From: a virus
Strand: one strand, 5' to 3'
DNA: 44,089 nt
IMG/VR virus record: IMGVR_UViG_3300017694_000005
Coordinates: 1 to 44,089 of that record
The position numbers and the translations under genes are program-made. Below the pieces are notes generated by a model. The model saw nothing but the letters and a program-made list of their open reading frames with translations. It was not told where the DNA came from and ran no database searches. This document shows, in pieces, positions 1 through 44,089 of this stretch. Position 1 is the stretch's first letter. Each line of letters opens with the position of its first letter.

Positions 1-33
1 GACCCGCTGGCCGACGACGACATTCCGTTCTGA
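1..33 (+). CDS. Partial CDS: duplicated 3' end (DPLADDDIPF, stop) of the SSB-like gene 43154-43999.
   Basis: Identical to 43967-43999 and in frame with the stop TGA at 31-33. Confidence 0.85.
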   Translation, partial: DPLADDDIPF

Positions 34-123
34 TGCTCGGCAGTTTTTGCCACTGGTGTCAAGTCCAGTGGCCCACATGGGCGGTATCACGCTGCCCTCG
101 TTGCGGGAGAAAGTAAATAAGCA
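1..123. repeat. Terminal overlap copy 1, identical to 43967-44089. It marks the window as a closed or permuted unit of about 43,966 bp.
   Basis: Base-by-base comparison of both window ends. The repeat starts inside the last 10 codons of the CDS ending at 43999. Confidence 0.95.
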
Positions 124-188
124 AGTTCGCTCAGGTTGCTGCCGCTAGTGCGGCAACCGAGGCTGTCATCGTCTCGGCACTTGAAAAG

Positions 189-1109
189 GTGCCGGGGCGT
201 GTAGCCCATATCGACGGAGATTATCTTTGCTACTACGCAGCAGGCAACGATGACTGTGAACCGGGAACGGCCCGCGCTATCGCGTTGGCTTTCGTACAGA
301 AGGCGCTTGATCGAACAGGCGCAGAGAAAGCCGTCATGCACCTTACTGCTAGCGGCTGTCACAAGGGGGAACGCTATCTCGCCGCTACGGTGAAGCCATA
401 TCAAGGACAACGATCAAGTGATAGGAGACCGAAGAACTGGGCCTACCTCCGTGAGTGGACCCAAGGCTACGAGGGTGACGCCTTCGTCAAGAAAGTATGG
501 GCCAGCCGAGAGGCGGACGATGGCATGGCTGCTTGCGCCGCTTTCGCTGTTCGTAACGGTCGCCTTGACGCAATTGTCACCGCAGACAAGGACATGCGAA
601 TGTTGCCGGGGGTCCACCTTGACTGGAAGGATCACAGCCTGCTGGTCGAAGTGCCCGAAGGAACGTGGGAAGTAGTAGACAAGAACGGCAAGGTCTACGG
701 GGATAAGTGGTTCTGGCTGCAAATGCTGCAAGGCGACGGAGCCGACAACATCCCCGGCCTTGAGTTCTGCTGGATGCAGACCGTCAAGTCTGCGCCAGAG
801 CGCATGATTAAGTGCGGACCCAAGACCGCAGAGAAACTCTTGAGCGGCATTGAAGCCAGCAAGGAGGCGTATGCAGTTGTCATTGACCAGTATCGTCGCT
901 GCTACCGGGGTATTGGCTCTGGCGTGGGTGACGACCGCTTTTGCGAGCAAGCCTGCCTCCTCTGGCTCAGGCAGGACAACAAGGCGGAAGTCACGAGCTT
1001 CGCACAGAAGTGGGGCTACTTGTTCGACGACGCCATGTGGCGGGCAGTTGCCCGTCTCGACGAGCGGGTCAAGAAGGGCCGCGCCGCTATCAACGCTTTG
1101 GGAAGCTGA
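189..1109 (+). CDS. 5'-3' exonuclease / flap endonuclease (FEN, PIN-like plus H3TH).
   Basis: 306-aa ORF with a GTG start. FEN motifs seen: IDGDYLCYY, READDGMAA, TADKDMRMLPG, LQGDGADNIPGL. Confidence 0.85.
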   Translation: MPGRVAHIDGDYLCYYAAGNDDCEPGTARAIALAFVQKALDRTGAEKAVMHLTASGCHKGERYLAATVKPYQGQRSSDRRPKNWAYLREWTQGYEGDAFVKKVWASREADDGMAACAAFAVRNGRLDAIVTADKDMRMLPGVHLDWKDHSLLVEVPEGTWEVVDKNGKVYGDKWFWLQMLQGDGADNIPGLEFCWMQTVKSAPERMIKCGPKTAEKLLSGIEASKEAYAVVIDQYRRCYRGIGSGVGDDRFCEQACLLWLRQDNKAEVTSFAQKWGYLFDDAMWRAVARLDERVKKGRAAINALGS

Positions 1110-1162
1110 GAACTTCCCACTCTCCGGCCTAGTAACGAAATGCTTATTGGAAGGACTACGAA

Positions 1163-1555
1163 GTGAGGCGACTTACCACTAGGGAGGTCGAGGTAATCCG
1201 GCAAGCACAGGTCGTCCAGCAGGGCGGCCGGTGTGCCATTTGCCAAGGCCCCATCACACCCAAGCCGCCATTCGACGCGGTGCTCGACCATGACCACAGC
1301 AGCGGGGCGATCCGGGCGGTGCTGCACCGTTCCTGCAATGCTCTGTTAGGCAAGGTCGAGAACAACGCGGCGCGCTTCGGCGTCCGTGACCTCGCGGCTT
1401 TCAGCCACGGTGTTGGCAAGTACCTGCAAATACACAGGACTAACATCACCGGCCTACTACACCCGACACACAAAACTGCGGACGAGAAGCGCATTGCTGC
1501 CAACAAGAAGCGCCGCACAGTACGAGCCAAGGCAAAGGCTACACCCAAAGGATGA
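1163..1555 (+). CDS. Endonuclease VII family (HNH-type) recombination endonuclease / junction resolvase.
   Basis: 130 aa with a GTG start. Motifs: CAICQGP...LDHDHSSGAIRAVLHRSCNALLGKVE (CxxC plus the DH-x-H...N core of the Endonuclease_7 fold). Confidence 0.8.
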   Translation: MRRLTTREVEVIRQAQVVQQGGRCAICQGPITPKPPFDAVLDHDHSSGAIRAVLHRSCNALLGKVENNAARFGVRDLAAFSHGVGKYLQIHRTNITGLLHPTHKTADEKRIAANKKRRTVRAKAKATPKG

Positions 1556-2766
1556 TTATGAATAAGCCCAAAGCTACCCTCTTCTCGGACGCCGAACTTC
1601 TTGCTGCTCTTGAACTGCACGAGCAGAGCATTCCCAAGACCGCCAAGTACCTGACCGCCGAGGGCCGGGGCCGCGTGACAGTGCAGCTTCTGCGCCAGTG
1701 GATTGCCCGGTTCGATCATGCTGAGCTTGGCGAGAGCTACGACCGTACCAAGGAACTGCTGCGGGTCCGCAACACGCAGGCCGAGAACAGCAAGCTGCGG
1801 CGGGATGCCAAGGCGCTAGCGGCGGCAGTCGGCACCAAGGAAGCGGTGATCGACGCCCTCACTCAGGTCGTTGCCGACTTCCCTGAGCGCCCTCCGGTCG
1901 ATTACAGGGCCTTCTACGGTGCGCAGGCCGGAACCCCCATTACGGTTGAGTTGCTCCTGAGCGACCTCCAAATCGGCAAATTGAGCCAGTCCTACAACAC
2001 GGACATCGCCCGCCGCCGCCTGTTTGAATACGCCCGCATGGCCCTGTTCCAGATCGAGCAGAAGGCCGCTGCTGGCTACCGTATCGAGAAGATCGTGCTG
2101 GGCCTGCTCGGTGACATTATCGAGAGCGACAAGAAGCACGAGAACTCTGCCAAGGCTACCGACAGCAGCACCAGCGAGCAGTTGTTCGATGCGCTGTCTA
2201 GCATCTTCGAGTTCGTGATCGAGCCGCTGGCGCGGCTGGGTATCCCTATGGAGGTTGTCGGCATCGTCGGTAATCACGACTGGGACGGCCACGGCATGAA
2301 CAGCTTTGAGCCGGGTAAGAGCATGTTCTCTTGGCCCCTCTACAAGTCGATGGAACTGCTGACTGCGCGTTGCGGTTACGCTAACGTCCAGTGGGTGATC
2401 CCCGAAGGCACGTACGCCATCGTTGACTTCTACGGACAGAAGGCGATCTACGAACATGGGTACGGTACGAGCAACACGGAGGCGAGCCTTAAGCGGCACA
2501 AGGTTAATCGCGCTGAGCAAGAACAGACGTATATCACGTACCTTCGCGTTGGCGACAAACACACAGTCACCAGCTACAACGCTGGACAGTTGGTGGTGAA
2601 CGGAGCTTTCTTCGGCGCTGGACCGGGCGGCGGAGAATACAGCGAGATTGCCGGTTACGCCAGCGTACCGGGCCAATGGATGGGATTTCACGTTAAGCGT
2701 ACCAAGCCCGGTATGCTTACTCTCTACGACAGCACTGTTATCCAGCTAGGAGGAGTTACAGCATGA
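1552..2766 (+). CDS. Calcineurin-like metallophosphoesterase (putative DNA exonuclease) with an N-terminal HTH-like region.
   Basis: 404 aa. MPE motif series: LLSDLQIG, LGLLGDIIES, GIVGNHDWDGHG, YEHGYG. ATGA coupling to the upstream gene. Confidence 0.7.
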   Translation: MIMNKPKATLFSDAELLAALELHEQSIPKTAKYLTAEGRGRVTVQLLRQWIARFDHAELGESYDRTKELLRVRNTQAENSKLRRDAKALAAAVGTKEAVIDALTQVVADFPERPPVDYRAFYGAQAGTPITVELLLSDLQIGKLSQSYNTDIARRRLFEYARMALFQIEQKAAAGYRIEKIVLGLLGDIIESDKKHENSAKATDSSTSEQLFDALSSIFEFVIEPLARLGIPMEVVGIVGNHDWDGHGMNSFEPGKSMFSWPLYKSMELLTARCGYANVQWVIPEGTYAIVDFYGQKAIYEHGYGTSNTEASLKRHKVNRAEQEQTYITYLRVGDKHTVTSYNAGQLVVNGAFFGAGPGGGEYSEIAGYASVPGQWMGFHVKRTKPGMLTLYDSTVIQLGGVTA

Positions 2767-3206
2767 GCCGACGTTGCATAAACTGTAAGTTCGATGCGCG
2801 CGTAGTAAAAGGCACTGACTGCGCGCCTTGCCTCGCAGACCCGGAAAATAAGCCGTTTTTTGAGCCTGTGGCCGAAGTCATCGCGGCGCAGGCAGCAGGC
2901 GAGCCTCTTTCAGGAGCACAAGGGACCGGAATGAAGTTCGACGGCGGCAAGCCCCGCTGGTCGCTGCTGATGGCCGGTATGAGCAAGGCGCTTGAGGGCG
3001 TGGCCAAGGTGCTGACCTTCGGCGCTCAGAAGTACGCAGCGCATAGCTGGCGCACCGTACCGGAGGGCAAGGATCGCTACCGCGATGCCCTATACCGACA
3101 CCTTGCTGCAATCGAACAGGGTGAGGAGCTTGACCCCGAGAGTGGCCTGCGCCATTGGGATCACGTTATCTGCAACGCCCTGTTCCTGAGCGAGCTAAAC
3201 CGTTGA
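2763..3206 (+). CDS. dATP/dGTP diphosphohydrolase N-domain-like protein (DUF5664-type) with an N-terminal CxxC...CxxC segment.
   Basis: 147 aa. Family signature recognised by eye: KFDGGKPRWSLL ... LTFGAQKYAAHSWR ... ALYRHLAAIEQGEELDPESGLRHWDHVICNALFL. N-terminus: CINCKFDARVVKGTDCAPC. Confidence 0.6.
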   Translation: MSRRCINCKFDARVVKGTDCAPCLADPENKPFFEPVAEVIAAQAAGEPLSGAQGTGMKFDGGKPRWSLLMAGMSKALEGVAKVLTFGAQKYAAHSWRTVPEGKDRYRDALYRHLAAIEQGEELDPESGLRHWDHVICNALFLSELNR

Positions 3207-3460
3207 TCTGGTCCGCGTTGCTGGTGTTCTGCACCAGCTTCGTGTTCATCTTCCTCAAGTCATGGCAACAGCTTAACGTGGTACACTACCAGCTATGGTG
3301 GATTGTGCCCACGAGCTTTGCTATGGCTGCGGCGGAAGTGGTCACGGTGTTCAACATGGCCCACAACGGCTTCGGGTGGGTAATCCTTCCCATCGGACTT
3401 GGTTCGGGTCTCGGCTCTCTGTGTTCGACAGTTATCCACAAGAGGACACGCAAAGCATGA
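3203..3460 (+). CDS. Small membrane protein (about 3 TM segments). An alternative TTG start lies at 3155.
   Basis: The TTG at 3203 overlaps the upstream stop (TTGA). Hydrophobic segments: LIWSALLVFCTSFVFIFL, WWIVPTSFAMAAAEVVTVF, WVILPIGLGSGLGSLC. Confidence 0.5.
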   Translation: MIWSALLVFCTSFVFIFLKSWQQLNVVHYQLWWIVPTSFAMAAAEVVTVFNMAHNGFGWVILPIGLGSGLGSLCSTVIHKRTRKA

Positions 3461-3549
3461 GAGTAGCCCTTTCAAAGCCGCTGCTGATTATCACCATAAT
3501 CAGCTATCTCGCAATCCTAGTGTATATGGGGGTAAATTACCATGGCTAA
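3457..3549 (+). CDS. 30-aa single-pass membrane peptide (MRVALSKPLLIITIISYLAILVYMGVNYHG).
   Basis: ATGA overlap with the upstream stop. Its own stop overlaps the ligase start, so it sits in a chain of translationally coupled genes. Confidence 0.4.
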   Translation: MRVALSKPLLIITIISYLAILVYMGVNYHG

Positions 3550-4435
3550 AGACTACATCATTCAGAAGGCCGTCGAGTTCGGCAAGGTCAAGAAAAAGAT
3601 TGCGGCAACGCTGGACCTGTCCACCTTCGAACAGCAAGCCAAGTATGACGGCTGCTGCGCCATTCTGATCTTCGACGAAGCGGCGCAGTATGCTGGCTGC
3701 TACAGCCGAACGGGGGAAGAATACCGCAGCATGGAGCTTGTGGGCAACGCCATGCAGGCTTGGGGCATCAGCACCTTCGGCAGCTTGGATACACCGCTAC
3801 GAAGCATGGCCGTCATTGGCGAGGCGTGGTGGCCCGGTAAGGGCGAGTTCAACAACATCAGCGGCGAGTTCCGCAGGGGCCAAGTCAGCGAGCGTCTGAG
3901 GCTTATCGTCAATGACGTGATCCCACTGGACGACTTCCGAGCCGGGGCCTGCGGTATCCCTTACGGCGAGCGTGTTGCGTGCTGGCGGTCATGGTGGTCT
4001 AGCCCTCTGTCCCGCTTCCAGTTCGCGGAGACTTGGGAACCGGGCAGCAGCGATCCGCAGGAACGGTGCAACCAGCTTGTGCAGATCGGCGGCTTTGACG
4101 GACTGGTACTTCGCGACCTGACAGGCAAGTGGGCAGTCGGAAGCGGCACCACCGGCGAAATCATCAAGATCAAGCAGAAGCTGTCCTTCGACCTCAAGGT
4201 CATCGAAATCAACTGCGTACCGGGAGCAAAGACAGGTCGTGACGTTTACAAACTCGTGTGTGAATTTCGTGGTCGTCGGCTTGGGGTTGGTAGTGGTGTT
4301 CCTCATAAGCTGGCAGAAGTCCCGAAGCTCGGGCAGATAGTCGAAGTCGAGGCTATGGACTACAGCAGCGACGGGCTGCTGCGGGAGCCTCGCTTTAAGG
4401 GCATCCGGTTTGACAAGATTAGCCCAGACGCTTAA
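3542..4435 (+). CDS. ATP-dependent DNA ligase.
   Basis: 297 aa. Adenylation motif I KYDG (QQAKYDGCCAIL), plus DGLVLRD and KIKQKLSFDLKV, which resemble motifs IV and V. Confidence 0.85.
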   Translation: MAKDYIIQKAVEFGKVKKKIAATLDLSTFEQQAKYDGCCAILIFDEAAQYAGCYSRTGEEYRSMELVGNAMQAWGISTFGSLDTPLRSMAVIGEAWWPGKGEFNNISGEFRRGQVSERLRLIVNDVIPLDDFRAGACGIPYGERVACWRSWWSSPLSRFQFAETWEPGSSDPQERCNQLVQIGGFDGLVLRDLTGKWAVGSGTTGEIIKIKQKLSFDLKVIEINCVPGAKTGRDVYKLVCEFRGRRLGVGSGVPHKLAEVPKLGQIVEVEAMDYSSDGLLREPRFKGIRFDKISPDA

Positions 4436-4563
4436 GCTCTATCCGGGCTTAGACCATATCGCGAACTTCTTGAACTCTCTGGACACGGAGGGCATGACAG
4501 TTTTGCAAGTGCGCTCCGCTGTCTACAGGGAGTGCATAGAACCAACGATAGTGGAGAAAATAC

Positions 4564-7047
4564 TTGCTGACACAGATCGAGCTTGAGAAAGAAATGGTTG
4601 ACGGTGGCCGCGCACGTATGGCTGCGATGATGCAGCGGAACGAGGACAAGGACAGCGCCACTAACAACCCGTATGCGTCAGCAGTGTTTCGCCGCTTCGT
4701 CCTCCCAATGGCTGCGGTCATGGAGGACGATATGGCCCACGTAGGGCCGGGACGGTCGAAGCCAGCACTCAAGATGCTCAAGCCGCTTGACACGAAGGTT
4801 GTCGCGTACTTGGCTGTACGGCACTGCCTTAATATATTGATGCAGGAGAAGGACTGCCAAGCCCGCCGAGTAACGCTGGCGCTAGGTAAGGCTGTCTACA
4901 ACGAGGCGCTACTCTCTGTCTTCGAGGACCAAGAGCCGAAGCTGTTCTATACGCTTGCTAACGATCTTGGGCGGCGTATGTCCAAGTCCGAGCGCTATCG
5001 CATGGTGTTCTACAAGGACCAAGCCAAGAAGGCGGGCATTGAGTTGCCGGAATGGGGCATCGACGGCGTAACGAAGGTCGGCGCATACATGGTGTCGGTG
5101 TTGGAGGGGCTGGGCTTTCTCAGCACGCAGCGCGTTCGTATGCCTTCGATCAACGGGTCGAAGACGACCTACCGGGACGAGATACACATTAAGCTCGACG
5201 CAGGTTGCCTTGAGCTTATCGGGAATATCAAGGACTTCATGATTGAAAGCTGCCCGGTCTACCTGCCCTGCGTCGAGCGTCCGCTTGACTGGATCGGCGT
5301 AGGCGACGGCGGCTGGCACACGAACGGCATGAAGCGCTCGCAGCCCTTCGCGATTAAGACGATGGGATCGTGGTCGGAATTGGCTGAGTACGACCTCAGT
5401 GCCCCGCTTAGCGCCATCAACGCGCTGCAATCGGTGCGCTGGCAGGTGAACCGGCAGATGCTCCTAGCGATCAAGGAGATTGCGAAGCACTTCGATACCG
5501 AGGAAATCATCAGCGCCAAGCCAGAAGCTAAGCCCATACGGCCCTACTGGCTCAGCGAGGATATGAAGAAAGAGGACATGAACGAGGATGAGCAAGCCGA
5601 GTTTAAGGGCTGGCGGCGTGCAGCAGCAGAGTGGTTCACTCAGCAAAAGCTGCGCGGCACCAAGTACGGCAGGTTTGGCCAAGCACTTCGCGTTGCAGAG
5701 AAGTTCGAGGAATACCCCGAACTCTACTTTGTCTACTTCGCAGACTTCCGTGGACGACTGTACGTGCAGACAACAGGGATTAGTCCTCAAGGCAGCGATA
5801 TGCAGAAGGCCCTGCTCCGCTTCGCAGAAGGCAAGCCACTAAGGTCGCCAGAGGCGGTCATGTGGTTTAAGGTCAACGGAGCCAACAAGTACGGTTTCGA
5901 CAAGGCCAGCCTGAGCGACCGCGCCGAGTGGGTAGACGAGCGACGTGACATTCTGCTGCGGATTGCATCGGACCCCATCACCTACCGCGACGACTGGATC
6001 GAGGCAGATAGCCCGTTGCAGTTCCTCGCATGGTGCTTCGAGTATAAGCGTTGGATCGACGATCCGTGCAACTTCAAGTCGCACCTGCCGGTTGGCATGG
6101 ACGGTAGCTGCAACGGATTGCAGAACTTCTCCGCAATGCTGCGGGACGAGGTTGGCGGCAAGGCTACTAACCTGCTGCCGGGGCTGCGACCTAATGACAT
6201 CTACCAGATGGTGGCGGACGTTACGACACAGTTGCTGCTCGCTGAGCCTGAGAAGGAAGTGCCCGAAGCTGACGGTACGGAAGAGGGCGACAAGGCCCAT
6301 CGGTACTACAAGAACGAGAACCGCTTCAAGCGCATGTGGCTACTCCACGGCCTGACGCGCGGCCTAGTCAAGCGGTCGGTCATGACCAAGCCCTACGGCT
6401 CGACGCGGTTCTCTTGCGCTGACTTCATCGTGGGCGACTACCTCAAGACTGGTAAGGCACCGGAGTTCGCCAAGGAGGACTATCACCTTGCGGCTCGCTA
6501 CCTCTCTCGCTTTGTATGGGAGGCCATCGGGCAGGTTGTGGTTAAGGCGGACGAGGCCATGACGTGGTTGCAGAAGGCATCTTCGACCATCCTCAAGGAC
6601 GAGGATCATATCCGCTGGGTCACACCGGACGGGTTCCCGGTAATCCAGCGCTACCAGAAGCAGAAGGAGATACGGGTTCACACTAAGCTCTGCGGCTCCG
6701 CTAAGGTGGTCGTTGGCAGCGACACCGAGGATGCCGACAAGAATGCTCACAAGAACGGTGTAGCACCGAACTTTGTGCATAGCTTGGATGCTACCCACAT
6801 GCGGCGTGTAGCGGACAAGGCTCGGTCTGAGGGTATTGTTAGCATGGCCATGATCCATGACGACTTCGGTACTCACGCTGCTGACGCACAGAGGTTCTAC
6901 GAGATCATTCGTGAAACCTTTGTGGACTTGTACGAGAATGCGGACCCGCTTAAGGCTTTCGCTGAACCGTATGGCTTGCCTAACACACCCAAGGCTGGAA
7001 GGCTGGATTTGCGCCTTGTGCTGCAAAGTCCTTATTTCTTCTCCTAA
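4564..7047 (+). CDS. Single-subunit DNA-directed RNA polymerase (T7/phiKMV class).
   Basis: 827 aa with a TTG start 9 nt after GGAG. T7-RNAP-like segments: MDGSCNGLQNFSA, VMTKPYGST, APNFVHSLDATHMR, MIHDDFGTH. Confidence 0.97.
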   Translation: MLTQIELEKEMVDGGRARMAAMMQRNEDKDSATNNPYASAVFRRFVLPMAAVMEDDMAHVGPGRSKPALKMLKPLDTKVVAYLAVRHCLNILMQEKDCQARRVTLALGKAVYNEALLSVFEDQEPKLFYTLANDLGRRMSKSERYRMVFYKDQAKKAGIELPEWGIDGVTKVGAYMVSVLEGLGFLSTQRVRMPSINGSKTTYRDEIHIKLDAGCLELIGNIKDFMIESCPVYLPCVERPLDWIGVGDGGWHTNGMKRSQPFAIKTMGSWSELAEYDLSAPLSAINALQSVRWQVNRQMLLAIKEIAKHFDTEEIISAKPEAKPIRPYWLSEDMKKEDMNEDEQAEFKGWRRAAAEWFTQQKLRGTKYGRFGQALRVAEKFEEYPELYFVYFADFRGRLYVQTTGISPQGSDMQKALLRFAEGKPLRSPEAVMWFKVNGANKYGFDKASLSDRAEWVDERRDILLRIASDPITYRDDWIEADSPLQFLAWCFEYKRWIDDPCNFKSHLPVGMDGSCNGLQNFSAMLRDEVGGKATNLLPGLRPNDIYQMVADVTTQLLLAEPEKEVPEADGTEEGDKAHRYYKNENRFKRMWLLHGLTRGLVKRSVMTKPYGSTRFSCADFIVGDYLKTGKAPEFAKEDYHLAARYLSRFVWEAIGQVVVKADEAMTWLQKASSTILKDEDHIRWVTPDGFPVIQRYQKQKEIRVHTKLCGSAKVVVGSDTEDADKNAHKNGVAPNFVHSLDATHMRRVADKARSEGIVSMAMIHDDFGTHAADAQRFYEIIRETFVDLYENADPLKAFAEPYGLPNTPKAGRLDLRLVLQSPYFFS

Positions 7048-7051
7048 TCCA

Positions 7052-7073
7052 ATTATGGACGCTCTAGAGAAAG
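7052..7073 (+). promoter_or_regulatory. Copy A of the exact 22-mer ATTATGGACGCTCTAGAGAAAG. Candidate phage-RNAP promoter or site-specific recognition site.
   Basis: Identical 22-mers at 7052, 19571 and 31311, all on the + strand. This copy begins 5 nt after the RNAP stop, at the head of the structural module. Confidence 0.5.
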
Positions 7074-7140
7074 TGGTTTATCCTAGCTCGGCCGTATCTA
7101 TATACTGGCTGAGACAGGGTAGCCGCTGGAAGGAATTAAC

Positions 7141-7311
7141 ATGGAAGCTGAACTGATCGTAAGACTATCACCGGAACAGTACCGCGTTCTTGAACGTAGA
7201 ATACTATCTGATGTGATCGTATCGGATAAGACCACTGACATTCAGGCTGGCTACATGCTAGGCATTCAGAAGGTTCTCCGCGAACTTAGGGAAGGGTTCA
7301 CCATTGGCTAA
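7141..7311 (+). CDS. Hypothetical small protein (56 aa).
   Basis: ATG 7 nt after AAGGA. Below the length cut-off of the ORF track. First ORF downstream of the 22-mer. Confidence 0.5.
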   Translation: MEAELIVRLSPEQYRVLERRILSDVIVSDKTTDIQAGYMLGIQKVLRELREGFTIG

Positions 7312-7747
7312 TGTCAGGCAGCTGGACTTTTCTAAGCCAGCAGACAGTGACCTGCTTTGGGATGCCATTACTGAAAAGGGCGCAAGTGTCCTGAGCCTTA
7401 ATGGAAAGGTAGCACATACGCTGCTCTATACGGCCACCACCTACGAGTTCCTAGTGGAGCTTGAGACGGTCTTTGTGGTCGGACCCTACTTGGTTGCCTA
7501 CGCAGTTCATACTCCTTGGTACTCTGACGAAGAAGTGCTATGCGATCTAATCGTAATGCGCTTAAACGACGACCCCGGCAGCTTGTCGGACGTGACAAAT
7601 TTTCTTGAGGACGAAGCTAGGCGACTAGACGTGCGATGGGTAGCGGTGGGAACACTGCTGGCTCCGCAGGACCAGTCGCTAGTTCGCGCCTATCAGCGTC
7701 AAGGCTACGAGGTAGCTGCGACCCAACTCGTAAAGGAGATTACCTGA
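7304..7747 (+). CDS. Hypothetical protein. The C-terminal LVRAYQRQGYEV weakly resembles a GNAT acetyltransferase.
   Basis: 147-aa ORF. TTG is the only in-frame start. Function is not supported beyond a weak motif resemblance. Confidence 0.55.
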   Translation: MANVRQLDFSKPADSDLLWDAITEKGASVLSLNGKVAHTLLYTATTYEFLVELETVFVVGPYLVAYAVHTPWYSDEEVLCDLIVMRLNDDPGSLSDVTNFLEDEARRLDVRWVAVGTLLAPQDQSLVRAYQRQGYEVAATQLVKEIT

Positions 7748-8061
7748 TGTGCTTGGGCCTTGGCCTGCTTGAGCGAGTTACGGGTGCCCGAGGCGCTCGT
7801 AAGGCTGCACAGCGTAACGCAAAGCGGCAGGAAGAACAGGCCCTGCTGCAAACGCAGGGTACGCAGAACCAGTTTGAAACTAACCTTGCCCAGCAGCGGC
7901 AGGCAACTAAGGTTGCTGAGCTTTTGGGTGTTCCCGTAGAGGGCACTGACGTTGCCATTGGTGACGGGGCTGGTGACGAACTTGATCCCACCACTGGCCG
8001 TCGCCGTACCGTGCGCTCCCGGTTTCAGATGCCTGCAACTAGCGGGCTAGTTATCCCGTAA
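7747..8061 (+). CDS. Small hypothetical (probably virion-associated) protein, 104 aa.
   Basis: ATG 8 nt after AGGAG, with a TGATG overlap to the upstream stop. It lies immediately upstream of the portal gene. Confidence 0.6.
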   Translation: MCLGLGLLERVTGARGARKAAQRNAKRQEEQALLQTQGTQNQFETNLAQQRQATKVAELLGVPVEGTDVAIGDGAGDELDPTTGRRRTVRSRFQMPATSGLVIP

Positions 8062-8070
8062 GGAGAAACG

Positions 8071-9585
8071 ATGCGATTTGCCCCTACCGCGCATGGCCGC
8101 TGGCAACAGCTTGATGGTCAACGGCGAGGGTTTATGGGCCGCTGTGAAAAGTACGCGGCCTACACCTTGCCTAAGATTTGTCTTCCCAGCGGCTTCAAGC
8201 AGAACTCTCAAGAGCTGGATCATGACTTCCAAGCTGTTGGAGCGCAAGCGGTAAACCACCTTAGCAATAAGATGGTCCTATCGCTCTTTGCTCCCTCTTC
8301 CACGTTCTTTCGCTTGGATGCTAGCGAGACGGCTAAGGAAGTCTTTACCGAACTGAATATGTCTCCCGAAGACATTGTGCCTATGCTGGCCAAGACTGAG
8401 CGAGAGGCTGTGGCCCTTCTGGATCGAAAGGCAATGCGCCCCAAGATTTACGAAGCTGTCAAGCATCTTATCGTAACCGGCAACGTCCTCCTTTGCTTGG
8501 AGGAAACCGGCGAGGCCCGAGTTATTGGGCTTAAGCGGTACGCTGTTAGGCGCAGTATGTCTGGCCGTGTGATCGAGCTTATAATTGTGGATACGGTCCT
8601 GATGGATGAGCTTGAAGACGATGTGCAGAGCTACGTCGAAAAAGAGGTCGGATACTCCGAGGACCGCAAGGTCAACCTCTACCGCTGGATCAGGTTTCGC
8701 GATGGCGATTACCACATGACCCAGTGGGTAGACCAAGTGCAGCTTCCCGAAGACTTCAACGGCAAGTGGGCCGAAGAGGATATGCCCTACCGAGTGCTTA
8801 CTTGGGACTTGGCAGACGGCGAAGACTACGGAACAGGACTGGTCGAAGACTACTCTTCTGATTTCGCTGGGCTGTCCGCTTTGTCGCAGTCACAGGTACA
8901 GGGTGCCATTCTTGCTAGCGAGTTCCGTTGGCTCGTCAATCCCGCAGGTCTAACCCGTGTGGAGGACTTTAACGAGACGCCTAACGGCAGCGCTATGCCT
9001 GGCACTGAGGGCGACATTACTCTGATTGAGAGCGGAAAATCCCGCGACCTCAACGTAGTAATTAACATGGTCTCAGAGTACGTGAACCGGATTGGCCGGG
9101 GTTTCCTTCTTGGGAGTTTGCTTGTCCGTCAGGCCGAGCGAGTTACCGCTGAGGAAATTCGGATGACCGCTAACGAACTTGAGACTGCCCTTGGTGGCGG
9201 CTACTCCCGCTTGGCTGTGGACTTTCAAGGCCCTGTCGCTCGTTGGCTGCTCAAGCTGCTTAAGGTTGAGATTGCTGATAAGTTCGAGGTTACTGTTATA
9301 ACAGGGCTGGATGCCTTGTCGAGAACTAGCGACCTTGACGACGCGAAGCTCTGGCTGCAAGACATGGCATTGGCGAACTCCTTGCCCGAACAGATGCAGA
9401 TGCGGATCAAGTGGGATCAGCTATCGTCGATCTTCGCCACTCCCCGGCGCATAGACGTATCGCGCATTTGGAAGACCGATCAGGAAATGGCCGCTGAACA
9501 ACAGGCGGCTCAGGAACAAGAGGCCATGCGAATGGCAGCGCAAGCCGGTGCAGACATTGCCGTGCAAGGCGCAGAAGGAGAATAA
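8071..9585 (+). CDS. Portal (head-tail connector) protein.
   Basis: 504 aa with RBS GTAAGGAG. Size and position (directly before scaffold and capsid) match the T7 gp8 class. Confidence 0.85.
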   Translation: MRFAPTAHGRWQQLDGQRRGFMGRCEKYAAYTLPKICLPSGFKQNSQELDHDFQAVGAQAVNHLSNKMVLSLFAPSSTFFRLDASETAKEVFTELNMSPEDIVPMLAKTEREAVALLDRKAMRPKIYEAVKHLIVTGNVLLCLEETGEARVIGLKRYAVRRSMSGRVIELIIVDTVLMDELEDDVQSYVEKEVGYSEDRKVNLYRWIRFRDGDYHMTQWVDQVQLPEDFNGKWAEEDMPYRVLTWDLADGEDYGTGLVEDYSSDFAGLSALSQSQVQGAILASEFRWLVNPAGLTRVEDFNETPNGSAMPGTEGDITLIESGKSRDLNVVINMVSEYVNRIGRGFLLGSLLVRQAERVTAEEIRMTANELETALGGGYSRLAVDFQGPVARWLLKLLKVEIADKFEVTVITGLDALSRTSDLDDAKLWLQDMALANSLPEQMQMRIKWDQLSSIFATPRRIDVSRIWKTDQEMAAEQQAAQEQEAMRMAAQAGADIAVQGAEGE

Positions 9586-9587
9586 TA

Positions 9588-10430
9588 ATGGCAGACGAGA
9601 ACACCAGCGCAGCACCAGCCTCTTTCGGCCCCGGTGCTGGCGCACCCGCCGCGCCGCAGCCTAACGCTGCCCCAGCGGCCCCTACTACCGAAGCTCAGGC
9701 CCCAGCAGCCGACACTGTAACCGCCGATGGCGGACAGGCTCCCGCTGGGGATACGCCGCCCACAGATGGCCTAGTAACGCCGCCTGAGCAGGTAACGACC
9801 GTGCTGGAAAGCACTGCCGACGAGGACGGTGCTATTACCTACGAAGCCACGGGCGATCCGGCTTTGGACGTGGCGCTGGAATACCTCGGCAAGCTGGGCT
9901 TTGCTGGGGATGACACGGCAATGGTCCGTGCAGCTACCGGCGACTTCGCTATGCTAGAGGCACAGCTTGCGGCTCTTGGCGACAAGGCGGCGGGCTGGGA
10001 ACGGATGGTCGCGTTGGCGAAATCCGCATACGCTAGCAGCGAGACTAAGCGCACCGAGCAGGTAGCGGCAGTCGAGAAGTCTATCGTGTCGGTTGTCGGC
10101 TCTAAGGAGCAGTGGCAATCTATTGTTACTTGGGCGGCTAAGACAGCCGATCCAGAGGAGAAGGCAGAAATCAATCGCATGATTGATGCTGGACCTATTC
10201 AGGCGCGGGCTGCGGCCACGCTCCTGCTTTCAGCGTACCAGAAGGCTCAGGGCACCAGTGTGCCTCCGAGGTCGGCTGTTCGTGACGCTGCCGGTGGTGT
10301 TCCCGCTTCGGGCAATGGCCCGCTTAATGCGAAGGACTACGCCACCGCTGTCCGCGATCTTAGCAACAAGCTGGGCAATCGCATGGAAGGAAGCCAAGAA
10401 TACGCTGACTTGCAGCGTCGTCTCCGTTAA
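9588..10430 (+). CDS. Capsid assembly (scaffolding) protein.
   Basis: 280 aa. Ala/Pro-rich, acidic N-terminal half and a helical C-terminal half. Located between portal and capsid. Confidence 0.8.
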   Translation: MADENTSAAPASFGPGAGAPAAPQPNAAPAAPTTEAQAPAADTVTADGGQAPAGDTPPTDGLVTPPEQVTTVLESTADEDGAITYEATGDPALDVALEYLGKLGFAGDDTAMVRAATGDFAMLEAQLAALGDKAAGWERMVALAKSAYASSETKRTEQVAAVEKSIVSVVGSKEQWQSIVTWAAKTADPEEKAEINRMIDAGPIQARAAATLLLSAYQKAQGTSVPPRSAVRDAAGGVPASGNGPLNAKDYATAVRDLSNKLGNRMEGSQEYADLQRRLR

Positions 10431-10447
10431 TTTAGAAGGAATACAAC

Positions 10448-11473
10448 ATGCCTCTTTTCGACGCTGGTAATGGTGGTGACGCGATCCCCCTGACGCAGCT
10501 TACTCGCCCCGGTCAGTTTGACCAGACGGGCAACATTAACGCTGCTGCGGTCATCGAGTACCGGGACAGCGTAGAGCACACCATTGAGCGCCGCTCTGTG
10601 CTGGCTCCTTACGTTCCGATCCGTCCGGTGCGCGGCACCAATCAGGTCGGCAACTACGGCTTCGGCAAGTCCGAACTCGGCAAGGTCGTTCCCGGCGAGG
10701 CCCCGCCCGCTACCAAGAACGACATTGGCCGCGTCGTGCTGACCATTGACACGGTGGTTTACACCCGTCACGCTCTGCCGCTGCTCGAAACCTTCCAGAC
10801 CAGCTATGACGCCCGCGTCGAGCTTGGCGTCGAGGATGGTATCGAAATGGCCAAGTTCCACGATCAGGCGTTCTTCATTCAGGCGGCTAAGGCTGCTGCG
10901 ACTACGAACTCGCCGTACTCGTCGGTTGCTGGTAAGCCCGCAGGCTTCAAGGGCGGCTCGCGAGTTACGCTGGCTGCTGCTGGCGACATTGCCGATCCGG
11001 CCAAGATTTATCAGGCTATCAGCGACCTCATGGTTCAGTTCGAGCTTAAGGACGTGCAGCCCGGTCAGGACGGCATCGTGGTTGCAGTGCGTCCCGATGT
11101 GTTCTACGCTCTGATGGGCGCAGAGCAGATCATCAACGGCACTTACATCACCGCTCGCGGCACCAAGGTGGAAGGCGCAATGATCCTCAAGGCTTTCGGT
11201 TGCCCGGTCGTTTCGACCAACAACCTGCCTAGCACGTCGATCACTGGGCACCTTCTGTCCACGACCAACAACGGCAACGCCTACGATGGCGACTTCACCA
11301 AGCTGGCTGCTGTTGCAGTTAGCCCGAAGGCGTTCCTCGCCGGTGAAACCATCCCGCTGGAAAGCGACGTATTCTACGACAAGATTTACAAGTCGTGGTT
11401 CGTTGACAGCCACCGTGCGTTCGGCGTTACGCCTGACCGTACGGAGTACGCTGGCGCTATCTGGTTGCCCTGA
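10448..11473 (+). CDS. Major capsid protein.
   Basis: 341 aa with a good RBS. Synteny: it follows the scaffold gene, and a strong terminator lies downstream. Confidence 0.9.
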   Translation: MPLFDAGNGGDAIPLTQLTRPGQFDQTGNINAAAVIEYRDSVEHTIERRSVLAPYVPIRPVRGTNQVGNYGFGKSELGKVVPGEAPPATKNDIGRVVLTIDTVVYTRHALPLLETFQTSYDARVELGVEDGIEMAKFHDQAFFIQAAKAAATTNSPYSSVAGKPAGFKGGSRVTLAAAGDIADPAKIYQAISDLMVQFELKDVQPGQDGIVVAVRPDVFYALMGAEQIINGTYITARGTKVEGAMILKAFGCPVVSTNNLPSTSITGHLLSTTNNGNAYDGDFTKLAAVAVSPKAFLAGETIPLESDVFYDKIYKSWFVDSHRAFGVTPDRTEYAGAIWLP

Positions 11474-11883
11474 TGCCTAATGCTCGCTTGAAAGGCGAGA
11501 GCGAGGATGCGGCCCGTATTCGGTATAATGCTGAAATGCGGGCCTATCGCGCTCAACGCAAGGCACAAGGTCGTCCACTCAAGGAAGGCACCTATGACTA
11601 CGCAAGTTGTCGTGAGGCCAGCCTAAAGCGGAAGTATGGCATTACTCCCGAGCAAGCCCAAGCTCTGTACGACCAGCAGGAGGGCAAGTGCGCTATATGC
11701 GACAAGCCCGTCTCGCTTGACAATAGAGACAAGCCGAAGTCGGAACATAGTGCTATTGACCACTGCCACAAGACAGGCGAGGTTAGAGGCATCTTATGCT
11801 TCCACTGCAACCAAGGGATTGGGAAGTTCTATGACGACCCGGAGCGCCTGCGCAAAGCCGCGGCCTACGTTGATCGCCCGTAA
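11473..11883 (+). CDS. HNH / Endonuclease VII-family nuclease (free-standing, homing-endonuclease-like).
   Basis: 136 aa. Motifs: YGITPEQAQALYDQQEGKCAIC ... IDHCHKTGEVRGILCFHCNQGIGKF. TGATG overlap with the capsid stop. Confidence 0.85.
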   Translation: MPNARLKGESEDAARIRYNAEMRAYRAQRKAQGRPLKEGTYDYASCREASLKRKYGITPEQAQALYDQQEGKCAICDKPVSLDNRDKPKSEHSAIDHCHKTGEVRGILCFHCNQGIGKFYDDPERLRKAAAYVDRP

Positions 11884-11894
11884 GTTCTCGTCCT

Positions 11895-11930
11895 GCCCCA
11901 CTCATGCTCAGGCGTGGGTGGGGCTTTTTT
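11895..11930 (+). terminator. Rho-independent-type terminator after the capsid/HNH unit.
   Basis: The GCCCCAC (11895-11901) / GTGGGGC (11918-11924) stem is followed by TTTTTT (11925-11930). Confidence 0.7.
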
Positions 11931-11951
11931 CGTGTTTAAGGAGTACCTCAA

Positions 11952-12557
11952 GTGCTAACCCGGCTTGACGTTGTAAATGAAATGCTGGCTACGCTTGGCG
12001 AACTTCCTATGAACTCGTTGGAAGAAGGGCACCCGCTTGCTCCGACCGCTATACGAACGCTGAGCATTGCTAACAGCCGCATACAGTCGATGAAGTGGTG
12101 GTTCAACAGGGAGTTAACCGACCTGCTTCCAGACTTGGACGGGCATATTTATCTGCCTAACGATACCTTGCAGGTTGACCCGCAGGATCAGGGGCAGAAG
12201 TACGTGCAAAGGGGCCGCAGGCTTTACAAGCCCTACGAGCCTACCCTAGAAGCCAAATTCAAGTTCGACAGGAAAGTGCGCTGCTGGCTGCTAAGAGAAG
12301 TGCCGTTTGACGACTGCCCTCCCAGTATCCAGTATCTTGTATCCTACGCCGCTCAGCTAGACTTCATGAAAGCCTATGAGGCTGACGCACAGAAGTACCA
12401 GCAAGTAGCAAGGGACTACATGGAAAGCCTCAAGGTGGCGAATGCAGAGCATACTCGCGCCCAAGGCGTAAACATGCTGGCCCGCCGCCCGATCTTTAAC
12501 AGTCGCACCACTATCGGTGCAGTAGGCATGGAGGCGGATTACTGGCCCCATCCGTAA
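11952..12557 (+). CDS. Tail tubular protein A (gp11-like).
   Basis: 201 aa with a GTG start after TAAGGAG. Synteny with T7/phiKMV tail genes. Confidence 0.8.
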   Translation: MLTRLDVVNEMLATLGELPMNSLEEGHPLAPTAIRTLSIANSRIQSMKWWFNRELTDLLPDLDGHIYLPNDTLQVDPQDQGQKYVQRGRRLYKPYEPTLEAKFKFDRKVRCWLLREVPFDDCPPSIQYLVSYAAQLDFMKAYEADAQKYQQVARDYMESLKVANAEHTRAQGVNMLARRPIFNSRTTIGAVGMEADYWPHP

Positions 12558-12566
12558 GGAGAGACT

Positions 12567-15146
12567 ATGAGCAAGGTTAGCGGAAGCTACGAAAGCGTGG
12601 TGCGCGGCGTATCGGAACAGAACGCTCAGTCGCGCCGCAGCGGGCAGCATGAAGCCCAAGTCAATATGATTAGCGACCCTGTGCGCGGCTTAGCTCGCCG
12701 CCACGGGTCTATCATGCAAGACGAAAAAGTGATCGCCGCAGAGGGGTTCGACGAGTTTGTTGGCCTTACTGCCAAGACGCGAGTGTCTCCCTTCTTTGTA
12801 GGCGGTCGCGAGTACGACGCTATTTTCAGGCCCTCGCCTGCCACGGGAAGCCCCGCTGCGCGAGCCAGCCTTATTCAGTGCTTCGACAAAGAGGCACGCA
12901 AATTTGTTCCGGTGGCCTTAGATAACAGCCCCTTGGTAGACCAGCTAGTAACAGGCGGCATATCCGCCATCGCTAACGTGGGCAGGTTCCTTTACGTCGC
13001 AGGCAAGACTGTCGTGCCTACCGTACAGCAGACTGCTAGGTGGGACAATTTCCTCAATCAGCGTATGCTGGCCGTTTGGATACGAGGCGGGGCGTACTCG
13101 CGGGAGTTCTCGATCAAGCTGGTGCGCGCGAACGGAACCACCATTGTCGGCAAGTATAAGACCAAAGCGTCTTCCTACCCGGAGTTGTTGGACACCAGCG
13201 ATATTGTGATCGGGACTGGCGATAACGCTATGAACGATTACACAAAGGCGATCAACGACCGAACCAATCTCTTCAACAGCAAGTCTACTGCATGGATCGG
13301 AGAGGCTGCTGCTGATATTACGCCGCAGAACATTGCGGCTAAGTTAGTGGCCGCCCTCGTTCAGGCTGGGGCTAGCTCTGTTGACGTGGCCCAGCGAGAC
13401 GGTTATGTCGTCGTCAATGGCGACTACGTTGAGATAGAGGCAAACGATGGCGGTGATGACAGCCTTGTCAGGTCCGTGGGCAACACCATCAAGAACTTGG
13501 ATATGGTGTCGTCTCGGCACTTCGCAGGAAAGGTGGTGAAGGTCGAACCGGAAAAGAACGCTGGCGATCCCTTCTACCTACTGGCTGTTGCCAAGGATGC
13601 AGTTAGCACGGGCTGGACCGAAGTGGTGTGGCGAGAGACCGCGGGCTTTGAAATGCGGCCAACGTCTGTATTCGCCTTCGGCACGGTGCATAACGGCACC
13701 TTCTACCTTGCGGGTTCGGCTGCTGGCTTGCAGGCCCTATCCGGTATAGACGTGCCTAACTATGAGCCGAACAAGGTGGGAGACGCAGGCTCTGCGCCGC
13801 TGCCAAACTTCTTCGGAAAGCGCATTGACTACATGGGCGTATTCCAAGATCGCCTTATTATCGGTGCGGGCGCTACGCTGATGTTTTCTAGGTCCGGCGA
13901 CTACCTTAACTGGTTTCGCAAGTCTGTGGCGACCATCAACGACGATGACCCTTGGGAAGGCTACGCGCTCGGCTCTGAGGATGACACCATTGTGCATGGT
14001 GCTATCTACGACAAGGGGCTACTGCTGTACGGAGAACGCTACCAATACTCCATAACGGGGCGTCAGGCGTTTACTCCGCAGTCGGCTAACATTTCTATTG
14101 CATCGTCCTACAAGGAGGCAGTGGAAGCAGCCCCGAAGGCTTCCGGCAACTACGTGTTCTATGCCAAGTATAGTGGGGCAGTGGGCAAGGAAATCACAAG
14201 CCTGCATCAGGTGCAGCCCGGTGCCGTGTCCGATGTTTCTGACAGCTACCCGGCTAGCCAACAGCTTGACACGTACCTTAGCGGCATCCCAGTAGAACTG
14301 CTAACTCTGGAAGCTCCGAATATCGTGCTTCTGCGGACGACCACTTCCCGAACCCGAGTGTTTACCTACAGCTACATGGACAATCCTAACAGCACCGAAC
14401 GTCTGTTCGATAGCTGGTCCTGCTGGACGTGGAACGAGGGCGTAGGCTACATCGTAGGCATGAGCGACCACAAGAGCGACATACTCGTCTACATGCTCCG
14501 AAAGAGCGTGGGAGCAGACGGTAAGGCTACGGTTTGGTACGCCGCAGAGAAGTTCGTTCGAGACGCCGACCTGTCAGACTACCCGTATTTGGACAGCTTG
14601 CGGCCTCTCAGCGCCTTCCTGAACAATTCAGGTGCTCTCAAAACTACTCTGTCTGACAACGCTCCCCTAGCTTTCGGCTTCGGGCGCGGAGGGGCCAGAA
14701 GTTTCCTTGGAAGCTCGCTGGCGAATATCGGACAGTTCCTGTCTTGGTATCCCGAAGCCAATTCGGAAAGCTGGGTGGGCTATCAGTATCCGTCCTATGT
14801 TACTCCGACTAACCCCTTCATCAGGGATCGGAATGGGCAGGCGGTGCTGGGCGGCAGGCTTACGCTAGGCAGGGTAAAGGTTGCAGTTACGAACACAGGT
14901 GGGATGACCTGCGAAGTGACAGCACGCGGCCATACTCGGCAGTCCTTGAACTTCACGGGACGAGTGCTTGGCGCTAATGAGAACCTCGTTGGAAGACAGC
15001 CGATCACTGACGCTAACTTGTCCGCCGTTATCGGTGGGGAGGTTAGGGAATGCAGCTACACACTAGCCGCAGTTAAATGGCTTCCGCTAACGATTAATGC
15101 TATAGAGTGGCAGGGTCAGTCCTTCATGAACACAAGGAGAGTTTAA
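12567..15146 (+). CDS. Tail tubular protein B (gp12-like).
   Basis: 859 aa with RBS GTAAGGAG. Call is based on size and synteny. Confidence 0.8.
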   Translation: MSKVSGSYESVVRGVSEQNAQSRRSGQHEAQVNMISDPVRGLARRHGSIMQDEKVIAAEGFDEFVGLTAKTRVSPFFVGGREYDAIFRPSPATGSPAARASLIQCFDKEARKFVPVALDNSPLVDQLVTGGISAIANVGRFLYVAGKTVVPTVQQTARWDNFLNQRMLAVWIRGGAYSREFSIKLVRANGTTIVGKYKTKASSYPELLDTSDIVIGTGDNAMNDYTKAINDRTNLFNSKSTAWIGEAAADITPQNIAAKLVAALVQAGASSVDVAQRDGYVVVNGDYVEIEANDGGDDSLVRSVGNTIKNLDMVSSRHFAGKVVKVEPEKNAGDPFYLLAVAKDAVSTGWTEVVWRETAGFEMRPTSVFAFGTVHNGTFYLAGSAAGLQALSGIDVPNYEPNKVGDAGSAPLPNFFGKRIDYMGVFQDRLIIGAGATLMFSRSGDYLNWFRKSVATINDDDPWEGYALGSEDDTIVHGAIYDKGLLLYGERYQYSITGRQAFTPQSANISIASSYKEAVEAAPKASGNYVFYAKYSGAVGKEITSLHQVQPGAVSDVSDSYPASQQLDTYLSGIPVELLTLEAPNIVLLRTTTSRTRVFTYSYMDNPNSTERLFDSWSCWTWNEGVGYIVGMSDHKSDILVYMLRKSVGADGKATVWYAAEKFVRDADLSDYPYLDSLRPLSAFLNNSGALKTTLSDNAPLAFGFGRGGARSFLGSSLANIGQFLSWYPEANSESWVGYQYPSYVTPTNPFIRDRNGQAVLGGRLTLGRVKVAVTNTGGMTCEVTARGHTRQSLNFTGRVLGANENLVGRQPITDANLSAVIGGEVRECSYTLAAVKWLPLTINAIEWQGQSFMNTRRV

Positions 15147-15973
15147 TGGCCGAAGGAGGCAAAGGCGGGCTTAGCCCCGGAGGCATTTTCAATTTCCTCG
15201 TCGCCACTGATACGGCGGCGGGGAATGCGAAGCTGGCTCGTAGCCGGAAGAAAATGCAGCTTCAACAGAACAAGCAGAGCGCAGCGGAAGCTGGCCTTGC
15301 CCGTTGGAGCCAGTCGCTCGGTAATCAAAAGCTGATGAACCGGGCTGGCGAAAACCTAGCTACCTTGACCGAGAACATCGGCAGGGTGCAGGATGCCCAG
15401 ACGCTAAATAAGGTCCAGCGAGACCTTGCCACCGCCGAACAGCTAGGAGCCGCGACTGCGGCCTTTGCTGCTGCGGGCATGGGCGGGTCTAGCGTGGAGG
15501 CGTTCAAGAGGACGCTAGTGACCACGCGGGCCATAGAGAGCGAGCTACAGAGCCGTAGCAATAAGTCTGGCAATTATCTGGCCCAGCAGCAGCGCAGCCA
15601 AGTTATTCCCGATGCGGTGGACAGCCTCAACCGGGACATAATTACGGCCCGCATAGACTTCACGGACTATGGGCCGAGCAAAGGACCGTCTCTTTTGGGC
15701 AATCTGGCGGCGCTGGGGATGGCTGCGGGGGCTGCGGCGGCTGGGGCACCCGACATCGGCAACGCGATCCTAAAGAGCCGCACAGCCGGTTTGCAGAACC
15801 GACAGGGCCAAGGCCAGCAGGCTGCGGCGACGTTTAACTCCGCACTCAGCGACTTCGGTGATGGCGTAAAGCAGCTTAAGGACACCTTCCGGTTTAGCGG
15901 GAGCAGCCCCAAGTTGCGCCCAGTAGACACGAGTAATTGGGGTGCAGACCTCACTAGCTTTATGATTAGGTAG
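15146..15973 (+). CDS. Internal virion protein A (gp14-like).
   Basis: ATG in a TAATG overlap, 8 nt after AAGGAGA. Contains a Gly/Ala-rich hydrophobic segment (LLGNLAALGMAAGAAAAGAP). Synteny supports the call. Confidence 0.65.
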   Translation: MAEGGKGGLSPGGIFNFLVATDTAAGNAKLARSRKKMQLQQNKQSAAEAGLARWSQSLGNQKLMNRAGENLATLTENIGRVQDAQTLNKVQRDLATAEQLGAATAAFAAAGMGGSSVEAFKRTLVTTRAIESELQSRSNKSGNYLAQQQRSQVIPDAVDSLNRDIITARIDFTDYGPSKGPSLLGNLAALGMAAGAAAAGAPDIGNAILKSRTAGLQNRQGQGQQAAATFNSALSDFGDGVKQLKDTFRFSGSSPKLRPVDTSNWGADLTSFMIR

Positions 15974-15983
15974 GAGACACCTT

Positions 15984-18254
15984 ATGGCCGACGGACGGCA
16001 AACTTTTCAGTTTAATGCAAGTGCGCCGGTTCAGGGCCAAGTGCAGGGCGGGGGCGGCTATCGCTCCTCCTCTGTGCAAGGTGGCGGCGTCATCGCCGAG
16101 AACCGCAACCCGGAAGTCGTGGGCGGTGTAGCGTACGCTTCGGGACTAGGCGACTATTTCGACAATCTCATGAAGCCTGCTATGGAGCGGGAAGCACGAG
16201 CACGTTTTGCCAAGGGCATGACGGACCAGATGTATGCAGCAGCAGGCGAGGAAATCCGCGCCGGTGACGGGCTGCTTACCAAGATTTTTGGCCCTACTGA
16301 CTACGAGCAGGGCGCAATGTTCTACGAGAGCCAGAACCGTATCGCTGATGCGGTAGGCGGCTGGACGGCTCGAATGGACGAGCTTAAGCGTATGCCCAAG
16401 GAGCAGGTAGCCCAAGAGTGGGCCAAGGTGATCGAGGGCGTGCAAACGGGCGATCCCCTGCTTGACGATGTAGTGACGCAGGATATGCTCAAGCAGACGG
16501 CCCCGTCCTTACAGGCGGTAGCCAAGGCTAGCTTTGCCTTTGGGCAGGAGCAAGTCGTAGCGCAGCAGCAGACATTCTTCGCAGGCAGCGCCAAGACCTT
16601 TCAGGAGCAGGGCAGGCAGTTCTTCGAGACCGCCGATCCCAACGATCCGGCTATGGCTCAGGGCTATCAGGCGGCGCGTGCTAGCTTCTTGCAGGGCTGG
16701 ATGAAGCCTCCGGGTCAGACCGACGACAGCTACCGCAAGTCCGTACTAGCCGGGTTCGCCAAGCTAGTCCGAGACGGCAATGGGCACGGTGCCACGGCGC
16801 TAATGCAGAGTGGCCTGCTCAATGCCTTGGACGCAGAAGACCGGGCCAAGCTGGAAGACCAGTACGACCGTTTCGGCAGCAAGGCAGTAGGCGAGGGCGT
16901 TATCGAGTTCATGCCGCAGGTAGACCAGCTACAGGGCGAGCTTGAGTTCGGAAAGCTGACGGGCGAGGAAGCAGTTGCTAGAATGCGGTCATTGAATGAC
17001 CTTATCAAGAAGCGGACAGGCTTCGACAGCGACTACTTCGATGCCAGCGATCAAGAGAGCGCCTTGAAGGGTGTGTGGTCGGCTAGGCGCTCTGCGCTAG
17101 AGAAGCAGGAGGAGCGACAGTTCCAATTGCAGCGTGACGAGGCCAATGCTGAGAGGCAGGAGGAGATTGAAGTACGCAAGGAAGAACGCAAGGTCGCCGC
17201 CGCTCGGGCAGCATTTGCTTCATCCAATCCCGCCGTTGCTATCGCGGCAGGGGCGGCAGACAAAGACGCCGTGCAGGCAATGGTCTACGATGCGTACAAC
17301 AAGAACGACTTTGGCGGTATGCTCCGGTCCTACAAGACTGGACTTATCAATCCCGACGTTAAGAGCGCAATCCAGAACACGGTAGCCGCCTCTGCTAACA
17401 ACGGGTATAGCCCGGAGTTTAATGGCTTGCACGCCAAGTTCGAGGGAATGCTTAAAGCAAACCCAGCAATGGCCAAGGAATACTTTGGCCCGCTGTTCCC
17501 GAACATGGTGCGGTATCGCCAACTCTTGACTAACCAGACACCGCAGGTTGCCTTCACTACGGCTTTCGGAGACAACGTAACGTATGCGGCGGATAGTGCC
17601 GAGTTGGCCGGAGGGCGTAAGGCTGTGTCGGGCTGGGTTGCTAAGCAGCAGCCGGGCTTCTTCCGCAGTATGCTTGGCGCTCCTACTCTCAATGCTTCTG
17701 CTCAGCAGTCCTTGTCTAATCTGATCGGCCGAGAGGTCGCACAGGATAGCAAGTTTGCTGGCGGCGATCTGAGCCAAGACACCCTGATTAAGGGAGCCTA
17801 TCAGCGGGCCATTAACAACGGCAGCTACGAGGCATACGGCGCTATTGGCTGGTCTAACGGCAAGCCTACGACACCGCTATACCGCTCTATGGGTATGCAG
17901 CAACAGGAAGCCGCCGAAGTTATCGAGGACATGATCGACAAGCGCCTAAAGGCTGCGGGTCATCCCGAAGGTGCGAGCGGCGCAGAATACAATATCACCC
18001 GTGGCCGATATAACGGCAAGGACACGCTTATCGTCGTCCCTGTGGGCGAAGAGGGCATGGACAGCAGCAAGGCAGCGGTAATCACCGTTGACGAGCTTGC
18101 CGCCGCTGGGCGGACGTTCAGGGCTGGAAAGGCTAAGGCGAATGCGCCATCGAAGCCTTCCCGCACGGGCAGCGGCCTTCTCGGCTACGGCGGAGCGGGT
18201 GGCGACTTCAATACGCAGAACAACCAGCGAGGCTACGGCACGCGCAACAAGTAA
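15984..18254 (+). CDS. Internal virion protein B (gp15-like).
   Basis: 756 aa. Call is based on synteny and size. Confidence 0.7.
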   Translation: MADGRQTFQFNASAPVQGQVQGGGGYRSSSVQGGGVIAENRNPEVVGGVAYASGLGDYFDNLMKPAMEREARARFAKGMTDQMYAAAGEEIRAGDGLLTKIFGPTDYEQGAMFYESQNRIADAVGGWTARMDELKRMPKEQVAQEWAKVIEGVQTGDPLLDDVVTQDMLKQTAPSLQAVAKASFAFGQEQVVAQQQTFFAGSAKTFQEQGRQFFETADPNDPAMAQGYQAARASFLQGWMKPPGQTDDSYRKSVLAGFAKLVRDGNGHGATALMQSGLLNALDAEDRAKLEDQYDRFGSKAVGEGVIEFMPQVDQLQGELEFGKLTGEEAVARMRSLNDLIKKRTGFDSDYFDASDQESALKGVWSARRSALEKQEERQFQLQRDEANAERQEEIEVRKEERKVAAARAAFASSNPAVAIAAGAADKDAVQAMVYDAYNKNDFGGMLRSYKTGLINPDVKSAIQNTVAASANNGYSPEFNGLHAKFEGMLKANPAMAKEYFGPLFPNMVRYRQLLTNQTPQVAFTTAFGDNVTYAADSAELAGGRKAVSGWVAKQQPGFFRSMLGAPTLNASAQQSLSNLIGREVAQDSKFAGGDLSQDTLIKGAYQRAINNGSYEAYGAIGWSNGKPTTPLYRSMGMQQQEAAEVIEDMIDKRLKAAGHPEGASGAEYNITRGRYNGKDTLIVVPVGEEGMDSSKAAVITVDELAAAGRTFRAGKAKANAPSKPSRTGSGLLGYGGAGGDFNTQNNQRGYGTRNK

Positions 18255-18265
18255 GGAACTGATCT

Positions 18266-21200
18266 ATGGCAGACCGCAGGGCTTCGAGCCGTCCCGGTGA
18301 TAGCTACCTTGACGATGGGTACTACCGCCCGATTGAACAGAAGTTTGAGCAGAAGTACGGGTTGCCTGTTGGGCTGCTCGGCCGTATCCGCAAAGACGGA
18401 GAAAAGACCAATCGTGGCGTAGTCTCGTCGGCAGGGGCGCGGTCTGTCTATCAGATCATTCCGCCCACCGCAAAGCTATTCCAGAATAAGTACGGCGTTA
18501 ATGCCTATTCGAGTGACGAGGCTGCTGCTCAGGTAGCAGCCCTTCACCTTAAGGAAAGCTGGGACCGCAGCGATGGCAACATCGAGCGGACAGTGCGGGA
18601 GTATCACGGCGGCCCTAACCCTAAGAACTGGGGCCGCATCAACGACGCCTATGCGCGCCGCGTCACTGGCAAGGCAACCGCCCGGTCCATGACGGTGGAG
18701 GCGCGTGGGACGACTGCGCTGGCTCCTAGCGTCGATCTGGCTTCCGTGGACGTATCGGCCCTGCGTAACGTCGCACCCTCTGATATTGGCTCCCGCAAGC
18801 CTCTCGGGCCTAGGCCGATCACGGAGCGAGACGTGGCCCCGAAGCCGACCGCAGCCGGTTCCATCCTCGCCCCTTATGTCGGCAAGGACGCGACCCCCGG
18901 CAGCGCAGAAGGGACCGCCACAGAGCAACGAGAAGCCTACACGCAGTCTGTGCAGGCCGAGACTGCCCGCGCTGGCGTGACCTTCGGAGAACGGCTTGAG
19001 GCTAGCTGGGACCGCAACTGGATCACGTCTATGGTAGGTCGAGCACTCGAAAGCGACCTCGCACCGGCAGACCCGGAATGGAGCAAGGAGTACGTCCGCA
19101 ACATTGACGCTTACGAGAAGTTTGCAGAGACGCAGGAGGAGCTAGACGAGCTTCGCGGCTCGACGGCTCAGAACAGCCGAGAGGACTTCTACGCTACGGT
19201 TGAGCGTATCCAAAAGCGCCGCGAAACGCAGAAAGTTGTGGACAGCAATGGCACTGGATGGGCATACGACCTCACCGCGTCCTTGACCGACCCTACAGCT
19301 TGGGTTGCCACGGCTGGCGTCAGCAAGGGAGTAAACGCGGTATCGGCTTTTGCTAAGGGCGTCAAGGCTGCTTCGGCTGCTCCGACGCTCGGAACGATGG
19401 CTGCCGAGGGCGCGATAGCCAACCTCGGCTTTACTGGCATCTTGGACGCATCGGGAGAGAAGCAGAGCGTAGGCGACTACGTTATGTCTGGCGCGCTCGG
19501 TGTGGGCATTGGCGCGGCGCTTCACGGCGTTACGACACGGCTCGGAAAGCCTGATGCTAGCGACAGGGCTATTATGGACGCTCTAGAGAAAGAGCGACAG
19601 ACTGCTCTCACAGAGATCAAAGAGGCTGCACAGGCACGAGTTGGCGCTAATGCTGACGACGCGCAGATTGAGCAGGCTATGCAAGCAGAGGCGGCAGATC
19701 GGGCTACACAGGCCCTACGTATGTCCGTCTCGGAGCGCGCCGATAACGACCGGCTAATTCCGGCTGACGAAGAACTGTGGCGCACTACGCCTGAGCAAGC
19801 TGCTATGCTAGCCCAATCTGGCCCGCTTGGGCGGATCAGCGACCCTACCACCCGCCGTATCGGCGCGGAGCTACAGGTGCGGGCCGAAGAGATAACGGAA
19901 CGCGCTCGCGCGGCTGGCGATCTGGATAAGGGCCTTGAGGGCCGTGTATTGCAGATGGCTGGGCAAGAGAGTGACGCGCTTACGATGTTGCGGTCTAACA
20001 ACCCGATGTTGCAGGCAACCGCTATTCAGCTTCTCGAAAGCACTACCGGAGCAGGCGGGCGTAAGCCTTCTGCTGCCCTTACGCTAGTGATGCGCCAGCG
20101 CGCCTATATGGAGCACATGGTAAATTACGATCAGGCGTTTGACCTTTGGCGGCAAGCTGAGGGTAAAGGCAAGCTGGCAGCGATGCTCTCCCCGGATCAC
20201 CGGGCTGAGTTTGACCGGCTGGTATTCCGTGAAGTAGAGGCACGGGGCGGCTTTGGCGAGCTTTCCAATAACGGGGCTGTCCGCAGGGCGGCTGACGCTT
20301 GGGAAGCGGGCATGGATAAGATGCGGCGTGAAATGCAGGAGATTGGTACGCTAGGCGCTGAGCGTTTGGGCAATACCAGTGTCGGCTATATGTCGCACCA
20401 GATCGACGCGCAGAAGTTGCGCAAGCTGACTGACGCCCAACGGAGCAATGTCGAGAATATCTTCGCGCAGCAGTTCCGGCAGCTCAACGAGTATAGCTAC
20501 ATCAACGAGGAAGGCGAGAAGGTCGTTAAGGCTTTCGATGCTAAGTTCTCTAAGGAGCTAGCCAAGCGGTATATCTACGAGGCTATTGAGCGGAGCAAGG
20601 GTGCGACTTTCGTACCAGCTAACCTGCAAAGCCCGGAAGCGGTGGATATTATCAGTGACGCCATCAAGACCATGCAAGGTATTGCGCCTGCGGACAAAGA
20701 GGCCCTGCTGGGCAAGTTCTCGCGGGGCGGTGCTAAGTTCACCAAGAAGCGCCTTCGCTTCGATCTGACCCAAGATATTGGCGAAGGTCGGCAGCTTGGC
20801 GACTTGTTCAATCAAGATCTGCTTACGCTCTATCGCAACTACTCTCGCCGCGTGGCGGGTGAAGTGGCGCTTGGGCAGTACGGAGTGCTTGGGAAGCAGA
20901 CGCTCGATATTATGCGCACGGTAGCTTCGGTTACGGGCGCAACGGATAAAGAGCTTGCGGCTTTTGAGCGAGTGTCTTCGGAGTTCTTGAACCAGCCTTG
21001 GCGTCCCGGCCAGCATGACAATGCTTTCCGCACGCTGCGCTCGATTACCTCGTCGTCCATGCTGGGCGGTATGGGCATTACGCAGTTGGGCGAACTCGGT
21101 AACGCATTGCCCGTAGTAGGTGTCAAGGGCGTACTTGCAGTCAGTAAGGAACTAATCCCCGGCCTAGGTCGCCTCCGTAAGGAGATCGGCATGTGGAAGG

Positions 21201-22240
21201 CGGGTGGCGCACCTAAGAACCCGATCCTTGCCGACTTCGATGAAATCTACGGATTTATCGGCGGCGACGATTATGCTATGACCCGACTGTTCGATGCGCC
21301 GGAAGGTAACATCGACCTGTACGATCAGCAGAGCATCGGGCACCTTAGCAAGGCTGTCCGAGCCGGTTCGCACTTTACCGCAGTCGCTTCGGGCTTCCGA
21401 GTGATCCACGCGGTACAGCAGCGAGGAATGGCTGAGCAGCTTGTAAAGAAGGCTATCCGATATATCCACTTGGACAAGGAAAGCACCGCTCTGGCGGATA
21501 TGGGCATCAATGAGGAAATCCGGTCGGCCCTAAAGGCTAACATGGATAAGATCGCGACCTTTGATAAGAAGGGCAATCTGACAGGGCTTAACCTGTTGGG
21601 CGAACACGGCGTACCGGCAAGGGTCATCCATGACTTTGCACAGGCTCTCGAACGAGGGGCTGGGCAGATCATTCAGAAGACCTACATTGGCGAGACAGGT
21701 CCGTGGGCGCACAGCGAGTTCCTTAAGATGCTGTTGCAGTTCCGCACGTTTGGTATCACCAGCATCGAAAAGCAGTACGGACGTAACCGCGCTAACTATG
21801 GCGCAATCAAGTCCTTCGGCATCTTGCTGGGAGCTATGAGCTTCGCATTCCCGATCCATATGGCGCGGGTCAATGTGCAGGCTGCTGGCATGAGCCGCGC
21901 TAAGCGGGACGAGTTCCTTGAGGAACGCACCAATGCACTAGCACTCGCTAGAGCGACGATGCAATACACCAGCGTCTCGGGCCTAGCGCCTGATGCTCTG
22001 GACCTCATGAGCACGTTCGGCAGCAAGGTAGGCGTCATTCCCAAGGACACTGCTGACACGATGGGCATTGCCGGTCGTCCGGTAGCTACTTCGGGTCTTA
22101 TCCCCGTTCTTGGCATGACCGATAAGGTCTACAAGGGCACCGTGGGAGCCGACTTCGACAAACTGCGGCAGGTGTTGCCGGGAGCTAACCTTCCGTTCGT
22201 AACGCCTATAATCAACGGCCTCACTTCTGAGGACGAATAA
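18266..22240 (+). CDS. Internal virion protein C (gp16-like) with an N-terminal lytic transglycosylase-like domain.
   Basis: 1324 aa. N-terminus YGLPVGLLGRIRKDGEKTN...SSAGARSVYQIIPPTAKLF resembles the T7 gp16 SLT region (by-eye comparison). Confidence 0.8.
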   Translation: MADRRASSRPGDSYLDDGYYRPIEQKFEQKYGLPVGLLGRIRKDGEKTNRGVVSSAGARSVYQIIPPTAKLFQNKYGVNAYSSDEAAAQVAALHLKESWDRSDGNIERTVREYHGGPNPKNWGRINDAYARRVTGKATARSMTVEARGTTALAPSVDLASVDVSALRNVAPSDIGSRKPLGPRPITERDVAPKPTAAGSILAPYVGKDATPGSAEGTATEQREAYTQSVQAETARAGVTFGERLEASWDRNWITSMVGRALESDLAPADPEWSKEYVRNIDAYEKFAETQEELDELRGSTAQNSREDFYATVERIQKRRETQKVVDSNGTGWAYDLTASLTDPTAWVATAGVSKGVNAVSAFAKGVKAASAAPTLGTMAAEGAIANLGFTGILDASGEKQSVGDYVMSGALGVGIGAALHGVTTRLGKPDASDRAIMDALEKERQTALTEIKEAAQARVGANADDAQIEQAMQAEAADRATQALRMSVSERADNDRLIPADEELWRTTPEQAAMLAQSGPLGRISDPTTRRIGAELQVRAEEITERARAAGDLDKGLEGRVLQMAGQESDALTMLRSNNPMLQATAIQLLESTTGAGGRKPSAALTLVMRQRAYMEHMVNYDQAFDLWRQAEGKGKLAAMLSPDHRAEFDRLVFREVEARGGFGELSNNGAVRRAADAWEAGMDKMRREMQEIGTLGAERLGNTSVGYMSHQIDAQKLRKLTDAQRSNVENIFAQQFRQLNEYSYINEEGEKVVKAFDAKFSKELAKRYIYEAIERSKGATFVPANLQSPEAVDIISDAIKTMQGIAPADKEALLGKFSRGGAKFTKKRLRFDLTQDIGEGRQLGDLFNQDLLTLYRNYSRRVAGEVALGQYGVLGKQTLDIMRTVASVTGATDKELAAFERVSSEFLNQPWRPGQHDNAFRTLRSITSSSMLGGMGITQLGELGNALPVVGVKGVLAVSKELIPGLGRLRKEIGMWKAGGAPKNPILADFDEIYGFIGGDDYAMTRLFDAPEGNIDLYDQQSIGHLSKAVRAGSHFTAVASGFRVIHAVQQRGMAEQLVKKAIRYIHLDKESTALADMGINEEIRSALKANMDKIATFDKKGNLTGLNLLGEHGVPARVIHDFAQALERGAGQIIQKTYIGETGPWAHSEFLKMLLQFRTFGITSIEKQYGRNRANYGAIKSFGILLGAMSFAFPIHMARVNVQAAGMSRAKRDEFLEERTNALALARATMQYTSVSGLAPDALDLMSTFGSKVGVIPKDTADTMGIAGRPVATSGLIPVLGMTDKVYKGTVGADFDKLRQVLPGANLPFVTPIINGLTSEDE
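19571..19592 (+). promoter_or_regulatory. Copy C of the exact 22-mer, inside the internal virion protein C coding sequence.
   Basis: Identical to 7052-7073 and 31311-31332. It encodes part of ...AIMDALEKE... Confidence 0.45.
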
Positions 22241-22246
22241 CATACG

Positions 22247-22288
22247 GCCCACCCCGCTGATGCTTCGGCTCAAGGGTGGGCTTTTCTT
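22247..22288 (+). terminator. Rho-independent-type terminator after the internal virion protein genes.
   Basis: The GCCCACCC (22247-54) / GGGTGGGC (22274-81) stem is followed by TTTTCTT. Confidence 0.7.
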
Positions 22289-22303
22289 AAGGAGATAGGC
22301 GGA

Positions 22304-24232
22304 GTGCCTGAATTTTCAACGCTCAATGAGTACGCTGGCGATGGCAGCACTACCGTATGGCAGATTAGCTTTACGGGCGGCTATCTTAGCAGAGAGCACG
22401 TAAAGGTCCAAGTGTTCGACGATTTGGACTTTGAGAACGGCGTGCCCGTCAATTTCAGCTTTATCAGCGACTACAGCATCAGCATCACCCCGGCTGTTAG
22501 CGTAGGCAAGTTTATCCGCATTTACCGTGATACGCCCACCAAGGTGCCTATCGTGGATTTCTCGGACGGCTCTGTTATCAATGAGCGGACGCTCGACCAA
22601 AATGCTAAGCAGGCGGTATTCGCTCTTGCCGAAATTAAGGATCGGGTTGACCCTCTGCTGGCTGATCTGTCCAACGCGGACGAGCGGTTCAAAGGCTCTC
22701 CGGGTGGGAACGTCATGGCAGTAGGTGTGTTCTCTGCAATCCAAGGGATGACCATTCCCGTAGGAGTGGACGCTATCCGCACTACTGGCCCCGGAGCCTC
22801 TTGGTATATCGCTTTCAATGGCACTGACGCCTTGGTCCTAAAGCATCCCCTAGCGATCACTAAGACTGCAAATGGGCGGTACTTTAGGCTCAGCCCGGAA
22901 CACCTTACGCTTAAGGCATTCGGCGCAGACCCAACGGGCGCTGTGTCGGCTGTGCCTGCCTTGCGGGCCTTGATTGCCTATTGCGGCGAGCCGACCTTCT
23001 TTCCCCCTTGGTCCCCCTATGCCGGTGGACGTGCTGCGTACCGCATTGACTGCGGGGTCGGCACGTATAAGGTGGATGAAGAGGTCTCTATCAACGGGTT
23101 CGTGGCGCATTGGCGTGGCGGGTCGTCTAGTAGTGGCGGCTATGCTATGGGCGCGGCAACTCGCTTCAAATGCACCTTTACTGGGCGGTTCCGCCTTGAT
23201 CGTGGAGACACCGGCCCTCTGGCTGGCCAAGTCGTAAGCGGAGCGGACGGATCAGTCTTTGAAGGTATCGTGTTTGAGGGCAGCAGGGGCGGCTATAACC
23301 TGTTCACTGCTCACTGCACATTCCGGTTTGAGCACACGTCCTGTATTGGTAGTGGCTATCACGGCCTTTACATTCAAGCGTCTTCTGGCGCAACGGATGA
23401 TTACAAGGGCAATGCCAGCAGCAATATCATCATAGGCGGCGACTTTTCTTACAACTTGGGTTCAGGTATCTGTTCCGAAGGCGCAGATGCTAACGCCAGC
23501 CGGGCTATTGGTTTCTCTGCTGTAGACAACAGCCGCTATGGTGTTGAGGACATTTCGTTCCTCGGTAATCACTGGGATCCAGTTAATCTGCGTTCCAACC
23601 AGCTTGGCCATATTTATATCCCTAACGCTAACGCTACTGGCGGCTCTATGGCTGGTTACGAAGAAGGTGGTTCGCCCCTTTCTCATGTCGGCCAGAATTG
23701 TCTGGTAGTTGGCGGTACTCGTGGTTCAGGCTATACCTACAACTCCCCCTACCTCTATGGGCGGTTCGGGTGTGTAGGCGCTAATGGCGTCATCCTTGAG
23801 CGCAAGTCAGCACTCAACCCCTCTAAGCTCCTGACGGTTAGCATTGCTACCTCGTTTGATGCTGGGCAGGTGTTTACGACTTCCATAGCAGGAGTGCCCG
23901 GTGATCGAAACCTTCGATACATCGGGAATGACTTGGTGTGGGGCAATGGCCAAGGCGCGAATGACATAGACCATATCATCACTGGCGTGGGTACGACCTA
24001 CAAGTTTGGTCGTGCCAATCCGGCATCTTATGGTGTCAATATGTTCCGCCGGGGGCTGTCTCTCGGCAATCGCATTTGGACGGACGGCCTAGCTGCTCCT
24101 ACCACAGGCGAACATGCACGAGGCGAAATTGTCTGGAACTACGATCCGGCAGCAGGCGGCACGCTTGGCTGGGTTTGCGTTCAGGGCGGTACGCCCGGTG
24201 TTTGGAAGACGTTCGGCAATATCGCCGCATAA
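22304..24232 (+). CDS. Tail fiber / tailspike: T7-type N-terminal adaptor domain plus beta-helix (pectate-lyase-like) body.
   Basis: 642 aa with a GTG start after AAGGAG. The N-terminus YAGDGSTTVWQISF...IYRDTPTKVPIVDFSDGSVINERTLDQNAKQ matches the T7 gp17 N-domain pattern. Repetitive G/N/S-rich strands follow (NIIIGGDFSYNLGSG...). Confidence 0.85.
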   Translation: MPEFSTLNEYAGDGSTTVWQISFTGGYLSREHVKVQVFDDLDFENGVPVNFSFISDYSISITPAVSVGKFIRIYRDTPTKVPIVDFSDGSVINERTLDQNAKQAVFALAEIKDRVDPLLADLSNADERFKGSPGGNVMAVGVFSAIQGMTIPVGVDAIRTTGPGASWYIAFNGTDALVLKHPLAITKTANGRYFRLSPEHLTLKAFGADPTGAVSAVPALRALIAYCGEPTFFPPWSPYAGGRAAYRIDCGVGTYKVDEEVSINGFVAHWRGGSSSSGGYAMGAATRFKCTFTGRFRLDRGDTGPLAGQVVSGADGSVFEGIVFEGSRGGYNLFTAHCTFRFEHTSCIGSGYHGLYIQASSGATDDYKGNASSNIIIGGDFSYNLGSGICSEGADANASRAIGFSAVDNSRYGVEDISFLGNHWDPVNLRSNQLGHIYIPNANATGGSMAGYEEGGSPLSHVGQNCLVVGGTRGSGYTYNSPYLYGRFGCVGANGVILERKSALNPSKLLTVSIATSFDAGQVFTTSIAGVPGDRNLRYIGNDLVWGNGQGANDIDHIITGVGTTYKFGRANPASYGVNMFRRGLSLGNRIWTDGLAAPTTGEHARGEIVWNYDPAAGGTLGWVCVQGGTPGVWKTFGNIAA

Positions 24233-24244
24233 CAGGAGAATTTA

Positions 24245-24577
24245 GTGTCGGCTACTGAGAAGAAGCTGGGAGCATTGCACGAGAAGGTTGCGGAGGTCTT
24301 GATCGACGCACTGGATGGTGAGGAGCTTCCAGCTTACCAAGACCCTGAGAGCGGGGAGGTTATGGAAGCAAAGCGTATCCCGCCCTCGGCGGCGATCATA
24401 GCGGCTGCCACTAAGTTCCTCAAGGATAATGAGATCACCTGCGTCAAGGATACCGGCAACGCCCTTGGCGAGCTGGAAGCTAAGATGCAGGAGCGACGGG
24501 CGCGTCGTGCTAAGGCTAGTGTGGTGGACCTCGACGAGGCTCGCCGTGACGCGCAGTTCATGATCGGAGGTAAATAA
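24245..24577 (+). CDS. terS: Terminase small subunit.
   Basis: 110 aa with a GTG start after AGGAGA. It lies directly upstream of, and is coupled to, the large terminase gene. Confidence 0.7.
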   Translation: MSATEKKLGALHEKVAEVLIDALDGEELPAYQDPESGEVMEAKRIPPSAAIIAAATKFLKDNEITCVKDTGNALGELEAKMQERRARRAKASVVDLDEARRDAQFMIGGK

Positions 24578-26361
24578 TGGCTGAGGGCAGTAAGGAGGCT
24601 GAAATCCGTTGGCGCAAGCTAGAGCTTGTCCAGCAGGAATACTCCTCCTTCGCCCCCTTTCTCGATGACTGCATGGATTTGCTGGGCTTTAGTACCAGTC
24701 CCGTGCAGCACGACATTGGGAGCTTCATGGCCTATGGGCCGCAGTACCTTATGGTGCAGGCCCAGCGCGGACAGGCTAAGACGACCATCGCCGCGATCTT
24801 CGCGGTATGGACGCTAATACAGAACCCGCACTACCGTGTGCTAGTCCTCTCCGCAGGCGGCACACAGGCTAACGAGATTAGCACCCTGATCGTCCGCATC
24901 ATCATGACGATGGACGAGCTTGAGTGCATGAGGCCAGACAAGGCCAACGGCGACCGTACCTCAGTAGAGGCGTTCGACTTGCACCATACCCTCAAGGGTC
25001 TGGATAAATCGCCCAGCGTGGCCTGCATCGGCATCACCGGCAACTTGCAGGGCAAGCGCGCCGATCTGCTGATCCCCGACGATATTGAGAGTTCTAAGAA
25101 CAGCCGTACCGCGACCATGCGGGAACTGCTCATGGACCTCACCCGAGACTTTACCTCCATCAACTCGACCGGACGCATCCTATATCTAGGAACGCCGCAG
25201 AGCATGGAGAGTATCTACAACACCCTGCCGTCGCGCGGCTTCACTGTGCGCATCTGGCCGGGGCGGTTCCCCACTTTTGAGCAGCTTGACAACTACGGCG
25301 ATATGCTCGCCCCGTTCGTTAAGTCTCGCCTAGAGCGCAATCCTAGCCTCATGGTTGGTGGCGGGCTACTGGGCGATCAAGGCCAGCCTACTGACCCCAC
25401 CTACCTTACTGAGGAAATCCTACAGAAGAAGGAACGGGATCAGGGACCGAGCTACTTCCAGCTACAGCACATGCTCAACACGGCTCTTGCCGATGCTGCG
25501 CGCTTCCCGCTGAAACTAGAAGACGTGATCTGCTTAAACCTTGGCCGCAAGGCTAAGCCGGTTGGGCAAGACGTATATCCGCTCACTGTCACTCGTGGTA
25601 TCGGGCTAGGTCTCAAAGACATTAGCATCCACTCCGTCCCGTACAAGCTGGGCGTAGCAGGGCCGGTATCTGACGAACGGCAGGCACTTCAAGGCACCAT
25701 CATGTACGTCGATCCTGCCGGTGGCGGCAAGAACGGCGACGAGACGGCGTACGCTGTCACGGGCTTCCTGAACGGCAACATTTACGTGTTGGCGGCAGGC
25801 GGCGTTCCCGGTGGCTACGGTATGCCACAGATGGAGGCTCTGGCTGACATTGCTGCCGACTGGCGGGTCAACGAGGTTGTGGTCGAGAAGAACATGGGCT
25901 ACGGTGCATTTACTGTGGTCTGGCTTCCCGTGCTGCGAGCGAAGCATCCGTGCAAGGTCAGCGAAGACTTCGTGACCGGGCAGAAGGAACTACGCATTGT
26001 AGAGACCCTAGAGCCGATCATCGCGAGAGGCTCGCTAATCCTCAACGAGGCAATCATTGAGGACGATCAGCAGCAGACTGCCAAGTACGAGGCCAGCAAG
26101 CGCATCCTCTACAGCCTGTTCCACCAGATCAGCAAGATGACCCGCGAGCGGGACGCCTTGATCCACGATGACCGTGCTGACGCCCTTGAGGGTGCTTGCC
26201 GGTACTGGGCCAAGTATCTCGCCATCAATCAGGAGGATCAGCTTAGGAAGACACGCGAGGAGGAGTGGAAGGCCAGAACCGCAGACGTAATGCAGCGCAA
26301 CAGAAACGCTGCTCCCGTAACCAGAGGCCGATCAGTCCTCGACAAGTATCTTAGGAGATAA
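24577..26361 (+). CDS. terL: Terminase large subunit.
   Basis: 594 aa. Contains an ATPase P-loop-like QRGQAKTT and a nuclease half (VDPAGGGKNGDETA). Size and synteny resemble T7 gp19. Confidence 0.9.
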   Translation: MAEGSKEAEIRWRKLELVQQEYSSFAPFLDDCMDLLGFSTSPVQHDIGSFMAYGPQYLMVQAQRGQAKTTIAAIFAVWTLIQNPHYRVLVLSAGGTQANEISTLIVRIIMTMDELECMRPDKANGDRTSVEAFDLHHTLKGLDKSPSVACIGITGNLQGKRADLLIPDDIESSKNSRTATMRELLMDLTRDFTSINSTGRILYLGTPQSMESIYNTLPSRGFTVRIWPGRFPTFEQLDNYGDMLAPFVKSRLERNPSLMVGGGLLGDQGQPTDPTYLTEEILQKKERDQGPSYFQLQHMLNTALADAARFPLKLEDVICLNLGRKAKPVGQDVYPLTVTRGIGLGLKDISIHSVPYKLGVAGPVSDERQALQGTIMYVDPAGGGKNGDETAYAVTGFLNGNIYVLAAGGVPGGYGMPQMEALADIAADWRVNEVVVEKNMGYGAFTVVWLPVLRAKHPCKVSEDFVTGQKELRIVETLEPIIARGSLILNEAIIEDDQQQTAKYEASKRILYSLFHQISKMTRERDALIHDDRADALEGACRYWAKYLAINQEDQLRKTREEEWKARTADVMQRNRNAAPVTRGRSVLDKYLRR

Positions 26362-26363
26362 TT

Positions 26364-26969
26364 TTGTCCCTTAATCAGTTCCTAGACGGCGGCAATCGCA
26401 TGGTATCGGTTACGCCTAGTGCTCCTCTGCCGGTGACTATCGCCGGTTCGGACCCGGCTGCTTACCAGCGCGTTCAGCTATACTCTGGCACGACTGCGCT
26501 GGGCACAGGTGGCGACAACGCTGACGGTTCTAGCACGACCAGTTCCACCAGCAGGCTCACGGTACTAGCTCGCAACACCTACTTTAACGGCGCTACGTGG
26601 GACCGCCAGCGCGGCAATGCCGCAGGCGCTTTCACTGAGCGCATGTCCTTCTGGACCGATAGTGTTACGCCGCTGGCAGCTAGCGCCGCCTTCACCGGAG
26701 GCAACCGCGACAACACCGGCCTCGTTGGCGGCATCGGCACTCGCTACACGGACTTTATTGGTGAAGTGTTTACCGATCAGGCTGGCACGCTCATTATCGA
26801 GAAGTCCGCCGACGCAACGACTTGGCGGCAGGCCGCATCCATGCCTGTAGTGGCGAACCAGAATGCGCAGCTTAAGGTTGCCATGAGCACTCGCTATTAC
26901 CGGACCCGGTTCGTCAATGGTGCTACGGCTAACACCGTGCTCTTCCTTACCTCTGCGCTGACCTCCTAA
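26364..26969 (+). CDS. Hypothetical beta-rich protein, first gene of the post-terminase accessory block.
   Basis: 201 aa with a TTG start 7 nt after TAGGAGA. No motif recognised. Confidence 0.6.
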   Translation: MSLNQFLDGGNRMVSVTPSAPLPVTIAGSDPAAYQRVQLYSGTTALGTGGDNADGSSTTSSTSRLTVLARNTYFNGATWDRQRGNAAGAFTERMSFWTDSVTPLAASAAFTGGNRDNTGLVGGIGTRYTDFIGEVFTDQAGTLIIEKSADATTWRQAASMPVVANQNAQLKVAMSTRYYRTRFVNGATANTVLFLTSALTS

Positions 26970-27277
26970 TGGCGGCGCTCCAAGACGGCAAGGAGCTTGC
27001 TGTCGGGGCCACACTGCTGGGTGACGTTACCGTCAGCTTCAACGCGACTATCGCGGTGGGCGCGAGTAACCGACATATCAGCGTGGCCCTGGCAGGGGTC
27101 CAGCCGGGAGACACTCTCTCCGTAAGGCCCACATCAGGCTATCCCGATGGCTACAGTATTGGGGCTGCATACTGCGTAACAGCAGGAACCCTCGTTGTTC
27201 CTGTATCGCATCCGGCCCTCGTTCTCAATGCCTCTTTCTCTATTCAGGCGCGGGTGTTCCGCGTTATGACCAACTAA
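26969..27277 (+). CDS. Hypothetical small beta-rich protein.
   Basis: 102 aa with a TAATG overlap to the upstream gene. Confidence 0.55.
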   Translation: MAALQDGKELAVGATLLGDVTVSFNATIAVGASNRHISVALAGVQPGDTLSVRPTSGYPDGYSIGAAYCVTAGTLVVPVSHPALVLNASFSIQARVFRVMTN

Positions 27278-27292
27278 TTCAGGAGACTTTCT

Positions 27293-27745
27293 ATGCGTGA
27301 AGTAGACCTGCCCAGCCCCGGCTTTGGCAGCAAATCAATGCACCTTCGCCGTATTGCGGCTAACACCATTACCGCCGTCGAACTCGGCGCAGCGCGTAAC
27401 GTTGGCGGCGTCGGTTCAGAGGCCGCTAAACTCAAGGCGTTCTTTGACGCTTGCGCGGCTGCTGCCCTTGAGCTTACCAAGATCATGCCGATCATGACCC
27501 TTGTGACCGCTGGCGGCGCTAAGACCGTGGCGGTCGGCGCAACTCTGGCCACCACCGCGAATAAGGGCGGCTCGGCTGGCGTCGTGACTTACACCAGCAG
27601 CGATCCCGCTGTGGCCACGGTCAGCGCTTCCGGCGTCATCACTGGTGTCGCTCCGGGCGACGTGGTTATTCTGGCCCGCATGGCGGGTACGGCCACCTAC
27701 CGCGCTTCGAGTGCCTCTGTCGGCGTCAGCGTGGTCTCTGCATAA
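27293..27745 (+). CDS. Ig-like (Big_2-type) domain protein with an N-terminal module shared with the next gene.
   Basis: 150 aa. The C-terminus VTYTSSDPAVATVSASGVITGVAPGDVVILARMAG is a typical bacterial Ig-like group 2 pattern. Confidence 0.75.
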   Translation: MREVDLPSPGFGSKSMHLRRIAANTITAVELGAARNVGGVGSEAAKLKAFFDACAAAALELTKIMPIMTLVTAGGAKTVAVGATLATTANKGGSAGVVTYTSSDPAVATVSASGVITGVAPGDVVILARMAGTATYRASSASVGVSVVSA

Positions 27746-29142
27746 TGCGTGAAGCAGACTTACCCTCTCCGGGGATCGTGCAGAACTCGCAGCAGCTTAG
27801 GCGATTGGCAGCTACAACCCTAGGGCAACTAGAGGCTGTGGCAGTCAAGTCTCCATCGGGTCTCACCTCTGCCGCCCAGCTTCGGGCGTTCTTTCTGGCG
27901 TGCTCAAACAGCATCGCGGCGGGATCATTCTCAGCTACTGCTTTAGCAGCACGCAAATTCCTAGCTAGCTATAACGCAGCTAGCACACCTGCCCTACTCG
28001 ACGTTGCCCCAACTTTCTCGGTAGGGGCGGCTAACGACCCCTCTACCCTGCGAACCGCGAGCACTGTGTTGCAGAACGGTGGGCAGTATAACGTGGATAA
28101 TCCGCTGATTGAGGTTGTCGCCGGAGCTTTCGGGCTTAATGGCGGCACCAAATTCGTGGGTCAGGGTATGTCTAACGGCACCTCAACTCTTCGAGGCACT
28201 TATGGACAGACTTTCCGCTTTCGTACTAACTCGCCCTCATTTGACCTTGCCTATCAAGAAGGCGTGGTTGCTAGCCAAACTAACGTTGGTATAGCAGGCT
28301 ACGTCACTGATCCGGTGACGGGGGTTCGTAAGCGTATGCGCGCAGACGACTTCGCGAGTAATGATAACGCTGCCATGCGATATATCCGGTGGGATTTCGG
28401 AAGCGTCCAAGACAGGATAATCGAGCTTACGCTCACTCCCTCTGCACTTATCCGATCACTGAACCTGTCGCCTACCTATAGCCTTATCGCTCTACCTGCA
28501 CTGCCGGTGAAGCCCAAGGTTCTGTTCGTATGGGACAGTTACGGCGAGGCTACCATTTCTCAGGGTGCTATGACTACGGATGCAGTCAAGAAGGGTATCC
28601 TGCCTCAGATAGCAGAGCGCTTCGGCATCCCGTTTCCTCAAATGGCTCCTCGCGGAGGCACAGGCTTCCTTAATCCCGGCGGCTCTAACGGAACCTACGG
28701 GACACGCCGCAGCTTTGGTGACGTTACTCGTTACGGGCAGGTGGACTTATTCATGGCCCTTGGCTCGCTCAACGACGATGTAGGCATCAATGCTGCCTAC
28801 ACGGATAGCGCGCTATCAACTGCCATGACCGCCTACTTCACCGGCGCAGCTTCGGATCAGCCTAGCGCGCTAATTGTTGGTTCTGGTCCCGAAGCATCGA
28901 CTACTCGACCCGCCAACCAAACTCGGTGGAATATCATGAAAGCCGCGTTCCTCGCGGTAGCGGCGGCAGACCCTACTCCCGCCCGTTTCGTCTGGCTAGA
29001 CGGCTCTCCATCCGGTGACAACTGGTATAATGGGATTACCTCCGGGCCTGACAATACCCACCTTACTCGTGCAGACACCGACATAGTGGCTGGACGAATG
29101 ACAACCACTCTCTATAATGCCCTTACGGCATTGGCGGCATAG
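27745..29142 (+). CDS. SGNH/GDSL-family hydrolase (putative polysaccharide esterase/deacetylase) with the shared N-terminal module.
   Basis: 465 aa. SGNH blocks: VLFVWDSYGE (I), GSLNDD (III), GPDNTHLT (V). Confidence 0.75.
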   Translation: MREADLPSPGIVQNSQQLRRLAATTLGQLEAVAVKSPSGLTSAAQLRAFFLACSNSIAAGSFSATALAARKFLASYNAASTPALLDVAPTFSVGAANDPSTLRTASTVLQNGGQYNVDNPLIEVVAGAFGLNGGTKFVGQGMSNGTSTLRGTYGQTFRFRTNSPSFDLAYQEGVVASQTNVGIAGYVTDPVTGVRKRMRADDFASNDNAAMRYIRWDFGSVQDRIIELTLTPSALIRSLNLSPTYSLIALPALPVKPKVLFVWDSYGEATISQGAMTTDAVKKGILPQIAERFGIPFPQMAPRGGTGFLNPGGSNGTYGTRRSFGDVTRYGQVDLFMALGSLNDDVGINAAYTDSALSTAMTAYFTGAASDQPSALIVGSGPEASTTRPANQTRWNIMKAAFLAVAAADPTPARFVWLDGSPSGDNWYNGITSGPDNTHLTRADTDIVAGRMTTTLYNALTALAA

Positions 29143-29165
29143 GAATACAATAAGGATCAAGCGCC

Positions 29166-29480
29166 TTGCACAACCCTTTTCTATATCTAATGGGAGCCAT
29201 CGGGGCGCTAATCTATGCGTTCCCGATGTATCTCGCCAACAAGAGCAAGGTTCCGCCTGACACGCACCCGATACCTGCCTTAGCCTTCGCGATCTTCACT
29301 GGGGCCGTATTGGCCCCTTTGATTACGCCTGTGCTGGGTAAGCGTTGGCCGTTCATGGTGGACCCTGAACCTTATCCGCTGGCCTTCGTTTTGGGCCTTC
29401 TCGCTAACCCTATCGTTCCCGTGTTCGTGCGCAAAGCAACGGGCTGGGCCGAAGCCTACCAGATTGGAGGCAAGAAGTAA
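29166..29480 (+). CDS. Holin-like membrane protein (3 TM). An alternative ATG start lies at 29190.
   Basis: 104 aa with three hydrophobic segments. First gene of the lysis cassette. Confidence 0.6.
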   Translation: MHNPFLYLMGAIGALIYAFPMYLANKSKVPPDTHPIPALAFAIFTGAVLAPLITPVLGKRWPFMVDPEPYPLAFVLGLLANPIVPVFVRKATGWAEAYQIGGKK

Positions 29481-29818
29481 TGACCATTATGACTAACACC
29501 TTGCTCGCAGGAGCGGCGTACGTTCTAGCGGGCATATTCGGGCTTATCCGGCACTTCATGCTGGAACCCAAGGTTCAGGCAATGCCTCGCGCACCTACTT
29601 GGCTGCTGCACGTATTCTTCTGCTTTTCGGCGGTTCTGGTCTACGTGGGGCTTCGGTTCCTGTGGGCGTGGGGCACCAACAGCGCGATGACTTCTCCACC
29701 CGGAGCAACTGGCATGGGACTGCTTATGGCTATCTCCCTGCTGGTCTACAAGGCGTCCCTGCTTAAGGACGCTACCAGCCAGTACCGCCTGTCGGGCGAG
29801 ATTTGGAGGCACTCTTGA
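29480..29818 (+). CDS. Second 3-TM membrane protein (holin/antiholin-like).
   Basis: 112 aa with a TAATG overlap. Three hydrophobic segments. Confidence 0.55.
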   Translation: MTIMTNTLLAGAAYVLAGIFGLIRHFMLEPKVQAMPRAPTWLLHVFFCFSAVLVYVGLRFLWAWGTNSAMTSPPGATGMGLLMAISLLVYKASLLKDATSQYRLSGEIWRHS

Positions 29819-30402
29819 ATATCGAAGAAATCAAGGCTCTACAGCGAGGCGTCGGCGTAACTGCCGATGGCCTCATGGGTCGGGGCACTCTGGCGGCAAC
29901 GTTCCGCGCAATGGGTGCTAAGCCTGCTATCGCTGACGCCCTCGCCTTCGCGGGCAACGTCTGGCTGGCCAAGATCGGCGTACTGGACAGCAAGCTCCGC
30001 TTCTGCCACCACATCGCCCAGCTTGCCCACGAGAGCGACAACTTCAACGCAATGGAGGAGTACGCTTCCGGCCAAGCCTATGAGGGCCGTGCAGACCTTG
30101 GCAACACCGAGCCGGGTGACGGCAAGCGGTTCAAGGGCCGTGGTCCGATCCAGTGTACCGGCCGCAACAACTACCGCAAGTACGGTCGCCTACTGGGCAT
30201 TAACATCGAAGCGAAGCCCACTCTGGTCAGCGACCCTGAGATTGGCTACGCCGTTGCTTGCCTCTACTGGGACGCCAACAACCTCAATCGTTTCGCTGAC
30301 GCGGACGATATTGACACGCTGACCCGCCGGATCAACGGTGGCACTAACGGCCTCGCAGACCGCAAGGCTAAGCTCAACAAGGTGCGGGGGCTGTTCCGAT
30401 GA
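29803..30402 (+). CDS. Endolysin: PG_binding_1-like N-domain plus a glycoside hydrolase family 19 catalytic domain. The likelier start is the TTG at 29815, 5 nt after GGAGG.
   Basis: Motifs: IKALQRGVGVTADGLMGRGT, and AHESDNFNAMEEYASGQAYEGRADLGNTEPGDGKRFKGRGPIQCTGRNNYRKYG. Confidence 0.9.
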   Translation: MEALLNIEEIKALQRGVGVTADGLMGRGTLAATFRAMGAKPAIADALAFAGNVWLAKIGVLDSKLRFCHHIAQLAHESDNFNAMEEYASGQAYEGRADLGNTEPGDGKRFKGRGPIQCTGRNNYRKYGRLLGINIEAKPTLVSDPEIGYAVACLYWDANNLNRFADADDIDTLTRRINGGTNGLADRKAKLNKVRGLFR

Positions 30403-30779
30403 ACGTCGCCGCTGCCCTCCTGTGGGCGAAGTCGAACTGGAAGGGCCTCCTGATGGCCGCTATTTTGGCCAGCGCGCTGATCTGGGGTGGGTCGAAGGCT
30501 ATCCAGGTCAGCAAGTACCGGGCCTCCCTCGAACGCTCTCAGACGGCCTTACAGGACGCCTCTCGGGCGCTCACCGAGGCCAAGCGGGCCATCGAGTTGC
30601 AGACGACTATCCGTAAGGCGGATCAGACCGCCATCGAGACACGAACGGTCTATGTGGACCGAGTTATACAGAAGGAGGCCGAGGGCCGTGCAGAAACTGA
30701 TAAGGCGCTCGAAGCGAACCCTGCGTGGCGCGATAGTCGCGTACCTGCTGATGTTCTCAGTAGCTTGCGCACCGAGTAA
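30399..30779 (+). CDS. Rz: i-spanin (Rz-like).
   Basis: 126 aa. N-terminal TM (LLMAAILASALIWGG) followed by a charged coiled-coil region. ATGA coupling to the endolysin gene. Confidence 0.75.
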   Translation: MNVAAALLWAKSNWKGLLMAAILASALIWGGSKAIQVSKYRASLERSQTALQDASRALTEAKRAIELQTTIRKADQTAIETRTVYVDRVIQKEAEGRAETDKALEANPAWRDSRVPADVLSSLRTE

Positions 30780-30966
30780 GACCATTAGCATACCAACGCC
30801 CGTGGTTCCGCCTGCTTCTCTCATGCAGGACTGCAAGGAGACCCCTGTGCGCTTGGAGACCAATGGCGATCTCGTCATCAAGCTCCGTTCGCTCCGGTTG
30901 GACCTTAAGGTTTGCAACGAGGATAAGCGGGCATTGCGGGATTGGTCCGCTCAGGTCAGCCAGTAA
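30688..30966 (+). CDS. Rz1: o-spanin (Rz1-like lipoprotein), overlapping the 3' end of Rz in another frame.
   Basis: GTG 9 nt after AAGGAGG. Signal peptide MQKLIRRSKRTLRGAIVAYLLMFSVAC followed by a Pro-rich mature part (APSKTISIPTPVVPPAS). Confidence 0.65.
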   Translation: MQKLIRRSKRTLRGAIVAYLLMFSVACAPSKTISIPTPVVPPASLMQDCKETPVRLETNGDLVIKLRSLRLDLKVCNEDKRALRDWSAQVSQ

Positions 30967-31252
30967 TAGGTAAGGTCGGGTGATCTTCGGGTCAACCCGG
31001 CCATCCTCCCGCTTGCGCAGGAGTAGCCCTTCACGGCCTGAATTTGATACCGGTATGCGAAGGGGCACCTCAGACCAGAAGTGCGCGTAAATTCCCCCGT
31101 ACGGCCCTCGTGTTGCCTGCCAAAGCATAGGGGCTGATCGGTTAGGCTCTTGATGACATGCAAGGTAGGGCCGGTATTGCCTGATGTCAACACGCTTTCT
31201 CGAATTTATTTGAGCGTAAGGGCGGGGCGTATCTGTCTTTCTTTTCGTGTTG

Positions 31253-31269
31253 TTGGCACGGTCCTTGCT
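31253..31269 (+). promoter_or_regulatory. Sequence matching the sigma-54 -24/-12 promoter consensus (TTGGCACGgtccTTGCT).
   Basis: Every specified position of YTGGCACGrNNNTTGCW is matched. Function is unproven. Confidence 0.3.
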
Positions 31270-31310
31270 ACGCGCAACGCGGGTATCTGTTTGGCTTTGG
31301 GCCTAGTCCT

Positions 31311-31332
31311 ATTATGGACGCTCTAGAGAAAG
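31311..31332 (+). promoter_or_regulatory. Copy B of the exact 22-mer, within the ORF-free region.
   Basis: Identical to 7052-7073 and 19571-19592. It shares extra flanking similarity with copy A (TCC upstream; TATCTATAT and GAGAC(A)GGG downstream). Confidence 0.5.
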
Positions 31333-31452
31333 GGCGCACGGCTAACCGGGCTGGCGATCCCATATCTATATTCACCGGCGGAGACGGGTTGCACCCTGAT
31401 AGGCTGAGCGGCGCTAGCTGGCATGGTCGGCGGCGATCACTGGCCCGGTGAA

Positions 31453-31492
31453 CCTATGGGCCGTCCTATGGCTTGCTATGGCGATCCTATGG
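31453..31492 (+). repeat. Array of four phased heptamer repeats, CCTATGG / GCTATGG.
   Basis: Copies start at 31453, 31465, 31475 and 31486 (spacing 12, 10, 11 nt). A fifth isolated CCTATGG lies at 32138. Confidence 0.8.
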
Positions 31493-32221
31493 CACTTCCC
31501 GGCCCTGATATGGTCAAGCACTATGCTGACAGGCAAGAAAGATCGCTGATAAATCAACGGCATAGAAGAAAGTTTGGCCTAGATGCAAAATTAAGGCTTG
31601 CAGGATGAAAACGGCACGCCTAGATAGGGATCACCGGAAGGGGAACGGCGCAAGCCAACCTCTTCTAGCCAGCGGGGAAGTCCCTAGCACAAGCTGGCCT
31701 AATGGTCCCTAGCAATAGGGGAGGAGCGGGAACGGAACTAGTCCAGCGGGATACTAGCAAGCGAACGATACCAAGGTTTGCAAAATAAAGTTCAATGCGG
31801 GGATTGACCACCGCGAAAACCTAGCCTAGCTAGGAAACTACATAGGGCGATAAGCCTGCCTCTATCCAAGGCGAAGGATCAATCTGGATAGCAAGCTAAG
31901 CGGTGACGCAAGGCGAGACAAGGGCGGTGGATAGCCTAAGCCATTACTGGCTAGACGTGCAACAGATGGACACCGGGATAACCGGCTGGCGAAAGCCCTC
32001 TTAGCATGGTCTAGTGCCTAGCGTCGGGATGACTGACTAGGCAACAGCGGCGCGTTAGTTGGGAAACACGGGTGCCTTACGCATCCAGACCCTGACGAAA
32101 GATTGAGCACGATTGCTTAGTCGCTAGAGACGTAGGGCCTATGGCTTAAGCGCACTCAGCAAGCCGTTGATACGATAGCGGCATGACTAACCGATTGTGG
32201 CTCAATCAATTAACTCTAGCC

Positions 32222-32267
32222 TAGTGCGGCAATGGCCTAACGGTCCTTGATTAAGATTGCCGCACTA
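32222..32267. repeat. Perfect 12-bp inverted repeat TAGTGCGGCAAT / ATTGCCGCACTA with a 22-nt spacer.
   Basis: Arms at 32222-32233 and 32256-32267, 56 nt upstream of the first early ORF. Confidence 0.8.
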
Positions 32268-32322
32268 ATGATAAGGGCAGGCGATAGTGCCTGTCTTTAT
32301 GATTAGACAAACTGGGTGACTT

Positions 32323-32472
32323 ATGACTGATAAGCGTAAGGCGGACCTTTGCGGTATCGCTATCATCGGCGCGGTTGTGCTGGCCCTTGGTGCCATGTTT
32401 TATGGTGCCTATCAGCAGGACAAAGCCAACGGTATTTCCATCAGCCAGAGCCTTAAGGCCAACGGTTTCTAA
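32323..32472 (+). CDS. Small early membrane protein (49 aa).
   Basis: MTDKRKADLCGIAIIGAVVLALGAMFYGAY... contains one TM segment. Below the ORF-track cut-off. Weak RBS. Confidence 0.45.
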   Translation: MTDKRKADLCGIAIIGAVVLALGAMFYGAYQQDKANGISISQSLKANGF

Positions 32473-32486
32473 GAGGAGTAACGACG

Positions 32487-32621
32487 ATGTTCTATTCTGA
32501 CCGGAAGAATGCCGATAAGGCTGCGCGTAAGGAGTATGAGGAGACGGGTGTGGCGGTGCTGGTTCATCAGGAAAAGCCGGGCCGCTTCGTGCTTCACTCC
32601 GTCCCGCTGAACGTGGTTTGA
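32487..32621 (+). CDS. Small early protein (44 aa).
   Basis: ATG 8 nt after AAGAGGAG. Below the ORF-track cut-off. Confidence 0.55.
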   Translation: MFYSDRKNADKAARKEYEETGVAVLVHQEKPGRFVLHSVPLNVV

Positions 32622-32701
32622 TCGCACTTTGCGGCACTCTAGTTAAGGCATGACGTGTTCGTGCCTTAATGTGAATACCGTAGAACCTAGAGGAACCTAT
32701 C

Positions 32702-33313
32702 ATGACCAAGACCCCCGACTTCTTCGCTGACCTCGCCGCTGCCACCACCTCGCTCAAGGTCGATGGACGCTATGACTTGGGCAAGCTAAAGGACAAGAGC
32801 GCGTCGATTGCTCGCCGTGGCTACAAGCTGGACGTGGACATCCACGCTGTTGCGGTGGCGTGCCTTGAGTTCGCCATGCCTGCCGAGTTGGCCGAGGAAG
32901 GTGCCAAGAACGCCGAGCCTGCACGCCAGTTGCTTGCTTCGATGCCCAAGGGGAGCCGCGCCAAGACGCTGGCCGACTGGTTTGAGGCGCACAGCAACGT
33001 CCGGCTCAAGATGGGCAAGGACGGCAAGTGGTCGGCGGGTATCGCCAAGGGGCAGATGGCCCACGAGGATGACAAGCTGCGCGAGTTGGCCACGGCTGGC
33101 AAGAACAAGCCCTTCTTCGACGTGGCAGAGAAGACCAACGGGGCGCAAGCGTTCGATCTGACTTCCATGCTGGCGAACTTCTTCTCCAAGGCAGACGCCG
33201 CCATCAAGTCGGGCAAGATCGACGACACGGCGCTGGAAGGGGTCGAGAAGCTGCGCGACTTCGCTAAGGCCAATGGCCTGCCGACCGAGAAGGTCAAGGC
33301 GACTGCCGCCTAA
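32702..33313 (+). CDS. Hypothetical early protein (203 aa).
   Basis: ORF with an upstream GAGG. No motif recognised. Confidence 0.7.
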   Translation: MTKTPDFFADLAAATTSLKVDGRYDLGKLKDKSASIARRGYKLDVDIHAVAVACLEFAMPAELAEEGAKNAEPARQLLASMPKGSRAKTLADWFEAHSNVRLKMGKDGKWSAGIAKGQMAHEDDKLRELATAGKNKPFFDVAEKTNGAQAFDLTSMLANFFSKADAAIKSGKIDDTALEGVEKLRDFAKANGLPTEKVKATAA

Positions 33314-33380
33314 GCCGGGTCTTTCCCACTTCACAACCTAGGCACGCTCAAGTGACGGGCGTGCCGTAGGAGCTACGATT

Positions 33381-33983
33381 ATGCATACGCAATCTGCAAT
33401 CCGCTTGGGCATTGACCTTTCGCTGGCGAGCGGTCGAGACCTGTTCGACCTTGTGGTGCAACGCCGCAGTTACATTTCCAGCATGGTTCCGGTGCCCAAG
33501 CAGCACGAGCAGGCTCTGGCCCTCCTATGCAAGCACGCTCCGGTTGTGCGGGAGCGCTCTTACCTCATGGCGGCAGCGTGGTTTACTGACTGGTCCAGCG
33601 CCAACGACAGAAAGGGTGACGGGCCTAGCTGCTGGATTGCGCCCAAGGGCATGATCTATCCTATCGAGCACGCTAATCACAGCTACTTTGCCAGCTTGGC
33701 AGGGCTGGATGGCTGCACAAGTCCGCTTGAGCGCGCCGGTTGGCTGCATGTCAGCGGTGGGCGGATCGACGTTATGTTCGAGCCGACCAGCTTGCAGCGC
33801 AAGGCGCTCGACAAGATCAAGGCTTGGGGTGGCAGGCACGAGCTTAAGGAGGTTAGCCGGGATCATCAGCGCGAACTGGGTAACGTAAAGCTGAACCGAC
33901 TTGATCGGGTGCCGCGCGACAACTTCGAGCCTGACGCGAACTTTTGGGCTGACGAACATTCTAATAAGGAGCAAGAAGCATGA
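33381..33983 (+). CDS. Hypothetical early protein (200 aa).
   Basis: ATG 8 nt after TAGGAG. No motif recognised. Confidence 0.7.
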   Translation: MHTQSAIRLGIDLSLASGRDLFDLVVQRRSYISSMVPVPKQHEQALALLCKHAPVVRERSYLMAAAWFTDWSSANDRKGDGPSCWIAPKGMIYPIEHANHSYFASLAGLDGCTSPLERAGWLHVSGGRIDVMFEPTSLQRKALDKIKAWGGRHELKEVSRDHQRELGNVKLNRLDRVPRDNFEPDANFWADEHSNKEQEA

Positions 33984-34141
33984 TCGGAACTATCGTTATC
34001 GGCTCGGGCCGCAATCGTCGCATCGTCGAGCGTGAGCGTAACCGCGATTTCAGCAAGCTCGTTGCTAAGGCAATCTGCGAACACATCGGGATCGTGCCAC
34101 GCTTCCAGTCTGCGGCTCGCAAGCGCAATCGTTCCGCGTGA
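33980..34141 (+). CDS. Small basic protein (53 aa).
   Basis: ATGA overlap with the upstream stop and an AAGGAG RBS. Arg-rich (RNRRIVERERNR..., ...ARKRNRSA). Confidence 0.5.
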   Translation: MIGTIVIGSGRNRRIVERERNRDFSKLVAKAICEHIGIVPRFQSAARKRNRSA

Positions 34142-34247
34142 ACGATAGGAACAGGCTGGCCATCGCCCTAATGCAGGCGCGGTGGCTGGCTGCGTACTCT
34201 CAACGACAGTTTGTGCGGTGCCGTTCACCGCAGGAGACACCACCACC

Positions 34248-34835
34248 ATGCCCACCTTCCAACAAAACCCGGTTGATGCTGGTCTCAACGTAGCAGTCAA
34301 GCATATGGCCCGACGCCTGCATCCCACCGGCTGGGATCAGGTCAAGCGGTTCGATGAAGCGCCCACCACACTGGACGCCGTTCTGGCTTATTACCAGCAA
34401 CATGGCCGCGTCTGCATCGCAGAGGAGGATAGCGATGGCACGATATACGATTGTGCCGATACCAACCACCATCTGCGCGCTTGGCATGACGCCGTGCATG
34501 TTATTCACTGCTTCGCCTTCAACGCGGCGGGAGAGGCTGCTGCCGTCTATGTCCAGATTGCGCAATTGGCGGCGGTGTACGGCATTAACGACAGGACGCG
34601 GCAATGGGTTCCGCTGCTCATGGCGGACATTCTCGGGCTGGTTCACTACCATCACCGCACGAATGGCTGGCCTATGGACAAGCGGACGTGGACGCTGAAC
34701 GAGGCAACTCGCTGGACTATCGAAGCCGGGGCGCTGCTCGACGTGCTTGAGGCAGATGATCCGAGCAACTACGAGGCGACTGCAATCGAACGTGCCCGCC
34801 TCAAGTGGGGCTTTCCTTGGGAGTTAGACGCATGA
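34248..34835 (+). CDS. Hypothetical early protein. An alternative GTG start lies at 34182.
   Basis: ATG 10 nt after AGGAGA. No motif recognised. Confidence 0.65.
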   Translation: MPTFQQNPVDAGLNVAVKHMARRLHPTGWDQVKRFDEAPTTLDAVLAYYQQHGRVCIAEEDSDGTIYDCADTNHHLRAWHDAVHVIHCFAFNAAGEAAAVYVQIAQLAAVYGINDRTRQWVPLLMADILGLVHYHHRTNGWPMDKRTWTLNEATRWTIEAGALLDVLEADDPSNYEATAIERARLKWGFPWELDA

Positions 34836-35119
34836 CCTTGCTGCAAGACTTCCTCACCGACTGGCTGGCGTGGGCTGTAACGGGAGAAGACCCCGGCAAG
34901 CGGGGCTACACTGGCGAGTACGGTCTATGTGACGCCGCCGACAAGTACGAGGTAGCAGAGGACTTGGATTACGGCGAGGTTTACGACCTCTTGCAGGCCG
35001 AGTTTAAGGCCGATGGTCTCGCTGGCGACTATCCTTTCGGAGTGGACGAGTACGACAGTTCGTCCGAACTTCACACGCAGCCCGAGCGGCTCGATTGGGT
35101 AAGGAGCAAGCTGGCATGA
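34832..35119 (+). CDS. Highly acidic small protein (95 aa).
   Basis: ATGA coupling. By my count, 22 Asp/Glu against about 7 Lys/Arg. Confidence 0.65.
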   Translation: MTLLQDFLTDWLAWAVTGEDPGKRGYTGEYGLCDAADKYEVAEDLDYGEVYDLLQAEFKADGLAGDYPFGVDEYDSSSELHTQPERLDWVRSKLA

Positions 35120-35325
35120 ACCGCATCCCTGTGATGGACCCGCCCGTAGGTGGTCCTTCCCCACTCCTCGCCGTGTCTCATAGGTTCGACCTGTTGCGGG
35201 CCGATCTTATGGACAAGCAGGCTTACGTAAAGACGCTGGAAGCAGAGCTTGAAGCGGCGCGAACTGAACGAAACGTGGCGCAGAACAGTATGTCCGACTA
35301 CCTTCGGGAGCAGGGCGTACTCTAA
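35116..35325 (+). CDS. Small coiled-coil-like protein (69 aa).
   Basis: ATG 9 nt after AAGGAG, with an ATGA overlap. Confidence 0.55.
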   Translation: MNRIPVMDPPVGGPSPLLAVSHRFDLLRADLMDKQAYVKTLEAELEAARTERNVAQNSMSDYLREQGVL

Positions 35326-35338
35326 GTGCTGACTAGAT

Positions 35339-35445
35339 AGGGATGCGTGGTGTAGTAGTTCCACACCGATTGCAACGGAGACGCAAGTGCAAGTCTTGCC
35401 GCATCCCTAACTTGTCCGCATGGACAGCATAGCAATGGTGCTATG
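35339..35445 (+). other. Cluster of RNA/DNA hairpins in a 146-nt intergenic spacer.
   Basis: 9-bp closing stem 35339-47/35400-08 enclosing hairpins 35349-67 and 35383-99. Further hairpins at 35413-26 and 35428-45. Confidence 0.5.
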
Positions 35446-35470
35446 ACAGCAACACAAGGACGAGACTACT

Positions 35471-35884
35471 ATGGCTAAGACCCTCATTGAGCGCCTGACT
35501 GCTGCCCGCGAACTGGTTGCCAAGCTGGAAACCGCGATCAAGTCGAATACGATCATCAACAACGTGGCCGAGGGCGACGAGGTGGTTATCAAGTTCGGCC
35601 GCGCCGACAAGGTGCGCAACATCAGCGGCAAGGTCGTCGGCGTGAAGGTGGATGACGAAGGCGGCAAGACCGTTGCCGTTCTCTCGGAGGACTTCAAGAC
35701 CTACACCGTCGCCGCCCGCGATATTGTCGAGAACGCTTCGGCGGTGAACCGCGATCCGGGTTCCGAGGTGGCCGATGCCCCGGCAGAAGACACGCTGGCC
35801 CAGCCCGACGAAATCGAGCGTTTCGTCAACGAGGGCGGCTCGACTGCGGTGGAGGCGAGCGAAGACCCGCTTTCGCAGGCTTAA
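35471..35884 (+). CDS. Hypothetical protein with an acidic C-terminal tail (137 aa).
   Basis: ORF with an AAGGA RBS. No motif recognised. Confidence 0.7.
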   Translation: MAKTLIERLTAARELVAKLETAIKSNTIINNVAEGDEVVIKFGRADKVRNISGKVVGVKVDDEGGKTVAVLSEDFKTYTVAARDIVENASAVNRDPGSEVADAPAEDTLAQPDEIERFVNEGGSTAVEASEDPLSQA

Positions 35885-35887
35885 TCT

Positions 35888-35933
35888 GCTAGCCTTCGGG
35901 CTGGCCGCAACGGGGAGGGCTTCGGCCCTCTCC
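35888..35933 (+). other. Two tandem GC-rich hairpins, each capped by a TTCG (UUCG) tetraloop. No U-tract follows.
   Basis: Stems at 35888-94/35899-905 and 35912-20/35925-33. Confidence 0.6.
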
Positions 35934-35975
35934 CACTACCCGACCTGAGTTTGCACTTTCGACACGAGGATACTC

Positions 35976-36230
35976 ATGACCCTTTCCGAACTTACCCGCC
36001 GCCTGATCGCCTTCGTCATCGCTGCGCACTGCAAGGCGCTGGACCGCGACTGCAAGAAGGCAGATGCTAGCGCCGAGCGGGCAAAGCGGCAGCACTTCCA
36101 AGCAATCGCCGTTGCCGACCAAGCGTACGAGAACGAGGCAGTAGCGGAGCGGCAGGCCACCGACGCCAAGCAGCGGGCCGCAGAAATCGCAGCGAACGCT
36201 GTCGCAGAACGGAGCAAGTATGGCTACTGA
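35976..36230 (+). CDS. Hypothetical helical protein (84 aa).
   Basis: ATG after GAGGA. Confidence 0.6.
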   Translation: MTLSELTRRLIAFVIAAHCKALDRDCKKADASAERAKRQHFQAIAVADQAYENEAVAERQATDAKQRAAEIAANAVAERSKYGY

Positions 36231-36861
36231 GTTCAAGAATATTCCCGATACGTGGGCAAGTCTCCTGCGTATCGTGGGCACTCACTGGTTGCCTATGGTG
36301 GCCGGTGGCTGTCTTCGGGACGCTTACCTAGACTTGCCCGCCAAGGACGTGGACATTTTTGTCCCAGCCCATAGTGACGAAGACTTCTACAGCATTATCG
36401 ACAGCCTGCCCAGCGCGCTCGTCGAGGGGGAAATCATCTGGATCGGCACGGCCTACATCGAGACCGAGCGGAGCCATAAGTTCACGGGAGCCAATCCCGG
36501 CGCATACGGCAAGGACGAAGCCGCACCCGATCTGGTCGGTGTGTGGGAAGGCGAGATTTGCGGCGTTCCTGTCAACATCATCGCTCGTGAGAGCTTGTGC
36601 GAGCACTTTGCAGGCGAGCCTTTCGGCTCTCGTGCATTGCGTCTGCTCGACACGTTCGACTTCGACATTTTGCAGAACGCCTACGGGGCGGGACAGGGCG
36701 AATACTTCCGTACGCCGGAAAGTCGTGCCGCTGTTCGCAATAAGGTTGCCACTCTGCGGCATGATCGAAGCTACCAGCAGAGCCTCGCACGCTTTGCCAA
36801 GTTCAACCAACGCAATCCCGGCGTACTCGCGCTGAACGATCCTTTCAAGGGAGAACTGTAA
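36220..36861 (+). CDS. Pol-beta-superfamily nucleotidyltransferase with the head motif of tRNA CCA-adding enzyme / poly(A) polymerase.
   Basis: 213 aa. VAGGCLRDAYLDLPAKDVDIFV matches the GGxVRDxLLGxxxxDxDi signature. Confidence 0.75.
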   Translation: MATEFKNIPDTWASLLRIVGTHWLPMVAGGCLRDAYLDLPAKDVDIFVPAHSDEDFYSIIDSLPSALVEGEIIWIGTAYIETERSHKFTGANPGAYGKDEAAPDLVGVWEGEICGVPVNIIARESLCEHFAGEPFGSRALRLLDTFDFDILQNAYGAGQGEYFRTPESRAAVRNKVATLRHDRSYQQSLARFAKFNQRNPGVLALNDPFKGEL

Positions 36862-37184
36862 TGGGCAATTGGCCTCTCGTTGGGCTTATCGCGCTGGCTG
36901 TTCCAGTCGGTATCCTCTACATCGTGAGCAGCCACTGCAATCCTCCCGAAGACAACGGGGTGGCAGAGGAAGACCACGACACCGAGTTCTTGAACGACCA
37001 CTACACAAGGCTGGCGGGACACCCGACTACCTTGGACGTAATCAAGGATCGGCACGGAACCTACTGGGACTGCATTATCGACTACGAGGACGGAACCTTC
37101 GGCCTCGGCATGGGCGATACGCCTTGGGACGCTTACCGCGATGCCCAAGACGGCGACCCGTATCTCGGACAGGTGACAGCATGA
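36861..37184 (+). CDS. Hypothetical protein with an N-terminal TM anchor (107 aa).
   Basis: TAATG overlap. N-terminus WPLVGLIALAVPVGILYIV. Confidence 0.6.
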   Translation: MGNWPLVGLIALAVPVGILYIVSSHCNPPEDNGVAEEDHDTEFLNDHYTRLAGHPTTLDVIKDRHGTYWDCIIDYEDGTFGLGMGDTPWDAYRDAQDGDPYLGQVTA

Positions 37185-37474
37185 GCATCATCGTTGCCCG
37201 CGAGCGGCTTACCAAGCTCGCCAAGGACTTGAAGACGCAGGCTTGCGGCCCCCGGTTCGCTGCCATGATGATCGACAAGATCGTCGATGAAGAAATGTTC
37301 CGGGCTGTCCCGGTGCGCCGTGCGCCTCGCAAGATCGCCCCACTCACCGATGCGCAGATACTGCAAATTCGGGCAATCGCTGCTCAGGACGAGACCTTGA
37401 GCCAGCTTGAGATTGCCAATCGAGTGGGCACCAATCCGGGCCGGGTATCGGAAGTTCTAAACGGGAAGGTGTAA
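37181..37474 (+). CDS. Putative HTH DNA-binding protein (97 aa).
   Basis: ATGA overlap. The C-terminus LSQLEIANRVGTNPGRVSEVLNGK looks like a helix-turn-helix. Confidence 0.6.
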   Translation: MSIIVARERLTKLAKDLKTQACGPRFAAMMIDKIVDEEMFRAVPVRRAPRKIAPLTDAQILQIRAIAAQDETLSQLEIANRVGTNPGRVSEVLNGKV

Positions 37475-37507
37475 GCCTATGGAACATGACAGCGGAGCAG
37501 ATAGCTG

Positions 37508-37651
37508 ATGGACTACAAGGACTGGAACGAGAAGAAGGAGGAGCAGGCCGACGATCTTCGCAAGAAGGCGGCAGCTAAGCAGGGCCTCGCTGACACTCCC
37601 GAGGAGCAGCGCAAGCTGCAAGACGAAGACAAGAAGGACAATAGCGAATGA
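37508..37651 (+). CDS. Small highly charged protein (47 aa).
   Basis: ATG 10 nt after GGAG. Its stop overlaps the primase ATG (ATGA). Confidence 0.4.
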   Translation: MDYKDWNEKKEEQADDLRKKAAAKQGLADTPEEQRKLQDEDKKDNSE

Positions 37652-38730
37652 TCGCCTTGTTGCTCATTGCGTACTTGGTGATCGGCCTGCTGGTCGCCAA
37701 GGCGTTTGTTTACTTCGATGGGCCGGATGCCGAAAGCCCCGGCATCGCCATGTTCTTTTGCCTCTTTCTCTGGCCTATCATGGTGCTGCTGGAGCTATCG
37801 GCTTCTTCTTCGGCTTCATGGGATGGCTGGGCCGAAAGGTTGGCTTCAAGCAACGGCCCGACAACGGCGGCGTTTGGTAAGGATACTGCGATGATTGATC
37901 CCGCTGACTGGCTTGAGCTTGCGAAGGCCCTGCCTGTTGGCGGGAAGTCATCGCACGTTCACAACTGCGGCTCCGGCCGCAAGCTCTTGGTAGAGCATAA
38001 GCCCAATGGCTACGCTGCGTGGTGCTACCGCTGCGGCGAGCCGGGGTTTGTTCCCAAGGCTAGGCCACCGCTGGCCGAGCGCATCGCTGCGCTGAAAGAG
38101 CGACGAGATATTGACCAGAAAGCGGTGCTTACCATTAAGCCTCCGCTGCCTGCCGTGTTCGATCCTCGCGAGTGGCCCTTAGAGGCCCGCGTCTGGCTGT
38201 ATAAGGCCGGGTTCGATAACGACTGGATTGAGGACATTGGCTTCTACTGGCACGAGCGGCTCAAGCGGGTTGTCATGCCCGTACTCTCCGACCTGAACAA
38301 GCTAGTGTTCTGGCAAGCTAGGGGCTTCGATCCAGCCTTTGCCAAGTACCTCAGCCCAGAGCTAGGTGCAGACCAGCACAAGCCCATCTACAAGGCCGAG
38401 CCGGTGCGCCCGGTTGAGCGGGACGCCTCAGTCCTGTGCCTCACCGAGGACATTCTAAGCGCCAACAAGGTGGGTCAGGTCGTGACCGGGTGGTCTCTGC
38501 TGGGCACCAAGCTGAACGCGCTGAGCGAGGCTGAGATTGCCAAATTCGGGGCATCCAAGGTGCTAGTCTGGCTCGATCCAGACGAGGCCGGGGTGTCCGG
38601 TCGCCGTAAGATAGTTCCGCAACTGCGTGCTAGGGGTATCGACGCTAAGGCGGTTCGTGCCGACCTTGACCCGAAGCTCTACCCACTAGAAGACATAAGG
38701 AGGAAATTGCTTGTCCACAGTGCAACCTAA
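37648..38730 (+). CDS. DNA primase (zinc-binding plus TOPRIM). An internal alternative start lies at 37891.
   Basis: Motifs: HVHNCGSG...WCYRCGEPG, LTEDILSANKV, VWLDPDEAG. The first 81 codons are hydrophobic. Confidence 0.85.
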   Translation: MIALLLIAYLVIGLLVAKAFVYFDGPDAESPGIAMFFCLFLWPIMVLLELSASSSASWDGWAERLASSNGPTTAAFGKDTAMIDPADWLELAKALPVGGKSSHVHNCGSGRKLLVEHKPNGYAAWCYRCGEPGFVPKARPPLAERIAALKERRDIDQKAVLTIKPPLPAVFDPREWPLEARVWLYKAGFDNDWIEDIGFYWHERLKRVVMPVLSDLNKLVFWQARGFDPAFAKYLSPELGADQHKPIYKAEPVRPVERDASVLCLTEDILSANKVGQVVTGWSLLGTKLNALSEAEIAKFGASKVLVWLDPDEAGVSGRRKIVPQLRARGIDAKAVRADLDPKLYPLEDIRRKLLVHSAT

Positions 38731-38860
38731 GCAGCCTCGCTGCAAGTGCGGAAGGGGCCGCGTATCTGCTCGTGACGGTAAGTGTGGTTACTGCCGAACC
38801 AAGAAAGAGCGCGAAGCCTTGAACCGCCAATATCAACAGGAGGCACAAATTGTCACTTGA
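38711..38860 (+). CDS. Small zinc-ribbon-like protein (49 aa) bridging the primase and helicase genes in a third frame.
   Basis: TTG 7 nt after AAGGAGG. Cys pattern CKC-x11-CGYC. Confidence 0.45.
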   Translation: MSTVQPKQPRCKCGRGRVSARDGKCGYCRTKKEREALNRQYQQEAQIVT

Positions 38861-40181
38861 CACCACCGTCCTACGTATCCTGAATACTCGGGAGAAGTAC
38901 GACAAGATGATCCGTGCAGTGCCGAAGACGGCGCTGGGCGAGGTCTCGCAGGTATTGCTTGACGACTTCGGCAAGTTCTACCGCCAGTTCCCCGATGCGC
39001 CGGGTATTACTGAGGACGCCTTCCGCACTTGGTTCCGTGCCTTTGGGCATCCCAAGCTATCGGCCGAACAGTTTGCCCGTTACGATGCGGTCATCAAGAC
39101 CATATCGCAGCCCGCCCCGCCCGAGCTTGAGGAGGGGTTCGCGCAACGCCTGCTTGCTGCGGATACGGCGAGCAAACTGGCGGACCTACTGGAACGCTAC
39201 AACGAAGGCGAGGAGATAGACCTTGGCGCATCGCTCCGCAGCACTGTCGATCAGTACGAGCTTGACAGCAATCGTAAGGTCAAGACCCCTTGGGTACGTG
39301 ACCACATCAACGACTTGCTCGAAGATGACGCACTGGACCGAGGGTTTCATTGGCGACAGCCTGGAATTAACGCGGTCATGCGGCCCCTTATCTCGGGAGA
39401 CTTCGGCATTATCGCTGCTCGGCCTGACGTGGGGAAGACTTCCTTCCTTACTGACAACCTCACGCATTTCGCAGGCCAGATGCGGGAAGTCTATGAAGAC
39501 GGCGATACTCGCAACATTCTTTGGTTCAACAACGAAGGGCCGGGACGCCGGATCAAGAAGCGTCTCTATCAGTCGGCGTTGGATGCCCAATACAGCGACC
39601 TGCTCAAGCTGCAACAGCAGGGCAAGCTCGTTGACGCTTACGCCGAGAGCTTAGGCGGCGACGAAGACCGTATCCGCATCTTTGATATTCACGACTTCTG
39701 GAACTACGAGGTCGAGGATATTATCAAGCAACATAACCCCGGCATGGTTGTGTTCGATATGCTTGACAACATCAAGTTCGGAGGCGGCGTCAATAACAAT
39801 GGCCAGCGTACAGATCAGCTTCTTGAGGCGATGTACCAGTGGGGTCGCGTCCTCGCAGTCAAGCACGATTGTGTCGTACTGGCCACCTCTCAGATTTCAG
39901 CAGAAGGTGAGAACCTTGCTTGGCCTACGCTGTCCATGCTTAAGGATAGTAAGACTGGCAAACAGGGTGCTGCTGATTTTATCATGACCATCGGCTTCCA
40001 GAACGGCCAGCCCGATGAACGCTACCTTGGCCTGACCAAGAACAAGCTCAACCGCGAGGGTGGGCCTAAGCAACTCAAGCTAGAGACCGTGTTCGATGGT
40101 GGCCGTGGCCGCTATCGTGAACGGCCTAGCGCCCTTGAAACCGCCTCAGACGAGGCCAGCAGCGATCCTACGGAGAGCTAA
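38850..40181 (+). CDS. DnaB-like replicative DNA helicase.
   Basis: 443 aa with a TTG start 9 nt after AGGAGG. Walker A GIIAARPDVGKTSF and Walker B-like VVFDMLDNI. Confidence 0.9.
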   Translation: MSLDTTVLRILNTREKYDKMIRAVPKTALGEVSQVLLDDFGKFYRQFPDAPGITEDAFRTWFRAFGHPKLSAEQFARYDAVIKTISQPAPPELEEGFAQRLLAADTASKLADLLERYNEGEEIDLGASLRSTVDQYELDSNRKVKTPWVRDHINDLLEDDALDRGFHWRQPGINAVMRPLISGDFGIIAARPDVGKTSFLTDNLTHFAGQMREVYEDGDTRNILWFNNEGPGRRIKKRLYQSALDAQYSDLLKLQQQGKLVDAYAESLGGDEDRIRIFDIHDFWNYEVEDIIKQHNPGMVVFDMLDNIKFGGGVNNNGQRTDQLLEAMYQWGRVLAVKHDCVVLATSQISAEGENLAWPTLSMLKDSKTGKQGAADFIMTIGFQNGQPDERYLGLTKNKLNREGGPKQLKLETVFDGGRGRYRERPSALETASDEASSDPTES

Positions 40182-40182
40182 T

Positions 40183-40347
40183 ATGTGGCTAAGCTGGATT
40201 GTAGAACAATACACTAAGCGGGCGTTTCGGCGTCCGCAGCCTTTTAAGGTCAATGTCGTGTGTCGTACGGCAGATGGCCGGGAGTTCGTGCCTTTCAGCA
40301 TCGAGTGGAAAGACGCTACCTTAATTCTTTGTGAGAACGAAGAATGA
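40183..40347 (+). CDS. Small hypothetical protein (54 aa).
   Basis: ATG 1 nt after the helicase stop, with a GGAGAG RBS. Confidence 0.5.
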   Translation: MWLSWIVEQYTKRAFRRPQPFKVNVVCRTADGREFVPFSIEWKDATLILCENEE

Positions 40348-40517
40348 CAGTCGAGATAATGTGGGTGTCCAATAACGGACAACGGTGGACTAACCGCTAC
40401 CGCAACATCAAATCCATGAAGCACAGCGAGGACGGCAAGCGCATCAGTCTTATCCATGAGGGTGGGACTGAGACCTTGCTGTTCACTTACTGGATGCTTA
40501 GCGTAAGCGAGGTATGA
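40344..40517 (+). CDS. Small hypothetical protein (57 aa).
   Basis: ATGA overlaps at both ends. Below the ORF-track cut-off. Confidence 0.5.
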   Translation: MTVEIMWVSNNGQRWTNRYRNIKSMKHSEDGKRISLIHEGGTETLLFTYWMLSVSEV

Positions 40518-40846
40518 CTTTCGAGGAGGAACAGACCCGTACGGCCAAGTGGATGGGATACCAGTCTCGGGACGATATGAACCGTGACCACGACCCACTC
40601 CACAGGTCGCTAGCGGCTTGGCTCCGGGTGCCTAGTCCCGCTCTGCGGGAGGCGCGCGGCGAGAAGCTCGACCTCATGGACACGCATCTTGCCCAACTGG
40701 AAGAGACCGCCGTGCTGCACTTGCAGCGTTACATTCAGCACCTAGGAGGCGTCTATGAACTCGCCCCGGCCTTTCGGCCCCATAGTAACAATCGACCTAG
40801 AGACAACGACGAAGCGTTCCTTCAAGAGACTAGCCAACCCGTTTGA
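40514..40846 (+). CDS. Hypothetical protein (110 aa). Its 3' end overlaps the DNA polymerase gene by 92 nt.
   Basis: ATGA coupling to the upstream ORF. No motif recognised. Confidence 0.5.
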   Translation: MTFEEEQTRTAKWMGYQSRDDMNRDHDPLHRSLAAWLRVPSPALREARGEKLDLMDTHLAQLEETAVLHLQRYIQHLGGVYELAPAFRPHSNNRPRDNDEAFLQETSQPV

Positions 40847-43157
40847 TCCTGACAACAAGATTGTCTACGTCGGCTGGGCCATTGGCGACGAGCTTCCTCG
40901 TATGCAGCGGTTCGGCGTCAAGGATATGCCACCCGGCTGGTTTGCTGGCCTGCTGCGCAAGTATTGGCCTCGCCTGCTTGTAGGGCAGAACATAAAGTTC
41001 GACATTCTCTACCTGATCCGCAACCCCATCGACTACGCTGCTTACATGGAGTGGGTCGCTGCTGGCGGCAACGTATGGGATGACCAGCTTGCCGAGTACC
41101 TGCTTAACGGCATGACGCAGGCCGACCAGATGCTGAGTATGGACGAAATGGCTCCGCGTTATGGCGGCAACGTCAAGTTCGACGAGGTTAAGGCGCTTTG
41201 GCAGGCCGGTGTGCAGACTGAGGATATTGACCCCGGCTTGATGGGTCGCTACCTCATTGGCGAGGAAGTCGATGGCGTCTGGCAGGATGGCGACATAGGC
41301 AACACCCGGCTGATCTTCAAGGGTCAGCTTGAGCGTGCCCGTGCTGCTGGACAGGTAAAGTCGATCCTAATGAATATGGGGTCGCTGCTCTGCACCATCG
41401 AAATGGAAAAGAACGGCATGGCCGTAGACAAGGCTAAGGGCCGCGAGTTGGCTGCTGACCTTGAGGGCCAGATCGCTATGCTCGTCGCTGAGCTTGTCGA
41501 TTACCTGCCGGAAGACTTGCCGTTCGACTTCAACTGGGGCAGCGCCGCACAGAAGTCGGCTCTGATCTTTGGCGGCAGCGTCAAGTACCAGAAGTGGGCA
41601 CCGCATCTGGACGAGAACGGTCAGATGCAGTACGCCATGAAGGACGAGCTTCACGTTGTAATGGATGACGGCACGACAATGCCGTATAACCAGCACGCCC
41701 TTGACAATTACTCCGGCCCCGCTTCTCCGATCCGGTACAAGGCGGGCAAGAACGCCGGAGAGCTTAAGACCAAGAAGGTCAAGGTTCCCAACTTCGACAA
41801 GCCGAAGGGCGCGCAGAAGGACTTCTACTATGAGTTCCCCGGCTTCACCAAGCCTAGTGACAAGTGGAAGACAGCGACACCGGGCCAGTACCAGACCGGC
41901 GCGGAGGTTATCGCTGAGCTAGGCAACCGGGACATTCCGTTCCTTAAGGCCCTGTCCAAGCGTACTGCTCTGGCCAAGGACTTGACGACCTACTACATCA
42001 CTGTCAACGACAAGGGTGAAGAGGTCGGGATGCTGACGCTGGTGCAGGCTGATGGCATCATCCATCACATGCTGAACCACACCAGAACAGTGACGGCGAG
42101 GTTCTCCTCGTCTAACCCCAACTTGCAGAACCTGCCCAAGGGCAACAAGTCGGACGTGAAGACGATCTTTGTTAGCCGGTTCGAGGGCGGCAAGATCATC
42201 CAGTCAGACTTTAGCTCGCTGGAAGTTTATGTGCAGGCCATCCTAACCAAGTGTCAGAACCTTATCGCTGATCTACTCGGCGGCTTGGATATGCACTGTA
42301 TGCGGGTGAGCCAGAAGGAGGGCATCAGCTACGAGGAGGCGCTGTATCGCTGCAAGGACGAAAGCTACGAACACCACAAGGAGTGGGACACTAAGCGTAC
42401 TAAGGCTAAGATATTCTCCTTCCAGCGTGCATACGGTGCAGGAGCGGCTAAGATTAGCGAGAGCGCAAAAATCCCTCTCGAAGAAGTCGAAGCCCTGATC
42501 GAGGCCGAAGCCAAACGGTATCCCGAAATCGAGAGGTTCAACAACAGCTTGATCGAGCATCTGGAAGACACCGCTAAGGACAGCGGCTTCTTCTGCCAGC
42601 ACCCTGATCTTCCGGGTGTCACCTGCAATCTCAAGACTGCAACGTGGCGCGCTCCCGATAACAAGGTGTACGCATGGCGGCAGTCTCCTGCTCCCAAGTG
42701 GCTGGCCGAGCGGCCTGCTAGCAAGGGCGGGCGCATCCAGAGCTTCTCGCCTACAGAGGTCAAGAACTACCCAGTTCAGGGCACTGGCGGTGAGTGGGCC
42801 AAGGCTGCGATGTGGCTCTGCATCCGTGAGTTCTACCGATACGAGAACTTCGGTGGCGCTGGCCTTCTGGTCAATCAGGTCCATGACGCTCTCTACGGCG
42901 ACAGTAAGGCCGAGGTTGCTATGGAAGTGGCTTCCGTCATCCATGCCTGCATGGAAGAGGCCAGCGCCTTCATGGAGTTCTACTTCGGTTGGGAGGTTCC
43001 AGTTCCTGTGCCTAGCGACACCACTTACGGTGACAGCATGGCATCCTCAGACAAGTTTGGAGACGGCTTCAAGGAGTGTGTTACCCACCAGCGGAAGGTT
43101 GTCCGCAGTATCTACATGAACGACTACCAGATGATTATTGAAAGGAAAGCTGCATGA
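40755..43157 (+). CDS. Family A DNA polymerase with a 3'-5' exonuclease domain.
   Basis: 800 aa, ATG 5 nt after AGGAGG. Motifs: exo I IVTIDLETT; pol motifs RFSSSNPNLQNLPK, KAKIFSFQRAYGAG, LVNQVHDAL. Confidence 0.95.
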   Translation: MNSPRPFGPIVTIDLETTTKRSFKRLANPFDPDNKIVYVGWAIGDELPRMQRFGVKDMPPGWFAGLLRKYWPRLLVGQNIKFDILYLIRNPIDYAAYMEWVAAGGNVWDDQLAEYLLNGMTQADQMLSMDEMAPRYGGNVKFDEVKALWQAGVQTEDIDPGLMGRYLIGEEVDGVWQDGDIGNTRLIFKGQLERARAAGQVKSILMNMGSLLCTIEMEKNGMAVDKAKGRELAADLEGQIAMLVAELVDYLPEDLPFDFNWGSAAQKSALIFGGSVKYQKWAPHLDENGQMQYAMKDELHVVMDDGTTMPYNQHALDNYSGPASPIRYKAGKNAGELKTKKVKVPNFDKPKGAQKDFYYEFPGFTKPSDKWKTATPGQYQTGAEVIAELGNRDIPFLKALSKRTALAKDLTTYYITVNDKGEEVGMLTLVQADGIIHHMLNHTRTVTARFSSSNPNLQNLPKGNKSDVKTIFVSRFEGGKIIQSDFSSLEVYVQAILTKCQNLIADLLGGLDMHCMRVSQKEGISYEEALYRCKDESYEHHKEWDTKRTKAKIFSFQRAYGAGAAKISESAKIPLEEVEALIEAEAKRYPEIERFNNSLIEHLEDTAKDSGFFCQHPDLPGVTCNLKTATWRAPDNKVYAWRQSPAPKWLAERPASKGGRIQSFSPTEVKNYPVQGTGGEWAKAAMWLCIREFYRYENFGGAGLLVNQVHDALYGDSKAEVAMEVASVIHACMEEASAFMEFYFGWEVPVPVPSDTTYGDSMASSDKFGDGFKECVTHQRKVVRSIYMNDYQMIIERKAA

Positions 43158-43999
43158 GCAAGTTTGCAAACGCTATTAACGCCGCCGCCGAGATCGAAGA
43201 CATCAACGAGGCACAGGCAGGCGGTGAGTTTACCCCGCTGCCGGAAGGTCCGGTACGCCTTCGCTTCTCCGCTTACATCGAACTGGGTAAGCACGAGAAG
43301 GAATGGAAGGGCGTCAAGAAGGACGTGGAAAAGGCCATCCTGATCTTTGAGGTCAGCGGCCCCAAGATCGAGCCGCGAGAGGACGGCCAGCCGCACCTTA
43401 TCACGATCCGGCTGAACAAGTCCACTTCGGAGAAGGCGGGCTACTACAAGCTGTTCCGCAAGATGAACCACACCGGCAAGCATAAGGTGTTCGCACAGAT
43501 GCTTGGCGAGGGCTTCCGTGGCAAGCTGCGCCACAACATCGTAGGCGAGGGCGCGGATAAGCGCACGTACGTCAACCTGACCGACGAAGACGGCAGCTAC
43601 CAGATCGCCGCCCCGTACTACAACGACGAGGAGACCGGCGAGCGCAAGGACGTGACGATCCCGCCGATGATCGGCCCGGAGCGTTGCTTCATCTGGGCGT
43701 TCCCCGACAAGGAGCAGTGGGATAGCCTCTTCATCGACGGCGAGTGGGAAGCCAAGGAAGGCAAGCCTGCCCGGCCGAAGAACGTCTATCAGACGCAGAT
43801 CAAGGAGGCTAAGAACTGGGTCGGCTCCCCGATGCAGGAACTCCTCTTCGGAGACCTTGACGTGGGCGATGCCGAGAAGCCTGATCGCAGCGATGCGGCC
43901 AAGTCCGACAGTGCTGATGCCAAGGCGGCTACCGAGAAGGCCAAGCAGGAAGCCACCAAGGCGCAAGACCCGCTGGCCGACGACGACATTCCGTTCTGA
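43154..43999 (+). CDS. Putative ssDNA-binding protein with an acidic C-terminal tail ending in DDDIPF.
   Basis: 281 aa. Located between the DNA polymerase and the exonuclease. The C-terminus ...QDPLADDDIPF has the same last six residues as the E. coli SSB tip. Confidence 0.65.
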   Translation: MSKFANAINAAAEIEDINEAQAGGEFTPLPEGPVRLRFSAYIELGKHEKEWKGVKKDVEKAILIFEVSGPKIEPREDGQPHLITIRLNKSTSEKAGYYKLFRKMNHTGKHKVFAQMLGEGFRGKLRHNIVGEGADKRTYVNLTDEDGSYQIAAPYYNDEETGERKDVTIPPMIGPERCFIWAFPDKEQWDSLFIDGEWEAKEGKPARPKNVYQTQIKEAKNWVGSPMQELLFGDLDVGDAEKPDRSDAAKSDSADAKAATEKAKQEATKAQDPLADDDIPF

Positions 44000-44089
44000 T
44001 GCTCGGCAGTTTTTGCCACTGGTGTCAAGTCCAGTGGCCCACATGGGCGGTATCACGCTGCCCTCGTTGCGGGAGAAAGTAAATAAGCA
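43967..44089. repeat. Terminal overlap copy 2, identical to 1-123.
   Basis: Direct comparison. Confidence 0.95.

Follow-up and report, generated by a model that had tools for sequence, protein, structure and literature searches.

In the phiKMV-like phage KP34, the strong promoter T(A/G)ATGTTACAGGAGTA was established by in vitro transcription and 5′-RACE (Lu et al. 2019, PMC6834552). It exists in exactly three copies, at nt 475 (S2), 22197 (S1) and 33721 (PMC6834552), which we read as lying near the left end, beside (just downstream of) the RNA polymerase (RNAP) gene and, 11.5 kb further on, the structural region. A weak promoter, unrelated to the strong one, was stated to lie inside the RNAP gene at 22144–22163 (PMC6834552). 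For LUZ19, ONT-cappable-seq yielded four 20-bp promoters having GgtTATGTCACacACAnnGG in common; two of them directly follow the RNAP gene, the structural and early regions have one each, and these sites are kept in 15 other Phikmvvirus species (PMC10914365). In T7, the base-reading residues of the RNAP are R746, N748, R756 and Q758 (PMC11880802), and the class II pause/termination signal, 5′-ATCTGTT-3′, is read on the non-template strand in an orientation-dependent manner, any base change abolishing its function with T7 RNAP (preprint). A recent genome-mining study was unable to give a promoter prediction for the alphaproteobacterial phiKMV-like branch, for example Percy (PMC11880802), a phage for which PhageProm made no promoter call.

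We analyzed a viral sequence of 44,089 nt (the window, used hereafter for this whole stretch). From its gene content and order, we assigned it to a phiKMV-like podophage of the Autographiviridae. Its bases 1–123 are repeated at 43967–44089 (assembly overlap), so the genome is a circularised assembly of ∼43,966 bp that is circularly permuted in the window. All its genes are on the + strand (Table 1). The protein of the RNAP gene carries the Pfam RPOL_N and RNA_pol domains and was aligned with the T7 RNAP structures in the PDB at E=1e-116. The cultured relatives nearest by RNAP (54–57% identical) are the Caulobacter phages KSC, Percy, Lullwater and Cd1, together with Sphingomonas phage Scott and Brevundimonas phages. 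A megablast of the window against cultured phages gave weak capsid matches only, the Rfam search of the window returned no family, and the exact-protein look-up recovered only the source contig, ENA ERZ27250572 k141_242650, and no further close relatives.

Table 1. Features of the window, and right ends of the annotated terminal repeats in four related phages (last four rows, positions of the respective genome).
Feature	Position	Strand	Remarks
Single-subunit T7-type RNA polymerase	4564–7047	+	Last gene of DNA-metabolism block; phrog_414, E=1e-282
Promoter copy A (−17 to +5), predicted	7052–7073	+	4 nt after RNAP stop, head of late/structural block
Stable 5′-leader hairpin of predicted copy-A transcript	7072–7127	+	MFE −30.4 kcal/mol, z=−4.4
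TATCTAT element	7095–7101	+	28 nt downstream of copy-A predicted start; resembles T7 class II pause signal
Portal	8071–9585	+	
Scaffold	9588–10430	+	
Capsid	10448–11473	+	
Strong intrinsic terminator	11895–11930	+	After capsid/EndoVII genes; 13-bp stem, then TTTTTT
Tail tube B	12567–15146	+	
Internal virion protein 1	15984–18254	+	
Internal virion protein 2	18266–22240	+	gp16-like with lytic domain; hosts copy B; phrog_342, E=4e-191
Promoter copy B, predicted	19571–19592	+	In frame within internal virion protein ORF 18266–22240
Terminator-like hairpin and T-run	22247–22288	+	Between internal virion protein and tail fibre
Tail fibre	22304–24232	+	
Large terminase	24577–26361	+	
Non-coding stretch	∼31.0–32.3 kb		Counterpart of left end in related linear genomes
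Two GTATCTGT(C/T)TT signals	31229–31244, 31283–31298	+	Predicted right boundary of direct terminal repeat / concatemer junction
Promoter copy C, predicted	31311–31332	+	Non-coding left-end region
TATCTAT element	31363–31369	+	37 nt downstream of copy-C predicted start, then CCGGCGGAGAC
Terminal repeat, Percy	1–201		ATCTAT at 201
Terminal repeat, KSC	1–190		ATCTAT at 190
Terminal repeat, Lullwater	1–196		ATCTAT at 198
Terminal repeat, Quill	1–196		ATCTAT at 198

Across the whole window, the exact 22-mer ATTATGGACGCTCTAGAGAAAG is present three times, always on the + strand and thus co-oriented with the genes (copies A–C). Even with up to three mismatches allowed, no further site was observed on either strand of the window. 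The chance expectation was 0 in 100 dinucleotide-preserving shuffles, and the 16-nt core gave the same three matches against 0.33 expected. The preliminary description had regarded this recurrence as beyond chance, and its further readings of the element were confirmed as well: four bases separate copy A from the end of the RNAP ORF (stop included), the 3′ 16 nt agree with the T7 promoter core at 11 of 16 positions, and the 22-mer contains the 8-bp palindrome CTCTAGAG.

The three copies differ in their surroundings. Copies A and C are non-coding and have seven of the nine bases immediately upstream in common, which copy B does not share; over CCTA[A/G]TCC[A/T] plus the 22-mer, A and C agree at 29 of 31 positions. 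Copy A precedes the first late ORF (ATG at 7142) by 70 nt, and copy C lies ∼80 nt past the predicted terminal-repeat boundary. Unlike the usual intergenic placement of promoters, copy B is inside an ORF, where it reads I-M-D-A-L-E-K within the 1324-aa internal virion protein. A small ORF starting from the ATG inside the motif was considered and rejected; this ATG is upstream of the predicted +1, and the frames following copies A and C are unrelated.

Three co-oriented exact copies occur where none is expected, and copy A directly follows a gene for a T7-type RNAP. On these grounds, and on those of the comparisons below, we consider it very probable that the 22-mer is the cognate promoter of this phage RNAP. 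The sequence itself, the synteny, the concerted change, the co-variation of loop and core and the agreement in position with validated promoters are observed; from them we infer initiation, the exact +1 and the role of each copy.

The predicted start was derived from the register of the motif. We observed that the motifs of the alphaproteobacterial-phage clade can be aligned without gaps on an invariant AC, in one register, giving the pattern T-rich run, (G/A)(G/T/A)(T)AC, six variable bases, (G/A)C|A. In this common register the window motif ends ..ttatggACgctctaga|GAAAG and that of Aquamicrobium phage P14 ends ..ttatggtACgctctagc|ACAGG, and GAC falls at −11 to −9, as in T7. We also compared the 22-mer with the 23-nt consensus promoters of T7, T3, SP6 and K11; the best ungapped offset relative to the canonical −17 to +5 was 0, with 11/22 identities for T7, 11/22 for T3, 13/22 for SP6 and 13/22 for K11. 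This offset together with the clade register implies that the 22-mer spans about −17 to +5, and the transcription start is predicted at the G of GAAAG, i.e. at G7069, G19588 and G31328 (±1 nt). The KP34 spacing (AC+7) would move each predicted start by one base. A point against the promoter reading is that the window has A|G at −1/+1, where C|A is usual in the clade. Its internal architecture is that of T7, with a core around −12 to −7 and a purine (G) at the predicted +1; the AT-rich upstream part, noted before as a T7-class property, is present in the 22-mer.

Next, we compared the motif with those of the closest relatives. The closest one, an IMG/VR and JGI contig (L002/L125/L199, hereafter L125), encodes an RNAP 79% identical to that of the window, and its post-RNAP motif, ATTATGGACGCTCTCGCAGGG / ATTATGGACGCTCTCGCAGGGAAG, is five bases past the RNAP stop. 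Its internal virion protein (1323 aa) has ATAATGGACGCTCTCGCAGGG at the codon position orthologous to copy B. The window and L125 agree in the first 14 bases of the motif but not in the remaining eight (CTAGAGAAAG versus CTCGCAGGG), and this change of the 3′ half is identical at sites A and B, i.e. it is concerted at the two sites compared. In a second relative (L001, RNAP 78% identical), TTTTGCCACTGCTCTAGAAAAGG follows the RNAP stop. We aligned the internal virion protein with 14 orthologues and observed that the segment at copy B, AIMDAL-EK in the window and AIMDAL-AG in L125, is an unconserved linker in the 13 other orthologues, none of which has a motif at this position. Therefore, the identity between the copies is kept at the DNA level and not by protein constraint. 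Other searches for relatives were less productive. The exact 22-mer retrieved nothing from IMG/VR, and its 14-mer (ATTATGGACGCTCT) lacked specificity, bringing up at least 118 matches of no relation; the loci from that scan (L005–L122) were left out. The internal virion protein as a query against viral contigs gave no confirmed locus, and one metagenome scan returned only the L125 contig again and a short fragment.

The comparison with L125 also bears on the palindrome. The 22-mer could instead be the binding site of another phage or host protein, a dimer reading CTCTAGAG; an operator bound by a repressor, the site of a replication initiator or of a terminase/pac-related factor, and a homing/HNH endonuclease target would be the candidates. 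The window version does have the 8-bp palindrome, and copy C is near the genome end, which is the home of packaging and replication signals. In L125, however, the palindrome is lost (GCTCTCGCAGGG): its version of the motif is CTCTCGCAGGG, with CTCTCGCA as the corresponding segment. Dyad symmetry is thus not conserved at the orthologous sites and is no feature of the clade consensus, which is asymmetric. A symmetric site is also hard to reconcile with the strict single orientation of the copies in the genomes compared. None of the copies has an HNH or homing cassette next to it, and the match to validated promoter positions is more simply explained by promoter function. Taken together, these candidates appear very unlikely to us, and neither the dimeric operator nor the HNH/EndoVII target put forward in the preliminary description found support.

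We then extended the comparison to 70 IMG/VR tail-tube-B loci with 10-kb flanks, in which the RNAP, internal virion protein and tail fibre were placed by tblastn, and the 220 nt around the RNAP stop were searched for repeats against the rest of each locus. The RNAP gene end was captured in 53 loci (RNAP 33–79% identical to that of the window). About 45 of the 53 have a genome-specific motif of 18–25 nt, 0–100 nt past the RNAP stop, that recurs in the locus, mostly on the same strand and in the short spacer between internal virion protein and tail fibre; the recurrence is inverted in a few distant loci. A Xanthomonas/Xylella-like branch has an extra copy after the capsid gene. The second copy is inside the internal-virion-protein ORF in the window and L125 only. 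Conservation of the motif at syntenic positions in relatives, which had been proposed as a check, was thus borne out by these recurring post-RNAP motifs, among them those of L125, L001 and Percy, and by the concerted A/B variants of L125.

The cultured genomes show the same arrangement. In Percy, copies are present at 279, which is 78 nt past the annotated 201-bp terminal repeat, at 20864, 20 nt past the RNAP stop, and at 36482, upstream of the tail fibre. Left-end copies shortly after the terminal repeat were also observed in Lullwater (315), KSC (∼229–247), Quill_5.2 (∼310–326) and Cd1 (∼314–335); the P14 record is circularly permuted, and the left-end comparison was made with Percy, Lullwater, KSC, Quill and Cd1.

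These data also bear on the idea that the 22-mer is a functionless repeat, a recent triplication of one fragment by recombination or by an assembly error. The three copies are perfectly identical and the contig is a single metagenomic assembly, as this idea would predict. Yet L125, assembled independently and from a different sample, has a related motif with concerted differences at both A and B. Finished genomes of cultured phages show the three-site layout as well, and the 1324-aa ORF around copy B is intact, with the copy in frame. We regard this origin as extremely improbable.

If the motif is the promoter of the phage RNAP, its core may be expected to change with the residues that read it. 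From the alignment, the window equivalents of T7 R746/N748/R756/Q758 are R704/H706/K714/V716. Written in this order of T7 positions, the loop RRFR goes with the core gatACc (L146, L178, L182 and L145), RNKR with g(g/t)ACc (L130 and Scott), RNKA with ggtACa (L129 and L135), RNKK also with ggtACa (Percy), QERV with gccACt (L001) and QRMK with gtcACc (L141 and L142), while the loops RHKV, RNKV and RRKV go with ACg (window, L125 and P14). The residue at the Q758 position correlates with base −8 and that at the R756 position with base −11; these pairs of residue and base are the ones that the T7 contacts would predict. At the N748 equivalent the window has H and L125 has N, and yet the two motifs agree from −17 to −4. 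Across ∼10 independent lineages, the co-variation of loop residues with the motif core is suggestive and no stronger than that, because related phages inherit both traits by descent.

We also considered a single-strand nick site, of the kind present in phiKMV-like, tf and T5 virion DNA; a phage nickase would recognise each copy and cut a single strand there. For Pseudomonas phiKMV-like phages and for Andromeda, localized nicks have been documented, four of them per genome (preprint). The few copies on a single strand would suit such a site, and the phage encodes two proteins of the Endonuclease VII family. Against this, the phiKMV nick consensus CGACNNNNNCCTACTCCGG is at the chance level in the window (6 matches with 2–3 mismatches versus 4.6 expected) and never coincides with the three copies of the 22-mer. 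In phiKMV/LUZ19, moreover, the nick consensus and the promoter motif mapped by transcription start sites are different sequences, so a motif with few copies on a single strand does not imply a nick. Nor would a nick site be expected to lie immediately 5′ of late operons, to keep the orientation of transcription in dozens of relatives or to vary along with the RNAP specificity loop. The nick site named earlier among the alternatives is therefore most unlikely to account for the 22-mer. Promoter function, on the other hand, is supported by position, orientation, copy number, synteny with concerted change, co-variation with the loop and the match to KP34, in agreement with the first reading offered in the preliminary description.

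With the 22-mer as promoter, the following course of transcription may be proposed. The host polymerase would transcribe the early and middle genes, the RNAP gene last, from the left-end non-coding region; a sigma-70 scan of the left end was uninformative, as expected for an alphaproteobacterial host. Newly made RNAP would then fire from the three copies. Transcripts from copy A would cover the small late genes and those for portal, scaffold and capsid, and end at the Tϕ-like terminator at ∼11.9 kb. Copy B would boost the distal late genes (tail fibre, terminase and lysis), and copy C would direct renewed transcription of the left end at a late stage, with a possible role in replication or packaging.

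Some observations do not fit easily with a promoter at every copy. Copy B is within an ORF, which is unusual among the relatives examined; its transcript would carry 2.7 kb of untranslated sequence ahead of the tail-fibre gene, and a terminator-like hairpin lies between copy B and this gene, at the very site where most relatives hold their second motif copy. The similarity to known consensus sequences is also modest (11–13/22 for T7/T3/SP6/K11, 8/18 for KP34 and 7/19 for LUZ19). T7 and Syn5/KP34-weak promoters can overlap coding sequence, and hence the location of copy B inside an ORF does not disqualify it as a promoter.

Copies A and C are accompanied by a second kind of element. Downstream of both, and not of copy B, is TATCTATAT, which is followed by C(C/T)GGC(G/T)GAGAC, and upstream of copy C are GTATCTGTCTTTCTTT (31229) and GTATCTGTTTGGCTTT (31283). 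At 31285 the T7 class II core, ATCTGTT, is present without change, and variants of it stand at 31231 (ATCTGTC) and at 7096 and 31364 (both ATCTATA). TATCTRT occurs five times in the window, always on the + strand and, in four of the five cases, within 100 nt of copies A or C, the total count being that expected by chance. In Percy, KSC, Lullwater and Quill, no more than 2 nt separate ATCTATCT from the right end of the terminal repeat as annotated (Table 1). After the left-end motif of Percy, KSC, Quill, Lullwater and Cd1 we observed CATCTATT..CCGGAGTA, and CATCTATT also follows the post-RNAP motif in Percy and Cd1. These patterns suggest that the ATCT(A/G)T elements are the class-II-like signals of the clade. 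Read in this way, they predict the repeat boundary of the window at ∼31231–31240 in the circular assembly, 80 nt before copy C.

In the predicted copy-A transcript, ATCTATAT, which contains the ATCTAT, is in the apical loop of the leader hairpin, and the RBS GGAAGGAA and the ATG at 7142 follow. A similar fold, built from other stem sequences, was obtained for the leaders of L125 (z=−3.0) and L001 (z=−2.9), and none for that of copy C (z=+0.5). An RNA structure common to the copy-A and copy-C leaders was rejected on this ground and because the consensus fold was weak (−2.75 kcal/mol).

The promoter and the class-II-like signals can be brought together in one joint reading, which we put forward tentatively and hold to be rather unlikely as a whole. 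The left end would carry a module made of a class-II-like ATCT(A/G)TCT at the repeat boundary, ∼80 nt, a ϕOL-like promoter (the 22-mer) and a second signal, ATCTAT..CCGGAG(A/T)A. The promoter-plus-signal pair of this module would have been duplicated after the RNAP gene, and one promoter copy would, in the lineage of the window, have been transplanted into a protein-coding linker and held identical to the others by concerted evolution. To our knowledge, a coupling of RNAP pausing with concatemer processing or with the initiation of replication is known only for T7. If the module reading is true, such coupling would be ancestral across the Autographiviridae, including the phiKMV-like phages of Alphaproteobacteria.

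In biological terms, the 22-mer would be an expected element in expected places. The class of element is well known, and judging from the sequences compared, the exact sequence and the promoter consensus of the clade appear to be new; we found none of the motif strings in the searchable literature, including those of P14, Percy, Lullwater and Cd1. The window thus offers a candidate promoter/RNAP pair from a poorly sampled branch, the phiKMV-like phages of Alphaproteobacteria; orthogonal pairs of a single-subunit RNAP and its promoter are useful reagents in synthetic biology and for in vitro transcription. The register and the pairing of loops with cores provide testable specificity rules for about ten lineages, and a likely transcription map and the likely physical genome ends of an uncultured phage follow from the motif.

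Among the known systems, KP34 resembles the window in being phiKMV-like, in the RNAP gene ending the DNA-metabolism block and in its three sense-strand copies. The spacing of the copies is also similar: A to B is 12.5 kb in the window and 11.5 kb in KP34, and left end to A is 19.7 kb and 21.7 kb, respectively. T(A/T)ATG opens both motifs and ..AC comes next; the transcription start, which for the window is a predicted one, is 7–8 nt past the AC, and in the best register 8 of 18 bases are identical. The KP34 promoter is experimentally proven, whereas that of the window is predicted from sequence and its structural-region copy is inside an ORF. Copy C is the equivalent of KP34 S2 and of T7 ϕOL. 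LUZ19/phiKMV share with the window a motif at syntenic positions across the genus, as well as TTATG and (T)CAC/GAC, the LUZ19 and window motifs being identical at 7 of 19 positions. LUZ19 has a tandem pair after the RNAP gene and an antisense early copy, where the window has a single copy and a sense copy at the left end.

The T7 class III, ϕOL and ϕ17 promoters, TAATACGACTCACTATAGGGAGA, are ∼23 bp long (−17 to +6), like that of the window, with AT-rich −17 to −13, GAC at −11 to −9 and a purine start in both. T7 ϕOL, like copy C, is a left-end promoter after the terminal repeat, and ϕ17 feeds the tail-fibre gene. In both phages a hairpin terminator comes after the capsid gene; that of the window is the equivalent of Tϕ, partitioning the copy-A transcription unit, and in Percy, too, a terminator is annotated behind the capsid gene. 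T7 differs in having ∼17 promoters and RNAP as an early gene, as against three copies and an RNAP gene ending the DNA-metabolism block; the motifs agree at 11 of 22 positions, and the T7 TATA at −4 to −1 is replaced by TAGA. Nearest in sequence to the window, TTATGG-ACGCTCTAGA|GAAAG, is the P14 motif, TTATGGTACGCTCTAGC|ACAGG. P14 and the Caulobacter phages Percy, Lullwater and Cd1 have the register and architecture of the window. The window and L125 motifs are one base shorter, with GGAC in place of the GGTAC of these four phages, and the second copy, which in P14, Percy, Lullwater and Cd1 is upstream of the tail fibre, is in the window and L125 inside the internal-virion-protein ORF.

We observed that an ATCT(A/G)T element sits where the terminal repeat is annotated to end on its right side in the relatives Percy, KSC, Lullwater and Quill, and a second location of these elements lies 10–60 nt 3′ of the left-end and post-RNAP (phage RNA polymerase gene) promoter-like motifs. 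In the window, the elements are present on the + strand only, grouped near copies A and C of the predicted 22-mer promoter motif. They are similar to the class II pause signal of T7 (ATCTGTT). From these elements, the repeat boundary of the window is predicted at ∼31231–31240. Its physical ends are expected near 31.0–31.24 kb. The exact 123-bp overlap of both ends (1–123 = 43967–44089) was rejected as a biological terminal repeat; it is a circular-assembly artefact, and the real genome length is about 43,966 bp.

Coordinates of sequence elements in the window and in loci of its relatives (L-numbers)
Feature	Genome	Position	Strand	Remark
ATCT(A/G)T	Window	7095–7101; 31229–31244; 31283–31298; 31363–31369	+
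ATCT(A/G)T	L126 (Percy)	201, 308, 20890
ATCT(A/G)T	L196	198, 391
ATCT(A/G)T	L202	190, 266
ATCT(A/G)T	L203	198, 391
ATCT(A/G)T	L204	248, 361
Strong Tphi-like terminator	Window	11895–11930		3′ of second Endonuclease VII-family gene
Usual EndoVII gene	Window	1163–1555		DNA-metabolism block
Inverted motif pair	L162	4703–4758		After RNAP gene
Inverted motif pair	L161	4759–4808		After RNAP gene
Inverted motif pair	L180	4720–4772		After RNAP gene
Inverted motif pair	L151	4745–4804		After RNAP gene
Inverted motif pair	L186	4741–4797		After RNAP gene
Inverted motif pair	L194	691–754		After RNAP gene

In the window, the leader predicted at the 5′ end of the first late transcript folds into a long stable hairpin (7072–7127, z = −4.4), as do those of the closest relative, L125 (4953–5010, z = −3.0), and of a second relative, L001 (∼2720–2765, z = −2.9). 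The stems differ in sequence across these three genomes, and the loop holds a conserved ATCTAT. This hairpin might act as a 5′ stem-loop that stabilises the mRNA, or as a site of processing.

In the window, the second promoter copy (19571–19592) lies within the internal virion protein ORF 18266–22240; as in L125, it is inside a variable linker of this protein. At the usual promoter site 5′ of the tail fibre, the window has a terminator-like hairpin followed by a T-run (22247–22288); other relatives retain the promoter in this spacer. The capsid and tail-tube-A genes are separated by an inserted second Endonuclease VII-family gene (11473–11883), which might encode a free-standing nuclease of the homing type.

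The left end contains ∼1 kb of non-coding sequence (31333–32320), which presumably holds the early host-polymerase promoters; an E. coli-type sigma-70 scan of this region gave no convincing promoter. It has many short repeats, among them GTCCCTAGCA (31680 and 31705), CCTATGG, and TGGCCTAA(T/C)GGTCC (31695 and 32233). Just 3′ of copy C, the 14 nt AACCGGGCTGGCGA (31344–31357) exactly match 15338–15351 inside ORF 15107–15973, probably by chance.

In more distant relatives (Xanthomonas/Xylella-like and others), two inverted promoter-like copies directly 3′ of the RNAP gene form a long, nearly perfect hairpin. Such a pair may combine a terminator with an antisense promoter, similar to the antisense P001 of LUZ19.
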